Shown one piece after another: positions 1-64,000 of a stretch of DNA of 64,000 nt. The stretch lies in the sequence record PV654397.1, one strand, 5' to 3'. A program made the position numbers and the translations under genes. The notes beneath the pieces are model-generated. The model had not been told where the DNA came from and searched no databases. It saw nothing but the letters and a program-made list of their open reading frames with translations. Every line of letters begins with the position of its first letter. The first letter of the stretch is position 1.

Positions 1-152
1 AGGTTACCCGCCCTTTAGCCCCCTACGCATTTTGCCATAGTCCAATCCCTTTTTATTCATAAAAGTCAAGGGATTACCTATGCATTTTTTTAACGCTGAA
101 GTTTAAAAATGCCTTGACTTTTTTATGATTCAGTACTAAATCCCTTTACGCA

Positions 153-362
153 TTAATCCTTCGTTACGCTTACGATTATCTGTGTATCCCCATAGTCCTG
201 CCATACTTCCACGCCAGCCGTCGCCCTGGTTAGTCGTGCTGTCATCTGCTTAATGGTCTTAGGCTTTAGTGGAACCTGTTGCAGTACTGTACGCATAGTA
301 TCATCGACGTTATCGTGTACGCCTGCAATAGTGCCTAGGACGCTGTATACTGTATAGAACAT
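153..362 (-). CDS. hypothetical early protein (69 aa)
   Basis: ORF with AGGAGG SD upstream; no recognisable motif. Confidence 0.75.
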   Translation of the reverse strand: MFYTVYSVLGTIAGVHDNVDDTMRTVLQQVPLKPKTIKQMTARLTRATAGVEVWQDYGDTQIIVSVTKD

Positions 363-430
363 ATGTATGCCCTCCTGATATAGTTAAGGCCGCTACAAGG
401 CGGCCTATGATGTTTGGTGATGTGTAACGC

Positions 431-832
431 TTACAGTCCTAAGATAGTGCGTGCTTCGTTACGTTCCGTGCACAGCTGCATGATGTGAGCAAGTAAGTCC
501 TTGCTAATGTATCCGGTGTTCATAGCTTCACGAATAGATACATCATAAGCACCGAACCCCGTGCGAACGATACGCACATCATTCAGGTTAGTATTATAGA
601 TACCGCCGAGATCAACGGCTTCGAATACTACATCAACAGAATATTCATTGTTGCCATCGTGGAAGTTTTCCAGTGCAATAGTATTGGATACCGCCCAACG
701 TTTGCAGTTTCCAATGATGCGGCACTGTTCCGGTTGGATAGTGCCATTACTTACAGCGTACTCCAGTGCATCTTTACCAAAAGTCCGAGCCAGTACTAAA
801 ACGTCAGCGAAGGAAGTGATTGAGAAGGTCAT
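431..832 (-). CDS. hypothetical early protein (MTFSITSF...)
   Basis: Start trimmed from 895 because the extra codons are the promoter and leader hairpin; AAGGAG precedes the ATG at 832. Confidence 0.75.
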   Translation of the reverse strand: MTFSITSFADVLVLARTFGKDALEYAVSNGTIQPEQCRIIGNCKRWAVSNTIALENFHDGNNEYSVDVVFEAVDLGGIYNTNLNDVRIVRTGFGAYDVSIREAMNTGYISKDLLAHIMQLCTERNEARTILGL

Positions 833-917
833 GATAAAACTCCTTAATTTAGGAGGGAGAACCATTTCCCCCTCTCTATGTAAAACATTATACATGAATC
901 TAAGTACTATGCAAGTA

Positions 918-1253
918 CTATTTCATTTTAATACCTGGATTCAGGTAACGGTGAGAGCCGTATTCTGGAGAGGTTTCGGTCCAGTACAGTAAATCGATAG
1001 TCCCTTTAGCGTTAATCTTATCTACCAGCTTATTCATCTTAGCGTATACTACATCAGCATCGATGCGTTTAAAGCCAGTAGCTTTAGTGAAGTAGTAATG
1101 ATTTACTTCGCTATCGTTAAGGATATACCGAGAACCGTCAGCCGTTTGTGCGACAATGAATGAGAATGATACTTTACGATCAAGGCCGTCGCAGTATACA
1201 GATGAATCATTGGTACGGATGAAAGCTTTAACGATATCGATTGAAGTACTCAT
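918..1253 (-). CDS. hypothetical early protein (111 aa)
   Basis: ORF with GGAG SD and upstream TTGACA promoter. Confidence 0.75.
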   Translation of the reverse strand: MSTSIDIVKAFIRTNDSSVYCDGLDRKVSFSFIVAQTADGSRYILNDSEVNHYYFTKATGFKRIDADVVYAKMNKLVDKINAKGTIDLLYWTETSPEYGSHRYLNPGIKMK

Positions 1254-1399
1254 GGTGAATCTCCTAACTTTGTGGGCCGTCGCACCGTTGCCGCCCTACG
1301 AGATACATTATTGCAGTACTGATATACTTTGTCAATACTTTTTTATTAATAGTTTTAGTTCCACCAGCAGATAGTTACTCACCGTTATTAACTATATAT

Positions 1400-1445
1400 T
1401 TTGGATACACCTATGCACCCTGTGGGCTAGTTTTTGTCTATGCGT
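1400..1445 (-). ncRNA. CCC-N3-GGGUGC motif RNA candidate, copy 1
   Basis: GCCCACAGGGTGC (1415-1427, reverse strand) 21 nt downstream of TTGACT-17-TATTAT; no ORF follows. Confidence 0.45.
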
Positions 1446-1447
1446 AT

Positions 1448-1487
1448 ATAATAGCAAAGGGACTGACCGGAGTCAATCCCTTTTTTT
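1448..1487 (-). promoter_or_regulatory. fused intrinsic terminator and sigma70 promoter
   Basis: Hairpin GGGATTGAC-TCCG-GTCAGTCCC-TTT whose left arm is a TTGACT -35, 17 bp before TATTAT. Confidence 0.7.
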
Positions 1488-1499
1488 ATTCTTTTTTTG

Positions 1500-1700
1500 T
1501 TAGATGATTCTCCAATCATCAACGATCATGGTAAGATACCGAACCAGTGATTCGAGTGATTCGTGTTCTCGATAGTCTGCCGCTCCACCAGCGGTACAAG
1601 TACAGCCGATTAAGCCGTTTTGTAGTTCCTGGATCTTTACGTCGATCTGGTTGGCTTTAGCTTCTTTCAGTACTTCAACCAGGGCGATAGCGATAGACAT
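1500..1700 (-). CDS. hypothetical early protein (66 aa)
   Basis: ORF with GGAG SD behind a leader hairpin. Confidence 0.75.
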   Translation of the reverse strand: MSIAIALVEVLKEAKANQIDVKIQELQNGLIGCTCTAGGAADYREHESLESLVRYLTMIVDDWRII

Positions 1701-1755
1701 AATGTTTTACTCCAAACTATTGGCGGGAGAACTATTCCCCCGCTCTATGTAAAAC

Positions 1756-1783
1756 ATTATACATTACTGGTTAGTACTGTCAA
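1756..1783 (-). promoter_or_regulatory. sigma70-type early promoter (representative of more than 25 similar cassettes in 1-20 kb)
   Basis: TTGACA-16-TATAAT followed by GTTTTACATAGAG and a GC-rich hairpin. Confidence 0.8.
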
Positions 1784-1790
1784 ATAGTTT

Positions 1791-2048
1791 TTATGAAATA
1801 TCTTCGATGTAGTCGGCCCATTTCATTTTTTCAGTACTGTCAATGGCTACCGGATTATTTGGATCAAACCATTCACCATCACCGCAATACATACCCACGG
1901 CTACGGTTTTATAGCCATCCTGGGCCGTACACCACGACATTGCACGATAGATATGGCCTTTAACTGGTTGCAGTACTGGTAACGTTTTATGGTCTTCTAC
2001 GTAGGCCATAGCTTGAGGATTTACCCGATATTGTGTGAACTGATCCAT
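1791..2048 (-). CDS. hypothetical early protein (85 aa)
   Basis: ORF with own TTGACA promoter and AGGGG SD. Confidence 0.7.
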   Translation of the reverse strand: MDQFTQYRVNPQAMAYVEDHKTLPVLQPVKGHIYRAMSWCTAQDGYKTVAVGMYCGDGEWFDPNNPVAIDSTEKMKWADYIEDIS

Positions 2049-2124
2049 TATGTTTCCCCTTGTAGTTAGTAAAGTTATTACATCAGTACTATCAAGCTAT
2101 GTCAATAGTACTGAAATAAAACTT

Positions 2125-2349
2125 TTAGATTAGATTATTGAGGCCGTCAATGGTAGACTCACTTTCTTCTTTCTCCCATTGTCGGTAGTACTTCCATGCT
2201 TCATGATAGGTGGCGATTAGTTCATCTTTTTGATCCTGGTTACATGCCAGTACTGAATCACGGTGAGCGGTGTTATAGATAGAATCGAATGATTTCTTCT
2301 CTTCTGCCAGGTTAGCTACTTCCCGCATCAGTTCATCAAAGTTAGCCAT
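2125..2349 (-). CDS. hypothetical early protein (74 aa)
   Basis: ORF with AAGGAG SD, promoter and leader hairpin. Confidence 0.75.
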   Translation of the reverse strand: MANFDELMREVANLAEEKKSFDSIYNTAHRDSVLACNQDQKDELIATYHEAWKYYRQWEKEESESTIDGLNNLI

Positions 2350-2416
2350 TTTATTACTCCTTTTAGTGGGGGAGGATATCTCCCCCTATGCAAAACATTA
2401 TACTTTGTTTTAGTTA

Positions 2417-2680
2417 TTATGCAAGTACTTTTTTCATATAAACATTAAATTCTACACCGCCGTAACCTTCCACGATGATATGTTTTGCGTTATCACGTTT
2501 GCACATAGTGAAACCGTTGTTGATATGTTCTGCATTTTCCAGGGCGACATCACCGATAGCGGCACATACGGCACTAATAACAGTATTCCGCAAAGTACTG
2601 GTATCATTGGCGGTCATAGTAGTTTGCAGTACTACGTTGTCGTATACGTGTGCATTGATAGTGATTTCGATAGTGTTCAT
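2417..2680 (-). CDS. hypothetical early protein (MNTIEITI...)
   Basis: Start trimmed from 2734; AGGAG SD precedes ATG at 2680. Confidence 0.75.
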   Translation of the reverse strand: MNTIEITINAHVYDNVVLQTTMTANDTSTLRNTVISAVCAAIGDVALENAEHINNGFTMCKRDNAKHIIVEGYGGVEFNVYMKKVLA

Positions 2681-2767
2681 GGTGTATCTCCTGGACTTGA
2701 GGGGAAACCATTTCCCCCTCTCGATATAAAACATTATACGTTAATCTAACTACAATGCAAGTACTTT

Positions 2768-2959
2768 TTAAATTTTATTTCCGATATAGTCCGGTCTATT
2801 CTTTTCGGTCATACGCTTTGCTAATGTCTGCATATGGCTTATAGCGTTCAAGGTGTCTTCCTCCAGGGATGAATCAAGATAATCAGGATCATTCTTCACC
2901 TTGCAATGATTATGATATCGTAGTACTGCCAGTACTTTTTTAACTTCTTCTACTGTCAT
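2768..2959 (-). CDS. hypothetical early protein (63 aa)
   Basis: Start overlaps stop of the upstream gene (translational coupling). Confidence 0.65.
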   Translation of the reverse strand: MTVEEVKKVLAVLRYHNHCKVKNDPDYLDSSLEEDTLNAISHMQTLAKRMTEKNRPDYIGNKI

Positions 2960-3228
2960 AATAAGTACCCCACTTCGTTAGCTTTCAGGTTAGTATCAAT
3001 CATCAGTGGATTTTTGTAGTTCACAAAACGATTAGTTTTTTCGATAGCAAATCCCATATAATCCAGCTTACTAACAGTACATTCATTCTTAAAAACTTCT
3101 TTCGCTGCATCGATTGCTGATTGCATGGATAACCGACCATCTAAATTAATGTTTCCAAATGATCCACCAGCAGAAGTAGGATTACCGTTCATATCTTTAA
3201 TGATCATAGTAGCGGAGTAGCTAGACAT
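2956..3228 (-). CDS. hypothetical early protein (90 aa)
   Basis: ORF with AAGGA SD, promoter and leader hairpin. Confidence 0.75.
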   Translation of the reverse strand: MSSYSATMIIKDMNGNPTSAGGSFGNINLDGRLSMQSAIDAAKEVFKNECTVSKLDYMGFAIEKTNRFVNYKNPLMIDTNLKANEVGYLL

Positions 3229-3281
3229 AATTTTGTTTCCTTTTAGTATCGGGGAGAACTATTCTCCCCTTGATGTAAACT

Positions 3282-3309
3282 ATTATACAGTACTGGTATA
3301 CTTTGTCAA
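3282..3309 (-). promoter_or_regulatory. sigma70-type early promoter with AGTACT 9 bp after the -35
   Basis: TTGACA aagtatacc AGTACT g TATAAT. Confidence 0.8.
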
Positions 3310-3312
3310 TAC

Positions 3313-3534
3313 TTAATTACGGTTAAAATGATATGTGCCTTTATCATCCTGTACGCCCCATACTGATTTACCATCAACACCAGTGAAGCCGGATTGTAAT
3401 TCAATATGGAAACCATTATTATCAACTACAAAAACTTTTTTATTTTCATCCCGATAACATTGATATTCTGAATCAACATTAAAGGCCGCATCATTCAGTA
3501 GATTGGAAGCGTAAATGCAAGTCATTGTAGTCAT
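3313..3534 (-). CDS. hypothetical early protein (73 aa)
   Basis: ORF with AAGGA SD, promoter and leader hairpin. Confidence 0.7.
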   Translation of the reverse strand: MTTMTCIYASNLLNDAAFNVDSEYQCYRDENKKVFVVDNNGFHIELQSGFTGVDGKSVWGVQDDKGTYHFNRN

Positions 3535-3654
3535 GATTTTATTCCTTATTGCCAGGGAGAACCGTTCCCCCTCTCGATATAAAACATTATACTTGATTCT
3601 AAGTACAATGCAAGTACTTTTTAAAAAATAGTTTTCAGTACTGAATACTTATAT

Positions 3655-3705
3655 AATAGATACACTTCCGCACCCTATGGGTCAGTGAGTTATCTCTCAA
3701 TGGAT
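3655..3705 (-). ncRNA. CCC-N3-GGGUGC motif RNA candidate, copy 2
   Basis: TGAG-AGATAA-CTCA hairpin then ACCCATAGGGTGC...GTGTATCT behind a fused terminator/promoter (3708-3746). Confidence 0.5.
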
Positions 3706-3754
3706 ATATAATAGCAAAGGGACTGACCGGAGTCAATCCCTTTTTTAATCTTTT

Positions 3755-4339
3755 TTATCGTGTTACCTTACTTGCTGCCACATCACGCTTTTTATAGTAC
3801 TGATTCCAGATATTGCTGGTTAAACCGTAATCAAGTACTTTAATAAGTCCATTACGATCCTGGCCGATATTCTGTTTTCTGATATCTCTTATCGTTAGTG
3901 TTGATAATGTATCATCAACGTGTTGTAGTGCATCAGCAAAGCGGTGCTGGCGTTCGATTGCATTACGTTTAATATTGTACTTTAATTCATTGCACGCGTT
4001 TACGTGCTTCACACTGCCTTTGCTTGCAGTACTCAACCGATCCATAACGATAAACATATTATCAGGATCGCATAAATGCATATGCACCTTTGCAAAGTAC
4101 TGTTTCAACTGAGGGCGGTCATAGTCTAAAAAATTCCATACCTTACATTCAGTTTCATTTTGTTCTACACCCGCATCACAATTCGCGACCTTAATCACTA
4201 ACCGATCATTTAAAGCGAATACTATACGGGAAGAACCAGCACCGATGATCTCCAGGCCAGCTAACCGACAAGCTGAAAGGATCTCTTTGTTGGTTTCCAT
4301 TTCTGACAGTGTACGGATGAATTTAGTATAATTACGCAT
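3755..4339 (-). CDS. Ser/Thr protein kinase-like protein (T7 gp0.7-type single kinase domain)
   Basis: Gly loop IGAGSSRIVF, LVIKVA Lys, NETE alphaC Glu, catalytic RDIRKQN, DYG (DFG equivalent); start trimmed to MRNYTKF after AAGGAG. Confidence 0.8.
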   Translation of the reverse strand: MRNYTKFIRTLSEMETNKEILSACRLAGLEIIGAGSSRIVFALNDRLVIKVANCDAGVEQNETECKVWNFLDYDRPQLKQYFAKVHMHLCDPDNMFIVMDRLSTASKGSVKHVNACNELKYNIKRNAIERQHRFADALQHVDDTLSTLTIRDIRKQNIGQDRNGLIKVLDYGLTSNIWNQYYKKRDVAASKVTR

Positions 4340-4370
4340 TGCATGTTCTCCTTGAGTTAATGAAACTATA

Positions 4371-4613
4371 TTACAGTACTTTACTATCAATGGCAACTAC
4401 TTTTTTAACATTAACGGCGTGGATCACTTCCTTCGTGTTTTTAGTACTGAATACTTTCGCCGCTCCTTGTTCGACCGTGATACGATAGCGACCATTAACA
4501 TCAACCATATTAATAAAGTCCGGCGTGCTGAATGGTGTTGTTTTACATTTGAGTACTGTTAACAGTTCCACCAGCGATGTAGTTTCTTTGATACGTTTTT
4601 CTAAAGTAATCAT
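4371..4613 (-). CDS. hypothetical early protein (MITLEKRI...)
   Basis: Start trimmed; preceded by a 57-bp promoter cassette near-identical to that at 4890-4946. Confidence 0.7.
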   Translation of the reverse strand: MITLEKRIKETTSLVELLTVLKCKTTPFSTPDFINMVDVNGRYRITVEQGAAKVFSTKNTKEVIHAVNVKKVVAIDSKVL

Positions 4614-4670
4614 TTTGTTTCCCCCGTGTTGGTATGTACATATAGTACTAAAACATTTGAGTACTGTCAA

Positions 4671-4889
4671 TTAGATAATATTATATTTCTTAAAATAAAA
4701 TGCGTCTTGTGTTGGTTGATACTCGATACCGTTACCGTTATTGACTTCAACTAATAAACCTTTGTCAATTAGTTTTTTAATAGTACGATACCCTTGTTGA
4801 AAATTGGTAAAATGTGAATCATTACGAAAGGTATAACCGTGCTTAACTGCTTCATCAATAGTTTTCTTTTCGATTTTAGATAATTTCAT
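4671..4889 (-). CDS. small hypothetical protein, possibly winged-helix-like (MKLSKIEK...)
   Basis: Start trimmed; TIKKLIDKGLLVEV resembles a wHTH recognition helix and wing (weak). Confidence 0.65.
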   Translation of the reverse strand: MKLSKIEKKTIDEAVKHGYTFRNDSHFTNFQQGYRTIKKLIDKGLLVEVNNGNGIEYQPTQDAFYFKKYNII

Positions 4890-4942
4890 TTTGTTTCTCC
4901 CGTGTTGGTATGTGTACATAGTACTAAAACAATTGAGTACTG

Positions 4943-5197
4943 TCAACGTGATATTAGTTTTATTTTCTTATTGTATTGTTGATGCTCATAAAGGTTTATC
5001 TTTCCTGTGTTCTCGATTACTATCCTGTTGTTAGTGTCCACGTCGATTACACGCAGTTTCCCGTTGCTTAACTTCCTAGGTAATAGGTTACCATTAATAA
5101 ACTCATTAGCAAGCTGTACGGCCTTTGTGATGATTCTCTGAGGTGCTTTATAGTGTACCCGTAAGATGTTATCTTTATATAGTTGAACCTTAATCAT
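4943..5197 (-). CDS. hypothetical early protein (84 aa)
   Basis: ORF with AGGA SD. Confidence 0.65.
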   Translation of the reverse strand: MIKVQLYKDNILRVHYKAPQRIITKAVQLANEFINGNLLPRKLSNGKLRVIDVDTNNRIVIENTGKINLYEHQQYNKKIKLISR

Positions 5198-5258
5198 TTT
5201 GTTTGTCCTATAAAAAAGGCGGGAACTGATCCCGCCGTGTTGTTAGTACTGCAAGTTA

Positions 5259-5654
5259 TTAGATAACCTGGCGGCGTTTACTGTATACTGTTACACGATT
5301 ACCCTTACGATCATGTCGGATCTCTTTCTGGTTGCGAATCAGTTCACTTGGACGCTTAAGGTTTGCCAGGTGATCCGCGTGAGTCCATGCGGTGTGGTTT
5401 ACCTGTACTTTGATATCAGAATCAGCGATAAACTCATCTTGTGCGTCAAGTATTGCCGCCAGCATATCCGCTCGTTTTAGTTCTGCTGCTGTCAGTACTG
5501 GCTCAGGTGAATTCACAATATCAGAGATTTCTTTGAACTGTACGGCCCAGCGTTGACCTTTCGGTGCTGTCGTTCCCATGTCTTTAAATGCTGCTCCTTC
5601 CTCGCGTGCAACAATACGGGCAGCTTCACGGGTAGCGTAGAATTTAGTAATCAT
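5259..5654 (-). CDS. early protein, paralog of 18945-19211
   Basis: Shared ATRE.ARI.AR..GA.FKDMG...G.RWA and DRKGNRVTVY segments. Confidence 0.75.
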   Translation of the reverse strand: MITKFYATREAARIVAREEGAAFKDMGTTAPKGQRWAVQFKEISDIVNSPEPVLTAAELKRADMLAAILDAQDEFIADSDIKVQVNHTAWTHADHLANLKRPSELIRNQKEIRHDRKGNRVTVYSKRRQVI

Positions 5655-5749
5655 GGTATACATCCTATTAGTTAAGTTAGTACTACAAGTTAGAGTCTAT
5701 TATAAAGTACTATCTGGGCAATGTCAAATAGTACTTTAAATGGATTCTA

Positions 5750-6073
5750 TTACATGTCTTTCTTACGTTTTACATCGTGGTAGCGAACTGTTATTTCTTT
5801 GTTGATCTCTTCCTCGATGCGGTGAATAACTTTTTCTTTCGGGTTGAAACCTATTACAGTTTCCTTAATGATTTCTAAACCCGTGTACTCGCCTTGTGTG
5901 CCGTAACCGTATGTAAAGGTTTCGTGTCCCAGGTCTTCCCAGCGATCACCAATCAATGCGGACACGTAGCAGGAGTGGTAAGTATTGCCGTGGCTATCAG
6001 TCCACCGATTAACTTTAATGTCAAAGGAGGTTACAATTTTCAGTTCTACTTTCTGGGTAAGGATCATAGCCAT
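5750..6073 (-). CDS. early protein, paralog of 12949-13272
   Basis: Shared RWTDS.GNTYHSC, FTYGY and VKRKKD segments. Confidence 0.8.
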   Translation of the reverse strand: MAMILTQKVELKIVTSFDIKVNRWTDSHGNTYHSCYVSALIGDRWEDLGHETFTYGYGTQGEYTGLEIIKETVIGFNPKEKVIHRIEEEINKEITVRYHDVKRKKDM

Positions 6074-6160
6074 TTTTATTTCTCTCTCTTTGTTAGGAGG
6101 GGAACCATTCCCCTCGCTTGATGTAAACTATTATACAGTACTAAGATACTTTGTCAATAC

Positions 6161-6343
6161 TTATTTTTTGGAAAGTTTACGCATTAATTCTACGCTTTCT
6201 TGTGAACGTTTTGCTACTTGACAAGCTGCATGGGCAGTAAACATTTTTGTATAGTCTGACGCTTTGCCACCGAACCGAGCGGCACGTTCACGGGCACTTG
6301 GAACTAATACGATTTCTTTCTTACAGATAGTGCACTTAGCCAT
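6161..6343 (-). CDS. small basic protein with CxxC...HxxC (possible Zn ribbon)
   Basis: Start trimmed to MAKCTICKK; ends AHAAC. Confidence 0.7.
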   Translation of the reverse strand: MAKCTICKKEIVLVPSARERAARFGGKASDYTKMFTAHAACQVAKRSQESVELMRKLSKK

Positions 6344-6431
6344 TTTAATTTCTCTCTCTTTGTTAGGAGGGGAACCGTTTCCCCTCACTTGATGTAAACT
6401 ATTATACAGTACTAAGATACTTTGTCAATAC

Positions 6432-6707
6432 TTAAGTATTGTAAATGTCGTGAATAGTGATAAAGTTTTTACGACCGTAAACATGTAAATCAGTATCAAT
6501 GTAGTGCTTATCAAGTACATCCTCGACGCTTAAAGACGTGTCGTGAATATCTTCATAAAATTGTGGATCAACAATCGTGCTTAAGTCATCTGGCGTTAAC
6601 TTATCGTTAAGACATTGAACCGCCTGGATATCTGCTTCACGTTTCCATTGTTCCAGATTAGTAGTCAGTACTTGCTCGATTTCGTTAGCTGTAAGTAAAG
6701 TCCGCAT
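6432..6707 (-). CDS. acidic hypothetical early protein (91 aa)
   Basis: ORF with AAGGA SD and own promoter. Confidence 0.7.
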   Translation of the reverse strand: MRTLLTANEIEQVLTTNLEQWKREADIQAVQCLNDKLTPDDLSTIVDPQFYEDIHDTSLSVEDVLDKHYIDTDLHVYGRKNFITIHDIYNT

Positions 6708-6771
6708 TTTAATGTTTCCTTATCAGTGGTTGATGTAAGTATTATACTCGTTTAATTTCTATTGTCAAACT

Positions 6772-6856
6772 ATTTTATCAGGGGAGTTTTTCGTATGTCT
6801 TACTCCTGGACTACTTAACGGGGTTACTTATTTCGTTCCCCGTCCTGATGTAAAAC
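6772..6856 (-). ncRNA. two-hairpin RNA candidate with AAG-N4-ACGAAAA loop, copy A
   Basis: Behind TTGCAT/TATAAT promoter; no start codon; near-identical copy at 18262-18346. Confidence 0.55.
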
Positions 6857-6937
6857 ATTATACTTGATTCTAAGTACAATGCAAGTACTTTTTTAAAAAT
6901 AGTTTTCAGTACTTGATAGTACTAGCCACCAGCAAAC

Positions 6938-6985
6938 AATAGATACATTTATGCACCCTGTGGGCTGATTTGTTTCTATGCGTAT
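6938..6985 (-). ncRNA. CCC-N3-GGGUGC motif RNA candidate, copy 3
   Basis: GCCCACAGGGTGC...ATGTATCT behind a fused terminator/promoter (6986-7023). Confidence 0.45.
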
Positions 6986-7032
6986 ATAATAGCAAAGGGA
7001 CTGACCGGAGTCAATCCCTTTTTCAAATATTT

Positions 7033-7182
7033 TTAAACTTCTTTCGGGTTGCGATATGTGATAGCGTTCGGGTACATTTGTTTAATGTTATTCCATGCCT
7101 GGTTAACATTATAACCACTTGATCGAATCAGTTGGTTATTACCGACACCTTGAAACACTACTTCAAATAAGAATTCTTTCAT
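7033..7182 (-). CDS. small hypothetical protein (49 aa, MKEFLFEV...; not in ORF track)
   Basis: ATGA overlap with upstream gene and GAGGTG SD; ends just before a terminator. Confidence 0.65.
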   Translation of the reverse strand: MKEFLFEVVFQGVGNNQLIRSSGYNVNQAWNNIKQMYPNAITYRNPKEV

Positions 7183-7352
7183 GCTTTCACCTCTCGATCT
7201 GCTTTGCCTTTACGCCAGGCTGTTGCTAATTGTTCGCGTTGCCATAAGTCGAGTGATACGTAAAGTTTTGCATTATCACCCTTCGGATATTCGCCAGTAG
7301 TACCAATCCGATAAAACAGATCTTTCAGTACTGTTAATTCTACCTGGACCAT
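7179..7352 (-). CDS. small hypothetical protein (MVQVELTV...)
   Basis: Start trimmed from 7454; GAGGA SD and leader hairpin. Confidence 0.7.
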   Translation of the reverse strand: MVQVELTVLKDLFYRIGTTGEYPKGDNAKLYVSLDLWQREQLATAWRKGKADREVKA

Positions 7353-7438
7353 TATACTTTCCTCTTTGTTCGGAGGGGAACTATTCCCCTTCCGATATAA
7401 AACATTATACACTTTATTCAGTACTGTGCAAGTACTTT

Positions 7439-7651
7439 TTAATCTTTCAGCCAATGATCCTGAATGAATTTTTCACCGGAACCTTGCTGCATTGATTGTA
7501 ACAGACGTTCGCGATGAGCGGCGGCGAATTGCTCAGTACTATGCGTTACACCTGGTTGATATCTGGATTCACCATTTGGGGCGATGTATTGTACATCCCA
7601 CGGTTTTTCGTTAGTATCAGACCATTTACGAACGATTAGTTGACCTTGCAT
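7439..7651 (-). CDS. hypothetical early protein (70 aa)
   Basis: GAGGA SD, promoter and leader hairpin. Confidence 0.75.
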   Translation of the reverse strand: MQGQLIVRKWSDTNEKPWDVQYIAPNGESRYQPGVTHSTEQFAAAHRERLLQSMQQGSGEKFIQDHWLKD

Positions 7652-7724
7652 TTTTCTTTCCTCTTAGTGGGGAGAATCATTTCTCCCCTTCATGTAAACT
7701 ATTATACAGTACTGGATTGCATTG

Positions 7725-8021
7725 TCAATATTTTATTACTTCTTCGTATAATTTATCTAGTACTTCGTATATTTCATTTAATGCACTTGATTTAAAAGCT
7801 GATAAGCTATACCCTTCATCTTTTAAAAATTTAATAAATTCAGTTGATGACGTGAATCCGATCGTTTCATGTGGGAATGAAAAATCAAACGTTCCTTGCA
7901 TTACGCATTTAAATTCATCAGGTGAAAACGTGTTACCTTTTTCCCGTCGCATAGTGAAAAATGTAACACCTGGAATAAACTTAAGCTGTTCCCGTGATTC
8001 AACTTCAATAACTGTTTTCAT
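7725..8021 (-). CDS. hypothetical early protein (98 aa)
   Basis: GAGGT SD, promoter and leader hairpin. Confidence 0.75.
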   Translation of the reverse strand: MKTVIEVESREQLKFIPGVTFFTMRREKGNTFSPDEFKCVMQGTFDFSFPHETIGFTSSTEFIKFLKDEGYSLSAFKSSALNEIYEVLDKLYEEVIKY

Positions 8022-8104
8022 ATATTACCTCTTAGTGGGGAGAATCATTTCTCCCCTTCATGTAAACTATTATACAGTACTATAATCTATTGTCAAATAC
8101 TTTT

Positions 8105-8293
8105 TTACAGTTTATGAATTAATTCTTTATCTAAGCGATAGCGTACATTATTAATGGTAACAGCATTATTTTTAATGCTACGCTGTACGGGTCCACCAGC
8201 AATAACAAACGTTGCTTTATTGCCCCGAACAATGATAGCACTTCCAGGATTACCGAAATCATCTTGTACTAAAATACTTGATAAGTTTTCCAT
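8105..8293 (-). CDS. hypothetical early protein (62 aa)
   Basis: GAGGA SD, promoter and leader hairpin. Confidence 0.7.
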   Translation of the reverse strand: MENLSSILVQDDFGNPGSAIIVRGNKATFVIAGGPVQRSIKNNAVTINNVRYRLDKELIHKL

Positions 8294-8373
8294 TTTTTTA
8301 TTTCCTCTTAGTAGGGGAAGATGTTTCCCCTTGATGCAAGTACTATAACAGTACTGAAAACTAAATGCAAGTA

Positions 8374-8730
8374 CTATGATAAAATCATGATAGGATATTC
8401 ACTATCTATCAATACCTCGAATCCGAAACCTTCGTACCATTCTTTAAGATTAAAGGCGTTATCTTCTCCCGTATCGCATTCTAAGATGATACAATCTGAA
8501 TCATCTGCGGCATCAATAAAGGCATTCATTAATTCGTTACCTTCACCATTGCCCCGACTATCAGGATCAACATAAAGAGAATCAATAAACGCTACACGGT
8601 CATAATCAAGATCCGGTGCAATGATTCCACGTTTAACAAACCAGTACTGCAATTGTGCTACTTTGCCCTGTACCTGATAACCAGTGATCTCGCCATTGTC
8701 AGTAGTACGCGTGATATGTTGTATTCCCAT
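8374..8730 (-). CDS. GNAT-family N-acetyltransferase
   Basis: Motif A IDSLYVDPDSRGNGEGNELM and motif B WYEGFGF. Confidence 0.85.
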   Translation of the reverse strand: MGIQHITRTTDNGEITGYQVQGKVAQLQYWFVKRGIIAPDLDYDRVAFIDSLYVDPDSRGNGEGNELMNAFIDAADDSDCIILECDTGEDNAFNLKEWYEGFGFEVLIDSEYPIMILS

Positions 8731-8793
8731 GATTACTATCCTCAGTTAAGATATAAAACATTATACACTATCTTTCAGTACTGTCAATACTTT

Positions 8794-9051
8794 TTATCTC
8801 ATAGATCTATGCCAACAATTACGCGGATCTCTTTTAAAAGTACTATCATGATCCTCCTGGCAAGTAATACAATACATGCACCCTATAACGGCCTGGCGTC
8901 GATTCTCAGGGATTTTATCGCCGCAGTCGAGGCAATGTACTAGTGATTCTCTTTGTGCGTTAATTTGCTTTCTAGCGTGGTTAACGGCTGCCTGAATCAC
9001 TGCATGAATCTCGTCTTGTTCGGCCCCGTCTTTCGCGTATCCTACTGCCAT
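8794..9051 (-). CDS. DksA/TraR-family C4 zinc-finger protein (YbiI-like)
   Basis: CLDCGDKIPENRRQAVIGCMYCITCQ matches CxxC-x17-CxxC with IPxxR; N-terminal MAVGYAKDGAEQDEI resembles the TraR/YbiI acidic tip. Confidence 0.85.
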   Translation of the reverse strand: MAVGYAKDGAEQDEIHAVIQAAVNHARKQINAQRESLVHCLDCGDKIPENRRQAVIGCMYCITCQEDHDSTFKRDPRNCWHRSMR

Positions 9052-9294
9052 TATTTTAACCTCATTATAAAAATACTATAGTACTGTAATGCTACAATAA
9101 TACTACTAGTGCTAATCTTATTCAAACCACATGATACTACATATCCCCCAGCATTACCACGGATAGTAACGCCTTCGTATTGTCTATATAAATTCAACTG
9201 CGTTTATTGCCTTTGATCAAGAATTGATCAGAATTATACGCCTTATGCTAAATTGATCCAGTACTTTTTTTGATCATTTATTGATCGATATTAT

Positions 9295-9348
9295 ATAGTT
9301 ACATTTGTGCACCCTATGGGTTAGTGACGTTCTCGTCTTGATGTAAGT
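9295..9348 (-). ncRNA. CCC-N3-GGGUGC motif RNA candidate, copy 4
   Basis: GACG-AGAA-CGTC hairpin then ACCCATAGGGTGC behind TTGACA-17-CATAAT (9349-9377); no ORF. Confidence 0.5.
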
Positions 9349-9381
9349 ATTATGCCAGTACTGGAGGATATTGTCAATAGA

Positions 9382-9579
9382 TTATTTTAATTTTTTTCTG
9401 TCATTGATTAATGCTTTCAGTACTATACTAATAACTTGCAATGATTCATCAATGACAATGAAATTATTCTCTTTCATTAGATGATAGTTACCATTGATTG
9501 TATATTCTAACGAGTACTGTTTACGTTTAATTTTTGATAATGTTTCTATTTGTTTTTGTACTGATTTCATGCTAATCAT
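9382..9579 (-). CDS. hypothetical protein
   Basis: ORF; AGGA SD 9 nt before ATG at 9579; start uncertain. Confidence 0.45.
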   Translation of the reverse strand: MISMKSVQKQIETLSKIKRKQYSLEYTINGNYHLMKENNFIVIDESLQVISIVLKALINDRKKLK

Positions 9580-9684
9580 TGTCAAACGTCCTGTAACGCA
9601 TTCTAACGAGATAAACGGTTTAGTACTGGCATTGTATAGGGTAAATGATTAAAGCCCACCAGCGTTAACCAGTGGGCTATAATA

Positions 9685-9828
9685 TTACATCTTGCGGATA
9701 ATCTTAACAGTATCTTTCACCGATTTACCGTTTTGCTGACATTGCTCGATCATCGCGTATTGTTCTGCGGTCAGATCCTCGCCAGTTTTTGCCAGTACTG
9801 CGTCGATGAATGAATCCAGTGCGATCAT
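9685..9828 (-). CDS. small protein (47 aa, MIALDSFI...; not in ORF track), paralog of 13888-14040
   Basis: GAGAG SD and own promoter; shared LD.F...V...E...I..C...GK....T..II.K pattern. Confidence 0.7.
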   Translation of the reverse strand: MIALDSFIDAVLAKTGEDLTAEQYAMIEQCQQNGKSVKDTVKIIRKM

Positions 9829-9918
9829 TTTGTTTCTCTCTTAGGTTAAGTTAACTACTGTTTATAAAACTTATTATACAGTACTATCAAACGTTGTCAA
9901 TAGTACTGGTAATATATT

Positions 9919-10098
9919 TTAGCGGTAGTCGTCGTATGCTTTATTCACCTGGCGAATATAACTTTCAAAGGCTTCGTCTACCGTTTCATACTCCCGAACA
10001 TAATCACCATATGAAACTACATACATACCTTTTTGATCTTCAAACGTCATGATGATAGAATCCAGACCAACGATTTCAGTTTTTGCGATGATAGCCAT
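9919..10098 (-). CDS. small hypothetical protein (59 aa, MAIIAKTE...; not in ORF track)
   Basis: AAGGA SD and own TTGACA promoter. Confidence 0.7.
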   Translation of the reverse strand: MAIIAKTEIVGLDSIIMTFEDQKGMYVVSYGDYVREYETVDEAFESYIRQVNKAYDDYR

Positions 10099-10180
10099 TT
10101 TTAATTCCTTAATAGTGTAGTTGATAAAAGTTATTATGTCAGTACTATCAAACTATGTCAATAGTACTGTGATAATATTT

Positions 10181-10393
10181 TTAGTTAATGATAGTCAGTG
10201 TAAAATTGTAATCACCTGCCTGGTATAGTACTTTGTCGCCGAACGTTCCAACACGTTTCATATTGCAATAGATACCCATAACACTTTTTACATCTTTGAT
10301 ATTCCGAACGCCAGTAATATCCTTGTTTAAATGATCGTGATCAGAAAATAAAACTTGTTTTGCATTTTTCAGTACAGTGCAGATATTAGCCAT
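10181..10393 (-). CDS. hypothetical early protein (70 aa)
   Basis: SD, promoter and leader hairpin. Confidence 0.7.
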   Translation of the reverse strand: MANICTVLKNAKQVLFSDHDHLNKDITGVRNIKDVKSVMGIYCNMKRVGTFGDKVLYQAGDYNFTLTIIN

Positions 10394-10488
10394 TTTGTTT
10401 TCTCTCTGTTAGTGGGGAGAATCATTTTCTCCCCTTGATGTAACTTATTATACAGTACTATAATCTATTGTCAAACTATTTTTTTATA

Positions 10489-10830
10489 TTATTCGAAATC
10501 TTCTGGACCGGACTGATAATCATCTTCACCGTATGCACTTTCTAACCGCTCGCCAGTGTGATCATCAGTTAGTGAGTCATCCTCATAGTTCACGTCTACG
10601 CCAGTGATGTAAAACTGGCTATCGTCTGGATCATTGAAATTAATTTTTTGGATGTTTACAATAACTGTATTGATACCCAGGACACCGCCATCAGCCGTTA
10701 CAAAGTACTGATAGTTTTCGCAACCGCCTGAATTGAAACCGTAATTAATTTCGGCCCGACCATCATTTAAACGCAGTGCCTGAGCGATGATTTCATTTTC
10801 AAAGTTAGATTGAGCAATTGAGATAGTCAT
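10489..10830 (-). CDS. acidic hypothetical early protein (113 aa)
   Basis: AAGGA SD, promoter and hairpin; D/E-rich C-terminus. Confidence 0.75.
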   Translation of the reverse strand: MTISIAQSNFENEIIAQALRLNDGRAEINYGFNSGGCENYQYFVTADGGVLGINTVIVNIQKINFNDPDDSQFYITGVDVNYEDDSLTDDHTGERLESAYGEDDYQSGPEDFE

Positions 10831-10949
10831 GATTCGTTTCCTTATTACCAGGGGAAACCGTTTCCCCTTTCGATGTAAAACATTATACGCTTATTGAGAT
10901 AGTTTGCAAGTACTTTTTAAAAATAGTTTTCAGTACTCAAACATTATAT

Positions 10950-11000
10950 AATAGATACACTTATGCACCCTGTGGGCTAGTGAGCTATCTCTCAATGAAT
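10950..11000 (-). ncRNA. CCC-N3-GGGUGC motif RNA candidate, copy 5
   Basis: TGAG-AGATAG-CTCA hairpin then GCCCACAGGGTGC...GTGTATCT behind a fused terminator/promoter (11003-11042). Confidence 0.5.
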
Positions 11001-11040
11001 ATATAATAGCAAAATGGCTGACCGGAGTCAACCACTTTTT

Positions 11041-11184
11041 TCATTTATTTTTAGCTTTTAGAATCGCCGCCTTTCGCGTCATGCCTTGCTTGATGTATTC
11101 CTGTACTTTCGCTTTACGTGCATTCGCTTTATTTGCTTTCGTAAACGCCGAACAACTTTTATAGTTTAAACCTGTTGGATTCAT
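11041..11184 (-). CDS. small basic protein (47 aa, MNPTGLNY...; not in ORF track)
   Basis: GGTG SD; Lys/Ala-rich; ends at a terminator. Confidence 0.55.
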   Translation of the reverse strand: MNPTGLNYKSCSAFTKANKANARKAKVQEYIKQGMTRKAAILKAKNK

Positions 11185-11270
11185 TTAAATCACCATAAAG
11201 AATAGATAGGTTACTAACAACGCCGCGATCAATGCACCGACCAGGGCCGAACTATAGTAAGCTAATGTTT

Positions 11271-11423
11271 TCATTTTTTAGCCTGAAAGTAATGTTTAAT
11301 TTGTGCGGCGGTCAGTGCACAATTACGCAGGAAGTTTTCTGTATAACTTTTGCGAGTACTGAAAGAGAATTGACCTTTGCCGTTGCCGATAGTAACATCA
11401 AACCGAGCGTTGTATTGTTTCAT
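11271..11423 (-). CDS. small hypothetical protein (MKQYNARF...)
   Basis: Start trimmed; AGGAG SD and leader hairpin. Confidence 0.55.
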   Translation of the reverse strand: MKQYNARFDVTIGNGKGQFSFSTRKSYTENFLRNCALTAAQIKHYFQAKK

Positions 11424-11509
11424 TTTGTTTCTCCTGTTATTGGGGAGAATCATTTCTCCCCTCTATGTAAAACATTATACGCGTTTAAAAACTAATTGCA
11501 AGTATTATT

Positions 11510-11761
11510 TTAAACGTTGTATTTTAAACTTTGTGCGACTAATTTCGCACGGTCAATCATATTCTGCCATTTTTGGATCTCTTCTGGTAGAAAACGATAT
11601 TCACCAATTACAATAGTGATACACTGGTCAGCCTTGTCGATGTATGTGGTATCAATCTCTACTTGAACGGGTACACGTTCGCCGTACTCAGTCCCTGGGA
11701 TAATGCAATCATTATCATAAGTTACAGTAGTAGCAGTGTCTTTGATTAAAATTGTTTCCAT
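11510..11761 (-). CDS. hypothetical early protein (83 aa)
   Basis: GAGGA SD, promoter and hairpin. Confidence 0.75.
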   Translation of the reverse strand: METILIKDTATTVTYDNDCIIPGTEYGERVPVQVEIDTTYIDKADQCITIVIGEYRFLPEEIQKWQNMIDRAKLVAQSLKYNV

Positions 11762-11843
11762 TATACTTTCCTCGTTAGGTGTAAGGGGAACGTTTTCCCC
11801 TTCATGTAAACTATTATACAGTACTAAAAACTAATTGCAAGTA

Positions 11844-11990
11844 CTATTTTTTAGATTTACGCAAACTTTCTACCATCTCAGGAGTAAGGCCCGGCGGGTA
11901 GGAAACTACTTCATCAACGAAACGTAAAGGGAATACCCCAGCGAAAGGTGAACGTGCTTTCTTAGTATTACTCTTTTTTGATGCTTTCAT
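11844..11990 (-). CDS. small basic protein (48 aa, MKASKKSN...; not in ORF track)
   Basis: AAGGA SD, promoter and hairpin. Confidence 0.6.
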   Translation of the reverse strand: MKASKKSNTKKARSPFAGVFPLRFVDEVVSYPPGLTPEMVESLRKSKK

Positions 11991-12059
11991 TTCATATTCC
12001 TTAATTAGTGGGGAGAATCATTTCTCCCCTTCATGTAAAACATTATACGCGTTTAAAAA

Positions 12060-12269
12060 CTAATTGCAAGTACTATTTGAAAGTAAATGCTCATACGCTA
12101 CATTAACTACGTTTTCAATAACCGACTGTACAGAAAGATCCCCCACGTCCTGGCTATAGTAGAAATCGCTTACAGTGGTGTCATCGTATGCAAATACTTT
12201 ACCAGGTACTGCATCAATCACATACATATTAACCTTTAAGATGTCGATCTTATCCTGTACAGTAAGCAT
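12060..12269 (-). CDS. hypothetical early protein (69 aa)
   Basis: ORF directly downstream of 12275-12547. Confidence 0.65.
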   Translation of the reverse strand: MLTVQDKIDILKVNMYVIDAVPGKVFAYDDTTVSDFYYSQDVGDLSVQSVIENVVNVAYEHLLSNSTCN

Positions 12270-12274
12270 ATTAA

Positions 12275-12547
12275 TTAACCTTTTAAGTACTGGCTTAAGT
12301 AGTCTTGTTGATCTTCGGTGATTGCAGCCATCTTCCCTAGTACTGGATTAATGATATAATCCCCTGTAACGTCCTGTAACGCATTCTCAGGCGGTTTAAC
12401 GGCTGGGGTAGCCATAGCCATTGCCTGGACTTGTTCGACGCTGTAACGCTCATAAAGGCGGCATTCTTCCGGTGTTAACATAGCATCAATGCGTTTCATC
12501 GGTTTAATGATGCTTTCGATCTCATTCAGTACTTGATTAACGTTCAT
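12275..12547 (-). CDS. hypothetical early protein (90 aa)
   Basis: GGGGA SD. Confidence 0.7.
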   Translation of the reverse strand: MNVNQVLNEIESIIKPMKRIDAMLTPEECRLYERYSVEQVQAMAMATPAVKPPENALQDVTGDYIINPVLGKMAAITEDQQDYLSQYLKG

Positions 12548-12598
12548 GGTATAATCCCCAATATAAGCGGCCTAAATCGACCGCTAACGATGTTTTGA

Positions 12599-12868
12599 TT
12601 AATAGGTGTATGGTTGACGTTCAAACAATGATTGCACGTTGTACGCCCCACTAATGGGCTTTGCTGGCAAATCGATTTTATATTGTTCACGCTTAAAGAT
12701 AATAAAACGGCAATTGTTTTTAACATCAAAATTGATTGAACGTTCCAGGAGTTTACCATCGTGCACAAATACAAGATAACCGCTCGCTACTTGTTTTGTA
12801 GTACTGGTTGCAACCATAGACCGACGAACATGAGTACCTGCATCGATTAAAGTACTGATATTTTTCAT
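12599..12868 (-). CDS. hypothetical early protein (89 aa)
   Basis: GAGGA SD. Confidence 0.7.
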   Translation of the reverse strand: MKNISTLIDAGTHVRRSMVATSTTKQVASGYLVFVHDGKLLERSINFDVKNNCRFIIFKREQYKIDLPAKPISGAYNVQSLFERQPYTY

Positions 12869-12948
12869 TATACGATCCTCTTAAGTTAATTTAATTTCTT
12901 TCCCCTATGCAGACACTATATCAAAGTATCTGCATAAAGTAAAGCTAA

Positions 12949-13272
12949 TTAAAGATCTTTTTTGCGTTTAACATTCTGTACAGTACAATGCAACGGGATA
13001 TTAAGATCATTGCACAAACGAGTAAGGGAGGTTTCATCAGTATTAAGCCCGTCTACTGATTCCTTTAAGAGAGATAACGCCGTTTGTTGATATGCATCTT
13101 CATAGCCATAAGTAAATGATTCAACCGCCAGATCATTCAAACCGTTATCCAGTTCGACGCTTACATGACAAGAATGATAAGTATTGCCATATGAATCAGT
13201 CCAACGTTTACCGTCAACATTGATTGCACGGATTGCAGCCAGGGAAACGGTGTTAATGATAGTTTTAGCCAT
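12949..13272 (-). CDS. early protein, paralog of 5750-6073
   Basis: RWTDSYGNTYHSC...FTYGY...VKRKKDL. Confidence 0.8.
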   Translation of the reverse strand: MAKTIINTVSLAAIRAINVDGKRWTDSYGNTYHSCHVSVELDNGLNDLAVESFTYGYEDAYQQTALSLLKESVDGLNTDETSLTRLCNDLNIPLHCTVQNVKRKKDL

Positions 13273-13361
13273 TTTTGTATTCCTTAAATTAATATGTTGT
13301 CTTGATAAAATCTATTATGCCAGTACTATCAAACTATGTCAATAGTACTGTGATAATATTT

Positions 13362-13505
13362 TTACTTACTTTTTTCTTTCTTTATTGCTTCCACCTGGTC
13401 GGCCCATTCTTTACCCCATACTTGTAAATTATAATGGTACTGGCAAAGAGCAACTCCCCGCTTTAAACCCGTAATAGATTTCTGACCACATTGACAAGTT
13501 TTCAT
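13362..13505 (-). CDS. small Cys/His protein (47 aa, MKTCQCGQ...LCQYH; not in ORF track)
   Basis: AAGGA SD, leader hairpin; CxC...CxxH possible Zn ligands. Confidence 0.65.
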   Translation of the reverse strand: MKTCQCGQKSITGLKRGVALCQYHYNLQVWGKEWADQVEAIKKEKSK

Positions 13506-13590
13506 TTTAGTTTCCTTGTAGTGGGGAGAACCATTTCTCCCCTTGATGTAATGTATTATACTTTATTCGATTTACTTTGCAAGTACTTTT

Positions 13591-13818
13591 TTAATTTAAT
13601 TCATCCAGGCAAAGGATACGCTCAACGCCCAAATCAGTTAAACTAATCGACGGCACTTGATAGGTTTCAATGTATGCTACACTTGCCCACTGACCGAACT
13701 CATTAACGGCCCAGGTATTCATTGCATTTTGCAATTCCGCACCTTCCTTGTTGGTAATGACTGCAACTACTTGTTCGTTGCCAGTAGTACCAGATACGCG
13801 AGTAATGATAATAGCCAT
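13591..13818 (-). CDS. hypothetical early protein (75 aa)
   Basis: AGGA SD and own promoter. Confidence 0.7.
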   Translation of the reverse strand: MAIIITRVSGTTGNEQVVAVITNKEGAELQNAMNTWAVNEFGQWASVAYIETYQVPSISLTDLGVERILCLDELN

Positions 13819-13887
13819 TTTTTAATTCCTATTCAGTAGTTGATGTATGTATTATGCCAGTACTTAAAACTATTGTCAAACTATTTT

Positions 13888-14040
13888 TTAAAGTTTATCA
13901 ATGATTGATGCCGTTTCATTGATAGTCTTGCCGTGTTTTGCACACGCGATAACTGCTTTAAATTCCTTTGATGACCAATCTTTCTTACTGCATACTGACA
14001 TTACTTGTAAAGTAAAACAATCCAGGTCATAAGTATTCAT
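13888..14040 (-). CDS. small protein (50 aa, MNTYDLDC...; not in ORF track), paralog of 9685-9828
   Basis: GAGGA SD; shared residue pattern with 9685-9828. Confidence 0.65.
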   Translation of the reverse strand: MNTYDLDCFTLQVMSVCSKKDWSSKEFKAVIACAKHGKTINETASIIDKL

Positions 14041-14315
14041 CTTTATATCCTCAGTTAGTTAAGGTGTCTTGCCTTGATGTAATTAATTATACGCTAATCT
14101 CTTAATCGTGCAAGTACTTTTTATTACTTTTTGCAAAATACTTTAAACGCTCTCAATCGCATTACAACGACCTTAACGCCACCAGCTAGGGCAATGCATC
14201 AGATAATCAGTTTAATGCGTTAGAATCGTTTCTAGGCGGTGCTGGTGGCCTGGTAAACGATAAACACAAAAAAGCCCACCGTTTAAGGTGGGCTAGTGAT
14301 TCAGTACTTTAATTG

Positions 14316-14798
14316 TTATGCTTCAACTTTGCGATGAGCTTCGATCCATTCCTCGCGAGTCATACCACTGGAGTTAATCGCGTCCAGTACTACCGCAATG
14401 CAGTTACCACGCACCGGAATCAGATATTCTTCCCCGTTGTCCAGTACTACCGCTACGCGTTCCTGAATCCATTTTTTGGCTTTTACTTCTGGCTTGTCTT
14501 CCCCATACTTAACCGCCAGGGCTTTTTGTGCCATCTCTGTAACTACTTCCAGATCCAATCCAACTACTGCCGCCTGGATACTTTCAATTGTTGCTTGTAG
14601 TTCTGCTTCACGGGCCGCCTTTGCCGCTTCAATTTCTGCCGCTTTATTTGCTTGTAGTTCTTTCGCAGTACTGTACGCGATGTTAAAATTATTGCGTACC
14701 GCTTTCATGGTATCGTTATCCAGTTCAGCCAGGATCTCAGCCGCGACGTTAGTTTCATTTGCTACCAGTGCTTTGATGAATGATTTTACATTAGCCAT
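14316..14798 (-). CDS. H-NS-like protein (coiled-coil N-terminus, H-NS-type C-terminal domain with altered DNA-binding loop)
   Basis: LDNGEEYLIPVRGNCIAVVLDAINSSGMTREEWI aligns without gaps to E. coli H-NS [34 protein letters not shown]; Ala/Glu-rich coiled coil ending GLDLE. Confidence 0.55.
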   Translation of the reverse strand: MANVKSFIKALVANETNVAAEILAELDNDTMKAVRNNFNIAYSTAKELQANKAAEIEAAKAAREAELQATIESIQAAVVGLDLEVVTEMAQKALAVKYGEDKPEVKAKKWIQERVAVVLDNGEEYLIPVRGNCIAVVLDAINSSGMTREEWIEAHRKVEA

Positions 14799-14859
14799 TT
14801 TATAAATCCTCAATTAAAGTTTAGTTTACGTTTATTAGTGTATCAAAGTTTTCTCGACG

Positions 14860-14915
14860 TGTCCAGTTTTTCGTTCGACTTACTGGCGGTCTACTTAGTG
14901 CTCCCCGTCTTGATG
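14860..14915 (-). ncRNA. diverged copy C of the AAG-N4-ACGAAAA hairpin RNA, in the leader of the H-NS-like gene
   Basis: ACGGGGA...AAGTAG...CCAGT-AAGTCGAACGAAAA-ACTGG. Confidence 0.45.
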
Positions 14916-15031
14916 TAATACATTCTACGCTTTTCTGTGGTAATGTCAACTACTTTCTTAAAACTATTTTCAAAGTATCTCAGTACTACGATACTACAAA
15001 AACAAAAAAGCCCACCAGGTGGGCTATGTAC

Positions 15032-15262
15032 TTAATCAGTGAGTAAAATATTAAACACTTTACCATTTAACGTTATTGGTGCACTGCTACCAGGCTCAAG
15101 ATCCGTTAATATACCTGCAATCGCTTTATCATTGGCGACCTTTCCAGTGTCCAACAGTACTACAGTACTGATAAGATTAACGCTCGTTTCAATATCATAA
15201 TGCACGGCGTTAAGTAGTTGTGTAGTACTGCTTTCGTTAAGTAAAACAATTCGCTTAGTCAT
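15032..15262 (-). CDS. hypothetical early protein (76 aa)
   Basis: GGGGT SD. Confidence 0.65.
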   Translation of the reverse strand: MTKRIVLLNESSTTQLLNAVHYDIETSVNLISTVVLLDTGKVANDKAIAGILTDLEPGSSAPITLNGKVFNILLTD

Positions 15263-15283
15263 GATGTTACCCCGTAGTATCTA

Positions 15284-15583
15284 TCAACGGCAATTAATAA
15301 CGCCGGTATGCGTTACTTTCTCAGTATCCATTACAGTGACCGAACCGCGTTTAGTACTGGCATCATAATAAATTGTTGTGCTACCGTTTTCGTCTTCTTC
15401 ATGGAACGGGCCGTTTTTAAATGCTTCCGGCTGGATCTCTAAATCCTTTAATACAATCTCGCCAGTTCTTTCATCGGTCATTGCAACAGTGCACTGAATG
15501 AATTTTTCACTACTTACATCTAATGACGCATTAACAGCGAAAGAGGAAACAGATAAAGCCAGGGCGATGATTGCAATTTTCAT
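15284..15583 (-). CDS. secreted/periplasmic protein with signal peptide and terminal Cys pair
   Basis: MKIAIIALALSVSSFAVNA signal peptide; Cys near both ends of the mature chain. Confidence 0.7.
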   Translation of the reverse strand: MKIAIIALALSVSSFAVNASLDVSSEKFIQCTVAMTDERTGEIVLKDLEIQPEAFKNGPFHEEDENGSTTIYYDASTKRGSVTVMDTEKVTHTGVINCR

Positions 15584-15667
15584 TTGATTATCCTTAGTTA
15601 CCAGGGGGAACCGCTCCCCCTTGCGATGTAAAATATTATACAGTACTAAAAACTATTATCAAGTACT

Positions 15668-15904
15668 TTATGATTTTTTATAAAACATTTCAGCCGTGAT
15701 ATTTTTACCCGTTGGTTGTACTTTATCCAGAATTTTTTGATGCCCAGGCCGTCCAAATGAATATGATCCGTAAACCGTAAACCAGTAGTTACCCTCAGTG
15801 TTTACATGTACAGCACAATAGGGTACACCCCGCGATTCATCACTAGTAAAGTGTACTACCGTTCCCGTTACATTCGCAGACGTTGATTTGATTTGTTCAA
15901 GCAT
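15668..15904 (-). CDS. hypothetical early protein (78 aa)
   Basis: AAGGA SD, promoter and hairpin. Confidence 0.7.
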   Translation of the reverse strand: MLEQIKSTSANVTGTVVHFTSDESRGVPYCAVHVNTEGNYWFTVYGSYSFGRPGHQKILDKVQPTGKNITAEMFYKKS

Positions 15905-16013
15905 TTTCTTATTCCTTAGTTACCAGGGGAACCGCTCCCCCTATGCAAAACATTATACGCGTTTAAAAACTAATTGCAAGTATTTTAATAAAAAGTATTT
16001 GAAAAAATAGTTG

Positions 16014-16042
16014 TTGACAAGTGCATCCAGTACTGGCATAAT
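16014..16042 (+). promoter_or_regulatory. plus-strand sigma70 promoter antisense to the early genes
   Basis: TTGACA-17-CATAAT with AGTACT 9 bp after the -35. Confidence 0.75.
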
Positions 16043-16047
16043 TACTA

Positions 16048-16145
16048 CATCAAGACGAAACAGTCACTAACCCACCGGGTGCCGAGATCCGTCTATTAAA
16101 TGATTCAGTACTGAAAAAGTAACGGGGAGTTATTATCTCCCCGCG
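16048..16145 (+). ncRNA. CCC-N3-GGGUGC motif RNA candidate, copy 6
   Basis: GAC-GAAACA-GTC hairpin, ACCCACCGGGTGC, ends at hairpin CGGGGAG-TTATTAT-CTCCCCG; no ORF. Confidence 0.55.
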
Positions 16146-16148
16146 TTG

Positions 16149-16370
16149 TTATTTTGTAAGGTATAAACAGAAGTCACCTTTATTTGCTACGCCGCCAGTG
16201 TAACGCGAGGAATAGTTAGAAACGTCCTGGACTTCTGCTATTACCAGGGTATCATCATTCAATTCGTCGCAGAAGCAAACGGCTGGATCTTGTACGCCGA
16301 TTTTGTCAGCATGTTCCCGCATAGATTTAACCAGTGCTTCCAGTTGGGAAAGAGTAGTGATATTAGCCAT
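16149..16370 (-). CDS. hypothetical early protein (MANITTLS...)
   Basis: Start trimmed; GAGGA SD and hairpin. Confidence 0.7.
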   Translation of the reverse strand: MANITTLSQLEALVKSMREHADKIGVQDPAVCFCDELNDDTLVIAEVQDVSNYSSRYTGGVANKGDFCLYLTK

Positions 16371-16454
16371 TGTATTTTCCTCATTACCAGGGAGAACCAT
16401 TTCTCCCTTTGATGTAAACCATTATACAGTACTGAAAACTAATTGCAAGTACTT

Positions 16455-16643
16455 TTAATTAAATTCCATAAAATCATTTTCAACGTGCACAACAATCTGA
16501 TTATTTTTAAAGGACGCAGAAAACTCTATACAATCATAAACCGCTTTTTCTGTTACCAGACTATGAGCACCAATCGGATTAATTGGGGATTGAATTGTTT
16601 CAATCTCGTTACCTTGTTCATTAACGATTAAAATATTAAACAT
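16455..16643 (-). CDS. hypothetical early protein (62 aa)
   Basis: AGGAG SD; promoter leader duplicated at 16870-16910. Confidence 0.7.
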   Translation of the reverse strand: MFNILIVNEQGNEIETIQSPINPIGAHSLVTEKAVYDCIEFSASFKNNQIVVHVENDFMEFN

Positions 16644-16682
16644 TGCCGTTACTCCTGGATAGTGTTAACTCGATATAAAGTA

Positions 16683-16865
16683 TTATACGCCTTTATTGCT
16701 TAGTGTCCAGTGATCACGCATCATACGCCCCGCACGATCCCAGCTAGTAGGCATGGGTATGCCTTGCAATTCGTTAGGGGAGATCTCGACCTCGATCCCT
16801 ACATCAATAACAGTCATTCCAGCTTTCGCAGCTTGCTCGCGGATAACCTCAGATAATGTTGTCAT
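16683..16865 (-). CDS. hypothetical early protein (60 aa)
   Basis: AGGAG SD and own promoter. Confidence 0.65.
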   Translation of the reverse strand: MTTLSEVIREQAAKAGMTVIDVGIEVEISPNELQGIPMPTSWDRAGRMMRDHWTLSNKGV

Positions 16866-16939
16866 GATTAAAGCTCCTGGATAGTGTTAACTCGATATAA
16901 AGTATTATACAGTACTGAAAACTAATTGCAAGTACTTTT

Positions 16940-17200
16940 TCAATATTGTTTGTCGTCGTCTTCCTCGATGAATTGACCGACGAAATGATCTACTTTCGCT
17001 TTGAGGCTTTTATAATCTTCTTCTACTTCCTTTAAACGTTCCTGGTAGTATTCCAGTGCTTGAATATACGCCGCCTCAGCAGTTTTTGCACGCATAGCTA
17101 AATTCATTCCACGCGTTTCATCAAATAGCCAATAACCATCGGTGCAATGACTGATAGATAATGATTTACTTAGTGCTGTATAGCTAATTACTTTACTCAT
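16940..17200 (-). CDS. hypothetical phage protein with C-terminal coiled coil (86 aa)
   Basis: GAGGG SD; YWLFDETRGMNLAMRAKT motif typical of phage early proteins (recollection, not searched). Confidence 0.75.
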   Translation of the reverse strand: MSKVISYTALSKSLSISHCTDGYWLFDETRGMNLAMRAKTAEAAYIQALEYYQERLKEVEEDYKSLKAKVDHFVGQFIEEDDDKQY

Positions 17201-17257
17201 TAGATAACCCTCAGTAAAGGCGGGAACTATTACCCGCCATTATCTCAGTACTGAATA

Positions 17258-17497
17258 TTACATTCCAACCATTGCAGCACGGATCGCAGTAGTGCTATAC
17301 TTAAAGCCGTCCGGCGTTGTAGTAGTACCGTTGGCTTTTAATCTGCGGTACATACATTCCGCAGCAATATCTTTAGTTCTACTTTGTGCGATGCAACTTT
17401 GAGCAAGCCGATACAATGACTCACCGTTATTAATCCAAAGGCTTACATTCCAATGAGTTTTGTTTTTGTGACCGTTGTAAGTTTTAGTACTAGCCAT
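17258..17497 (-). CDS. early protein, paralog of 19300-19539
   Basis: Shared GHKNKTHWNVSLWINN and TPDGFKYSTTAIRAAMVGM. Confidence 0.8.
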   Translation of the reverse strand: MASTKTYNGHKNKTHWNVSLWINNGESLYRLAQSCIAQSRTKDIAAECMYRRLKANGTTTTPDGFKYSTTAIRAAMVGM

Positions 17498-17587
17498 TTT
17501 TAAATCCTCGTTTGAGCGGGGAACCACTCCCCGCCTCGATATAAAGTATTATACGCTTTTAAACTTAGTTTGCAAGTACTTTTTAAA

Positions 17588-18199
17588 TTAATATTCGATT
17601 GATTCCACTACGCCATCAATAACATTGAATTGATACTCGTTACCCTCAATCAGTGCCGTAATGTTTTCAGTAGTGAATTGATCCTCATATGCATTCTCTA
17701 AATCACGGTACAACTTGCGGGACAATTCACGAATAGTTTCAGTGAGTAGTTCCTCAAGCTCATTAACTAACGTTTCTTGTTTTGCGGTTAAATCAGTGTA
17801 AGCCGATTCAATGTACCCGCTTACCGTGTTTTCGTGTGCGTAGCGAGAGTGTGAACGTTCTACACTCATTGCCAAATCATCTTCATTCAACAAGTGACGG
17901 ATAGAACGATATTTCGTTAACGCTTTAATCTTGCGTAAAAACTTCACTGCGTCCACGCTGTCAGTACTGATTGATGCACCGTCACCCTGGGACCAAAAAC
18001 CGCTGAATTGTATTTCAGCTTCATTAATGCCATATTCCGGTAGTACTGTTTCTTTATAGTATTCAATTTCACTTTCAGAAAAATAATTGTCGTTTGAGTT
18101 TTTTTCACGTTCCCGAACCAGTTCGATAGCTGACGTTTGTTGTTCTGCGTTCAATTCAGAAAAAGCCATAACATAAGTAGTAGTAGTGATAGTTTTCAT
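17588..18199 (-). CDS. FSGFWSQGDG-motif protein (family seen on plasmids and phages, often auto-annotated as an antitoxin)
   Basis: TTTYVMAFSELNAEQQ N-terminus and IQFSGFWSQGDGAS core; family assignment from memory. Confidence 0.6.
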   Translation of the reverse strand: MKTITTTTYVMAFSELNAEQQTSAIELVREREKNSNDNYFSESEIEYYKETVLPEYGINEAEIQFSGFWSQGDGASISTDSVDAVKFLRKIKALTKYRSIRHLLNEDDLAMSVERSHSRYAHENTVSGYIESAYTDLTAKQETLVNELEELLTETIRELSRKLYRDLENAYEDQFTTENITALIEGNEYQFNVIDGVVESIEY

Positions 18200-18261
18200 T
18201 TTGTAACCCTCATTCAGTAGTTGATGTAAGTATTATACGCTTTTAAAAACATTTGTCAAAC

Positions 18262-18346
18262 TATTTTATCAGGGGAGTTTTTCGTGTGCCTTACTCCTGG
18301 GCTACTTAACGGGAAGTTACTTATTTCGTTCCCCGTCCTGATGTAA
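18262..18346 (-). ncRNA. two-hairpin RNA candidate with AAG-N4-ACGAAAA loop, copy B
   Basis: Near-identical to 6772-6856, with differences in the N4 loop segment and one stem. Confidence 0.55.
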
Positions 18347-18423
18347 AACATTATACGCCTTTAAACATAGTTTGCAAGTACTTTTTAAAAATAGTTTTCA
18401 GTACTGAATATTAAAAAAAAGTA

Positions 18424-18596
18424 TTGACAGCATTATCAAGTACTGGCATAATATACCCCATGACAACAGCTAACCCACCGGGTGCACAATTGTAACTATA
18501 CTAAACTAATTTTGCTATAGATACACTCCCGCACCCTATGGGCTACGGCTTATCTGCCAATGAATACATTATGCCAGTACTGACAAAATAAGTCAA
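18424..18596. promoter_or_regulatory. convergent promoter pair, each followed by a CCC-N3-GGGTGC motif (copies 7 and 8), motifs 45 bp apart
   Basis: Plus TTGACA-17-CATAAT 18424-18452, motif 18473-18485; minus TTGACT-17-CATAAT 18596-18568, motif 18543-18531. Confidence 0.65.
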
Positions 18597-18626
18597 TACC
18601 GGCAATTGTAAAGATTTGTAAACTGC

Positions 18627-18857
18627 TTATACTGCAATCGCGTCCAGGCTGTAATAATAATAAGTGCCGTATTGGTGTACTTTATTACCTTTTATTTCAG
18701 TACTGAATGAATCCGAACGATTTGCATATGATGTTAATTTAAAGTACTTTGATTTGCTGATACGTTGCCATACACCACAGATCCGCTGTAAGTAAGTAGT
18801 TTTATTCGTGGTAGTATCTTTTACGGTTTTAACTTCAGTCATATACATATTAGTCAT
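18627..18857 (-). CDS. hypothetical early protein (76 aa)
   Basis: GGAG SD, promoter and hairpin. Confidence 0.7.
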   Translation of the reverse strand: MTNMYMTEVKTVKDTTTNKTTYLQRICGVWQRISKSKYFKLTSYANRSDSFSTEIKGNKVHQYGTYYYYSLDAIAV

Positions 18858-18944
18858 TTTTATTACTCCAGGTTATAGGCGGGAAGTGTTCCCGCTCTCG
18901 ATGTAAAACATTATACGCCATTAAACATAGTTTGCAAGTACTTT

Positions 18945-19211
18945 TTATTCAAGTACTGCAATCTTTTTTGTACGGTACACGGTCACGCGGTTGCCCTTTC
19001 GGTCGAGCTTTATTTCTACCACTCGACGCGATACACTATCGGGACTTTTTAAGGCCGCTAACCAGTACTGTAATGATCTGGCGGTACTACGCTTTACAAT
19101 GGCCCAACGTTTACCACGTTCCGATTGTACGCCCATATCTTTAAACGTTGCCCCGTCCTGGCGTGCGGCGATCCGAGCTTGTTCACGCGTCGCAAAATAC
19201 TTAATATTCAT
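18945..19211 (-). CDS. early protein, paralog of 5259-5654
   Basis: Start trimmed to MNIKYFATRE; shared motifs. Confidence 0.75.
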   Translation of the reverse strand: MNIKYFATREQARIAARQDGATFKDMGVQSERGKRWAIVKRSTARSLQYWLAALKSPDSVSRRVVEIKLDRKGNRVTVYRTKKIAVLE

Positions 19212-19299
19212 GCTGTTGCCCTTATCGTTGGTGTATGAATAAAACACTATTATAAAGTACTATCCCCGTGCAATAGTACTTTAAATAAATTCTATTCTA

Positions 19300-19539
19300 T
19301 TACATTCCAACCATCGCCGCACGGATCGCAGTAGTGCTATATTTGAATCCGTCCGGTGTTTTATCTTGTCCAGTCTGTTCTAAAAATAACATCATATGAC
19401 GGGCCGCATCATTGCGATTAGTGTTGTCGTTAATAAAATCCAGGGCCAACCGATACAATCCCTCATCGTTATTAATCCACAGGCTTACATTCCAATGAGT
19501 TTTGTTTTTGTGACCTAAGAACATTTTTGATTTAGCCAT
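19300..19539 (-). CDS. early protein, paralog of 17258-17497
   Basis: Start trimmed to MAKSKMF; shared motifs. Confidence 0.8.
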   Translation of the reverse strand: MAKSKMFLGHKNKTHWNVSLWINNDEGLYRLALDFINDNTNRNDAARHMMLFLEQTGQDKTPDGFKYSTTAIRAAMVGM

Positions 19540-19632
19540 TTTTTTAATCCTCTTATATAGTGGGGAACTATTCCCCACCTGATGTAAAACATTATACGCT
19601 TTTAAACATAGTTTGCAAGTACTTTATTAAAC

Positions 19633-19995
19633 TTATTTGTAAATTTTGCCACTGTCAGCCCATACCAGGAAACGAGGCATATTATCCCATGCATCTTGTT
19701 TTAAGTTTAAGCCGTGCAATTCCTCAGTTGTTGCCATCCCTGGTACTGGCTTACTACACACCGCGAAATTTTCGCCCATATACTGATAAACCATCGTCAA
19801 ATCATTTGAGATCATTATATGGATCATTGAATCCAGCATCAAAGTAGCGGCGTATTGTTCACGCTTAAGCGGCAACATTGCAATAAGTTCCCGATAAGCT
19901 GCAATGTGAATTTTTACCGTTTCAGCCGGAAGACCTTTCATCTCATCGCGGAAGTTTACCAGGTTAAGCATGATTTTATTGATTTGAGTCGCCAT
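19633..19995 (-). CDS. hypothetical early protein (MATQINKI...), first ORF of the early block
   Basis: Start trimmed; SD, leader hairpin and promoter. Confidence 0.7.
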   Translation of the reverse strand: MATQINKIMLNLVNFRDEMKGLPAETVKIHIAAYRELIAMLPLKREQYAATLMLDSMIHIMISNDLTMVYQYMGENFAVCSKPVPGMATTEELHGLNLKQDAWDNMPRFLVWADSGKIYK

Positions 19996-20305
19996 CGTTT
20001 TAATCTCTCTTAATGTGTAGCGGGAAGTGTTCCCGCTCTCGATGTAAAACATTATACGCTTTTATCAGTACGGTGCAAGTACTTTCTACAAATACTTTTA
20101 AAATAGTTTTCTTTCTATATAGGAGTACTATTATTCAGTACTGAATCAATCCACCAAATCATCCCTATACCCCGTAAAACGGCCTCAGACGCATTCTAAC
20201 GCATTAATACACCTAAGCTATACATTTGCACCACTCCCAACAATCCAGGGCGTTACGGGCCGTTTAAACGCGTTAAATTATTTTCAATTATTTTGTTTTT
20301 AGGTA

Positions 20306-20499
20306 TTGACTTGATCCTGAAAAAGCGTATAATTACTACATAGACGCGAGAAAGCGGAAACCCCAGAGGGTGCGGAATTACGCCCAAAATTCAAGATATA
20401 AAAAAAGGATACACTCCCGCACCCTAGCAGGTAAACGCACTTTCTCAGTACTGAAATATAGTACCATAGTCCGGCCCAGGATAGCAAGCAAATTAATTA
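20306..20499. promoter_or_regulatory. second convergent promoter pair with CCC-N3-GGGTGC motifs (copies 9 and 10), 45 bp apart
   Basis: Plus TTGACT-16-TATAAT 20306-20333, motif ends 20373; minus TTGCTA-18-TACTAT, degenerate motif begins 20419. Confidence 0.55.
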
Positions 20500-20521
20500 A
20501 AACTTTTTTGCTTCCAGGGTA

Positions 20522-20615
20522 TTGCTTTATTTTTTCAGTACTGTATAATAGTTCCATCAAGTCGAGAAAGACTCAAGCCCACCGGGTGCATAGTTACGCC
20601 CAAAATTCAGTACTG
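20522..20615 (+). ncRNA. promoter plus CCC-N3-GGGUGC motif RNA candidate, copy 11
   Basis: TTGCTT-16-TATAAT, GTC-GAGAAA-GAC hairpin, GCCCACCGGGTGC; no ORF. Confidence 0.5.
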
Positions 20616-20646
20616 AAAAAATTTTTAAAAATATCCGTCCAGGTCG

Positions 20647-20675
20647 TTGACATTGCCCCCAGTTTATAAGATAAT
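20647..20675 (+). promoter_or_regulatory. sigma70-type promoter firing into the ORF-free zone
   Basis: TTGACA-17-GATAAT. Confidence 0.6.
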
Positions 20676-20771
20676 GATTCCAGATTCAGAAAAATCTAAC
20701 TCCAGATACTGCGGGGAAACTATCCCCACGCGGTAGGGGAACTATTGGAAAAACAAAATAAAATTTTGATT

Positions 20772-20940
20772 TAGCCGTCTATACTTCCAGACGTGTAACC
20801 ATCTAGCCGTTTAGCCATCCAGCCATCCAGAAATCTAGCCGTTTAGCCGTCTAGATGGATAGCCATCTTTACTTCCAGACTTCTGGAGGGCTAGACATAT
20901 CTACGCCCAAAATCCATCCAGGGTAACTACACCCAAAATC
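20772..20940. repeat. cluster of AGCC(G/A)T x7, TACTTCCAGAC x2 and TAC(G/A)CCCAAAATC x2
   Basis: Read directly; partly 8-bp tandem periodicity. Confidence 0.75.
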
Positions 20941-21269
20941 CGTCAGTACTATACCATAGATCTATCTTTTGAAAGGGAGTATTCAGTACTGCCATCATAG
21001 CCCTCACTATGTTACCCTAGGAGGATGAAGACTATCATGTAGTACTGAATACTGTTAGAGGGAATCCACCAGCTTGTGCTGGTGGCATAATGCTTTAGAT
21101 TAAAATCAGTACTGATACCATTCTGTTAATATCAGTACTGTTATTACGATTTTCATATGAGGTTCAAAAAGATGTACCACCACAGGAGGAACTATCTTTT
21201 CTGTACTGTCTCACGACAGGAGGTAGAGTAAATGAATTGTTCGCAGCAACTCATCACCCTATGTAGAAC

Positions 21270-21297
21270 ATTATACAGTACTGAATCATAAAGTCAA
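21270..21297 (-). promoter_or_regulatory. sigma70-type promoter with no convincing downstream ORF
   Basis: TTGACT ttatgattc AGTACT g TATAAT. Confidence 0.65.
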
Positions 21298-21572
21298 TAA
21301 CTTTCTTTCATCTTTCAGTACTGATATTCTTGAGAACTACCCGACTACAAACATCATTATATCCCACAAATCATAAACGTCCCAACGTAAATTTCAACTT
21401 TCGAAGATCCAACTTTTATTTCATAGGTACTCCAAAATTTTTAGGATCGAGATTTAGGATGGAGTACTAACCAACTTTTTGCTGGAGCCTCAAGGGGTAA
21501 TTGAATTTTACCCCGAAGGGTAAAGGGGTAATTGAAATTAAGGTGAAAGTAATAATTCAGTACTAATCATTG

Positions 21573-21842
21573 CGTGATTACTTTTGATTACATTTGATGT
21601 AATTTGCAAAATGGAAAAGGAGCTTGGAAACTACAAAGTACGGCAGACTTCCTCTGCCTACTTAGTGGCATATCGACACCTTCAGTACTGAATACTTTTG
21701 GGGCAGTACTGAATCCTTCCCTAGCATTCTTGAGTAATCTTGTCTATAATAATCAGTACTGAATCATATATAATCATTCTGTGATTCTACGGTGCTCATA
21801 TAAATGTTTATATATGATTACTTATGACTACATATGATTACG
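21573..21842. repeat. two triplets of 10-bp phased TGATTAC-like repeats (21573-21602 and 21813-21842)
   Basis: CGTGATTACT TTTGATTACA TTTGATGTAA; TATGATTACT TATGACTACA TATGATTACG. Confidence 0.6.
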
Positions 21843-21964
21843 GGGTTTAGCCTGGGGAGAATCCTAGTGATCGCATTTGTCCAGGCTGAATTTTAACAAT
21901 TCTTCTAATTGTTAAAGCCTGTCCAATGCTTTCCCTGCGGAGCTTCCCCTGTCTATATGTTGAA

Positions 21965-22171
21965 TTACTTCCTATATATAAGCATTAACATATAGTAGTA
22001 CTGATTATGCTGTACATTCTCTTTAATATTATAAGGGTCTATAGCAATCTCGGTACATCTGTTAAATGCATAGCTATTAAATGCCAGTACTATTATAGAT
22101 CTAATCCATGCTTGGTCAGTCGGTGGTAGTTTACTTATATAGTACTCTTTATAGTTTTTTATGTTCTGCAT
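21965..22171 (-). CDS. ~60-aa paralog array member (KEYY...L.LIY family)
   Basis: KEYYISKL start, MLMLIYRK end; packed operon. Confidence 0.7.
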   Translation of the reverse strand: MQNIKNYKEYYISKLPPTDQAWIRSIIVLAFNSYAFNRCTEIAIDPYNIKENVQHNQYYYMLMLIYRK

Positions 22172-22182
22172 AGTATACCTTA

Positions 22183-22374
22183 TTATTTCAAAGTACCATA
22201 TAGTACTCTTAATAGGAAGTAGTACGTATTAGAGATATCATTAGTAGTTAAAACAATCTTTGTACACATATTAAATTCGTATTGAGTCATTGCCAGGGGG
22301 ATTAAATTGTTAACCCATGCTTGTTCGTTTTCTTTTAGTTTACTTATATAGAAATCTTTATGTTCTTTATTCAT
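22183..22374 (-). CDS. ~60-aa paralog array member
   Basis: KDFYISKL...PL...F..C. Confidence 0.7.
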   Translation of the reverse strand: MNKEHKDFYISKLKENEQAWVNNLIPLAMTQYEFNMCTKIVLTTNDISNTYYFLLRVLYGTLK

Positions 22375-22576
22375 ATAGGAATAGTATACCTATGATGCCG
22401 GAGTACATATTAGTACTGTTATTATTGGCGTTTGCGTTTAAAGTCATTTGAATACAATTATTGTAGCATACTCTGCCGAAATAAGTATCAGTACTTAAAG
22501 GTGCTGTAGTCCTTAGAAACATTTGTTCTGTGGGGCTGAGGTGTTTGGAATAGAATTCTTTATGTTCTTTATTCAT
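22367..22576 (-). CDS. ~60-aa paralog array member
   Basis: KEFYSKHL; very similar to 22950-23156. Confidence 0.75.
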   Translation of the reverse strand: MNKEHKEFYSKHLSPTEQMFLRTTAPLSTDTYFGRVCYNNCIQMTLNANANNNSTNMYSGIIGILFLYE

Positions 22577-22581
22577 ATTAG

Positions 22582-22767
22582 TTAGTGTCTGTATATAAGT
22601 AATAGTAAGAATACGTACTGCACCTGTTCATCTTTAGTATTGAGTACTGTACGTATTGCGTCATGGAACAAGAATATAGTACTTGGGTCATTAGAATTTA
22701 AGGGGTTTACGGGGACGGCGTGTTTGTAGTTCCCTTTAACAAATTGTATATAGTATTCTCTATGCAT
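22582..22767 (-). CDS. ~60-aa paralog array member
   Basis: REYY...LLLIYRH. Confidence 0.7.
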   Translation of the reverse strand: MHREYYIQFVKGNYKHAVPVNPLNSNDPSTIFLFHDAIRTVLNTKDEQVQYVFLLLLIYRH

Positions 22768-22768
22768 A

Positions 22769-22957
22769 TCAGTACCTATATATTAGGGCGAGAATGTAGT
22801 ACAGTTTATATGTATTATAATCTGGGTTGATAGCACATAGTGTGTGGTAGTGGAATTGTTTGGTATTTTTCTTATCCTTGATATCTATTGGGTTTAGTGG
22901 TATAAGCATTTGGGAGTTTAGTTCCAGATGGTTTAAGTAGAATTCTTTGTTATTCAT
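22769..22957 (-). CDS. ~60-aa paralog array member
   Basis: KEFYLNHL...LALIYRY. Confidence 0.7.
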   Translation of the reverse strand: MNNKEFYLNHLELNSQMLIPLNPIDIKDKKNTKQFHYHTLCAINPDYNTYKLYYILALIYRY

Positions 22958-23156
22958 AGAAGAATATTAGTCCCATTACGCCTGAGTATTGAATATTTTT
23001 GTTATTGTTTTCTAAAGCTTCTAGAGTAATACGTATACAATTATTAAAGCAATCTCTGGCGTGTGGTGTATCTAAACTTAAAGGTGATACACTCCTTAGA
23101 AACATTTGTTCTGATGCACTGAGGTGTTTGGTGTAAAATTCTTTCTGTTCGTTCAT
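22950..23156 (-). CDS. ~60-aa paralog array member
   Basis: KEFYTKHL; very similar to 22367-22576. Confidence 0.75.
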   Translation of the reverse strand: MNEQKEFYTKHLSASEQMFLRSVSPLSLDTPHARDCFNNCIRITLEALENNNKNIQYSGVMGLIFFYE

Positions 23157-23166
23157 ATTGGCCTCT

Positions 23167-23355
23167 TTAGTACACGAAAGCTAGGTACAGTGTATGATAC
23201 AGTACTCGATGATAGCTATCAAAATCTAGTATACATGCTTTAGTGCACATAGTAAAGTACACTTTATCGTTTTGAGCATTGATACCGCGAGGTTTATCTA
23301 ATAGATTAGTACTGAGGTACATTGGGAAATATTTTGTGTAGTATTCTTTATGCAT
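23167..23355 (-). CDS. ~60-aa paralog array member (start trimmed to MHKEYY)
   Basis: Family motif. Confidence 0.7.
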   Translation of the reverse strand: MHKEYYTKYFPMYLSTNLLDKPRGINAQNDKVYFTMCTKACILDFDSYHRVLYHTLYLAFVY

Positions 23356-23356
23356 A

Positions 23357-23539
23357 TTAGTACCTGAATATAAGTAGGATAGTGTTATATAATTGGTCAT
23401 AACTACTACTATTTTCTATACTTCGTTCTATGCAGTTATTGAATCCCAGTACTGCCAAATCGTTATCCAGGGGGACTTTGTATCTGGCGTAGTGTTCAAA
23501 AATGCTGGGGAGAAATTGTGTGTAGTATTCTTTGTGCAT
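23357..23539 (-). CDS. ~60-aa paralog array member
   Basis: MHKEYY...LLIFRY. Confidence 0.7.
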   Translation of the reverse strand: MHKEYYTQFLPSIFEHYARYKVPLDNDLAVLGFNNCIERSIENSSSYDQLYNTILLIFRY

Positions 23540-23540
23540 A

Positions 23541-23732
23541 TTAGTACTTATATATTAGTAAAAGGATGTGATACAGTACTCGATTATAGTCTTCAATATA
23601 TATCGAGGATTTAGTGCACTGAATGAAGTAGTCTTTTTCGTAGTTTTTTTCTATACCCAATGGTTCTGTTGGTAGAAGGTGTTGGAGATACATTGGGAGT
23701 TTCTCTATGTAGTATTCTTTGTGGTTATTCAT
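23541..23732 (-). CDS. ~60-aa paralog array member
   Basis: KEYYIEKL...LLLIYKY. Confidence 0.7.
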   Translation of the reverse strand: MNNHKEYYIEKLPMYLQHLLPTEPLGIEKNYEKDYFIQCTKSSIYIEDYNRVLYHILLLIYKY

Positions 23733-23740
23733 ATTATGTG

Positions 23741-23914
23741 TTATTTCGTGAAAACAAGGGTTAGTACTGCATAGTACAAGTCATACGTATCTTTAGGGTT
23801 AATAGCACCTTTAATACATTCTTTCATTACTTCATTATAGATAATTTTAGTACTGAATGTATTGGATGTTACTATATCGGAATTAAGGTACGAGAGGTAG
23901 AATTCTTTATACAT
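23741..23914 (-). CDS. ~60-aa paralog array member (start trimmed to MYKEFY)
   Basis: Family motif. Confidence 0.7.
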   Translation of the reverse strand: MYKEFYLSYLNSDIVTSNTFSTKIIYNEVMKECIKGAINPKDTYDLYYAVLTLVFTK

Positions 23915-24566
23915 AGTTTGAAATATACGTAATGAGGTGATGAAATTTCTTATCAGTACTGATAAGTTCCTGTACATGTTTTGTTAGTTTGTACGCGTTT
24001 TTATAGAGTCCTGGATTATCGATTACAGTACTGTACATGAATTCTTCTTCCTCGGATAATTCTTTGTGTTCTAGTTCTTTGAGGAATTGCAGTACTGTAT
24101 CAGTTTCGTTAGTACGTTGCTTTTGGAAGAAGTGCATGTTATCGTGTATTTTTTCTGAACCCATGCAGTACATATCGCCGATTTGGAATTGTGCAGTACT
24201 GATATCATGGGTGCTATTACAATTCCCGAAGAAGTATACATTCCCGAAAGATAGAATTATAGTGCACGGGATATTATCCATGTGTATATAGATAGATGCA
24301 TTCTTTAGTGCTTTTGTGCTGGTATTAGTACTCAATACTTTTAAATCAGTATTATAGATATTAATAAAAGCAAGAGCTATATTATTTTTCTTCAAGTACG
24401 ATTTGAGGTTCTTAGATACGAGAACATTTCTGGATTTTTTCTTTTTATTTCGTTTCTTTAGTACACACGGGTCGTAAGTATATGCTGGTGTAAAAGATTC
24501 TGCTTGAATACTGTTGAGGTATTTAAAGTGCTTAAGGTATTGTTTGCTGTGTGCATTAAGTTTCAT
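23907..24566 (-). CDS. hypothetical protein (219 aa) with LSEEE-F-YS C-terminal motif
   Basis: AAGGA SD; ELSEEEEFMYS resembles 43041-43691 and 60957-61529. Confidence 0.75.
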   Translation of the reverse strand: MKLNAHSKQYLKHFKYLNSIQAESFTPAYTYDPCVLKKRNKKKKSRNVLVSKNLKSYLKKNNIALAFINIYNTDLKVLSTNTSTKALKNASIYIHMDNIPCTIILSFGNVYFFGNCNSTHDISTAQFQIGDMYCMGSEKIHDNMHFFQKQRTNETDTVLQFLKELEHKELSEEEEFMYSTVIDNPGLYKNAYKLTKHVQELISTDKKFHHLITYISNYV

Positions 24567-24576
24567 TTGGTTTCCT

Positions 24577-24756
24577 TTATACAGATGCGAGAGCGAGGAT
24601 TTCCCTGAAGGGATTATCTTTTGTTAGTGCGTGATGAATGCAGCTATTGAGATTAATATTTTTAGTACTATTAGTTGCCAGGTTGTAGTACTTCACGAAG
24701 GTGTCGTACATGAAACGGTCTTTAATGCTTATGTGTTCTATATAGTATTCTTGCAT
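24577..24756 (-). CDS. ~60-aa paralog array member (MQEYYIEH...; not in ORF track)
   Basis: 59 aa, AAGGA SD, ends FREILALASV. Confidence 0.7.
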   Translation of the reverse strand: MQEYYIEHISIKDRFMYDTFVKYYNLATNSTKNINLNSCIHHALTKDNPFREILALASV

Positions 24757-24764
24757 ATTATTCC

Positions 24765-24953
24765 TTACATAGAGATGAGTTTCAGTACATCAATATACAT
24801 ATAACGTTCAGATGACAGTACACGGGTAGTGATAATCTCAATCGATATATTTTTAATTCCATGTGCAGATGATTGATGGTGCTGAATAAATGAGTTGTGC
24901 ATACTTTGTTCTATGTGGTTTAGTTTATTGAAGTAGTACTCAAAAGTGTTCAT
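24765..24953 (-). CDS. ~60-aa paralog array member
   Basis: MNTFEYYFNKL...YIDVLKLISM. Confidence 0.7.
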   Translation of the reverse strand: MNTFEYYFNKLNHIEQSMHNSFIQHHQSSAHGIKNISIEIITTRVLSSERYMYIDVLKLISM

Positions 24954-24960
24954 GTCTACC

Positions 24961-25140
24961 TTAGATTGAGATTAGTTTAAGTACTTCTCTGTACGTGTAC
25001 TTTTCGTTTTGTGCTTCTACTGTACACGAGAGTAGATAACGTTTTTTATCTCTTTTGTTCCCGACTGTGTAGTACCTTTGGAATTTATTATAGTTGTATC
25101 TATCTTTGTGCTGGAGGTTATAGATATAGAATTCTTGCAT
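24961..25140 (-). CDS. ~60-aa paralog array member (MQEFYIYN...; not in ORF track)
   Basis: 59 aa; ends AQNEKYTYREVLKLISI, identical to 25343-25525. Confidence 0.75.
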   Translation of the reverse strand: MQEFYIYNLQHKDRYNYNKFQRYYTVGNKRDKKRYLLSCTVEAQNEKYTYREVLKLISI

Positions 25141-25148
25141 AGAGTACC

Positions 25149-25334
25149 TTAGATTGCTATCAGTTTGAGTACTTCAATATATGTGCGGTACTCTGCTTTA
25201 ATTAAATTTGTACACACTGTAAGGGAATTTCTTTGTATAAGTTTATTGCCGCTTTTATACGCATTTCTCCACACATAGAGATGAGATCTTTCAGGCATAG
25301 ATAGTTTATTTGTATAGTACTCAAATGTATTCAT
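25149..25334 (-). CDS. ~60-aa paralog array member
   Basis: MNTFEYYTNKL...YIEVLKLIAI. Confidence 0.7.
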   Translation of the reverse strand: MNTFEYYTNKLSMPERSHLYVWRNAYKSGNKLIQRNSLTVCTNLIKAEYRTYIEVLKLIAI

Positions 25335-25342
25335 ATATTACC

Positions 25343-25525
25343 TCAAATAGAGATTAGTTTAAGTACTTCTCTGTATGTGTACTTTTCGTTTTGTGCATCT
25401 CTTGTGCTTGTATATAGGTATCCTCGACGATATTTGTTGCTCCCGTTCTTGTAGTTGAATTCGAACTTATTGTAGATGAATCTATCGCCAGGCTGTAATT
25501 TACTTAAGTACAATTCAATGCTCAT
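25343..25525 (-). CDS. ~60-aa paralog array member (start trimmed to MSIELY)
   Basis: Ends YTYREVLKLISI. Confidence 0.7.
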   Translation of the reverse strand: MSIELYLSKLQPGDRFIYNKFEFNYKNGSNKYRRGYLYTSTRDAQNEKYTYREVLKLISI

Positions 25526-25535
25526 AGTATTCTCT

Positions 25536-25721
25536 TTACATATCAATAAGTTTCAGTACTGCTCTGTACGTGTACTTAGTTGTTAGTGCTTCTTTTATAG
25601 CAATACAGAAGTAATGTTGTTTGTCTCTTATACTACCGCGTTTGTAGTACCATACATTGGAGTTGTGGGTGTACTTGTCCCTGTCGGATAGATTTTGGTA
25701 ATAGTATAATATATGATTCAT
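25536..25721 (-). CDS. ~60-aa paralog array member
   Basis: Ends YTYRAVLKLIDM. Confidence 0.7.
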   Translation of the reverse strand: MNHILYYYQNLSDRDKYTHNSNVWYYKRGSIRDKQHYFCIAIKEALTTKYTYRAVLKLIDM

Positions 25722-25930
25722 GGTAATGTAATTAGCCTTATTATGTTAAAGTACTCGGTCCCTGGTACACCTTGTAGAATATTATCAACTACATTTTCTT
25801 GGTGCAGGATTAATACATTCGGTGCGGTTCTTTTAAGGTTTTTTAAAGTACTGTATTCTTGTTTAAGGATGAACTGTACATCTTTAGGGAGAATATCTAA
25901 GTAGTACTGGTGTATGTTCATTGTTTTCAT
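25718..25930 (-). CDS. ~60-aa paralog array member
   Basis: MNIHQYYLDIL; similar to 26129-26341. Confidence 0.65.
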   Translation of the reverse strand: MKTMNIHQYYLDILPKDVQFILKQEYSTLKNLKRTAPNVLILHQENVVDNILQGVPGTEYFNIIRLITLP

Positions 25931-25941
25931 ATAGTACTCTT

Positions 25942-26127
25942 TTAGAACTTAAAGATGAGGTTCATGATAGATAAGTACTTAGTTTCAGGAAATTGATGTT
26001 CTATTGCATAACGTGTCTCCAGTCTGAAGTCAAATTTATAAAAGGGACTATTCATATCCATAGGTTCATTGGGAAATGAATCTCTGTATTGTTTGTGCAG
26101 CTTACTACAGTAGAATTCTTTATACAT
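25942..26127 (-). CDS. ~60-aa paralog array member
   Basis: MYKEFYCSKL...LIFKF. Confidence 0.7.
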   Translation of the reverse strand: MYKEFYCSKLHKQYRDSFPNEPMDMNSPFYKFDFRLETRYAIEHQFPETKYLSIMNLIFKF

Positions 26128-26128
26128 A

Positions 26129-26341
26129 TTAGTGCTCGATTAAAAGGGTTAGGATGTAATAGTATTGCATACTTTCTACCCCTTGTACAGCATTTCTTAT
26201 TTTATTATTCCTGTACGAGTTCAAGAGTTTAGGACAATGTTTGAAGTTTATATAATTATTTTGTGTATACAGTAGGCTTTCTCGTAGACCTTTTGTTGGT
26301 AGTGCATCAATGTAGTACTGTTCAATGTTCATAGTGTTCAT
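26129..26341 (-). CDS. ~60-aa paralog array member
   Basis: MNIEQYYIDAL...ILTLLIEH. Confidence 0.65.
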   Translation of the reverse strand: MNTMNIEQYYIDALPTKGLRESLLYTQNNYINFKHCPKLLNSYRNNKIRNAVQGVESMQYYYILTLLIEH

Positions 26342-26565
26342 AGAGCTACCAGTACTAAGATTTTTGATAATTGTTTATTGCTATTCCCGCAGATGTTGCT
26401 GTGTAAAATACTCACTACAAGGGTATCAAGTGCATTGTTCAGCATAAGGTTACATCCAGTACTGTTATGTGTTTTTAGCTCAATTAGCCACGAACTATCC
26501 GCGAGAAACTTCGCGTACTCTAGTTCATTTAGAGTATTAATGTAGTACTTAAGTGTAGTTGTCAT
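26338..26565 (-). CDS. first gene of the small-paralog operon (75 aa)
   Basis: LKYYINTL...ILVLVAL; AAGGAG SD. Confidence 0.65.
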   Translation of the reverse strand: MTTTLKYYINTLNELEYAKFLADSSWLIELKTHNSTGCNLMLNNALDTLVVSILHSNICGNSNKQLSKILVLVAL

Positions 26566-26590
26566 GTGTAGTTCTCCTTATATTCCTTCT

Positions 26591-26619
26591 ATAGTACACC
26601 AGTACTGAAAGGATGTCAA
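26591..26619 (-). promoter_or_regulatory. sigma70 promoter of the small-paralog operon
   Basis: TTGACA-17-TACTAT with AGTACT in the spacer. Confidence 0.75.
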
Positions 26620-26636
26620 GGGTTTTGTTTATGGGG

Positions 26637-26644
26637 TATAAATA
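26637..26644 (+). promoter_or_regulatory. T4-type late promoter
   Basis: Exact TATAAATA (T4 gp55 consensus) upstream of the first MLPF gene. Confidence 0.65.
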
Positions 26645-26671
26645 TGATATAATGAATAAAGGAGAAGAAAT

Positions 26672-27820
26672 ATGTTACCTTTTGTTAGAATGTTTGATTA
26701 TGGGAATGAAGCACCTACCAACTCTGGGCGTTTTAAAATATATTCCAGTGATTCTATGTATCTTCATGATACTTATACTGACAAGTTGTATGCATCTTCT
26801 GCGACGAATTGGGGTACTGGTACAGGTGTAGCATCGAGTAAATTTATTCTTTGTGCGGAGAATGTTAAACGAGTTCTATTGGAAGATAACAGTAGTGATT
26901 GTCAATTGTATGAAGAGAAAGGTACTGGAAAAGTTTTTATCACTGGTAACACGAAGGCATTCACTGGTGTAACTGATAGAAAAACTTTGTGGACGGACTG
27001 TACTACGTGGATAACATCAAGTGGTATTAATGTTTCTGATATAAAATACATGAGTAGTTTTTATGATATGAAGGTGAATTTGATAACAAACGATGGTACA
27101 TTGTATTGTTGTGGAGCTAACAATATATCGAACATATCATCATTTGGTGATGGCACAAACATTAATTCTTTTAACACATTCAAAAGAGTAGATACTATAA
27201 CTTCGGTTAAAAAGGCAGTTGGTAACATTTATTTGCGAGAAGATAATACTTTATGGGGTTGTGGTTTTAACTATTACTACCAGTTGGGCACGGGTAATCA
27301 AACTTCTATTACTGGGGTGACGATGATTTCTTCGGATGTTATAGATTTTAATGTAAGTTATCAGAGTACATTTTTTATCAAATCGGATAATAATTTGTAC
27401 GCTTGTGGTAAACAGTTCGGTGCACAATATGGGAACGAATTTGGTACAGGTGGTACTTCCTCTTCTACTGATATACAATATAAAACTCCCACATTATTGA
27501 GTGCAGGTGTTTATAGTTTATATACTTGTGTTGGTAACATGGCATCACATATAGTTAAAGGTGATGAAGTACTTTATGCATCTGGAAGCAACTCGTCTGG
27601 TCAATTAGGTGTTGGTAATAATAATAATCAGTACTCCTATACTCCTTCATATACTTCGTTTAATACCTCTTGTAATTTGGTACGCACCCCATCTGGTTCA
27701 CTTATACTTACTGATACTGGAAAATTATATTATTGTGGCCTTGCAATAGTAGTAATGGGTGGTATTTCTGGACAGAACGTTCTTAATTATACAGAAGTCG
27801 ATATGTCATTTTTGCAGTAA
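26672..27820 (+). CDS. MLPF-tag RCC1/BLIP-II-like beta-propeller protein 1
   Basis: MLPFVRMFDYGN; repeats such as LWGCGFNYYYQLGTG and LYASGSNSSGQLGVG. Confidence 0.85.
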   Translation: MLPFVRMFDYGNEAPTNSGRFKIYSSDSMYLHDTYTDKLYASSATNWGTGTGVASSKFILCAENVKRVLLEDNSSDCQLYEEKGTGKVFITGNTKAFTGVTDRKTLWTDCTTWITSSGINVSDIKYMSSFYDMKVNLITNDGTLYCCGANNISNISSFGDGTNINSFNTFKRVDTITSVKKAVGNIYLREDNTLWGCGFNYYYQLGTGNQTSITGVTMISSDVIDFNVSYQSTFFIKSDNNLYACGKQFGAQYGNEFGTGGTSSSTDIQYKTPTLLSAGVYSLYTCVGNMASHIVKGDEVLYASGSNSSGQLGVGNNNNQYSYTPSYTSFNTSCNLVRTPSGSLILTDTGKLYYCGLAIVVMGGISGQNVLNYTEVDMSFLQ

Positions 27821-27828
27821 ATTAATAT

Positions 27829-27887
27829 GCCAGTACTTGATACTGGCTTTTTTGATTAAATATAGTATAATGAATAAAGGAGGAAAT
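27829..27887 (+). repeat. conserved intergenic cassette (GCCAGTAC hairpin terminator, ATTAAATATAGTATAAT, AAAGGAGG RBS); further copies from 29004, 31441, 32654, 33917, 34727, 35936 and 40647, variant at 30254, terminator only at 43015
   Basis: Near-identical ~65-bp sequence read before eight MLPF genes. Confidence 0.85.
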
Positions 27888-28997
27888 ATGTTACCTTTTG
27901 TAAGAATGGTTAAGTACGGGAATATTGCACCAGTACCGAAAAAAATAAAGAAAGTTATAGCAGGATATGATAATTTATATGTACTATATGGTGATGGTTC
28001 GCTATATGGTTGTGGAATCAATAACTATCAACAGTTAAATATTGATGGAACTGCTACACAAAATAATTGGGTACTAATTACCAATGGTGTTAGTAATGCA
28101 TGGGCTGGTGGATACAATATTTTATATTTGAAAGAAGATAAATTTATAATGCACGGAACTAATGTCTCATTAGGTTTAGGAAATACTACAATTCCATTAG
28201 GTGGAGTAGATGTAACTTCTTCATTCCCAGATATCTCTAATATTAAAATGATATCCATTGGTTTTGATTCAATGCACTATGTTAGTGCTGATGGTACAAC
28301 TGTATATGGAAGAGGTATGAACACAAATGGTTCTGTTGGTTCAGGTAGTACTTACTCACAGAGTACTTTCACTTCAGTACTGAATAATGGAACTAATCAG
28401 GTTATTGATATATTTGGTAACGTTAATAATACAGTGCTTCTAACATCGAATGGTGAGCTTCGAGCATGTGGGACAAGTGCTTATGGTTCTATAGGAAATG
28501 AAACTGGTAAGTGGACATCGTTTGGTTTAAAATTATCTGGCACTAAAATAATGGGTGGTAATGGGTATAGTACGCTTGCATATACAAATTCGGGAATGTA
28601 CCACTCAGGGTGGCAGTTAAATGGGGAACTAGGAAATGGTTTAGATACTAACGTACAGGTATATCCATTTCAATTTAACTCTAAAACGATAGATAGCAAG
28701 ATAGATAAAATTGCCAAATCATCATCTGGGTCATATGTTAACATGTACTCAACAACAGAAGGAAAGATATATACGACAGGTTCGTTTGGTAAAAACGGGT
28801 CAACTACTGCATTGAATTTGTTCACCAATACATTAACACTTATAAATTACAATCCAGATACCGCCTCGTTGTATACGTGCACAAACTTCAGTGTTGTGTA
28901 TGATGGTAATGAAACTATTGCTGTAAGTGGTAGTCCTACATATGTACCAGGGGGCGTTGCCGCTAATAGATGGACTACAATTCCATTACCCAAGTAA
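27888..28997 (+). CDS. MLPF-tag RCC1-like protein 2
   Basis: Start trimmed from 27759; MLPFVRMVKYGN; LYGCGINNYQQL repeats. Confidence 0.85.
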   Translation: MLPFVRMVKYGNIAPVPKKIKKVIAGYDNLYVLYGDGSLYGCGINNYQQLNIDGTATQNNWVLITNGVSNAWAGGYNILYLKEDKFIMHGTNVSLGLGNTTIPLGGVDVTSSFPDISNIKMISIGFDSMHYVSADGTTVYGRGMNTNGSVGSGSTYSQSTFTSVLNNGTNQVIDIFGNVNNTVLLTSNGELRACGTSAYGSIGNETGKWTSFGLKLSGTKIMGGNGYSTLAYTNSGMYHSGWQLNGELGNGLDTNVQVYPFQFNSKTIDSKIDKIAKSSSGSYVNMYSTTEGKIYTTGSFGKNGSTTALNLFTNTLTLINYNPDTASLYTCTNFSVVYDGNETIAVSGSPTYVPGGVAANRWTTIPLPK

Positions 28998-29068
28998 TAC
29001 TATGCCAGTACTTGATGCTGGCATTTCTTTTTGTATTAAATATAGTATAATGTATAAAGGAGGAAAAT

Positions 29069-30250
29069 ATGTTACCTTTTGTTAGAATGTTTGATTATGG
29101 GAACGTCGTTGAGCCACCTGTGGGTACACGTTATACCTGTAGTGACTATAGTGCGACTTATAGTTTAATAAAGGATGGTGTGTTATATGTATCTGGGATG
29201 AATAACTATTATCAGTTAGGTAATAACACTAACGTAACACGTTACAACGAGTGGTTAAAAGTTCCAGAGACTGATAGTGTTAAGTTTTGTAGTACTGGTT
29301 ATAGTCAGACAATGTATCTGACTAACAATGGTAGGATAATGATAGCAGGGGAAGATCCTACTTTCGGTGCGACGGCGGTGAGTGTAAAGGTTTGGACTGA
29401 TATAACTTCTAGATTTAGTGCAGTTGATACTAAAAAGATTGTTTATATTTCAATAGAACGCTTTGGTGTAATGATGATCATGGAAGATGGTTCAGTATGG
29501 GCGTGTGGTGTTGATAATACTGGTTGGAGTGGACAAGGGAGTAAGACTGTTGGTTTCTTTACTTTCAGACAAATATACACCGGAAGTGCAGGAAGTGCAG
29601 TTGCTTGTACTGCTGGTACTGGTACTGCGAGAATTCTGTTAGCTAATGGAACAATCTTGTCCTCTGGTACTAATACATATCATCAATGTAATGCTAGTAC
29701 TAATCCGTCTGTTCTAACATTCACTGAATCATTCCCTGGGGTTGATCCTTCATTGATATATCAAATCAAGATGTGTAATAACAACTGTATTATATTTTTG
29801 AGTGATAAGAGATATTACGGTACTGGCTGGGGAAGTTTTGGTGCATTGGGTGATGGTGATATTACGGGTTCGAATAATAAATTCTATGCAGGTACATTGT
29901 CAGTTGCTCCTAAAAACATGCGTGCTTATATGTCGTATCTATGTAGTTCTTCTGGGGATTCTAGTATGTACATAGGCGATGATAATTTCATATACACCTG
30001 CGGTTATCGTGGGAGGAACTTAATAAATGCCACTACAGATATTGGTACGTTCACGAAATGCATTCAAAGTGCACAAGGATACAAGAATGGACTTATATAT
30101 AGTGGGAATTATTGTGCTGTAGTTTTTGATCCAGATTTGGGTACAGGAATGACTTATGCGGTTTCATCACCAAAATTGAATTCTCCAGCACCACAGGCTA
30201 GTGTTCCAGCATTGGGTATGAGTTCGTTACAATCTATCATTTTACCATAA
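29069..30250 (+). CDS. MLPF-tag RCC1-like protein 3
   Basis: MLPFVRMFDYGN; LYVSGMNNYYQLGN. Confidence 0.85.
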   Translation: MLPFVRMFDYGNVVEPPVGTRYTCSDYSATYSLIKDGVLYVSGMNNYYQLGNNTNVTRYNEWLKVPETDSVKFCSTGYSQTMYLTNNGRIMIAGEDPTFGATAVSVKVWTDITSRFSAVDTKKIVYISIERFGVMMIMEDGSVWACGVDNTGWSGQGSKTVGFFTFRQIYTGSAGSAVACTAGTGTARILLANGTILSSGTNTYHQCNASTNPSVLTFTESFPGVDPSLIYQIKMCNNNCIIFLSDKRYYGTGWGSFGALGDGDITGSNNKFYAGTLSVAPKNMRAYMSYLCSSSGDSSMYIGDDNFIYTCGYRGRNLINATTDIGTFTKCIQSAQGYKNGLIYSGNYCAVVFDPDLGTGMTYAVSSPKLNSPAPQASVPALGMSSLQSIILP

Positions 30251-30324
30251 ATGATACCAGTACTGAAATACGTACTGGTATTTTTTTGTAAATACATTAT
30301 AATTATTATATGGAGATTTTAGTT

Positions 30325-31434
30325 ATGTTACCTTTTGTTAGAATGTTTGATTATGGGAATATCACACCTGGTCCTAAAAATATAATTAAAGTTGGTGCTT
30401 CTACACAGGGTCAATTCTTATTGACTGATTCACATGATTTATATTACATAGGAAGAAATCAAGGTGGTGAATCTGGAAATGGTAATACCAACACGGTATC
30501 TTCATGGATATTAGTAAGTGCAAATGTTTCTAATTTTTTCGTGGGTGATCGTGCACTTGTTATTATTAAAAATGATAATACGATATGGACATCAGGTCAA
30601 ACGTACTGGTTCACATCTTCTACAACTACTTCTTACAGTACTACATTAGTTGATAGAACCAGTTGGTTCACAAATGCAATACCAGTAAGTGAAATTGCTA
30701 ATATTGTATGTTCAAATGGTGTAATATTTGTACTTAGTTCTAGTTCAGTACTATATGGTGCAGGATATAATGGATACCGTGGTGCATTAGGTATTGGTTC
30801 ATCATCAATTTATACATTAACTCAATGTGCTACTAACGTACGTAAAGTAATGACAACGGGAAATGATAGCATATATATTAGTACTGACAATAGGTTATAT
30901 AGTTCTGGCTGGAATGATAGTGGTCAACATGGAACAAACAACCGAGTTCAGGTTAATACATGGGCGGCTAGAGCGAGTGGGGTTATTGATGCTACGGTAG
31001 GTGGTACTAATATAATGTATTACAATGGTACGCGTTATAATACCTGTGGATATGCCCCTAATTTCTATGGTTCTACTGTACAATTAATGACGGGTATTCC
31101 TGATGCGACTCTACCTAATATTGCTCCTTTATACATGACTAATACAATGAATTCTAGCTCTGCTGCTATGATGATAATAACTCCATCCTACCAGAAAGGT
31201 GTAGGTGGGGTTCGTGGTTTAGGATTAGGTGGCGACCAGAGAGGTGTGGAAAATACAGCAGTTAATTTGGATTTGAAAGTTCCGTTGAGTTCGATTAAAG
31301 ACATTGTTTTTAGTGATGGTTTAACTTCAATATTAACAAAAGACGGAGATGTATATAGTACTGGATCGTATTACGCCATTCCTGGAGCAAGCGAGGATGT
31401 TGCAGTCTTTACTAAAATTGATTTACCAAAATAA
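30325..31434 (+). CDS. MLPF-tag RCC1-like protein 4
   Basis: Start trimmed from 30310; LYGAGYNGYRGALGIG. Confidence 0.85.
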   Translation: MLPFVRMFDYGNITPGPKNIIKVGASTQGQFLLTDSHDLYYIGRNQGGESGNGNTNTVSSWILVSANVSNFFVGDRALVIIKNDNTIWTSGQTYWFTSSTTTSYSTTLVDRTSWFTNAIPVSEIANIVCSNGVIFVLSSSSVLYGAGYNGYRGALGIGSSSIYTLTQCATNVRKVMTTGNDSIYISTDNRLYSSGWNDSGQHGTNNRVQVNTWAARASGVIDATVGGTNIMYYNGTRYNTCGYAPNFYGSTVQLMTGIPDATLPNIAPLYMTNTMNSSSAAMMIITPSYQKGVGGVRGLGLGGDQRGVENTAVNLDLKVPLSSIKDIVFSDGLTSILTKDGDVYSTGSYYAIPGASEDVAVFTKIDLPK

Positions 31435-31504
31435 CATAATGCCAGTACTTGAGTACTGGCATTCTTTTTGATTAAATATAGTATAATGAATAAAGGAGGG
31501 AATT

Positions 31505-32647
31505 ATGTTACCTTTTGCAAGAATGGTTAAGTACGGGAATATTGCACCAGTTCCTGTAGTTCCTACAATAAAAGATTTTAAGATCGGCTTTTCACATGAA
31601 GTATTATTGGACAGTGCAGGTGATGTATGGGGTATTGGATACAATACAGATGGGCAGTTGGGTTTTTTGGATGCAAATACCAATTCACTAGGTGCATGGT
31701 CTAAGATATATACTGATGTTCGATTAATTGGAGTTACTGCTAGATATACAGTGGTAGTTACTAATAATAATAGAATACTATACGCAGGAAATAACTTAAT
31801 TTCTAGTACTACTACTCTTGGGTGGACCGATATAACTGCCAGTATGGGTCCGGTTGCAGTGGATAGCATCGATGCATTATATTGTACAGAGGGTATGATG
31901 CATATTAAAACTTCAGATGGTTCTTTATATGCATATGGTCGTAACATGAACGCAAACAGTGGTGTTACTGGTGGTGTTATTAGTGTTGCAACTAAGGTTA
32001 ATTTGCCTTCTGCTGTAAATGACATGCGATATACGTTTAGTTATGGTTCAGTACTATGTCGATTGGATACGACTTCTATATACGCATGGGGACGAAACAC
32101 AAATGGTGAATTAGGTCAGGGTAATGCAACAGCCATTGTTACTCCAAAACTATTGTCTGGTTCTTCTATTGCAATGGGTACTTCGTATAATGCTACTGCA
32201 ATTGTTTCTGGTTCTGCATCGTTAGTTACGTGTGGTGGTCAGAATAGTGGTCAGTTGGGTAATGGTATTACTACTGATGGTAATGTATACACCTTTGGTG
32301 TCAGGACATACCCAGGCGATCTTAATACAATAAGAAGTCCAGTGGATTGCAGTACAACTTACACCTCTGCATTTATGAGTCCAGATGGTATATATTACAC
32401 TGGTGCTAACCGAAGTATGTTTGGTGGTATTAGTGGTGCTTCTACCGTTGCTGTATATACTAAATGTAGTGATTTACCAATAACATATTCTAATATAATT
32501 CAGTGGAGTAGTGGTACTATAGGTGGTGCTATATGTAGTAGTACAGAGTTATACCAATGTGGTATAGGTAGATACATTGCTGGTGATGGTGCGAGCACAA
32601 CCAGGTATGGATTTAGGAAGACACCATTACCTTGGGATACTTATTGA
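31505..32647 (+). CDS. MLPF-tag RCC1-like protein 5
   Basis: MLPFARMVKYGN; IYAWGRNTNGELGQG. Confidence 0.85.
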   Translation: MLPFARMVKYGNIAPVPVVPTIKDFKIGFSHEVLLDSAGDVWGIGYNTDGQLGFLDANTNSLGAWSKIYTDVRLIGVTARYTVVVTNNNRILYAGNNLISSTTTLGWTDITASMGPVAVDSIDALYCTEGMMHIKTSDGSLYAYGRNMNANSGVTGGVISVATKVNLPSAVNDMRYTFSYGSVLCRLDTTSIYAWGRNTNGELGQGNATAIVTPKLLSGSSIAMGTSYNATAIVSGSASLVTCGGQNSGQLGNGITTDGNVYTFGVRTYPGDLNTIRSPVDCSTTYTSAFMSPDGIYYTGANRSMFGGISGASTVAVYTKCSDLPITYSNIIQWSSGTIGGAICSSTELYQCGIGRYIAGDGASTTRYGFRKTPLPWDTY

Positions 32648-32718
32648 CATTACGCCAGTACTCTGTACTGGCTTTTCTTTTTGTATTAAATATAGTATAA
32701 TGAATAAAGGAGGGAATT

Positions 32719-33909
32719 ATGTTACCTTTTGTTAGAATGTTTGATTATGGGAATATCACACCTGAACCTCTTCAAATTAAGAAAATAATACCAACTGATA
32801 CTGAGGTTGTTGTACTTTATACCGACGGTCAACTATACGCACGAGGCAGTAATAGTTATGGGAAGTTTGGTAGAGGAAATAATAATGCAGTAAGGTCGTG
32901 GACATTAATTAGAGAAAATGTCAAAGATTGCTGGATGACACAAGGAACTTTGTTAGTACAAGATAATGACTTAAATTATTTTTATTGTGGATATGGTAGT
33001 CATATTGGTTTACCAACTAGTACTACTACGTTTTTAAGTTATAACCAATATATTGAAAATTTGTACACACAAAGTTCAAGTACTTCAATTAAACAGATGT
33101 ATGCAGGTACTACGTGGTTTACTTTCTTAATGGATAATAATACAATATGGAGTACAGGGTGGAATAGTGCTAGACAATTCGCAGATGGTACAGGAACTAC
33201 TTATCAAATATCAGATGGTTCATTTGTTAAAGCGGTAACACCAGATGTTGATATTGCACAAATAATGTCAACATATAACTGTGTAATGTTGTTTGATAAA
33301 CAAAATAATTTATATATTGGTGGTAGTACATCTGGCATAAGTACTAGTACCACATGGACACCATTTAATGAATATACTTTATATCAGCCAAGTACCACAT
33401 ATACAAAAACATTACAATATACTGTTTGTTCATTTGGTGCTGTCAGTGCTTTAGTAGAGAATCCAAGTACAGGAGCACGTCAGTTTCTAGTTGGTGGATT
33501 AGCTAATAATGGAGCATGGGGAAATAAAACTACATCTAGCACTGTTAATGGAGTTTTAGGAAATAATAGTGCTACATTACCACCCGGTACTTTGTATTCA
33601 ATTCATACTGGATACCCAGCACAATCTAGTATACTAGTTACGAGTGCAGGTGTATATGCAACTGGTTTAAATGCGAGTAGTTATGCTGGCACATTGGGTG
33701 TTGGTTATGATGCTACCATTGGTAAATTTACTGCATGTCCATTGCCGTCAGAAATAACATATTCTATGTATGATAAAATAAAAATATATCGCGGTTCGTT
33801 GCGTACTTTCCTAACTGCTGATATGAAAAATATATATTCAACCGGAACTTATGATGATGGTGGTCCTAGTACAAATAGATATGTTCTGGATACACCTAGA
33901 CAATTGTAA
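32719..33909 (+). CDS. MLPF-tag RCC1-like protein 6
   Basis: LYARGSNSYGKFGRG. Confidence 0.85.
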   Translation: MLPFVRMFDYGNITPEPLQIKKIIPTDTEVVVLYTDGQLYARGSNSYGKFGRGNNNAVRSWTLIRENVKDCWMTQGTLLVQDNDLNYFYCGYGSHIGLPTSTTTFLSYNQYIENLYTQSSSTSIKQMYAGTTWFTFLMDNNTIWSTGWNSARQFADGTGTTYQISDGSFVKAVTPDVDIAQIMSTYNCVMLFDKQNNLYIGGSTSGISTSTTWTPFNEYTLYQPSTTYTKTLQYTVCSFGAVSALVENPSTGARQFLVGGLANNGAWGNKTTSSTVNGVLGNNSATLPPGTLYSIHTGYPAQSSILVTSAGVYATGLNASSYAGTLGVGYDATIGKFTACPLPSEITYSMYDKIKIYRGSLRTFLTADMKNIYSTGTYDDGGPSTNRYVLDTPRQL

Positions 33910-33981
33910 TGTAAAAGCCAGTACTTGATACTGGCTTTTCTTTTTGTATTAAATATAGTATAATGAATAAAGGAGGGAAAT

Positions 33982-34719
33982 ATGTTACCTTTTGCAAGAA
34001 TTGTTAAGTACGGGAATAAAATTGAATATAAGCCACATGGTGAACAATTAATCACGACAATAGGAACAACACAATTTACAGTTCCTGCTGGCGTTACCGA
34101 AATATCAGTATGTGTTATTTCGCCGGGTGGTCAACGCGGTGCTGGTGGCGGCTTATCGTGGCGTAATAATATTCCGGTTTCTGGTGGTGAGTACTTAAGT
34201 GTTTCTCTTACACATCCCAACACTACTACAGCAGTTGAAAACGGTTTATATCGTGGAACTGAAAAACTATGTGTTAGCTTCACTGGTGCATATACGGTTG
34301 GTGGACTAGGTGGAAAAGCTGCTAACGCTATTAATGATGGTGGTGGTAATGGTGGCAACACTGGTTTAAGTGGTGGTGCAGTCATTGGTGGTGGTGCTGG
34401 TGGCTACACTGGTAAAGGTGGTAACGGAAATGCAATCACTGGTGAAAATGGTGCTGGCGGTGGCGGTGGTGGTGGTGCATTCTATAATACCTCGTTCATT
34501 GGTACGGGTGGTGGTACTGGTATCATTGTTCAAGGTGCTAATGGTATTGGTGGTAGCTACGATGGTTCATATAATGGTGGTGCTGGTAGTGGTGGTGCTG
34601 GTAAGAGGTATGGTGGTGGTGGTAGTATATGGGATAATTCTTCTTATACGGCGGCTGGTGGTGGTGCTGTGCGAATAATATGGGGACGTGGGAGATATTA
34701 TCCTAACAATTCAGTCTAA
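33982..34719 (+). CDS. MLPF-tag glycine-rich protein (tail-fibre-type Gly-rich domain, not RCC1)
   Basis: MLPFARIVKYGN, then FTVPAGVTEISVCVISPGG...GAGGGLSWRNNIPV...GGGAVRIIWG. Confidence 0.8.
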   Translation: MLPFARIVKYGNKIEYKPHGEQLITTIGTTQFTVPAGVTEISVCVISPGGQRGAGGGLSWRNNIPVSGGEYLSVSLTHPNTTTAVENGLYRGTEKLCVSFTGAYTVGGLGGKAANAINDGGGNGGNTGLSGGAVIGGGAGGYTGKGGNGNAITGENGAGGGGGGGAFYNTSFIGTGGGTGIIVQGANGIGGSYDGSYNGGAGSGGAGKRYGGGGSIWDNSSYTAAGGGAVRIIWGRGRYYPNNSV

Positions 34720-34791
34720 AATATAGGCCAGTACTTGATACTGGCTTTTCTTTTTGTATTAAATATATTATATTGAATAAAGGAGGAAAAT

Positions 34792-35922
34792 ATGTTACCT
34801 TTTGCAAGAATGGTTAAGTACGGAAATAAAAGACCATCTAATAATATCAAAAAGATTTCATGTACAACCAATAACAGTGTTTTGGTGCTCACCGAAAGTG
34901 GAGATTTGTATGGTTTTGGATTCAATTCAGGTGGTGAACTTGGCACTGGTGCAACAACTAGTGTTACTTCAGTTATTCAAATTGACACTGGCGTTGATGA
35001 TGTATGGGGTGGTAGTCTATGTGCAATGTACAGAAAAGGCGATGAATTCTTTGGCAGCGGGGACGGTTCTTATTATGGTTCAAGTGCTGTTAACTCAACC
35101 ACATTTGTAAATGTAACACACATATTCCAAGATATAGATATTCTTAATATTAAGAAAATTAAAATGACAACAGGTTTGTTTATATTAATGCAAAACGGCA
35201 ACTTATATGGATGTGGGGTAAACACCAATTGTCAATTTGGTACTGGTGAGGCAGTGAATTTTCGTTATCCTATAGCTACATTAACACAAACGGATGTTGT
35301 TGATTTTGATATTTTAGGAAACTCTAGTATAATATTAAAGACCGATGGGTACATGTACAGTGCGGGTGATAATGGTCGTGGACAACTTGGTAGTTCTACT
35401 GCAACCACACTTCTGGTATATACACAAATTAGTAAATTTCCAAACGTAACCAATTTGGATCTGTTCGGACACTCACAAGTTACTTCATTATTCAAAGATA
35501 GTGATGGTAAAACGTGGTTGAGTGGTAATAGTTATGGTATTGATTACCCAGTAGTAGCTACAACATTATTCAGTAAAGAAGCACCAGTACCTGAAGGTAC
35601 ATTTCGTTTTATCAACACAAGGGCAGGGTCAAATACACCAATAATATGTACACCCACTGGGTATTATGTTGCTGGTACTAACCCTTATGGTGCATATGGT
35701 ATAGGTACGAATGTAACTCTGACAACATTCACAAGAATGGATTCTATGGATAGATACATATCTGATTATAATAATGTTCCTGTTTTCGATGGATGTTTCT
35801 ATGGGACATATTTTGCAGTTGGGGAACGTCTGTTTGGTGCAGGTAATGGTAATACTGGTAATGTTCCTGGATATACTGGATCACAGCGTAACTATGTGGA
35901 AATTAATTATAAAAATAATTAA
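34792..35922 (+). CDS. MLPF-tag RCC1-like protein 7
   Basis: LYGFGFNSGGELGTG. Confidence 0.85.
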   Translation: MLPFARMVKYGNKRPSNNIKKISCTTNNSVLVLTESGDLYGFGFNSGGELGTGATTSVTSVIQIDTGVDDVWGGSLCAMYRKGDEFFGSGDGSYYGSSAVNSTTFVNVTHIFQDIDILNIKKIKMTTGLFILMQNGNLYGCGVNTNCQFGTGEAVNFRYPIATLTQTDVVDFDILGNSSIILKTDGYMYSAGDNGRGQLGSSTATTLLVYTQISKFPNVTNLDLFGHSQVTSLFKDSDGKTWLSGNSYGIDYPVVATTLFSKEAPVPEGTFRFINTRAGSNTPIICTPTGYYVAGTNPYGAYGIGTNVTLTTFTRMDSMDRYISDYNNVPVFDGCFYGTYFAVGERLFGAGNGNTGNVPGYTGSQRNYVEINYKNN

Positions 35923-36000
35923 ACCTTAATACTATGCCAGTACTTGATACTGGCTTTTCTTATTGTATTAAATATAGTATAATGAATAAAGGAGGAAAAT

Positions 36001-37176
36001 ATGTTACCTTTTGCAAGAATGGTTAAGTACGGAAATAAATTACCACCACCATCGGGTGTTATGAAGATAAGTACATCTTATGCACATATGGGTATGTTAT
36101 TCGATACTGGCAATTTATATCTACGTGGAAATGGTTCACTGTACAGGTTAGGAAATGATAGTACTACGACAGTATCAAATGGGTGGGTCAAGTGTCCATA
36201 TAAAGTTTCTGATGTTTGGTGCTTCTTCGCAGCGACAATTATACTTACGACTGATGGAGAATTTTACTTAGCTGGTCAAATGGGTTATGTCGGTGTCTCT
36301 GCATCACCAGTTCCTGGATGGACTAATATCACATCTTTATTGTCTACAATACCAGCACTTACTACAGTAGTAGATATAGCTGCTACTGAATCTACCGCAT
36401 CAAATGGTGCGTTATTGATTTTGTTAAGTAATGGGGACTTATATGGGATTGGGCGTAATACAGGAGGTGCATTGGGTGTTACTGGTGCAAAAACAACGCC
36501 GATCCAGATTGCTACTGGAGTTAGTATGATTGCTGGAACAACGTCTGGCGATGCTTTCCATTATGTAAAAAATAATCAATACTACAGATGTGGCAATAAC
36601 GCAAGTTACAACTTAGGGTCAAGTTCTTCTAAACTTTCTACATTTACGGTAAGTACTGATATATCGGGAACAGTTATTGGTATTTCATGTACTACATTAA
36701 CGACTTTAGTACTTACATCTAATAATGGTAATATTAGAGTATATACTGCTGGTATAAACACTGATTATACTTTAGGTATTGGTTATGGAGATACAAGTGT
36801 TACAATGAGTCCATTTAGTATGACTCCAGCAATTGTTGGTATCACACCAGATGCTAATTCAATGAATAACCACTGTTTGAATTATTCTTTAATGGCAATG
36901 ACACAGAATGGTAAGCTTTATACATGTGGTAGTGGTGTTGCTCTTGGTTGGCCTATTTCTATTGAATCAGAAAGATCTTATTATCACCAGGTACAATATG
37001 AGGATATGGATATTGCACCAGATGTTAATGCATTTTCAGCACAAGGGGGTTCCGGTTTGTTATACGCATTAGTGGGGACAAATGAGGTGTACTGGTGTGG
37101 AAGTGGTTCTTATTTCCAGGAACAGAGTGCAGGTACACGACAAGTTAAAATGAAGAAAATGATTTTACCAGAATAG
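36001..37176 (+). CDS. MLPF-tag RCC1-like protein 8
   Basis: LYGIGRNTGGALGV. Confidence 0.85.
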   Translation: MLPFARMVKYGNKLPPPSGVMKISTSYAHMGMLFDTGNLYLRGNGSLYRLGNDSTTTVSNGWVKCPYKVSDVWCFFAATIILTTDGEFYLAGQMGYVGVSASPVPGWTNITSLLSTIPALTTVVDIAATESTASNGALLILLSNGDLYGIGRNTGGALGVTGAKTTPIQIATGVSMIAGTTSGDAFHYVKNNQYYRCGNNASYNLGSSSSKLSTFTVSTDISGTVIGISCTTLTTLVLTSNNGNIRVYTAGINTDYTLGIGYGDTSVTMSPFSMTPAIVGITPDANSMNNHCLNYSLMAMTQNGKLYTCGSGVALGWPISIESERSYYHQVQYEDMDIAPDVNAFSAQGGSGLLYALVGTNEVYWCGSGSYFQEQSAGTRQVKMKKMILPE

Positions 37177-37185
37177 GAGGAAAAT

Positions 37186-38304
37186 ATGTTACCTTTTGCA
37201 AGAATGGTTAAGTACGGGAATGTAAGAGAAGTTACGAAAATACGTAAAATGGTCACGGACGGAACTAGTGGAATTTTATTCCTAACAACAAGTGGTAAAT
37301 TATATGCTGCGGGACCAAATACAAATGGTAAGTTTGGTGATGTTACTACATCGGCTGATAAGTGGACTTTGATATATGAAAATGTTGATGACTTTTACTA
37401 TTCACCTACGTGGACATTTTTAAAACTCAAAGACGGTCAGTATATGTGCAGCGGTGAAACTACTGCATTTGGTTATCCAACAAGTAATATATTTGTTAAT
37501 TGTAGTTCGATTTTTAATGCAGTAACTGGTACAATAATTGATGTTCAAGTTAATGCGTTACGTAACTGTATAGGGGTACTGACAAACTTAGGAGAATTGT
37601 GGTTCATTGGTACGAATACGCAATATATATTTGGAATGAGCACACCAAGTAGTAGTACATCTTTTGTTAAAAATACGATAGTCAGTGATGTCAAGTCATT
37701 CAAATTAATGTATGCAAACGTATGGGCATTAACTAATTCTGGTGTTCTTTATGGTTCTGGAAACCCAAACGCTAATCAAATACCTAGTTCCACTGGGTTT
37801 ACCCAAATTGCAACAGGGGTTTTGGGTTATTCAGCAACAGTTGCTGTTGTAGTGCTTAATACAGCTAGTGGTGTATTTGCCAGAGGAAACGTCAACAATA
37901 AATATGGAACATCAGTGTCTGGTTCAACTGCAACTTTAGTTTCTTGTTCGTTACCATTCACATATAATGCAGCTACATTTGCATTTCCTAAAATCGTTTA
38001 TAATAGTAGTTCGGTTGCAGCAAAAATAATAATCCAGAATGGAACCGATTATTATGTGTCAGCAGTTTCCGATAATTATGGGTTTACCAGTACAAATGCA
38101 AGTTTTACACCTGGACCGGTTCCAGCATTTACTAAGATGATCAATGCACCAACTTCAATAGAGCCTATATTCTTTGACAGTACATATTCATCATATTATA
38201 TAGAAAATGACATATGTTATGTTACAGGTAGATTGTTCCCAATACCTAGCTACACTACATCAGATAAAGCATTAATATATACTGAAGAAAAAATAGTAAT
38301 ATAG
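37186..38304 (+). CDS. MLPF-tag RCC1-like protein 9
   Basis: LYAAGPNTNGKFG; directly coupled to the previous gene. Confidence 0.85.
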   Translation: MLPFARMVKYGNVREVTKIRKMVTDGTSGILFLTTSGKLYAAGPNTNGKFGDVTTSADKWTLIYENVDDFYYSPTWTFLKLKDGQYMCSGETTAFGYPTSNIFVNCSSIFNAVTGTIIDVQVNALRNCIGVLTNLGELWFIGTNTQYIFGMSTPSSSTSFVKNTIVSDVKSFKLMYANVWALTNSGVLYGSGNPNANQIPSSTGFTQIATGVLGYSATVAVVVLNTASGVFARGNVNNKYGTSVSGSTATLVSCSLPFTYNAATFAFPKIVYNSSSVAAKIIIQNGTDYYVSAVSDNYGFTSTNASFTPGPVPAFTKMINAPTSIEPIFFDSTYSSYYIENDICYVTGRLFPIPSYTTSDKALIYTEEKIVI

Positions 38305-38316
38305 GAGAGAATAATT

Positions 38317-39465
38317 ATGTTACCTTTTGTTAGAATGTTTGATTATGGAAATGAAGCACCAGCATTACCAAAAATAAAGAAATTGTCAACTGGATACCAA
38401 CATACTATGCTTTTAACGCAGAATGGCGATTTATATGCTAAGGGTAGTAATGCAGCAGGACAGCTAGGTACTGGTAATACAACAGCAGCGAGGGAATGGA
38501 TATTAGTTAATAGTTCAGTTGCTGATGTTTATTGCTCTGCTAACGGTACATTGATTAAAAAGAATGATGAATCATGGTGGAGTTCTGGTTCCGGTGCAGC
38601 AGCAGGTGTCAATTCAGTTGTGAATACATGGACCAATGTGAGTGCACAAATCAATAGTATGCTTACTTCTCTCCCTGGTTCCTTTATTAAACAATTTGTA
38701 TCCTCGTTTTATAGCTCAATGGCTATACGTTCGGATGACACAGTTTGGGTAATTGGGCAAAACAACAATGGTGAAATTACTGGAACTACTGCAAAATATA
38801 ATACATGTGTGAATATAACCTCTAGTTTCCCCAGTACACCAGTAAAAATCTATGGTAGTGAGAACTGTATGGCTTATACTGACAGTACTGGTGCATTTTA
38901 TTATAGTGGTCAAATGGTCGGTGGGAATGCTGGTGGTTCAGCAAATGCAACAACATTTACTAGATATAATGTTGGTTTGAGTACAAATAAAATAATAGAC
39001 TTTAATACTACTGGCTATGGTTCATTCTTTATTATAGAAACTACTGCTGGAGTTAAACAGGTATACGCTGGTGGTTACCAACGATATGGTCAATTGGGTG
39101 ATGGTGGCACTACAACAACAATACTTGCTCCTGCACAAATAACAACACCTAACTCTAATTTAATTAAATTGTTTAAAGGTACGTCAATGTACAATCAGCA
39201 TTTAATAACCAAATCTGGTATATATGCAACTGGTCAAAACTCCCAATCACAATACAATGGTACTTTGGGTATTGGTTCAAACATTGATGCTACTACATAT
39301 ACACTGGCACAAATATCATTATCATCATATGATGATATTGAAATACATACAACATTGGATAGAACATTCTTATGGGCAGGTGATTATGTTTATAGTACAG
39401 GTTTAAATTCTACATATTCATCAATCACTAGCAACTCATATGTGTTGGATATGCCATCAATATAA
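38317..39465 (+). CDS. MLPF-tag RCC1-like protein 10
   Basis: LYAKGSNAAGQLGTG. Confidence 0.85.
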   Translation: MLPFVRMFDYGNEAPALPKIKKLSTGYQHTMLLTQNGDLYAKGSNAAGQLGTGNTTAAREWILVNSSVADVYCSANGTLIKKNDESWWSSGSGAAAGVNSVVNTWTNVSAQINSMLTSLPGSFIKQFVSSFYSSMAIRSDDTVWVIGQNNNGEITGTTAKYNTCVNITSSFPSTPVKIYGSENCMAYTDSTGAFYYSGQMVGGNAGGSANATTFTRYNVGLSTNKIIDFNTTGYGSFFIIETTAGVKQVYAGGYQRYGQLGDGGTTTTILAPAQITTPNSNLIKLFKGTSMYNQHLITKSGIYATGQNSQSQYNGTLGIGSNIDATTYTLAQISLSSYDDIEIHTTLDRTFLWAGDYVYSTGLNSTYSSITSNSYVLDMPSI

Positions 39466-39479
39466 CAAGGAGAAAAAGA

Positions 39480-40640
39480 ATGTTACCTTTTGTTAGAATG
39501 TTTGATTACGGAAACATTGCACCATCCCCTGCTGCCATTAAAAAATTAGTTGCAGGGTATAACTGGGTTATGGTATTGGGTAGTAATGGTAAATTATATA
39601 CCCGTGGTTCCAATTCAAGTGGTCAGTTGGGTTTAGGAGACAATACAACCAGAACATCATGGACAGTAACTGCATCGGATGTCATTGATGTATGGTGTGG
39701 TCAGTATGCTACAATGATTCACAAATCAGATGGTACATATCAATACACAGGGCGACAATACAATGTGTGTATGGGTACATCATCTGTTAATGCATGGACT
39801 TCTATGCAAACTCTTATTAATCAAGTTAATTCCCAAGGAACAATTTCAGAAATATCACTAGGGAATAACTTCATTTCAATACTTATGAGTAATGGGACAA
39901 TTTGGAGTGGTGGTTATAACACAGGAGGGCAGCTTGGCAATGCTTCTTATTCTAACAGTTTTACTACATTAGTAAAATCAATTATACCAAGTGGTGCGGT
40001 TCCGAAAAGGATTATTGCAGGTATAAACATGTGTTCATTTATTGCCGAAAGTGGTAGACTATATTACACAGGTGAAGTTAATGGTGATACTAACAGTACT
40101 TCAACCGTGAGTTTTTATAATGTATTCGCATTATCAGATAGATTACCAGCAACTGTTAGTACTATAGCATTTATAAGTACTGTTAATGGTATGGTTCAAG
40201 GTATTGCTAGAAACAATAGTACGTCTGTTGTTACTGTGTATACTGGTGGTGACCAATCATATGGACAGGCTGCTACTAATACAGCAGCATCAACCAGCAT
40301 ATTGACAACTGTTGTGGCAAATCAACCACAAGGAAATATATTAGATATAGGATATGGGTACGGATATTACTCGAACTTTGTTATTACTGATACTGGCGTA
40401 TACGTTGCTGGTAATAACTCTGCAACTTCATACTATGGACAATTAAGTACAGGTTCAACTACTAACGTATTAACTTACACTAAATCTATTACTCCTGATT
40501 TGAATTTCAAAGATGTTAAAATCCAAAGTTGCTATGGTAAAACATATATGACAGATGGAAACAAAATATATTCAAGTGGTACTAACCTAGTATCTGGTGG
40601 TACTGCTAGTACTGTATTTGTTGAAGATTCACCAATTTAA
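39480..40640 (+). CDS. MLPF-tag RCC1-like protein 11
   Basis: LYTRGSNSSGQLGLG. Confidence 0.85.
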   Translation: MLPFVRMFDYGNIAPSPAAIKKLVAGYNWVMVLGSNGKLYTRGSNSSGQLGLGDNTTRTSWTVTASDVIDVWCGQYATMIHKSDGTYQYTGRQYNVCMGTSSVNAWTSMQTLINQVNSQGTISEISLGNNFISILMSNGTIWSGGYNTGGQLGNASYSNSFTTLVKSIIPSGAVPKRIIAGINMCSFIAESGRLYYTGEVNGDTNSTSTVSFYNVFALSDRLPATVSTIAFISTVNGMVQGIARNNSTSVVTVYTGGDQSYGQAATNTAASTSILTTVVANQPQGNILDIGYGYGYYSNFVITDTGVYVAGNNSATSYYGQLSTGSTTNVLTYTKSITPDLNFKDVKIQSCYGKTYMTDGNKIYSSGTNLVSGGTASTVFVEDSPI

Positions 40641-40710
40641 AATAATGCCAGTACTCTGTACTGGCTTTTCTTTTTGATTAAATATAGTATAAAGAATAAA
40701 GGAGGGAATT

Positions 40711-41856
40711 ATGTTACCTTTTGTTAGAATGTTTGATTACGGAAATGAAGTGCAGCCATTGCCAGGTATTAAAAAGATTGTTGCACGAGGTATATATTGT
40801 ATGGTACTACTTGATAGTGGGGATTTATACATAAGAGGTCAAAACTTAGGTAGTACGTTTGGTAATGGTTCAGCCACTAATACTATATATACTGGTGATT
40901 GGGTTTTAAGTACAACTGGAATAAAAAATATATGGAGTAATTCAGGTACTACGATTTGTACAACATTTGACAACCGAGTTCTTTCAAGTGGATCTATTCG
41001 TGGCTTAACTGGAAGTTCAGCATCATCAACTACCACATTCACTGACAGAACAACTACTTTTATTAATGCTGGTTTAAATCCAGAACAAATCGTTGATGTT
41101 GCTCTAAATGGATATGATATTTTCGCACTAGCGGCATCTGGAGAAGTTTACAGTGGAGGTATTAACTATTCAGGCCAACATGGAAGTACTGGAGCACGAG
41201 CATTCCAATTAAACACAGTATACACGAATGCCAAAAAAATTTCCCTAAGTCCAGAACAAGCGGGTACTTTTTGGTATTTGGATACTTCAAATGATTTTTA
41301 CGGGTGTGGAAATGGAAGTGTTGGTCAGATATTAGGAACTACAACAGTGAGTTCCAAAAAATTAATAAGTTCTGATGTAATTGATTTTACTGCTAATATT
41401 AATTGTTTCTTTATTTCTAAATCTGATGGTTTATATTGTGCAGGTTCACAGTTTAATGGTCAACTTGGGAATGGAGTTAGAAGTAACAATATTGGTGAAG
41501 TTGGTAGAACAACTTTATATAAACTCCCAAATTTCTCGTCAGCACCTAGTTACATTTTTAACGATACATACTTAACTGTTGTCCTTTATGAAAACAAATG
41601 GTATTGTACAGGTTCAACAAGCAAATCTGGAGCCGGAATTAATAATAGTAGCAGTAGTTTTATTGTTAATAATACAATTATACCTGACAATTCAAATCCA
41701 AGATATGCAATTAATAATGACAATAGTTATGTTGTATCTAAATCTGGGTTATTATATGGTACAGGAATATATTCAAGCTCAACAGATCTATTACCAGGTT
41801 ACTCAACATCACAATATGAATATGTGTTATTGAGTACTAAGGGTATGAATAATTAA
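40711..41856 (+). CDS. MLPF-tag RCC1-like protein 12
   Basis: LYCAGSQFNGQLGNG. Confidence 0.85.
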   Translation: MLPFVRMFDYGNEVQPLPGIKKIVARGIYCMVLLDSGDLYIRGQNLGSTFGNGSATNTIYTGDWVLSTTGIKNIWSNSGTTICTTFDNRVLSSGSIRGLTGSSASSTTTFTDRTTTFINAGLNPEQIVDVALNGYDIFALAASGEVYSGGINYSGQHGSTGARAFQLNTVYTNAKKISLSPEQAGTFWYLDTSNDFYGCGNGSVGQILGTTTVSSKKLISSDVIDFTANINCFFISKSDGLYCAGSQFNGQLGNGVRSNNIGEVGRTTLYKLPNFSSAPSYIFNDTYLTVVLYENKWYCTGSTSKSGAGINNSSSSFIVNNTIIPDNSNPRYAINNDNSYVVSKSGLLYGTGIYSSSTDLLPGYSTSQYEYVLLSTKGMNN

Positions 41857-41871
41857 TAAAGGAGAAAAAGA

Positions 41872-43008
41872 ATGTTACCTTTTGCAAGAATGGTTAAGTA
41901 CGGGAATATAAAAGTAAAGAGTACTATCCAAAAAGTTATCCTTGGTGGTGGTGGTCAATGTGTGGTAACATTACTCAGTGATGGTAGAGTGTATGGACGT
42001 GGATACAATACAACATATGGGTTGGGTACTGGTACAACAACATTCGTAAGTGATTGGGTATTAATGGGCGATAATATTGTTGATATCCATTCAAATGGTG
42101 TTACTGGCACATTCCTTATTACCAAAGAAAATAGAATTTTGTATTCTGGTTTTGCGACACCAATCAATGGCACAACATCACATTATACACGTTTCACTGA
42201 TTTAACATCAACTGTATTTGCTGCGGTGGATGTTAGTAATATTAAAACAATTACGGGAAATGGTAATGTTACAATGGTTCTTTTGAATGATGGTTCACTT
42301 TATGGGAGTGGTGCAAATACAGGGGTTATAGGTAATGGTAGTAACGTTGCATTATCAACACAAACATATGTGACTAATGATGTGCGTGATGTGAAAACAT
42401 ATCCATCAATGAACACTATAACAAAAAATAATAATCAAATATTGGCTAGTGGTATTTTATACCAAGGCGTGAACGGTACAAATTCATCAATAAACACGTC
42501 TTCATATACATTACTGTACACATTACCGAGTTCTGATTGTTTTCAATTTGCATTTGATACATATACATTTGGATATGTTGACCCTAGTACTAACACTTCT
42601 TATATAAGAGGTATACCAATAAATGGTTCATTAGGTAATGGCGTTACTAATAATACAGCAGTTACAACATGGGTTACTAAAGTTTGGAATACACCAATTG
42701 ATAGTTCTATACCTAATAAATCATATACAACTAACCATGTCTCCTTGTTCAATGATGGAAACTTATGGACAACTGGTGCATCTAGTGTAGGTTATTCCAA
42801 TGGTACAAATAGCACAACAGCTAATACATGGACCAGTTCATCTAATTTACCATTCAACACTAATAACATAACAGACTATGCTTTTGGTGGTAGTATTACT
42901 GTAGTGGTAATCGACTACAGGACTATGTACATACTAGCTAACAACGCCATTGCTGGTACTGCTACGACAACTTATAAATTTGAGCCATATAATTCTCCAC
43001 CAGTTTAA
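41872..43008 (+). CDS. MLPF-tag RCC1-like protein 13
   Basis: VYGRGYNTTYGLGTG. Confidence 0.85.
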   Translation: MLPFARMVKYGNIKVKSTIQKVILGGGGQCVVTLLSDGRVYGRGYNTTYGLGTGTTTFVSDWVLMGDNIVDIHSNGVTGTFLITKENRILYSGFATPINGTTSHYTRFTDLTSTVFAAVDVSNIKTITGNGNVTMVLLNDGSLYGSGANTGVIGNGSNVALSTQTYVTNDVRDVKTYPSMNTITKNNNQILASGILYQGVNGTNSSINTSSYTLLYTLPSSDCFQFAFDTYTFGYVDPSTNTSYIRGIPINGSLGNGVTNNTAVTTWVTKVWNTPIDSSIPNKSYTTNHVSLFNDGNLWTTGASSVGYSNGTNSTTANTWTSSSNLPFNTNNITDYAFGGSITVVVIDYRTMYILANNAIAGTATTTYKFEPYNSPPV

Positions 43009-43040
43009 TATAATGCCAGTACTATGTACTGGCTTTTCTT

Positions 43041-43691
43041 TTACATATTATATAATGTGAATGCAGTTACTTTACCAGTTGTTGTTAGTTCATTATAAAG
43101 ATACTCCAAGATTCTCGCACACTCTAAGTATATCTCGATATCATCATGAATAAGTGAGTACTGAAATAGCTGTTCTTCAGATAATTTGTATTGACTTCCT
43201 TTTAATGAATTGAGAATATCTTTCACATCATCAAGTACTGGGTAAAGTACGAAATCTTCATCATATTTTGAAGCAATAAATTCAAATCCACCACCATCAG
43301 TACTAGATATACCAATCAGTACTTTATCAATCAAGTTAATGTTTATATAACGGTTGTGATTTGGGTGAATTGAAATCTCAAACATACGAGTACTGTTACA
43401 ATCAACATCAATATACAAATATACATCGTTGAATTTATAAGTTAAGCAACCGTACTCAAGAAAATCAGAGCAAATAATTGATGAGTTTTTTCTCGTCTCT
43501 GCGTAATGCATCTTGATATTCTTTTCACGCATAAGTAATTCGAACTTTGCACTAAACTTGCCACCAGCAAGATAGTTAGTATTAGGACGTTTGTAACTTG
43601 CAACTGGTCGGTGGGATGATGTAAAGTATTTTTTTGTGAATCGTTTATGTTTAGTGAAATATTCTTGATAGAACTTACTTCTTTTATTCAT
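43041..43691 (-). CDS. hypothetical protein (216 aa) with LSEEQLFQYS motif, inserted antisense in the MLPF array
   Basis: GAGGT SD; motif shared with 23907-24566. Confidence 0.75.
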   Translation of the reverse strand: MNKRSKFYQEYFTKHKRFTKKYFTSSHRPVASYKRPNTNYLAGGKFSAKFELLMREKNIKMHYAETRKNSSIICSDFLEYGCLTYKFNDVYLYIDVDCNSTRMFEISIHPNHNRYININLIDKVLIGISSTDGGGFEFIASKYDEDFVLYPVLDDVKDILNSLKGSQYKLSEEQLFQYSLIHDDIEIYLECARILEYLYNELTTTGKVTAFTLYNM

Positions 43692-43768
43692 GAGTACCTC
43701 AATTAAATCGCTGTAAAATTGTACATTATAAAATGATTAAATAAAGTATAACACAAGGAGATTTTATC

Positions 43769-44893
43769 ATGTTACCTTTCGTATTGTTATTTGATTATGG
43801 GAACGAAAAACAAGAAAGTTCTTATGATGTTAGTGTATATGGAAACAATAACTACATTTTAAATAAACAAACTGGAAACCTTTTTGCATCCGGTGCTGCG
43901 GCATTCATGGGTGATAACACAGTTAAGTATTATATTACCCAAATAGAATCAAATGTTCATAGCTGTGAGATAGGTTTCCTATCATCATGGATAATTAAGA
44001 AGGACAAAACTGTTTTCATTTTAGGAAACAAAAGCAGTATAGGATTAACTGGTTCGACAACATCATGGTTCGAAATTACAAATTTATTTTCTGCTGTTCC
44101 TGAAATATGGGACAACCTATTTGAATGTAAAGTTCAATTGGGATATAACTGTATACGTGTTATGACACCACTAGGATCAATCTATGCGATTGGTACAAAC
44201 ACTTATGGTGCATTGGGTACTGGTACTACATCCTCATCAACTTCGTTCGTTAAAAGTGGTGCTGTGGATGCTGTACGCATGGAATCAACAGAACGTTCAG
44301 TGTTCTATCAAAACAGTTATGGACAATGGTTTGGATGTGGTGATAACACATATGGTATACTAGGTCTAGGAACTACCGCTAGTCGTGTAAACTCATACAC
44401 CGCACCAGTATGGACTAATGCAGAAGCTGTTAGCTTCTCTAACCGTGGGATCATATACAGCCTCAATGGTACTCTATACTCATGTGGTGACAAAGTTAAT
44501 GGTCAGCTAGGGGATGGATATACACAAAGCATAGACGCAGCCAGGAGCACACCATACACCATAGGAACCGCATTCCAAATTGGTAAGGCAATAACATCAG
44601 CTACACAAGCATCAGCCAACGTATTCATTGGTAAAGATAATAAGTTCTATGGTACTGGTAGTATTGCTGCTGGTATAAATGGTAGTACTAGTGCTGCATT
44701 AAGTAAAGTTACTGCGTTATCAGCAGCACTACCACCTGACATTACATACAATGATATTATAACATTCAATACAGGGACCGTAACTTTTATTCAAGCAAAA
44801 GGACAACTATATTATGTTGGTAGAAGAACTTACATAGATAATAGTTCAGACGTTACCACACAGTTCAGTGTAATTGGTGGCTTAGATAATTAA
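43769..44893 (+). CDS. MLPF-tag RCC1-like protein 14 (diverged tag MLPFVLLFDYGN)
   Basis: IYAIGTNTYGALGTG, WFGCGDNTYGILGLG. Confidence 0.85.
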   Translation: MLPFVLLFDYGNEKQESSYDVSVYGNNNYILNKQTGNLFASGAAAFMGDNTVKYYITQIESNVHSCEIGFLSSWIIKKDKTVFILGNKSSIGLTGSTTSWFEITNLFSAVPEIWDNLFECKVQLGYNCIRVMTPLGSIYAIGTNTYGALGTGTTSSSTSFVKSGAVDAVRMESTERSVFYQNSYGQWFGCGDNTYGILGLGTTASRVNSYTAPVWTNAEAVSFSNRGIIYSLNGTLYSCGDKVNGQLGDGYTQSIDAARSTPYTIGTAFQIGKAITSATQASANVFIGKDNKFYGTGSIAAGINGSTSAALSKVTALSAALPPDITYNDIITFNTGTVTFIQAKGQLYYVGRRTYIDNSSDVTTQFSVIGGLDN

Positions 44894-44898
44894 AATTA

Positions 44899-44928
44899 AT
44901 CCAGTACTATTATAGTACTGGATTTTTA
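44899..44928. terminator. bidirectional terminator between convergent gene blocks
   Basis: ATCCAGTACTAT-T-ATAGTACTGGAT palindrome flanked by A and T tracts. Confidence 0.75.
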
Positions 44929-45300
44929 TTATAACATACGTTTTTTACGAATAGTATTGTGGATATTTTTTAAGTAGTTCACACCTTTACACAACCCATA
45001 AAATACACCAGCACATACACCAAATGCAGGTATCATACATGCAAACATCGTTATCAATTCCCACATCTCCATACCATCTTGATTCGGTCCAAGGTCAAAG
45101 ATAACAACCAAAACCAAACCCGTGATACTTAGCATATAATATGCCATAAAGATAATAAAAGAAACAATACCAACATCAGAGCGAACTGAATTTAGCATAT
45201 TATATACTGGGGTTACACAGAAGTAATACAATAACCAAATCAAAGAACCTAAACTAAACACAATAATAGTAATGATTGAAAATATTTCACGATAACTCAT
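44929..45300 (-). CDS. small 3-TM membrane protein, paralog family
   Basis: Three hydrophobic segments, basic C-terminal tail. Confidence 0.75.
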   Translation of the reverse strand: MSYREIFSIITIIVFSLGSLIWLLYYFCVTPVYNMLNSVRSDVGIVSFIIFMAYYMLSITGLVLVVIFDLGPNQDGMEMWELITMFACMIPAFGVCAGVFYGLCKGVNYLKNIHNTIRKKRML

Positions 45301-45301
45301 T

Positions 45302-45664
45302 TTAGTCCCTCGTACCTAAACGATCATGGATTTCGGAAATCTTATGATACAACCACGCCATCAACTCAACTGATGCACAGAGAATAACCACACACAGTGT
45401 TAGTGAACATATCATAATACCAAATGTTATAAAATTCAAACTCGATGTTAATAATGCAACCAGCATTAGAATAAAACCAAAATTGAATGCTGTACTCAAT
45501 ACAGTATATGCTGGACTATATCTCCTTTGTATTACATCATATATATTTGATAATGGTCGCTTATGGAAGTACTTCCCAATGCACACGAATGCATTCAGTG
45601 AGAAGATAAATGTATACGCCATTACCATTAATTGACCAATAAAAGATAATTCAATATTATTCAT
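45302..45664 (-). CDS. small 3-TM membrane protein, paralog family
   Basis: GKYF motif after TM1; IHDRLG tail. Confidence 0.75.
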   Translation of the reverse strand: MNNIELSFIGQLMVMAYTFIFSLNAFVCIGKYFHKRPLSNIYDVIQRRYSPAYTVLSTAFNFGFILMLVALLTSSLNFITFGIMICSLTLCVVILCASVELMAWLYHKISEIHDRLGTRD

Positions 45665-45665
45665 G

Positions 45666-46037
45666 TTATCCTCGTTTGCGGTATTTGATGCTTTGGTGCA
45701 TTCTCTGAAAATGTGGAACTAATACATATTGTACGGTTTGCCAAATTACCATCAGATTATGGACAGCACCACCGAGTAGACCAAACACTACACAGATAAT
45801 TGCCAGTACTGGATCACCATCTACCATACCCCATTTGAATATATGTAAAATCCATACAGTGATAAGTAGTAATAAACTAATCCAATACGTAGTAAAAAAT
45901 CCCGCATGTAATTCATAATCATCAGCAATTTCATCGTATACGGTTTCCAAGAAGGATACACAGAAGAACTTACCAATAATAACAATTGTACTAATAAACA
46001 ACATAGAAGTTAATATAATAAGTGCAATTTCCATCAC
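45666..46037 (-). CDS. small 3-TM membrane protein, paralog family
   Basis: GKFF after TM1; basic tail. Confidence 0.75.
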   Translation of the reverse strand: MMEIALIILTSMLFISTIVIIGKFFCVSFLETVYDEIADDYELHAGFFTTYWISLLLLITVWILHIFKWGMVDGDPVLAIICVVFGLLGGAVHNLMVIWQTVQYVLVPHFQRMHQSIKYRKRG

Positions 46038-46348
46038 ATCCCTCGTTTACGCTTTTGATTGCGTCTAAATTCGGTTAGCCCACGACTAATCGGTGGCATC
46101 AGACTACATAAAAAAATAACAGTTGTTGGTAATAACATGAAGTCAATCATTGCTGTATTAACAGGTGGATCACATACCAAATAATACAAACAAGTAATAC
46201 TAATTATGGTTGACCCAATAAAAGGAATACAAAATTCTTTTATCTGTTTTTCAACATAATCAAACATCTTCAATACAAATAAAAATCCAACCCAACACAT
46301 AATAAAATAGAATGAATAAAGCGTGTAAATCAATGTTACGATATCCAT
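46034..46348 (-). CDS. small 3-TM membrane protein, paralog family
   Basis: Three hydrophobic segments; basic tail. Confidence 0.75.
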   Translation of the reverse strand: MDIVTLIYTLYSFYFIMCWVGFLFVLKMFDYVEKQIKEFCIPFIGSTIISITCLYYLVCDPPVNTAMIDFMLLPTTVIFLCSLMPPISRGLTEFRRNQKRKRGM

Positions 46349-46686
46349 TAGTACCTCGCATCAGGAACTTTAGCACGTAATTTATGAACGGCTGGGATCA
46401 ACAACAAACTTACATATGCAATAGTTGAACCCCAATAGAATACTAATATAATTGGTTCACCATTAGAACGTAAACCTCTACTAATCATTGAGTAGTGAAT
46501 AATAGGCATAAACATCGCCATAAAAAACCATGCGTGTAATTTTAATTGCAGCATGTTATCAGAGATGAATACTGAAATTGGTCGTTTGAAGAACCACATC
46601 AGAAAGTAGAACCCAGCACTAACAATATAGTACATAGTACTAACTTTCATATACCACGGCATTAAGTGTAAAAAATATTCCATCAT
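46348..46686 (-). CDS. small 3-TM membrane protein, paralog family
   Basis: WFFKR after TM1; KLRAKVP tail. Confidence 0.75.
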   Translation of the reverse strand: MMEYFLHLMPWYMKVSTMYYIVSAGFYFLMWFFKRPISVFISDNMLQLKLHAWFFMAMFMPIIHYSMISRGLRSNGEPIILVFYWGSTIAYVSLLLIPAVHKLRAKVPDARY

Positions 46687-47030
46687 TCCTCCGGTATCTT
46701 GTTTCGAAGTTCAATCATAACACAACAAAGTTTAATGATCAAGTAAAAAACTACACATATCATACCTATGGTTCCATAAACGACTGAAAAAGCTGGTAGT
46801 GCTTTTCCGGCGAGAACAGCCACAACACATGCTATAAATGTTGATGCAAACAATGATTGATTAATGAAAGAATTCATAAAATCTTCACCATTACGCTTAT
46901 AGAATTGTCGTTTAAAATACCATCCTAGAAACATAACTACCCAAAATGTTACATAACCTGTTAGAATAATCCCTGCAAGTGAATGTGCGACAGGACTACT
47001 CCTTAAAAACTCAAGATAAGCTTCAATCAT
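46683..47030 (-). CDS. small 3-TM membrane protein, paralog family
   Basis: WYFKR after TM1; ELRNKIP tail. Confidence 0.75.
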   Translation of the reverse strand: MIEAYLEFLRSSPVAHSLAGIILTGYVTFWVVMFLGWYFKRQFYKRNGEDFMNSFINQSLFASTFIACVVAVLAGKALPAFSVVYGTIGMICVVFYLIIKLCCVMIELRNKIPEE

Positions 47031-47368
47031 TAGAAGTCTCCACGAATTTTTTCTCTACCATTAATGATGAGATTAAACAAGTATATCAGCACCCAAATTA
47101 GTAATCCAAGGAATACAATATATTGTGATATTGAGTTCAACTGTGGATTAGCACAATAAATTAAGTGTGCGATAAGACCAACAATTGCAAACATACCTTG
47201 GATAATAGTGAAAAGAAGTAGTGAAATGTTTCCATCAGGATACAGTTTGAAAACGATTTTCTTTTTAAAATACCATAGTACTACAACTAGTGCATGATAA
47301 AAGAAAAAACCAAACAGATAAATCAAAGTAATACTAAGCATTGTATCTGAATTAAAAAACTCAAGCAT
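47030..47368 (-). CDS. small 3-TM membrane protein, paralog family
   Basis: WYFKK after TM1; GREKIR tail; promoter TTGACT-17-TACTAT at 47398-47426. Confidence 0.75.
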   Translation of the reverse strand: MLEFFNSDTMLSITLIYLFGFFFYHALVVVLWYFKKKIVFKLYPDGNISLLLFTIIQGMFAIVGLIAHLIYCANPQLNSISQYIVFLGLLIWVLIYLFNLIINGREKIRGDF

Positions 47369-47435
47369 ATCGTATCTCCGGTGGTGAATATTAAGTTATA
47401 GTACTACACTATGGTAGTACAGTCAATACATGTAA

Positions 47436-48206
47436 TTAAATTTTCTCAAGGAACAAGTTTTCGCACTGCTCTTCCCAATCATACGGGTTGTTGTTGTATA
47501 CTGCTGAAATCAACAGAGGCATACGCAGTGAAGGAGCACGAAGTGCATCTTCATGTTTCAGCATCCAATTCAGGATTGCTTTGCTACCATTACTATTAAC
47601 ACCTTTAGTTGACAGGATGTTGGTCTTGTTCATTACGTTTTCAATGTGAATCATGATATCGCTTTTAGTCTGGATCTGTAAGTCAACATACACAGAGCGA
47701 GACATAAGAGCAGCATAGTGAGCAGACATTTTGGTTTTAGCTTTAGCATTCAGTGCTAAATCTTTGTTAGTAATGAATACGATACGACCGTTAAAATCAA
47801 AGCTGTTAGGGATACCGTTGGTAGTTAAGTACTTAGAGCTAGTCATGTAAGACACAGTACGCTTACCGCTATCCAGTACTGCTTTGAGCAGGTTCATACC
47901 GTCTTCTGAATCAAAGATACTGTCCATATCATCCAGTACTAATACGTTAGTGCTGTGACGATTCTTGTACAGAACTTCATACAGAGCAAGAGTAGTCATC
48001 TTACCACTGATAGTAGCTACGTTCCATTCTGCTGCATCATGAGCTTTCTGGAGGCGTTGTGACAGGGTGTAAGTCTTACCAACACCAGGTGCACCGCTGA
48101 CAACCATACTTTTTACAGTACTGCTATCGTCGAGCAAACACTCAAGAGCAACCATCATGGAGTTGAAGTTTTTCTGGATTTGAATGCTACGTGCTTCTCT
48201 GGTCAT
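47436..48206 (-). CDS. AAA+ family ATPase
   Basis: Walker A GAPGVGKT, Walker B VLVLDDMD, sensor region IVFITN, ALMSRS Arg finger. Confidence 0.85.
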   Translation of the reverse strand: MTREARSIQIQKNFNSMMVALECLLDDSSTVKSMVVSGAPGVGKTYTLSQRLQKAHDAAEWNVATISGKMTTLALYEVLYKNRHSTNVLVLDDMDSIFDSEDGMNLLKAVLDSGKRTVSYMTSSKYLTTNGIPNSFDFNGRIVFITNKDLALNAKAKTKMSAHYAALMSRSVYVDLQIQTKSDIMIHIENVMNKTNILSTKGVNSNGSKAILNWMLKHEDALRAPSLRMPLLISAVYNNNPYDWEEQCENLFLEKI

Positions 48207-48234
48207 TTCGTTATCCTCATCAGTTGATGAAATA

Positions 48235-48271
48235 ATTATAGCAAAAAGGGCCGACCGAAGTCAACCCTTTT
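48235..48271 (-). promoter_or_regulatory. fused terminator and promoter (UUCG-type loop); further copies at 50030, 51903, 52626, 56922, 59965 and 63559
   Basis: AAAAGGG-TTGAC-TTCG-GTCGG-CCCTTTTT-GC-TATAAT; TTGACT-18-TATAAT. Confidence 0.8.
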
Positions 48272-48274
48272 GTT

Positions 48275-48781
48275 TTATAAAATTACTTCACCAAAAATGC
48301 CATTGATATCACGTTCAATGATGTATTCACCTTCATGTTCTTCTAAGAACTTTTTAATGGCTTCATTAACTTTAGGACGATGCATGTTGTTGAATGTTTC
48401 AGTACATCCGTCACCTTTTTCATAATAACCACTTTTGTGATGTGGATTACCGCAGAACGCAATTGTATGTGTAATACGTTCTAACTCAGCAGCAAGATGC
48501 CCCCCATTGTCTTTGTTAAAGAAAATGGAAATTTCATTTTTCCAAAATACTTCAACTTGATATATTTTTTTAAAAGAACTATTAATGCGTTTCAAACGCT
48601 TATCGTTATCACCTGCAATACCGGCTTTATCTGATTCATTATATACATCGTTATGTATATAATAATAAGCTGTTTTGTCTTTTTTAAAACCACTTGGTGT
48701 TCTGTTCGGATGTCCTTGTCCTCGAAGGAATGCATTAGGTGTAATCTGAAACTCACCGAAATCAGGATCAATTATAGTTAC
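48275..48781 (-). pseudogene. C-terminal part of putative homing endonuclease A (repeat unit plus GIY-YIG/T5orf172-like domain)
   Basis: Frame stays open upstream of the tracked TTG start: VTIIDPDFGEFQITPNAFLRGQGHP...YYYI...KAGI...RLKRIN...ELER..H...GDGCTETF; broken at 48782. Confidence 0.6.
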
Positions 48782-49777
48782 ATCTAAAAAAACAACAGAA
48801 CAATTTATTAAAGACGCGAAAGAAAAAAGAACTGATATTGATTTTGAATATAGTAAAGTTCTTTTTAAGTGGTAGTGGGCATCCTATCCGTGGTGGTTCA
48901 TCTAAAAAAACAACAGAACAATTTATTAAAGACGCGAAAGAAAAAAGAACTGATATTGATTTTGAATATAGTAAAGGTAAAGCCAATTATATTAATGCAT
49001 ATACAAAAGTAACTATAATTGATCCTGATTTCGGTGAGTTTCAGATTACACCTAATGCATTCCTTCGAGGACAAGGAGAACTCACCATATTCAGGATCTA
49101 TAACAGTTACTTTTGTTTTGTTATTAACATAGTTAACTTTACTATATTCAAAATCAATATCAGTTCTTTTTTCTTTCGCGTCTTTAATAAATTGTTCTGT
49201 TGTTTTTTTAGTTCGGATGTCCTTGTCCTCGAAGGAATGCATTAGGTGTAATCTGAAACTCACCGAAATCAGGATCAATTATAGTTACTTTTGTATTTGG
49301 CTTTACTATAATCATAATTAATATCAGTTCTTTTTTCCTTTCCTTCAGTGACGAATTGCTCTGTGGTTTTCGATTGTAATTTAATCTGGTCTTCAATTGC
49401 TCGTTTCGGATGTCCTTGTCCTCGAAGGAATGCATTAGGTGTAATCTGAAACTCACCGAAATCAGGATCAATTATAGTTACTTGGCTTTACTATAATCAT
49501 AATTAATATCAGTTCTTTTTTCCTTTCCTTCAGTGACGAATTGCTCTGTGGTTTTCGAACGTAATTTAATATTTTTTTGAATTGCTCGTTTCGGATGTCC
49601 TTGTCCTCGAAGGAATGCACTAGGTGTAATCTGAAACTCACCGAAATCAGGATCAATTATAGTTACTTTTGTATGTGCACTAACATAATCAACTTTACTA
49701 TAATCATAATTAATATCAGTTCTTTTTTCCTTTCCTTCAGCGACAAATTGTTCTGTGGTTTTTTTAACAGACATTAC
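48782..49777. repeat. scrambled DUF723-like coding repeats in both orientations; N-terminus of endonuclease A at 49478-49774
   Basis: KTTEQF..(D/E)..EKRTDI.(F/Y).YSK..Y.N..TKVT.IDP.FGEF.ITP..FL.G.GHP units with out-of-register junctions. Confidence 0.75.
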
Positions 49778-50003
49778 TTAAAACCCCTTTCCAGTACTGA
49801 ACCCGTCCAGCACCATTAATCTTAGCTTGAATCTTATCTTTTTCGACAAGACCTTCTTTGAAATCAATGGAAGTATTATCGCACTGAATTACATCTAAGT
49901 CAAGTACTTCTTGTGTACTTAATGAAGTATTGTCTGCAATTTGTTGTAAAGTAATGATATCAGTACCGAAGAATTCTGCTAATCGTATAAAAGATAGTTT
50001 CAT
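49764..50003 (-). CDS. hypothetical protein (79 aa)
   Basis: GAGGT SD and own terminator/promoter cassette. Confidence 0.7.
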   Translation of the reverse strand: MKLSFIRLAEFFGTDIITLQQIADNTSLSTQEVLDLDVIQCDNTSIDFKEGLVEKDKIQAKINGAGRVQYWKGVLSNVC

Positions 50004-50072
50004 GTATTACCTCTTGAGTTGATGAAATAATTATAGCAAAAAGGGCTGACCGAAGTCAACCCTTTTTATGTG

Positions 50073-50524
50073 CTATTGTTTTACACCACCCCACTTTTCA
50101 TAGATCGATAAAATTTTTTCTAAATTAGTGATTGTAGTTGTTTCTGTATATCCATCTGGCATTTCTTTTTTAGACAAGATACCATTACCAAATAGTCTCT
50201 TGCATTCTTTTTCTGCTTCCTTACAATTTATCACAGTTGGGAAACTATATACACAAATTAGTTTTACTTTAAATAATGATTTTTTATTTTGTTGCTTAAC
50301 ACGTTTTCCTTTTTGTTTTTCAATACCATATTTTAAAGCAATAGGTAAATCGTTGTCTGAAATAATGTTAACATATGCATATTGCTGGGAATAACCTGCA
50401 CGCAATGGATGCCCACTACCTCTTAAAAAATCATCTGGTATAACACTGAACTCACCATATTCAGGATCTATAACAGTTACTTTTGTTTTGTTATTAACAT
50501 AGTTAACTTTACTATATTCAAAAT
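50073..50524 (-). pseudogene. C-terminal part of putative homing endonuclease B (repeat unit plus GIY-YIG-like domain)
   Basis: Frame open to ~50524: FEYSKVNYVNNKTKVTVIDPEYGEF...GHPLRAG...YAYVNII..LKYGI...RVKQQN...AEKECK...MPDGYTET. Confidence 0.6.
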
Positions 50525-51860
50525 AACTTTACTATATTCAAAATCAATATCAGTTCTTTTTTCTTTCGCGTCTTTAATAAATTGTTCTGTTGTTTTTTTA
50601 GCTTTACCTCCCCTTCTAGGATGCCCACAGCCACGTAAAAAACTATTAGGTGTAATATCGAACTCACCATATTCAGGATCTATAACAGTTACTTTTGTTT
50701 TGTTATTAACATAGTTAACTTTACTATATTCAAAATTCGCGTCTTTAATAAATTGTTCTGTTGTTTTTTTAGATGAACCACCACGGATAGGATGCCCACT
50801 ACCACTTAAAAAGCTTTTCGGTGTAATATCAAACTCACCAAATTCAGGATCAATAATAGTTACTTTTGTTTTAGTATTAATATAATTAACTTTGCTATAA
50901 TCAAAATCAATGTCAGATCTCTTTTCTTTTGCTTCTTTAATAAATTGTTCTGTTGTTTTTGTTTTTTTTACAATATCGTTATTAATAGATCTAGAAGGAT
51001 GCCCACTACCACTTAAAAAGTTGCTTGGTGTAACACTGAACTCACCATATTCAGGATCTATAATAGTTACTTTTGTTCTATAATTAACGTACTCCGCTTT
51101 ACTATATTCAAAATCAATATCAGTTCTTTTTTCTTTCGCGTCTTTAATAAATTGTTCTGTTGTTTTTTTAGATAGGTGTAATCTGAAACTCACCGAAATC
51201 AGGATCAATTATAGTTACTTTTGTATATGCATTAATATAATTGGCTTTACTATAATCATAATTAATATCAGTTCTTTTTTCCTTTCCTTCAGTGACGAAT
51301 TGCTCTGTGGTTTTCGATCCTTGTCCTCGAAGGAATGCATTAGGTGTAATCTGAAACTCACCGAAATCAGGATCAATTATAGTTACTTTTGTATGTGCAT
51401 TAATATAATTGGCTTTACTATAATCATAATTAATATCAGTTCTTTTTTCCTTTCCTTCAGTGACGAATTGTTCTGTGGTTTTCGATTGTGCTTGCATACT
51501 GTTTTTAATAGCTCGCATTGGATGTCCACCACCAAACAAAAAATCCGAAGGTGTAATCTGAAACTCACCGAAATCAGGATCAATTATAGTTACTTTTGTA
51601 TATGCATTAATATAATTGGCTTTACTCGCGTCTTTAATAAATTGTTCTGTTGTTTTTTTAGATGAACCACCACGGATAGGATGCCCACTACCACTTAAAA
51701 AGTGATTGGGTGTAATATCAAACTCACCAAATTCAGGATCAATAATAGTTACTTTTGTAAAAGAATTAATATAATTAACTTTACTATAATCAAAATCAAT
51801 GTCAGTTCTTTTTTCTTTTGCGTCTTTAATGAATTGTTCAGTTGTTTTTTTAGCTGGCAT
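50525..51860 (-). repeat. N-terminal DUF723-like repeat region of endonuclease B, chimeric with A-type repeats
   Basis: Starts MPAKKTTEQF at 51860 with GGAG SD; several frame-breaking splices. Confidence 0.7.
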
Positions 51861-51928
51861 TAATTAAAAACTCCAATTTAGTACTTTAATTTCTATAAAA
51901 TAATTATAGCAAAAAGGGCTGACCGAAG

Positions 51929-52144
51929 TCAACCCTTTGTTTTGTTAACATAATCATTCCATAGATTATATATATTGTTTTCAACACAATCATCATCGCT
52001 TAATTCTATAATTGACGAGATAAGTTCTGATACGGTTTGTGTATTCAAATCAGTATCACGATGTCTCAACCACCATTTCAGGGTGAGTGTTCGGACAGTG
52101 TTCGGATTGTTTGTAAACTTGTATCTAGCAGTGTCAAGTATCAT
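51929..52144 (-). CDS. hypothetical protein (71 aa)
   Basis: ORF downstream of denV. Confidence 0.6.
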   Translation of the reverse strand: MILDTARYKFTNNPNTVRTLTLKWWLRHRDTDLNTQTVSELISSIIELSDDDCVENNIYNLWNDYVNKTKG

Positions 52145-52159
52145 TTTTTTAATCGCTAT

Positions 52160-52597
52160 TTATTTAATCATCTCGGTATAGTAATCAGGTAAGTCAACGT
52201 CAGTAAATTTATACCAAGTAGGCTTCATCTGGAGCTTCTCAATCAAACGCTCACGAGACATTTTAATCTCTGACTCCGATGGTACGTAGTCATTACAAAA
52301 CTCAGCAGGGAAGCCGCTAATGTCGTTTACTTCAGTGTTTTGAATCTTCATACCACGACGCAAACATTCGTTAACAATATCAATATGACGCTTCTGTAAG
52401 TACAGTAACTTGTTGTAGAAGAATGTTACATGACCTGAACCTAACAGGTAAGTACTGTTAATTTTGAAATCACGGACTCGCTTACGTGCTTGAACATGTT
52501 TTTGTACAGCACCAAACACACGTGGGAGTTCACGATATTCAGCCATCAGATGTTGGTCAGCAAGTTCTTTAACGTGTACTAAGTTAATGCGTGTCAT
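52160..52597 (-). CDS. denV: pyrimidine dimer DNA glycosylase / endonuclease V
   Basis: [31 protein letters not shown]...KRVRDFKI...LG.GHVTFFY matches T4 DenV. Confidence 0.95.
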
Positions 52598-52669
52598 GTA
52601 TTCATCCTCTCGTTTCGATGAAATGATTATAGCAAAAAGGGCCGACTGAAGTCAACCCTTTTTTTCTTT

Positions 52670-52739
52670 CAATCAAACATAGTCTACCAGAATGTACCAT
52701 GCGATGGTGATTAGAACAAAGAATGATACACTTCTTCAT
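52670..52739 (-). pseudogene. possible HNH endonuclease relic
   Basis: Short frame KKCIILCSNHHRMVHSG resembles the HNH C-terminal CxxLCxNxHRxxH motif; no SD and no N-terminal part. Confidence 0.3.
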
Positions 52740-52751
52740 TGTTTAATCCAT

Positions 52752-53021
52752 TTATTCAACAATCCCCAACTTCACAATCTCATACCCGTCCAGATAGCCG
52801 TAGGAACACTCAGGTGTTTCATAAGATGAACCATCATAGATGCCCTGGCATTGGCTTTTGGAATTCTCAAGCAATCGTTGCAGTACTGATACGTCATCAA
52901 GAACGTAATACAAGTTAGCATATAAATCCGTTACAATACAGTACTCCAACATGTCAAATGTATCAATCGAAATTTCAACCTTAGCAAATCGTTTCTTTTC
53001 TTTATTATACAATGCGTACAT
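52752..53021 (-). CDS. hypothetical protein, paralog of 54883-55140
   Basis: Start trimmed to MYALYNK; shared V.D...L..LL...PE...YEI..L. Confidence 0.7.
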   Translation of the reverse strand: MYALYNKEKKRFAKVEISIDTFDMLEYCIVTDLYANLYYVLDDVSVLQRLLENSKSQCQGIYDGSSYETPECSYGYLDGYEIVKLGIVE

Positions 53022-53022
53022 A

Positions 53023-53394
53023 TTAATCTCCATAATCAAGTTTAACCAACTTACCACACAGATACCCAAAGTTTTCTGGCTTCGCATCTGAATAGAAGAA
53101 GTCAGTACTTAACTCTGAATTCAATGCTAAAGCACACAACTCCACCCAAAATAAACCCCTATGTTGTACTGGCTTACAACGTTTCTGTACAGTTACTAGT
53201 CCAGTACATGATGACCACAAAGTAGGACAGATACCAGTATCACTACGCTTGGAGTACTGCATCCATGAACGTTCATTGAGGTTAGCTATCATTCCAGTTA
53301 GGAATAACTTCCAACTTTTGAAGGTTGGAATCTTGATAGCATAATCCCCAATAAGGATAACAGTTCGTGTTGCACCTTTCAAATCTATATTCAT
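53023..53394 (-). CDS. minimal protein-kinase-like protein (123 aa)
   Basis: GATRTV, AIKIP, NLNE, DAKPENFG, KLDYG motifs; lacks most of the C-lobe. Confidence 0.65.
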   Translation of the reverse strand: MNIDLKGATRTVILIGDYAIKIPTFKSWKLFLTGMIANLNERSWMQYSKRSDTGICPTLWSSCTGLVTVQKRCKPVQHRGLFWVELCALALNSELSTDFFYSDAKPENFGYLCGKLVKLDYGD

Positions 53395-53403
53395 ATTTTT
53401 TAA

Positions 53404-53655
53404 TTAGAAGAACACAAACCAAGTCCAGAATAAATTCCACACTACAAATAAAAACATAGTGGTTTTATGTACAATATCAGCAGTACTGGTCCATCCTCCA
53501 CCGTGTCCTATTCCATTTATGAATAGAACTAAGAACAAGATACCATTTACTACCATAGTACATAGTAAGTACACAAACACATTCCATGCAAGTTCAGGGG
53601 ATACTAACGTAAATGGTAAAACAATTAGTAGTATTAGAACTAATAAAATTTTCAT
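53404..53655 (-). CDS. small membrane protein
   Basis: Three hydrophobic stretches. Confidence 0.65.
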   Translation of the reverse strand: MKILLVLILLIVLPFTLVSPELAWNVFVYLLCTMVVNGILFLVLFINGIGHGGGWTSTADIVHKTTMFLFVVWNLFWTWFVFF

Positions 53656-53683
53656 TTATCGCCTCATTTAATTAACGTGACAA

Positions 53684-53860
53684 TTAGTACGAATCAGATT
53701 CCCAGTACTCGATTGCTTCTTTCAGCAATTCTTTAGCACGTTGTTTTGCAATGCGAGCGGGTAACAGATATGTGTACATTAACTGTCGCTTCACTTCATT
53801 CAGTGAAAGCTGTTCATGGTACAGTGCATCCATCAGTCGATTACGAGTACGTAGTTTCAT
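53684..53860 (-). CDS. small hypothetical protein (58 aa, MKLRTRNR...; not in ORF track)
   Basis: AAGGA SD. Confidence 0.65.
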   Translation of the reverse strand: MKLRTRNRLMDALYHEQLSLNEVKRQLMYTYLLPARIAKQRAKELLKEAIEYWESDSY

Positions 53861-53871
53861 ATAAGTTATCC

Positions 53872-54426
53872 TTATTTCAAAGAATCATAGTAAGCAGTGT
53901 CAAAGATTGGAGTCATAATAACATAGTCAATACGGTCAATGTAAGTTGAACTCCACATTTCTGGTTTGTCATATAATTGACGCTCGCGTTCATTCATACG
54001 AGTCAGTACTTCTTCCAATTTACTACGTGAAGCCATCAATGTATTACGCGATCCATAAGTGAAGTACTCAGTCCATTGATATTCATATTCAGTACTGATA
54101 GATTGAATAGTACCATCTTTGAAATGAGCTAAGGCATATCCTTTCTCTACAAAGTTATCAGGTGGAAGAACACTATCTGGATTAGTTTTCAATGCTTTGG
54201 TTAACTTTTCTTTAATTTCAGTTAACGTGCATACTGAACGAATGTTCTTCAGGTTTGATACTTGAAAATCACTGTACTTTCCAAAGAAAAATACACGCCA
54301 ATCTTTAGGTTCATTATCAGATACGGTAATATTCGGATGATGGGCGAGTAAACGAAGAAGGCCAGCTTTGTGACCGTTAATGTAGATCTCATGGATGTGG
54401 TTAGCAGTTTTCTTAAAAGTAATCAT
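53872..54426 (-). CDS. hypothetical protein (184 aa)
   Basis: GAGGA SD, leader hairpin and TTGACA promoter. Confidence 0.75.
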   Translation of the reverse strand: MITFKKTANHIHEIYINGHKAGLLRLLAHHPNITVSDNEPKDWRVFFFGKYSDFQVSNLKNIRSVCTLTEIKEKLTKALKTNPDSVLPPDNFVEKGYALAHFKDGTIQSISTEYEYQWTEYFTYGSRNTLMASRSKLEEVLTRMNERERQLYDKPEMWSSTYIDRIDYVIMTPIFDTAYYDSLK

Positions 54427-54502
54427 GACAATTCCTCGATTGTGGGGATGAGAAGTTCATCCCCTTGATAAACATTATACAGTACTGAATGAGTTTGTCA
54501 AC

Positions 54503-54883
54503 TCAAAATAAATTCATTTCATGTGCGTATTGTGGTTCAAGATGCGATAAGTTTTTGAAGCTTTCTTTCAACTCAGCATCATCTACATACACCGTGCCTG
54601 GTACATTCCCCATAGTGAAACCTACCCACACAGTCATGTCACCAGTCCCTAAGCGTGGCATTGATAGCGAACCATCAGGTGAAACATCAAACGCTACACT
54701 GAAGTCATTCGTCACAACGTCAGAACCATTTTCGAGAATAATACAACCACGTTCTTTAAGCTTCTGAATGTGGATAGCAGCCTCTACAGCACGTTTGAAG
54801 TTATAGTAAGACTCTTTATCCTCAAACATTGATTGTTTAATCAGACGCTTGTTTAGCTCGGTTACTTTGTGCATTTGACGCAT
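54503..54883 (-). CDS. hypothetical protein (126 aa)
   Basis: Coupled to the upstream gene. Confidence 0.7.
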   Translation of the reverse strand: MRQMHKVTELNKRLIKQSMFEDKESYYNFKRAVEAAIHIQKLKERGCIILENGSDVVTNDFSVAFDVSPDGSLSMPRLGTGDMTVWVGFTMGNVPGTVYVDDAELKESFKNLSHLEPQYAHEMNLF

Positions 54884-55140
54884 TACTTATCCATCTCCCA
54901 CAGTTGTAGAATTTCATAAGAGCCTGGTGGTGCTGGATTCCTGATCTCAGGGAATTGAGTACTTTTAGGATTTCCACCAGCATTAAATTCATCAAGTAAT
55001 GATTCCAGTTCGCGACGATCCTGAACAACATAAACACAATCACCTGAACCTTCTTCGAGAATCATTTCACTTCCTGCACAATCCCATACTGTTGAGATAC
55101 ATAGAATCTCTTTTGTATTTTTATTACGCAATGCAAACAT
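54883..55140 (-). CDS. hypothetical protein, paralog of 52752-53021
   Basis: MFALRNK...YVVQDRRELESLL...FPEI...YEILQL. Confidence 0.7.
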   Translation of the reverse strand: MFALRNKNTKEILCISTVWDCAGSEMILEEGSGDCVYVVQDRRELESLLDEFNAGGNPKSTQFPEIRNPAPPGSYEILQLWEMDK

Positions 55141-55149
55141 AGCAATCCC

Positions 55150-55518
55150 CTATCGATTTGGCATTTTATCTCGTAATTTCACAAGATAATCAATCACGGT
55201 ACATCCTGAAATAAAGGTAATATAAGTACTGAAAAATCCTACCAGAATAAAGGCAACAAGCGTACTCCCATTTGGTTCTTCAGCTTTAATACCAATGATA
55301 CCATCAGATGCAGTGAAAAATGTAGACATAAACGTTAGACAGATGTACATCACTAATAAGAATTCATGTTCTAATGACGGATAAAAACGGTCAAAGAGTT
55401 TATAAAATTTAAAGTACAGTAGGAGTATACCAACAAAGGCATAGAAAGTAAACAGTGTTGTTATGATATATGATATTAAATTTAAATTATACATCTCAAC
55501 GCTCCGGTAGATTATCAC
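55150..55518 (-). CDS. small 3-TM membrane protein, same family as 44929-47368
   Basis: LYFKFYKLFDRFYP; KLRDKMP tail. Confidence 0.75.
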   Translation of the reverse strand: MIIYRSVEMYNLNLISYIITTLFTFYAFVGILLLYFKFYKLFDRFYPSLEHEFLLVMYICLTFMSTFFTASDGIIGIKAEEPNGSTLVAFILVGFFSTYITFISGCTVIDYLVKLRDKMPNR

Positions 55519-55843
55519 GTAAGGTTTTAATTCGATTATACAATTTCATTGCTACATTCCCAAATAAACCAGAACCCATTACTAAAATGTATGCGATGAT
55601 CATAGTAATAATTACAATAGTACCTAGACTGTAATGTACTGCACTGATACCCATTATTGTTTCTACAATGATGTGAGCAACAGAAATCATCAAAAGTACT
55701 ACTACAATTGGATGATTTGGATACATTCGGTTAAACAATGTTTTGTACTTAAAGAAGTACAGTACTCCACCAAATAAGAAGTACACAATGTAGATTGATG
55801 CAACGGCATAAGCAAACGCATTAGTGTAAAAAATCATTATCAA
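55496..55843 (-). CDS. small 3-TM membrane protein, same family
   Basis: YFFKYKTLFNRMYP; TLRDNLP tail. Confidence 0.75.
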   Translation of the reverse strand: MIMIFYTNAFAYAVASIYIVYFLFGGVLYFFKYKTLFNRMYPNHPIVVVLLMISVAHIIVETIMGISAVHYSLGTIVIITMIIAYILVMGSGLFGNVAMKLYNRIKTLRDNLPER

Positions 55844-55846
55844 TCC

Positions 55847-56185
55847 TTACTTTTCAGGGATTTTATTACGCCACTCATCGATGCGATGAAGCAGTTTAAA
55901 GAGCAAAAATATCGGAACAGTAGCTATCATAGTAGCAATTGTTAGCAATGTCAACACCGATACGAGATTTAATTCGTCAGTACTATATCCACATACCAGT
56001 GCTTCAATTATCCCCCACGTACATGCACTGAACATCAAAAATGAAATTGGTGCATCGTAGTATATGCGTTGATACAAGGTCGTGTATCGGAAGAATGCAA
56101 TAATGTAACAAAACATGTAATACACCCAAATTAACGATACTACATAAAATGATACCTTATTAATTAATTCAAAATGATGTTCCAT
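55847..56185 (-). CDS. small 3-TM membrane protein, same family
   Basis: FFRYTTLYQRIY; EWRNKIP tail. Confidence 0.75.
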   Translation of the reverse strand: MEHHFELINKVSFYVVSLIWVYYMFCYIIAFFRYTTLYQRIYYDAPISFLMFSACTWGIIEALVCGYSTDELNLVSVLTLLTIATMIATVPIFLLFKLLHRIDEWRNKIPEK

Positions 56186-56194
56186 TTTTACCCC

Positions 56195-56470
56195 CTACAT
56201 ATATTCTAAGAATAATGTATTAGCTTCGTCTATGTTCTTAAGATAATACATGTAATACAGATTTGGTTGTCCGTCTTTTGAACTCAAATCAAAGTACTTT
56301 AAACTATGCACCTTCATGACAAAAACAAATAATGACTTAAAACCAATCTCACCGTACTTAATAAACAGTTCATCTAAATGAATGTAACTCTTAGTTTCAG
56401 ATAATTCCTTCACATCAGCTTCAATTTCTTGTAAGCGAAGTTTACCGATTAAGTTTTCAAATGAACGCAT
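56195..56470 (-). CDS. hypothetical protein (MRSFENLI...)
   Basis: Start trimmed; AAGGA SD. Confidence 0.65.
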   Translation of the reverse strand: MRSFENLIGKLRLQEIEADVKELSETKSYIHLDELFIKYGEIGFKSLFVFVMKVHSLKYFDLSSKDGQPNLYYMYYLKNIDEANTLFLEYM

Positions 56471-56481
56471 GATGTTGTTCC

Positions 56482-56895
56482 TTATGCTGGTACACAATTT
56501 TTTATAATGAATACACGTTTCATGAATGAACTTTCATATACGTACTTCAGTTTACCATTTTCACGCATACGATGAAACACATCTTTACCGCTAGTACTCC
56601 ATGTTGAACCAGTCTCTGCATCAACATTGTTCATTACACCAGATGTTACATTCACCCCGTACTTGAAGCTAAAGGTACTACCTTCTTCCACTAGAGGGAT
56701 TGGTGTACTACGTTCATGTTCCAGTACAAGTTTACTGCCGATGATGTTGTACGAAGTTAGCTTGCATTTTAAAACACCCATCTCTTGTGCAGTTGGGTAA
56801 TTCTTCTCAAATAAATCAGATACTTCATTTGCATAACAAACTGAACTAATCATAAGAAGTAATGAACTGATAGAACGGAAAATAACTTTTAACAT
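56482..56895 (-). CDS. secreted/periplasmic protein with Cys pair
   Basis: Signal peptide ending VCYA; own promoter cassette. Confidence 0.75.
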   Translation of the reverse strand: MLKVIFRSISSLLLMISSVCYANEVSDLFEKNYPTAQEMGVLKCKLTSYNIIGSKLVLEHERSTPIPLVEEGSTFSFKYGVNVTSGVMNNVDAETGSTWSTSGKDVFHRMRENGKLKYVYESSFMKRVFIIKNCVPA

Positions 56896-56961
56896 GTTTG
56901 CCTCCAGTAGTTGATGAAATGATTATAGCAAAAAGGGCCGACCGAAGTCAACCCTTTTCTT

Positions 56962-57336
56962 TTATATTTTACATGTCATGTCTGGTTTTGGCTTTTCATT
57001 CTTTGGCTTTTCAAATGGATTTGGCTTAGGGGACTTTTTATCTTTGTCATCTTTAGCTTTCTTTTTGTTTTCTTTTTTATCCGATTTGTCAGCTTTGTCT
57101 TTCTTATCTTTTGAATCTTTGTCAGCTTTAGATTGTGGTTCCTCACATACAGCAGTTTTTGGCTCCGGCATATCACATGAGTTATCCACTGGTTTAATGA
57201 ACTCTTTACAGTTGTAGAAGTATAAACTTTCATTGGTAGTAAGATTGTGGAATCTAAAGGTATTTTCACCATTAGTATATACTTTCTTAGTACTCTCAAT
57301 ATCATTACACATTGCAACTGTGTCACCGGAATTCAT
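56962..57336 (-). CDS. protein with K/D-rich low-complexity tail (possibly C-terminal half of a split gene)
   Basis: DKDSKDKKDKADKSDKK; overlaps the upstream ORF by 14 nt. Confidence 0.55.
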   Translation of the reverse strand: MNSGDTVAMCNDIESTKKVYTNGENTFRFHNLTTNESLYFYNCKEFIKPVDNSCDMPEPKTAVCEEPQSKADKDSKDKKDKADKSDKKENKKKAKDDKDKKSPKPNPFEKPKNEKPKPDMTCKI

Positions 57337-57574
57337 GCTCGATACCTATTACATCCGACTTACGTTCAGATAGTATTCCAGACGTATATCGATCTTTGTT
57401 ATCAAATGCATTGAACCCTATAGTTTTATTATTGTCATGTACCAATCCTCTAGTGTAAGACTTGGTATAGAACTCACCGTTTCTAAACTCCTGTCTAGCA
57501 ATGGAGCACTGGTATTCAGTACTATAAACTATATCAGTAAACAATACAAGTGAAAATAAAACATATTTAAACAT
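57323..57574 (-). CDS. secreted protein, related to 56482-56895
   Basis: Signal peptide, early Cys, YTSGIL vs VTSGVM; TGTAAATA upstream at 57604-57611. Confidence 0.6.
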   Translation of the reverse strand: MFKYVLFSLVLFTDIVYSTEYQCSIARQEFRNGEFYTKSYTRGLVHDNNKTIGFNAFDNKDRYTSGILSERKSDVIGIEHEFR

Positions 57575-57645
57575 TGCATTACCTCTTATAAAACCCTCTA
57601 CAATATTTACAAAAAAAGGTTGACCGAAGTCAACCTTTTAAATGT

Positions 57646-59133
57646 TTATTTTTTATCCTTTCCAACACCACGGTCGTACTCTTTGAATGAGTTATCAAGT
57701 GTAGTTAGTGCATACTCATATGCTTCTGGTGATTCAATGTCAACATCATCTGCACCATTTACTAAATCAGCCCAAGCCTTTTGAAGTTTACGAGCATTGT
57801 TACCAACATTATCTTTAATCCAACTAATATTTTTGTTGATACTTTTACTATCAGCACCTGCTTTTTTACCAATCTCGGATATCCACATCATTAACTTTTG
57901 AAGTTCATGAATTGATTTATCAGTCATTTCAAGATGTTCTTCTTCCATACCGTCAGAATCAGATGAACCAACGTCAATTCCATGTTTAGCTAATAGTTTA
58001 CCAAGTTCAAAGAATGCAGCTTCAGCAGGGAAGTCATAACCTTTGTCTTTGTAGTTATTCCATGCACTATCAAACTCGTCAACAAAACGGTTAGCATAAT
58101 CTGGATTTTTAACTAATGCTTTATATACTGCCATTGCATGTTCAAAACCTTCTTTATCTGACCCAAACTCTTCCATCTCAGGACGATGAATGTACCCATC
58201 CATATCAACGGTATCAGGTAGATCTTCTTGCTCAGGCACAACATCTTTCTGTTCAACTGCACCTTCTTCATCTTTACGTAGTAGATATCCATCAGGTGTC
58301 ACTTTCTCACCATGTTCTGCTTCATACTTTTTCATAGTGTTGAATGCAGCATCCATAGCTGTTACGAAGCGACTTTTCTCACCTTGTACATAAGATTTAA
58401 GTGCACTGTTAACTGCATCTGATACGAGCTTAACCTTATCGTCTTTACCTTCTAAACGGTTTTCAAGTTTAGCCAGTACATTCTTGACTTGCTGGGCATT
58501 AGCACGGTCTGCTTTACCAATATTATCAAAAGTTTTAAGAATACCATCAAGACTTGCTTCACCCTGTTCAGGTTCTTTGGAATCTTCTTTGTGTGTACCT
58601 TCAAGTGCACGCATGATAGTACTGAATACTTCAGTAGGTTCAGTACTCTTATTACCTTTCATTGCATCAAGTACAGCTTGTGCTTTACCTTTGAGTTCTT
58701 CTTTAGGAACTGCCTGTAGTGCTTTGACAATACCCTGAATCAACTGTGGTTTGTTAGCAAAGATCTTACCTAAGTTATCAGATAACTCTTTAACAGGGTT
58801 AGCTGCTTTAGGAGCTTCTGGTTTTGGTTCTTCTTTAGGAACTGCTTGTTCTTTCTCAGCACGTTCCATATCAGCAAGGCGTTGTTTCTGTGTTGCGTTA
58901 AGAAGACCTAATGAGTTAACATAACGTAGCTTTTCTAGCTCAGTCATGTTCTCAGTACTCTTAACTTCACCTGCTTCTGCGTTTGCCTTACCAGCTAAAC
59001 CTGTCCCTTGATTACGTGAACCACGTGACCCCTGTCCTGCTTGGTAGCTATTTTGACGACGATTGCGTTCACTCCATTTATCAGAGTGACCTGCCATGTT
59101 CCCGCCATTTTTATCAGTAAATTGACCTGGCAT
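57646..59133 (-). CDS. late, highly charged helical protein (candidate internal head protein)
   Basis: Likely start MPGQF after GGAGAG SD (track start 59157); exact TATAAATA at 59179-59186. Confidence 0.75.
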   Translation of the reverse strand: MPGQFTDKNGGNMAGHSDKWSERNRRQNSYQAGQGSRGSRNQGTGLAGKANAEAGEVKSTENMTELEKLRYVNSLGLLNATQKQRLADMERAEKEQAVPKEEPKPEAPKAANPVKELSDNLGKIFANKPQLIQGIVKALQAVPKEELKGKAQAVLDAMKGNKSTEPTEVFSTIMRALEGTHKEDSKEPEQGEASLDGILKTFDNIGKADRANAQQVKNVLAKLENRLEGKDDKVKLVSDAVNSALKSYVQGEKSRFVTAMDAAFNTMKKYEAEHGEKVTPDGYLLRKDEEGAVEQKDVVPEQEDLPDTVDMDGYIHRPEMEEFGSDKEGFEHAMAVYKALVKNPDYANRFVDEFDSAWNNYKDKGYDFPAEAAFFELGKLLAKHGIDVGSSDSDGMEEEHLEMTDKSIHELQKLMMWISEIGKKAGADSKSINKNISWIKDNVGNNARKLQKAWADLVNGADDVDIESPEAYEYALTTLDNSFKEYDRGVGKDKK

Positions 59134-59178
59134 TTGATTTCTCTCCATAGATTTCATATTGTTTATTCTCTATGACTA

Positions 59179-59186
59179 TATTTATA
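59179..59186 (-). promoter_or_regulatory. T4-type late promoter
   Basis: Exact TATAAATA. Confidence 0.65.
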
Positions 59187-59238
59187 GTATAAAGAAAAGG
59201 TTGACCGAAGTCAACCCTATTTTCACTGTACTATACCA

Positions 59239-59535
59239 TTAGTAGTTACAGTCAGCTTTCGCTGTGAATGTTTTACTTTCACCTCGTTGTGTGGTGATTC
59301 GTCCGAGTAAAGTAGTTTTGTCAATAGTCATTGTAGTTAGTACTGGAACATTACCTTCAAAGTCAATAGCTTTGAAATTGTAGGTGGTTTCATTCTCCAC
59401 TACACTTGGACCAAAGAGTTCATATGTGTTGATTTCAAGTGTGTCACCATCTGAACGCAACAGTGTACAGTCCAGATTAGGAGTAGCCAGTACTGGGAAA
59501 GCCAAACACATCATCATTACAATAATTAATTTCAT
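59239..59535 (-). CDS. secreted protein with terminal Cys pair
   Basis: Signal peptide ending PVLA; architecture like 15284-15583. Confidence 0.7.
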   Translation of the reverse strand: MKLIIVMMMCLAFPVLATPNLDCTLLRSDGDTLEINTYELFGPSVVENETTYNFKAIDFEGNVPVLTTMTIDKTTLLGRITTQRGESKTFTAKADCNY

Positions 59536-59795
59536 TTCACTTCTCCTGTTTTTTTCTTAGGATCAACCAATGACCAAATGAAGAATCCGAGAATTACAAG
59601 TACCCACAGAATCATGATAAAGAAAGCAAACAGTACAATAGTATTTGTCAAAAAGAAATACAATAGAATGTTCGACCCAATACTACATACAATCAATGCA
59701 GCTTCATGTTTAACAACACGAATGGCTGTAATGAGTGCGGGAAGAAATCCGACAAATAACAGTACTAATGCATATAGTGATAATGTTTCAGCCAT
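59532..59795 (-). CDS. superinfection-immunity (T4 Imm-like) membrane protein
   Basis: FLPALITAIR..KH...N...FFIWSL pattern like Imm YMLPWFIALMR...FIWSI. Confidence 0.5.
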   Translation of the reverse strand: MAETLSLYALVLLFVGFLPALITAIRVVKHEAALIVCSIGSNILLYFFLTNTIVLFAFFIMILWVLVILGFFIWSLVDPKKKTGEVK

Positions 59796-59803
59796 GATAT
59801 CCC

Positions 59804-59917
59804 TTATTTGGTTTGTTCAACACTAGGTGTATTGATATAGGTGTCAATTGAATAACATACTGTACCCACTACAACAGCAGCGATTAGGGCAGTGATGATG
59901 AATTTAGTACCTTGCAT
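59804..59917 (-). CDS. 37-aa single-TM peptide (not in ORF track)
   Basis: GAGGT SD, promoter cassette upstream, hydrophobic FIITALIAAVVVGTV. Confidence 0.55.
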   Translation of the reverse strand: MQGTKFIITALIAAVVVGTVCYSIDTYINTPSVEQTK

Positions 59918-60004
59918 AATTTAATACCTCACGTTGTTTGTATTTTGTATCACTTGATGAAAATATTATACGACAAAGGGCTGACTGAAGTCAACCCCTT
60001 TTAA

Positions 60005-60388
60005 TTATTTTTTAAACTTATGTTTTTCGCCTTCAATAGAGTTCACGATGTCATCATGAATCTTGCGAAGGTTATGAGTTTTCTTTAGTGCTTCATGTAG
60101 TGCACGGAATGCTGCGTGTACTGTTGCCTTGAAGTGCTCTTTAGGAGTCACTTTAAGTTTCTCAATGATATCACGTACATAAATTGGATGATCTTCAAAT
60201 ACACGATTCAATTCATGGCCTAGTGATTCTAGACTGAAAGCTTTTTCACGTGAAGGACGATCATGTGCAAGACTTTGGTCAGGCTTTAGTAGACCTAGTG
60301 AATCAAGATACTTATGCTTATGTGCATTATCAATTCCAGAAATATCCACATCATGCGATGGATCTTTCTTATTCCATTTATCAACCAT
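60005..60388 (-). CDS. late His/Lys-rich protein, paralog of the N-terminal domain of 57646-59133
   Basis: KYLDSLGLL vs RYVNSLGLL; VTPKEHFK vs AVPKEELK; AAGGAG SD. Confidence 0.75.
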   Translation of the reverse strand: MVDKWNKKDPSHDVDISGIDNAHKHKYLDSLGLLKPDQSLAHDRPSREKAFSLESLGHELNRVFEDHPIYVRDIIEKLKVTPKEHFKATVHAAFRALHEALKKTHNLRKIHDDIVNSIEGEKHKFKK

Positions 60389-60420
60389 TTCATACTCCTT
60401 AAAGAGATAAATTACTTTAA

Positions 60421-60428
60421 TATTTATA
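60421..60428 (-). promoter_or_regulatory. T4-type late promoter
   Basis: Exact TATAAATA. Confidence 0.65.
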
Positions 60429-60499
60429 CTTCATGTGCTGTTTATTTCAACAGACACTTAAGATTATATCACATATGAAATGGTTGTTCCAAAGTCAAA

Positions 60500-60943
60500 T
60501 CAGTACTGTTTAAGTTCTGAACTGAAGATAAAGGAATCCATATCTTCTAGTGTTAACTTCAAGTTCGGTGTGTACTTTAATATCACACATTCAGGTTTCT
60601 TAATGGCAGCTTGATAGGCAGCAATTGCCAACTGTTGAAGCTGCTCTGGTGTGTAGTTCATGCGTTCTGCATTGAATACGATGTTCTTAATATCACCACC
60701 TGGCAGCTTCTCAAACTCACGCATAACAGCAGCCATCACATCATCAGATGTATTCTTATAAGCCCAATGAGGTAGTTGCATAACGTCATAAATCTCGCCA
60801 TTGTCGTTCATAAGAGAGATCCATTTTTTACCGTCCGATGAACTAAACAGACGACCTTTAATAGCAATGTTCTCTACCAAATTAACAAAGGCAAATATGT
60901 CTTGCTCATTTAGTTCAATGCTATTAACGTTAATCCAACCCAT
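60500..60943 (-). CDS. hypothetical protein (MGWINVNS...)
   Basis: Start trimmed; GGAG SD. Confidence 0.7.
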   Translation of the reverse strand: MGWINVNSIELNEQDIFAFVNLVENIAIKGRLFSSSDGKKWISLMNDNGEIYDVMQLPHWAYKNTSDDVMAAVMREFEKLPGGDIKNIVFNAERMNYTPEQLQQLAIAAYQAAIKKPECVILKYTPNLKLTLEDMDSFIFSSELKQY

Positions 60944-60956
60944 ACTACATCTCCAG

Positions 60957-61529
60957 TTATAAATCACGAACGACATTCATTAAACACAATTTGGGCTTTA
61001 TCGCATTCAAAACCCATATGCATTCTTTGTAAGTTGCTATTATAGCATCTAAATGCTCAGTTACAATGCTTTCTTGAAAATATTCTTCTTCATTGAGCTT
61101 TGCTAAATTAGTCACATCACATGTAGGTACTATAGGTCTGGATTGTACACCCATTCCATTATTGATATTGGTAAAATGTAAAAAATTGTACTTCACCACA
61201 CCGTTATCTACACTTATGATACATGTCAAATGTTCCAACTCAGTTAGTTCGGTATTACAAGTGACATGAATGAATCCAGCATTATAGGCTCTATAATCAT
61301 CTACTAATATCTCAAAATCATTACGTTTAAATATAAGTGAAATGAGTTTGTCTTGTGGTTTAACCTTCTGAAATTTTACCGAATTTACGTATGATACTTT
61401 AATCTTAGATGAAATTATCTTTTTACTAAGTGCAGTTAATTCTTCTTTAGCCTTAAAAGTTAAAGTTATAGGTCTAAATCTAGAACTTTTGTTCTTCTTT
61501 GATACTTTGAACTTACCTTTTCTATTCAT
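60957..61529 (-). CDS. hypothetical protein (190 aa) with LNEEEYFQES motif
   Basis: Basic N-terminus and C-terminal motif like 23907 and 43041. Confidence 0.7.
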   Translation of the reverse strand: MNRKGKFKVSKKNKSSRFRPITLTFKAKEELTALSKKIISSKIKVSYVNSVKFQKVKPQDKLISLIFKRNDFEILVDDYRAYNAGFIHVTCNTELTELEHLTCIISVDNGVVKYNFLHFTNINNGMGVQSRPIVPTCDVTNLAKLNEEEYFQESIVTEHLDAIIATYKECIWVLNAIKPKLCLMNVVRDL

Positions 61530-61583
61530 TAATTAAACCCCACATAAAGTAAAAGGGTTGGTATTATACCAACCCTATATCTT

Positions 61584-61820
61584 TTATTTTTTAATAGATT
61601 CATAAAGCAGAAACAACCAAATAAACATTGATGAACAAACTACTACTGGGATTAATGTAAATTCAGTAAAGAATAAAAGTATTCCATAAGTTAGTATGCA
61701 ACATAAGTTTACGTACATAATTGCTTCTGCATTTTTATTTTTCATTTTATATGCAATGAATGTTGGTGACCACATTACCAAAAATGCAAACAACGCACAT
61801 ATGATGATTATAGTTTCCAT
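61584..61820 (-). CDS. superinfection-immunity (T4 Imm-like) membrane protein
   Basis: MET start, WSPTFIAYKMKNKNAEAIMYVNL pattern; GGAGGT SD. Confidence 0.55.
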   Translation of the reverse strand: METIIIICALFAFLVMWSPTFIAYKMKNKNAEAIMYVNLCCILTYGILLFFTEFTLIPVVVCSSMFIWLFLLYESIKK

Positions 61821-61890
61821 ATTACACCTCCGTAAAATAATGTTCTGTACTGCTATTATTTACAGAGAATATCTGAAAAATTGATCTAGA

Positions 61891-62115
61891 TCATTTTTTA
61901 GTCACTTTACAATTTGAATCTTTTTTGTACTGAACAATCACATTGTTCTTAAGGAAGATGATGGTCCCATAGGAACCTTGGGCTGCAACTTCAACAATAT
62001 GGTTCTTATATGTTTCAGTGTACCCTTCCATCTCGTTGACACACACTACATGATACTTTGGTTTAGCACATACAACAGTACTCAAGAATAGCAGTACTAG
62101 TACTAGATATTTCAT
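61891..62115 (-). CDS. small secreted or lipoprotein-like protein
   Basis: Signal peptide ending VVCA; Cys pair. Confidence 0.65.
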   Translation of the reverse strand: MKYLVLVLLFLSTVVCAKPKYHVVCVNEMEGYTETYKNHIVEVAAQGSYGTIIFLKNNVIVQYKKDSNCKVTKK

Positions 62116-62165
62116 TTTATTACCTTATAAACAAGAACAGGAATCCTTTTACGGATTCCTATAAT

Positions 62166-62459
62166 TTAGTCCTTTAATGTACCATTGTGTAAACGATTAT
62201 ACACATCATTGCGACGCAATTCAACAATATCTTCAGCGTACTTCATTGTAAACGCCCATGCTTGTGGATGCACATTAAGCTTCATACGAATGCGATTCTT
62301 CATCAATTCACCGCTTAGGCGAACAAACTCATGAACACCACGACTTCCGTACTCTGAAATCAAATCATTGATGTACATGTTGCGAAGGGTTTCGTCTGTA
62401 CATTCTTTGACCATTTCTACGTCTGCCACGATGCTTGCATTTACTGAAGTACTGATCAT
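62166..62459 (-). CDS. hypothetical protein (97 aa)
   Basis: AAGGT SD. Confidence 0.7.
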   Translation of the reverse strand: MISTSVNASIVADVEMVKECTDETLRNMYINDLISEYGSRGVHEFVRLSGELMKNRIRMKLNVHPQAWAFTMKYAEDIVELRRNDVYNRLHNGTLKD

Positions 62460-62470
62460 TTTAAGTTACC

Positions 62471-62737
62471 TTATTTGAATTGGACTGTAATTTTATCACC
62501 TTCAACTACGAACTTACAGTCGTAGCGACGGGCCATATCCATATACATATGCTCAGAATACCACGGAACATCAATAACTGGATGCTCTGCGTATTGTAGC
62601 ACTTCACGGTCACCAACAGTAGTGATGACGAAAGGAATGTTCATCTCTCGCAAAAACAACTCAGCACCTGGTGAACGATTGACAAACTCAGTGTCGTTAC
62701 GCAAAGTAAAACCATTGTATTGTAATTTAAGCTTCAT
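62471..62737 (-). CDS. hypothetical protein (88 aa)
   Basis: GAGGA SD. Confidence 0.7.
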   Translation of the reverse strand: MKLKLQYNGFTLRNDTEFVNRSPGAELFLREMNIPFVITTVGDREVLQYAEHPVIDVPWYSEHMYMDMARRYDCKFVVEGDKITVQFK

Positions 62738-62751
62738 GATTATCCTCTAAG

Positions 62752-63096
62752 TTAATACCATTCTTTTAAACCATCAAGTTCGGCTATGTGAGTAATTATA
62801 ACACAGATAACACTCAGGTCAAGCATTATTTGCTCATAATTTAATTTTATTCTATCATCATTGTATGCTCGAAAAACAACATCAAAGTCAAAGTAGTTAT
62901 CGTTTTCATCATTCATTGGAATGATTCTATATCTACGTCTACCATCATCATTGAATACAGTCAAACACTGTTTGAATTTCTTCATTAACTGTGTAGTCAA
63001 TGCATTGTAATATGCAACATCATATTGTGTACAACGTGGGTCATTGGGTAGATAAAACGATACAAATTTTTTTAATTCTATTTGAGTCTTATCCAT
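62752..63096 (-). CDS. hypothetical protein (MDKTQIEL...)
   Basis: Start trimmed; coupled to the upstream gene. Confidence 0.65.
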   Translation of the reverse strand: MDKTQIELKKFVSFYLPNDPRCTQYDVAYYNALTTQLMKKFKQCLTVFNDDGRRRYRIIPMNDENDNYFDFDVVFRAYNDDRIKLNYEQIMLDLSVICVIITHIAELDGLKEWY

Positions 63097-63529
63097 ATAC
63101 AGCCTCATGTATTACTCTTTTACTTTGGCGGTACTCATCCTTTGCTTCTCTCACTGACATGATACGAACCAGATTGGCACTACCACAATAGTACTGAACC
63201 TGACTACGACCAATGTCAACATGATTATCAGGAACTTCATATACTGATACAGCAAACCCTGCACGATGTAATTTACCCAAGTCCATAGTAAAGAACTTAA
63301 ACAAATCATTCAAACTCTGACAGCCAAATGCCCAGCCACGTTTGATTGAATAGATTCCATCTTCAGTTGGTTCTGGTTGGAATTGCGAAGGCGTGGTCAT
63401 GCACAAACGGTCAAATCCATTTTTAGTACTGTATCGTGAAGAGTACCGTGCGAACGGCCCTACTGTTTTTGCTGGATCTAAGTTAGGTTCAATATAACTG
63501 AATTTAAGTTCAAAACGATATACGTACAT
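63089..63529 (-). CDS. conserved-type phage hypothetical protein (146 aa)
   Basis: GP...PEP.ED...FGC.S....F......GF.V.VYEV...V..G.SQV pattern; own promoter cassette. Confidence 0.7.
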   Translation of the reverse strand: MYVYRFELKFSYIEPNLDPAKTVGPFARYSSRYSTKNGFDRLCMTTPSQFQPEPTEDGIYSIKRGWAFGCQSLNDLFKFFTMDLGKLHRAGFAVSVYEVPDNHVDIGRSQVQYYCGSANLVRIMSVREAKDEYRQSKRVIHEAVYG

Positions 63530-63584
63530 AATTAAAATCCCCAGTAGTTGATGAAATAATTATAACAAAAAAGGTTGACCGAAG

Positions 63585-63776
63585 TCAACCTTTATTTTGA
63601 AGTTCTTGAACTAATTGTCGTACTTCTTGGATGTCACGACACTGCTTTACAGTGAAGTAATCATACTTACGACCATAGGTTCTTGGATCATCACCTTCCA
63701 TATACTGCTGCACATCAAAGATTTGTAAGTATGGATGCTGCATAACACGAATGTTATCACATTGATAAATCAACAT
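63585..63776 (-). CDS. hypothetical protein (MLIYQCDN...)
   Basis: Start trimmed; GAGGA SD. Confidence 0.65.
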   Translation of the reverse strand: MLIYQCDNIRVMQHPYLQIFDVQQYMEGDDPRTYGRKYDYFTVKQCRDIQEVRQLVQELQNKG

Positions 63777-63780
63777 ATGT

Positions 63781-63981
63781 TTAGTCCTCATATTTACACA
63801 AGCCACCGAATGTTGCCTGTTTTGCTGCCTTACGCATCATCACAAGTTTAACATACTGTTCGCCATTACTTTCTTCATATACATCAACTTGAAGAAATGC
63901 AAGCATATTGGGATCAGTATCATTCGAGTACTGCGTAAAACTAATGTCACCTACAGTATGTTCTTTAACAAAATTATACAC
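63781..63981 (-). CDS. hypothetical protein (66 aa)
   Basis: GGTG SD. Confidence 0.65.
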   Translation of the reverse strand: MYNFVKEHTVGDISFTQYSNDTDPNMLAFLQVDVYEESNGEQYVKLVMMRKAAKQATFGGLCKYED

Positions 63982-64000
63982 TTCACCATCGATATAAACG

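What the first reader, a model, noticed from the sequence alone, without database searches (positions are those of the whole stretch)
27829..41910. Identical DNA cassettes flank the variable genes: integron-like recombination scaffold
Seen: a ~65-bp unit (GCCAGTAC-N3-5-TACTGGC-T tract, ATTAAATATAGTATAATGAATAAAGGAGG) precedes eight genes. The first ~36 coding bases exist as two nearly invariant DNA alleles, ATGTTACCTTTTGTTAGAATGTTTGATTA(T/C)GG and ATGTTACCTTTTGCAAGAATGGTTAAGTACGG, with synonymous sites conserved while the rest of each gene is very divergent. Four genes (37186, 38317, 39480, 41872) lack the cassette but keep the coding allele. Inference: about 100 bp of recurrent homology is kept by gene conversion and lets whole cassettes be gained, lost or reordered by homologous recombination. 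No recombinase is visible in the window.
Basis: partly seen in the sequence, partly recalled or inferred. Interest (0 to 1): 0.66.

Follow-up and report, generated by a model that had tools for sequence, protein, structure and literature searches.

The report
Shuffled virion-protein gene array, jumbo phage
A giant E. coli phage carries 15 very different genes in a row that all share the same stop-start control unit and the same first 12 codons, and comparison with related phages shows that these short shared stretches are where genes have been swapped, inserted and deleted.

Summary
The window is identical to the first 64 kb of Escherichia phage WPEC5, an Asteriusvirus of the 121Q/PBECO4 jumbo group. 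Positions 26637-44924 hold 15 plus-strand paralogues: 14 RCC1-like beta-propellers and one glycine-rich protein. They share 17-27% amino-acid identity but all begin MLPF.R...YGN.

The ~65-nt unit is a regulatory cassette: an intrinsic terminator hairpin with a U-run, a promoter-like element (TAAATATAGTATAAT) and a Shine-Dalgarno site. The same layout, and the same 12-residue peptide, occur in distant genera (Munch, fENko-Kae01; peptide also in GAP32, fHe-Yen9-04 and XbC2). Function therefore explains much of the conservation. Orthologues are virion proteins by published mass spectrometry, so I infer that the peptide is a virion-incorporation tag.

The recombination reading is also supported:
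- Eight related phages have eight different gene orders.
- Homology blocks end at the cassette or leader.
- phAPEC6 carries a chimeric junction where 121Q has an extra gene.
- Nearly identical orthologues carry different leader alleles, which indicates short-patch conversion.

"Integron-like" fails as membership: the genome has no integrase or resolvase, and each cassette has its own promoter-like element. The closest known system is the PeSL cassette shuffling of T4-type phages. I rate this a new variant of a known kind, of moderate interest.

The parts
26637..26671 (+). Promoter-like element and SD before the first array gene. It contains the T4-late-type octamer TATAAATA (26637-26644) overlapping TAAATATGATATAAT.
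   Evidence: The octamer occurs only 12 times in the 381-kb genome; 9 of these lie within 70 nt upstream of an ORF, including the major capsid gene.
26672..27820 (+). Array gene C, RCC1-like propeller, FDY leader
27829..27887 (+). Cassette 1: terminator hairpin (27829-27847) plus U-run, TAAATATAGTATAAT (27857-27871), SD
   Evidence: fold -12 kcal/mol, z -4.8
27888..28997 (+). Array gene F, RCC1-like, hybrid leader (V at codon 5 with VKY)
29002..29068 (+). Cassette 2; the stem contains a G-U pair
29069..30250 (+). Array gene G, RCC1-like, FDY leader
30253..30324 (+). Variant cassette: longer hairpin with a compensated A-T pair, TAAATACATTATAAT, weaker SD
30325..31434 (+). Array gene A, RCC1-like, FDY leader. 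The WPEC5/WPEC3 homology breaks right after its codon 12.
31438..31504 (+). Cassette 3 (11-bp stem)
   Evidence: -16.1 kcal/mol
31505..32647 (+). Array gene D, RCC1-like, VKY leader. Modelled as a seven-bladed propeller with a disordered N-terminus. The orthologue phAPEC6 gp005 was found in virions.
32654..32718 (+). Cassette 4
32719..33909 (+). Array gene B, RCC1-like, FDY leader
33913..33981 (+). Cassette 5
33982..34719 (+). Array gene E: glycine-rich 245-aa protein unrelated to the propellers except for the 12-residue leader
34725..34791 (+). Cassette 6 (promoter variant with two changes)
34792..35922 (+). Array gene O, RCC1-like, VKY leader
35936..36000 (+). Cassette 7
36001..40640 (+). 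Four genes joined by 9-15-nt junctions without a cassette, probably one transcription unit: H 36001-37176, R 37186-38304, ad 38317-39465, ae 39480-40640. All carry the leader. The H orthologue phAPEC6 gp006 was found in virions.
40647..40710 (+). Cassette 8
40711..43008 (+). Genes S (40711-41856) and I (41872-43008), tight junction. WPEC5/WPEC3 homology resumes exactly at the ATG at 41872.
43015..43033 (.). Terminator hairpin closing the main array. It is palindromic and usable on both strands.
43041..43691 (-). Embedded 216-aa gene of unknown function, conserved at this place in all compared phages
43769..44893 (+). Outlying array gene J, RCC1-like, diverged leader MLPFVLLFDYGN
44898..44924 (.). 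Bidirectional terminator hairpin after J

Best explanation
The locus is a hypervariable tandem array of genes for virion-associated proteins in an Asteriusvirus jumbo phage. Thirteen in-array members and the outlier J are RCC1-like beta-propellers, and one member is a glycine-rich protein.

The intergenic unit is a composite regulatory cassette. An intrinsic terminator ends the upstream transcript. It is followed at once by a promoter-like element (TAAATAT-N2-TATAAT, related to the T4-type late octamer that precedes the first gene) and a Shine-Dalgarno site.

The first 12 codons encode a disordered N-terminal tag, M-[LI]-P-F-x-R-[MIL]-x-x-Y-G-N. I infer that this tag directs or anchors the proteins in the virion.

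Every gene is bracketed by the same ~100 bp. The median longest exact run shared between cassette-plus-leader units is 30 nt, and the maximum is 54 nt. The phage's general homologous recombination (a UvsX/RecA-type gene is present) can therefore cross over there. The outcomes are single-gene insertions and deletions, replacement by distant alleles, reordering, and short-patch conversion of the leader. Any gene that lands between two such joints is automatically terminated, transcribed, translated and tagged.

Shown: the anatomy, the comparative mosaicism and the chimeric junctions. Inferred: promoter activity and timing, the role of the tag, and the recombination enzyme.
For: Anatomy:
- Hairpins fold at -12 to -16.5 kcal/mol, z -3.6 to -5.7, each followed by a U-run.
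- Of 60 array hairpins in 7 phages, 59 keep the pair flanking the core, as G-C, A-T, T-A or G-U, while the loops vary.
- The G17 record annotates them as terminators.

Promoter:
- With one mismatch allowed, 10 of 13 genome-wide matches lie in the array.
- The same motif follows hairpins in Munch and fENko-Kae01.
- TATAAATA precedes both the first array gene and the capsid gene.

Tag:
- It is invariant in paralogues that are 17-27% identical.
- It is present in 5 other jumbo phages, two assigned to Mimasvirus, one to Eneladusvirus and two without a genus assignment (Munch, fENko-Kae01).
- It is the only similarity between E and the propellers, and distant E homologues lack it.
- It is modelled as a low-confidence coil outside the propeller.
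- Six phAPEC6 array proteins were detected in virions (PMC7247149), as was GAP32 gp001 (PMC5259590).

Recombination:
- 8 phages have 8 different orders.
- 113 of 130 homology-block ends lie within -110 to +60 of a leader ATG.
- WPEC5 and WPEC3 have flanks 99% identical but the inner ~11 kb replaced, with breaks at codon 12 and at an ATG.
- The phAPEC6 E|D junction is a chimera of the two 121Q junctions that flank an extra gene.
- Per-gene identities are incongruent between phages and between two metagenomes.
- Orthologues 94-97.5% identical in the body differ at 5-9 of 36 leader positions.
- Leader codon identity is 0.77-0.90 in Asteriusvirus but 0.58-0.65 in Munch and fENko, which keep the same peptide.
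Against: - No transcript data: the only RNA raw-read run gave nothing usable, so promoter and terminator activity are predictions.
- The promoter class is unresolved. There is no consistent -35, and only the first gene has the exact late octamer.
- The tag's role is inferred from presence in virions. Nothing shows that the peptide is required, retained or cleaved, and it has no conserved Glu of the kind T4 prohead protease uses.
- The block-end statistic is partly built in, because any alignment of an orthologue runs on into the conserved flanks.
- Some nucleotide-level conservation is identical in both Asteriusvirus clades (TTA 108/108, CCT 106/108). It could reflect selection on the mRNA start region rather than conversion.
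- Recombination was not observed directly; it is read from end products in sequenced genomes.
Confidence: 0.72

Rival explanations
1. Functional constraint only. The cassette and leader are alike because each must work as terminator, promoter, ribosome-binding region and protein tag. The arrays differ between phages only through duplication, divergence and loss, and the repeats play no part in recombination.
For: The cassette layout, promoter motif and peptide are conserved across genera. Codons 2-4 and 6 are the same in both Asteriusvirus clades. Munch-type arrays keep the peptide with freer codons, which shows that the peptide itself is under selection.
Against: - Duplication and loss cannot give a chimeric junction.
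- They cannot give neighbouring genes at 100% and 77% identity between two phages whose flanks are 99% identical.
- They cannot give leader patches with 5-9 changes in genes 94-97.5% identical.
- They cannot explain a clade I phage carrying a gene 96% identical to clade II copies (K).
Confidence: 0.08
2. Site-specific, integron-like cassette exchange. The hairpins act as attC-like sites for a dedicated recombinase that excises and inserts gene cassettes.
For: A hairpin lies between most genes. Whole-gene units move. PeSL authors also drew the analogy with integrons (reference list of PMC2839356).
Against: - The 381-kb genome has no Phage_integrase and no Resolvase match, although controls were positive.
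- Several junctions changed where there is no hairpin at all; homology starts exactly at the ATG.
- The stems are short GC-rich helices followed by U-runs.
- Every cassette has its own promoter-like element.
Confidence: 0.03
3. Nucleotide-level selection on the leader as an RNA or DNA signal, such as a translation-initiation or enhancer region or a target for a regulator or nuclease, explains the synonymous conservation without conversion.
For: Non-preferred codons are fixed across 108 genes. CCT is used at 31% in gene bodies and AGA at 40%. Gly11 is never GGT, although GGT makes up 63% of body Gly codons. Lys9 is AAG in 57 of 59 cases against 26% in bodies. The strictest conservation covers the SD to codon 7, roughly a ribosome footprint.
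Against: Related arrays with the same peptide use CCA/CCG, AGG/AGA/CGT and all four Gly codons, so the peptide's function does not demand these bases. Allele-linked synonymous states (VK with TAC in 46 of 47 genes, FD with TAT in 30 of 35) and patchy allele swaps in orthologues point to shared descent of leader haplotypes. This rival can be true in addition to conversion.
Confidence: 0.2
4. The different gene orders are assembly errors at repeats in short-read phage genomes.
For: Short-read metagenome contigs do break at every cassette. CMSTMSU is a poor assembly full of frameshifts.
Against: The repeats are about 100 nt with exact runs of at most 54 nt, shorter than ordinary reads. The same adjacencies recur in independent isolates: K-A in three phages, G-Q in three, S-I in two. 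Differences include divergent alleles, not only order. CMSTMSU was left out of the quantitative tests.
Confidence: 0.03

Closest known systems
PeSL (promoter-early stem-loop) cassettes of T4-type phages (Arbiol et al. 2010, PMC2839356; Comeau et al. 2014, PMC4122927)
   Same: Short intergenic composites of stem-loop terminator, promoter and SD are repeated in a hyperplastic region. Indels and replacements between close relatives have crossovers inside the cassettes, and exchange is by homologous recombination without a dedicated recombinase. The phAPEC6/121Q chimeric junction mirrors their RB49/phi1 example.
   Different: - The phage group differs: a RaK2-like jumbo Asteriusvirus.
- The promoter is not a clear sigma-70 early promoter, and the genes encode virion proteins.
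- The hairpin lies upstream of the promoter with a U-run.
- The homology continues 36 nt into the coding sequence, and this leader alone serves as a joint where no cassette is present.
- Mini-circles were not tested here.
- The window's early region (0.9-21 kb) has a separate family that looks much more like classical PeSLs.
T4 internal proteins with their N-terminal capsid-targeting signal, in polymorphic ip loci (Repoila et al. 1994, as cited in PMC12373910)
   Same: A short N-terminal peptide is shared by otherwise unrelated, non-essential-looking proteins that end up in the virion. The genes sit in loci that differ strongly between close relatives.
   Different: I saw no sequence resemblance to the T4 signal; my recollection of that signal is from memory. 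There is no conserved Glu cleavage site. The location of the propellers (head interior, capsid surface or tail hairs) is unknown. The proteins are about 40-kDa propellers, not small basic proteins. I could not read the 1994 paper.
Modular receptor-binding proteins of phages: conserved N-terminal anchor, exchangeable C-terminal domain (established knowledge)
   Same: A conserved N-terminus with a hypervariable remainder, recombination breakpoints at the boundary, and several paralogues per genome.
   Different: Known anchors are folded domains of roughly 100 residues or more. Here the shared part is 12 residues, predicted to be disordered, and no host-binding role has been shown.
Integron gene-cassette arrays
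   Same: A row of single-gene units in one orientation separated by hairpin-forming repeats, with units gained, lost and reordered.
   Different: No IntI and no attI/attC. Each unit has its own promoter and terminator. Joints also occur in the coding leader without a hairpin.

Membership tests
Integron | IntI-type tyrosine recombinase next to the array | tested here: not met
   PF00589 has no match in the whole 381-kb genome, with controls positive in 14 of 14. PF00239 also has none.
Integron | Promoterless cassettes expressed from one common promoter and separated by attC sites | tested here: not met
   Each of 8 cassettes has its own promoter-like element and SD. The hairpins are 7-11-bp GC stems followed by U-runs.
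PeSL regulatory cassettes | Intergenic composite of stem-loop, promoter and SD, repeated in a variable region | tested here: met
   The array is the most variable stretch: other phages cover only 13-27% of it at megablast.
PeSL regulatory cassettes | Strong sigma-70-like early promoter with -35, -10 and an AT-rich upstream region | tested here: inconclusive
   The -10 TATAAT is perfect. A -35-like TTGATA lies in the hairpin loop, 18 nt before TATAGT, in only some cassettes (listed for the cassette at 27829). The late-type octamer before the first gene and the virion products suggest late timing.
PeSL regulatory cassettes | Indel and replacement breakpoints between close relatives fall inside the cassettes | tested here: met
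   Chimeric junction between phAPEC6 and 121Q. WPEC5/WPEC3 and WPEC5/Turkey3 junctions.
PeSL regulatory cassettes | Excised mini-circles joined at a cassette | not testable with these tools
   Only contigs were available for the DNA runs. This needs raw long reads or inverse PCR.
T4-type capsid-targeting signal | Short N-terminal peptide shared by unrelated proteins that are found in the virion | tested here: met
   Shared by the propellers and the Gly-rich protein. Virion detection of orthologues comes from the literature and from the record note for ENKO_525c.
T4-type capsid-targeting signal | Removal by the prohead protease at a conserved (L/I)-x-E site (established knowledge of T4 gp21) | tested here: not met
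   No conserved Glu in or just after residues 1-12; residue 13 is E in only 4 of 15 window genes. Cleavage itself is not testable here.
RCC1-like repeat beta-propeller | RCC1 repeats forming a seven-bladed propeller | tested here: met
   PF00415 and PF13540 score above their cut-offs in several members. The AF2 model has pLDDT 83. Foldseek top hits are UVR8, RCC1 and HERC2 RLD, with E down to 6e-22 and TM 0.76.
Intrinsic (Rho-independent) terminator | GC-rich stem-loop directly followed by a U-run | tested here: met
   Termination in vivo was not tested.

The most novel reading that the evidence does not exclude
The 12-residue N-terminus M-[LI]-P-F-x-R-[MIL]-x-x-Y-G-N is a previously undescribed portable virion-loading or anchoring tag of RaK2-like jumbo phages. 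The array is an exchangeable repertoire of tagged cargo (propeller adhesins or injected effectors). Its regulatory cassette and tag-coding stretch double as built-in recombination joints, so any gene swapped in is at once expressed and delivered with the particle.
Probability: 0.4. Interest if true: 0.7.

Novelty: new variant of a known kind. Interest (0 to 1): 0.55.

Why it matters
It extends cassette-mediated modular shuffling, so far documented for T4-type phages, to the RaK2-like jumbo phages. It also shows a case where the recombination joint reaches into the coding sequence and coincides with a conserved protein tag.

It gives a concrete, testable explanation for why the RCC1-like arrays, long annotated as "DNA condensation proteins", differ so much between otherwise near-identical therapeutic-candidate coliphages.

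If the tag does load proteins into virions, it would be a simple handle for finding the cargo of other jumbo phages and for studying what these propellers do at infection.

Tried and rejected
- Expression evidence: one RNA raw-read run (X21) gave 8 partial reads on the glycine-rich stretch only, probably from another organism. The other runs were contigs, so there is no transcript starts or ends data.
- Rfam: no family in 26000-45500 at E up to 0.1.
- Velcro idea (the leader as the closing strand of the propeller): rejected. Residues 1-21 are low-confidence coil in the model, and the leader also sits on a non-propeller protein.
- Other leader-bearing genes elsewhere in the genome: none.
A profile search of solved structures gave nothing. 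Pfam reaches Gly_rich_2 only through homologues.
- Sheath family search for a second late gene: no match.
- Repoila et al. 1994 could not be read, so the comparison with the T4 ip locus rests on a citing paper and my own knowledge.
- No complex prediction was sent, because I have no candidate partner for the tag beyond gene neighbourhood.
- The large representative protein search was not used.
- No alternative genetic code was needed. The reads call stayed under 6,000 letters.
Full report
**Identity of the window.** The window is letter for letter the first 64,000 bases of Escherichia phage WPEC5 (PV654397.1, 381,326 bp). WPEC5 is a jumbo myovirus of the 121Q/PBECO4 group (Asteriusvirus). No cellular genome is held for it.

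**What is there.** Between 26,637 and 44,924 lie 15 plus-strand genes. One 216-aa minus-strand gene (43041-43691) interrupts them.
- Fourteen genes are RCC1-like. Pfam RCC1 and RCC1_2 score above their cut-offs in several members, and PHROG 4219 matches.
- An AlphaFold model of the gene at 31505 has mean pLDDT 83. It is a seven-bladed propeller starting near residue 22. Foldseek places it with UVR8, RCC1 and HERC2 RLD domains (E down to 6e-22, TM 0.76).
- The gene at 33982 encodes a 245-aa glycine-rich protein of another family (PHROG 4474, related through homologues to Pfam Gly_rich_2).
- The propeller paralogues are only 17-27% identical to one another. Even so, M1, L2, P3, F4, Y10, G11 and N12 are invariant.

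**Check of the observation.** In brief:
- The hairpin pattern, the promoter plus SD block and the leader all occur far more often than in shuffles.
- All three are confined to this array in the whole genome.
- Eight genes have the full cassette, one has a variant, the first has the promoter and SD only, and four follow the previous stop by 9-15 nt.
- The eight cassette-plus-leader units are on average 87.5% identical over about 100 nt. The longest exact runs shared by pairs are 16-54 nt, with a median of 30.

**What the cassette is: terminator.** The hairpins fold at -12 to -16.5 kcal/mol, with z scores of -3.6 to -5.7 against shuffles. Each is followed by a U-run. Among 60 such hairpins in seven phages, the pair flanking the core is G-C in 49, G-U in 4, A-T in 3 and T-A in 3, and is broken once. 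The loops vary freely. That pattern fits selection on structure. The G17 record already lists them as predicted terminators.

**What the cassette is: promoter-like element.**
- Downstream of the U-run comes TAAATATAGTATAAT, then AAAGGAGG, then the ATG.
- With one mismatch allowed, the 15-mer has 13 matches in the genome, 10 of them in the array.
- Salmonella phage Munch and Klebsiella phage fENko-Kae01 are much more distant. They show the same order: hairpin with an AGTAC core and compensated stems, U-run, the TAAATATA-N-TATAAT motif, SD.
- The first array gene is preceded by the exact T4-late-type octamer TATAAATA.
- That octamer occurs only 12 times in the genome, against roughly 84 expected from base composition. 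Nine of the 12 lie within 70 nt upstream of an ORF, one of them the major capsid gene.

I therefore read the unit as a terminator-promoter-SD cassette, probably of late timing. Activity and timing are inferred, since no transcript data could be obtained.

**What the leader is.** The peptide M-[LI]-P-F-x-R-[MIL]-x-x-Y-G-N is not peculiar to this genus.
- It heads the RCC1-like proteins of GAP32, fHe-Yen9-04 and XbC2.
- It also heads 10 genes in Munch and 12 in fENko-Kae01.
- In the model it is a low-confidence coil ahead of the propeller.
- It is the only significant similarity between the glycine-rich protein and the propellers (11 of 12 residues).
- More distant homologues of the glycine-rich protein start with a different N-terminus. 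The tag therefore looks grafted onto that cargo.

Published mass spectrometry found six members of the phAPEC6 array in purified virions: gp003, 005, 006, 007, 009 and 010. These include orthologues of the window genes at 31505 and 36001 (PMC7247149). GAP32 gp001 was also reported as structural (PMC5259590). A leader-bearing fENko-Kae01 protein carries an LC-MS/MS note. My inference, at about even odds, is that the tag directs or anchors these proteins in the particle. It has no conserved Glu of the kind used by T4-type prohead proteases.

**Evidence for recombination at these repeats: order and block ends.** I compared the arrays of WPEC5, WPEC3, Turkey3, CMSTMSU, phAPEC6, 121Q, G17 and PBECO4. 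I grouped gene bodies into orthogroups at 78% or higher nucleotide identity.
- The flanks are conserved, but all eight orders differ. They show insertions, losses, replacements and transpositions. For example, D-B-E in WPEC5 is B-E-D in phAPEC6, and gene C is first in four phages but fourth or fifth in two.
- Of 130 internal ends of 90%-or-better homology blocks, 113 lie between -110 and +60 of a leader ATG, a zone that makes up about 14% of the array. This figure is partly built in, because alignments run on into conserved flanks. It does show that the blocks are whole genes.

**Cleaner cases.**
- WPEC5 and WPEC3 have 99.4% and 99.0% identical flanks, but the inner ~11 kb is replaced. Identity ends right after codon 12 of the gene at 30325. 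It resumes exactly at the ATG at 41872, where WPEC3 has a full cassette and WPEC5 has none.
- Gene G keeps its body and leader in WPEC5 and Turkey3 but has unrelated upstream cassettes.
- 121Q has an extra gene between E and D. The single E|D junction of phAPEC6 matches the 121Q left junction up to the hairpin and the right junction from the hairpin on. That is a crossover inside the cassette.
- Per-gene identities are incongruent. WPEC5 against WPEC3 gives C 99.9, F 100, G 98.9 and I 99.2, but A 76.7, D 83.4 and B 91.0. phAPEC6 against 121Q gives 99-99.7% for A, D, E and L and 98.7% for M, but 87.8 for B. WPEC3's K is 96% identical to the clade II copies.
- Two metagenomes show the opposite pattern for the neighbours O and H: 93% and 100% in one, 99% and 92% in the other.

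**Evidence for conversion of the leader.**
- In the window, same-amino-acid codon identity is 0.80 in the leader and 0.45 in the gene bodies.
- Across 108 genes, codon 2 is TTA in 108, codon 3 is CCT in 106, and Arg6 is AGA in 101 of 104. Gly11 is never GGT, although GGT is 63% of body Gly codons.
- Munch and fENko-Kae01 keep the peptide with codon identity of only 0.58-0.65. The peptide's function therefore does not require these bases.
- Between clades, orthologues with bodies 94-97.5% identical (C, K, M) differ at 5-9 of 36 leader positions. The leader is less similar than the body in 35 of 50 such pairs.
- In C the divergent patch is about 45 nt, with homology on both sides. In M it spans nucleotides 9-33.
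- The synonymous state of Tyr10 travels with the allele: VK with TAC in 46 of 47 genes, FD with TAT in 30 of 35.
- The gene at 27888 looks like a recombinant between the two alleles.

Together these results indicate that leader haplotypes spread among non-orthologous genes. Some selection on the mRNA start region may add to this.

**Machinery.** The genome has no tyrosine or serine recombinase. It does encode a RecA/UvsX-like protein. The integron comparison therefore fails as membership, although the outcome (single-gene units gained, lost and reordered) is alike.

**Comparison with what is known.**
- The closest described system is the PeSL cassette of T4-type phages. There, terminator-promoter composites mediate indels and swaps by homologous recombination and form mini-circles (PMC2839356, PMC4122927).
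- The present case differs in phage group, in promoter type, in the virion-protein cargo, and in having a coding leader as part of the joint, sometimes the only part.
- The T4 internal proteins, with a shared N-terminal packaging signal in polymorphic loci, are the nearest analogue for the tag (PMC12373910).
- My literature searches found the RCC1 arrays mentioned for these phages, but no description of the cassettes, the tag or the shuffling. That is a limited search, not proof of absence.

**Verdict.** The primary function of the repeats as regulatory cassette and protein tag had been missed. This is a new variant of a known kind, with moderate interest.

Noticed in passing
window 870-21310, minus strand: About 26 copies of an early-type promoter cassette: an AT-rich stretch with AAAAAGTAC, -35 TTGCAA, -10 TATAAT, then a GGGGAGAA/TTCTCCCC-type stem-loop and SD. 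They sit before small ORFs. This is a classical PeSL-like layout, distinct from the array cassette (families D2, D3, D9, D10).
   Followed up: partly
whole window, densest at 1-26600: The palindrome CAGTACTG occurs 61 times against 1.1 expected. In the early promoters it abuts the -10 hexamer. The array terminator stems are a split version of it.
   Followed up: partly
window 1455-11050 and 48243-63607: A second terminator family, with a stem built on GGGCYGACCGRAGTCARCCC, often preceded by a TTGATGAAATAATTATAGC-like element. There are 13 copies (D12, D13, D20).
   Followed up: no
window 48698-51850, minus strand: 9-12 dispersed copies of 84-224-nt blocks inside a run of small ORFs. This is another paralogous gene family with a conserved segment (D1, D4, D5).
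   Followed up: no
window 43041-43691, minus strand: A 216-aa gene of unknown function (PHROG 34359, no Pfam) is embedded in the array on the opposite strand. It is kept at this spot in all eight phages compared (121Q gene 233). It was not among the phAPEC6 virion proteins.
   Followed up: partly
WPEC5 genome (L014-L033), e.g. upstream of the capsid ORF that starts at 177202 on the minus strand: TATAAATA is strongly avoided: 12 copies in 381 kb against roughly 84 expected. Nine of them lie just upstream of ORFs, which fits a T4-type late promoter.
   Followed up: partly
L010:1611-1927 (Yersinia phage fHe-Yen9-04 g528c): A BNR-repeat protein next to the RCC1-like gene starts MLPFPII. This is a partial copy of the leader on yet another kind of cargo.
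   Followed up: no
proteins P0005-P0084 (homologues of window 33982-34719): Distant members of the glycine-rich family share their own conserved N-terminus (MLEML or MIELL type). Other phage groups may use analogous short N-terminal tags.
   Followed up: no
window 21965-26565, minus strand: About 21 tightly packed ORFs of 57-75 aa (and one of 219 aa) lie directly upstream of the array, probably another tandem paralogue family.
   Followed up: no
L002:14262-14420, L003:22118-22252, L004:18962-19186, L005:21337-21561: The arrays of phAPEC6, G17, 121Q and PBECO4 end in a short or broken gene with a degenerate leader (MLPFRRIITSS or MLPFGRIITSS).
   Followed up: no
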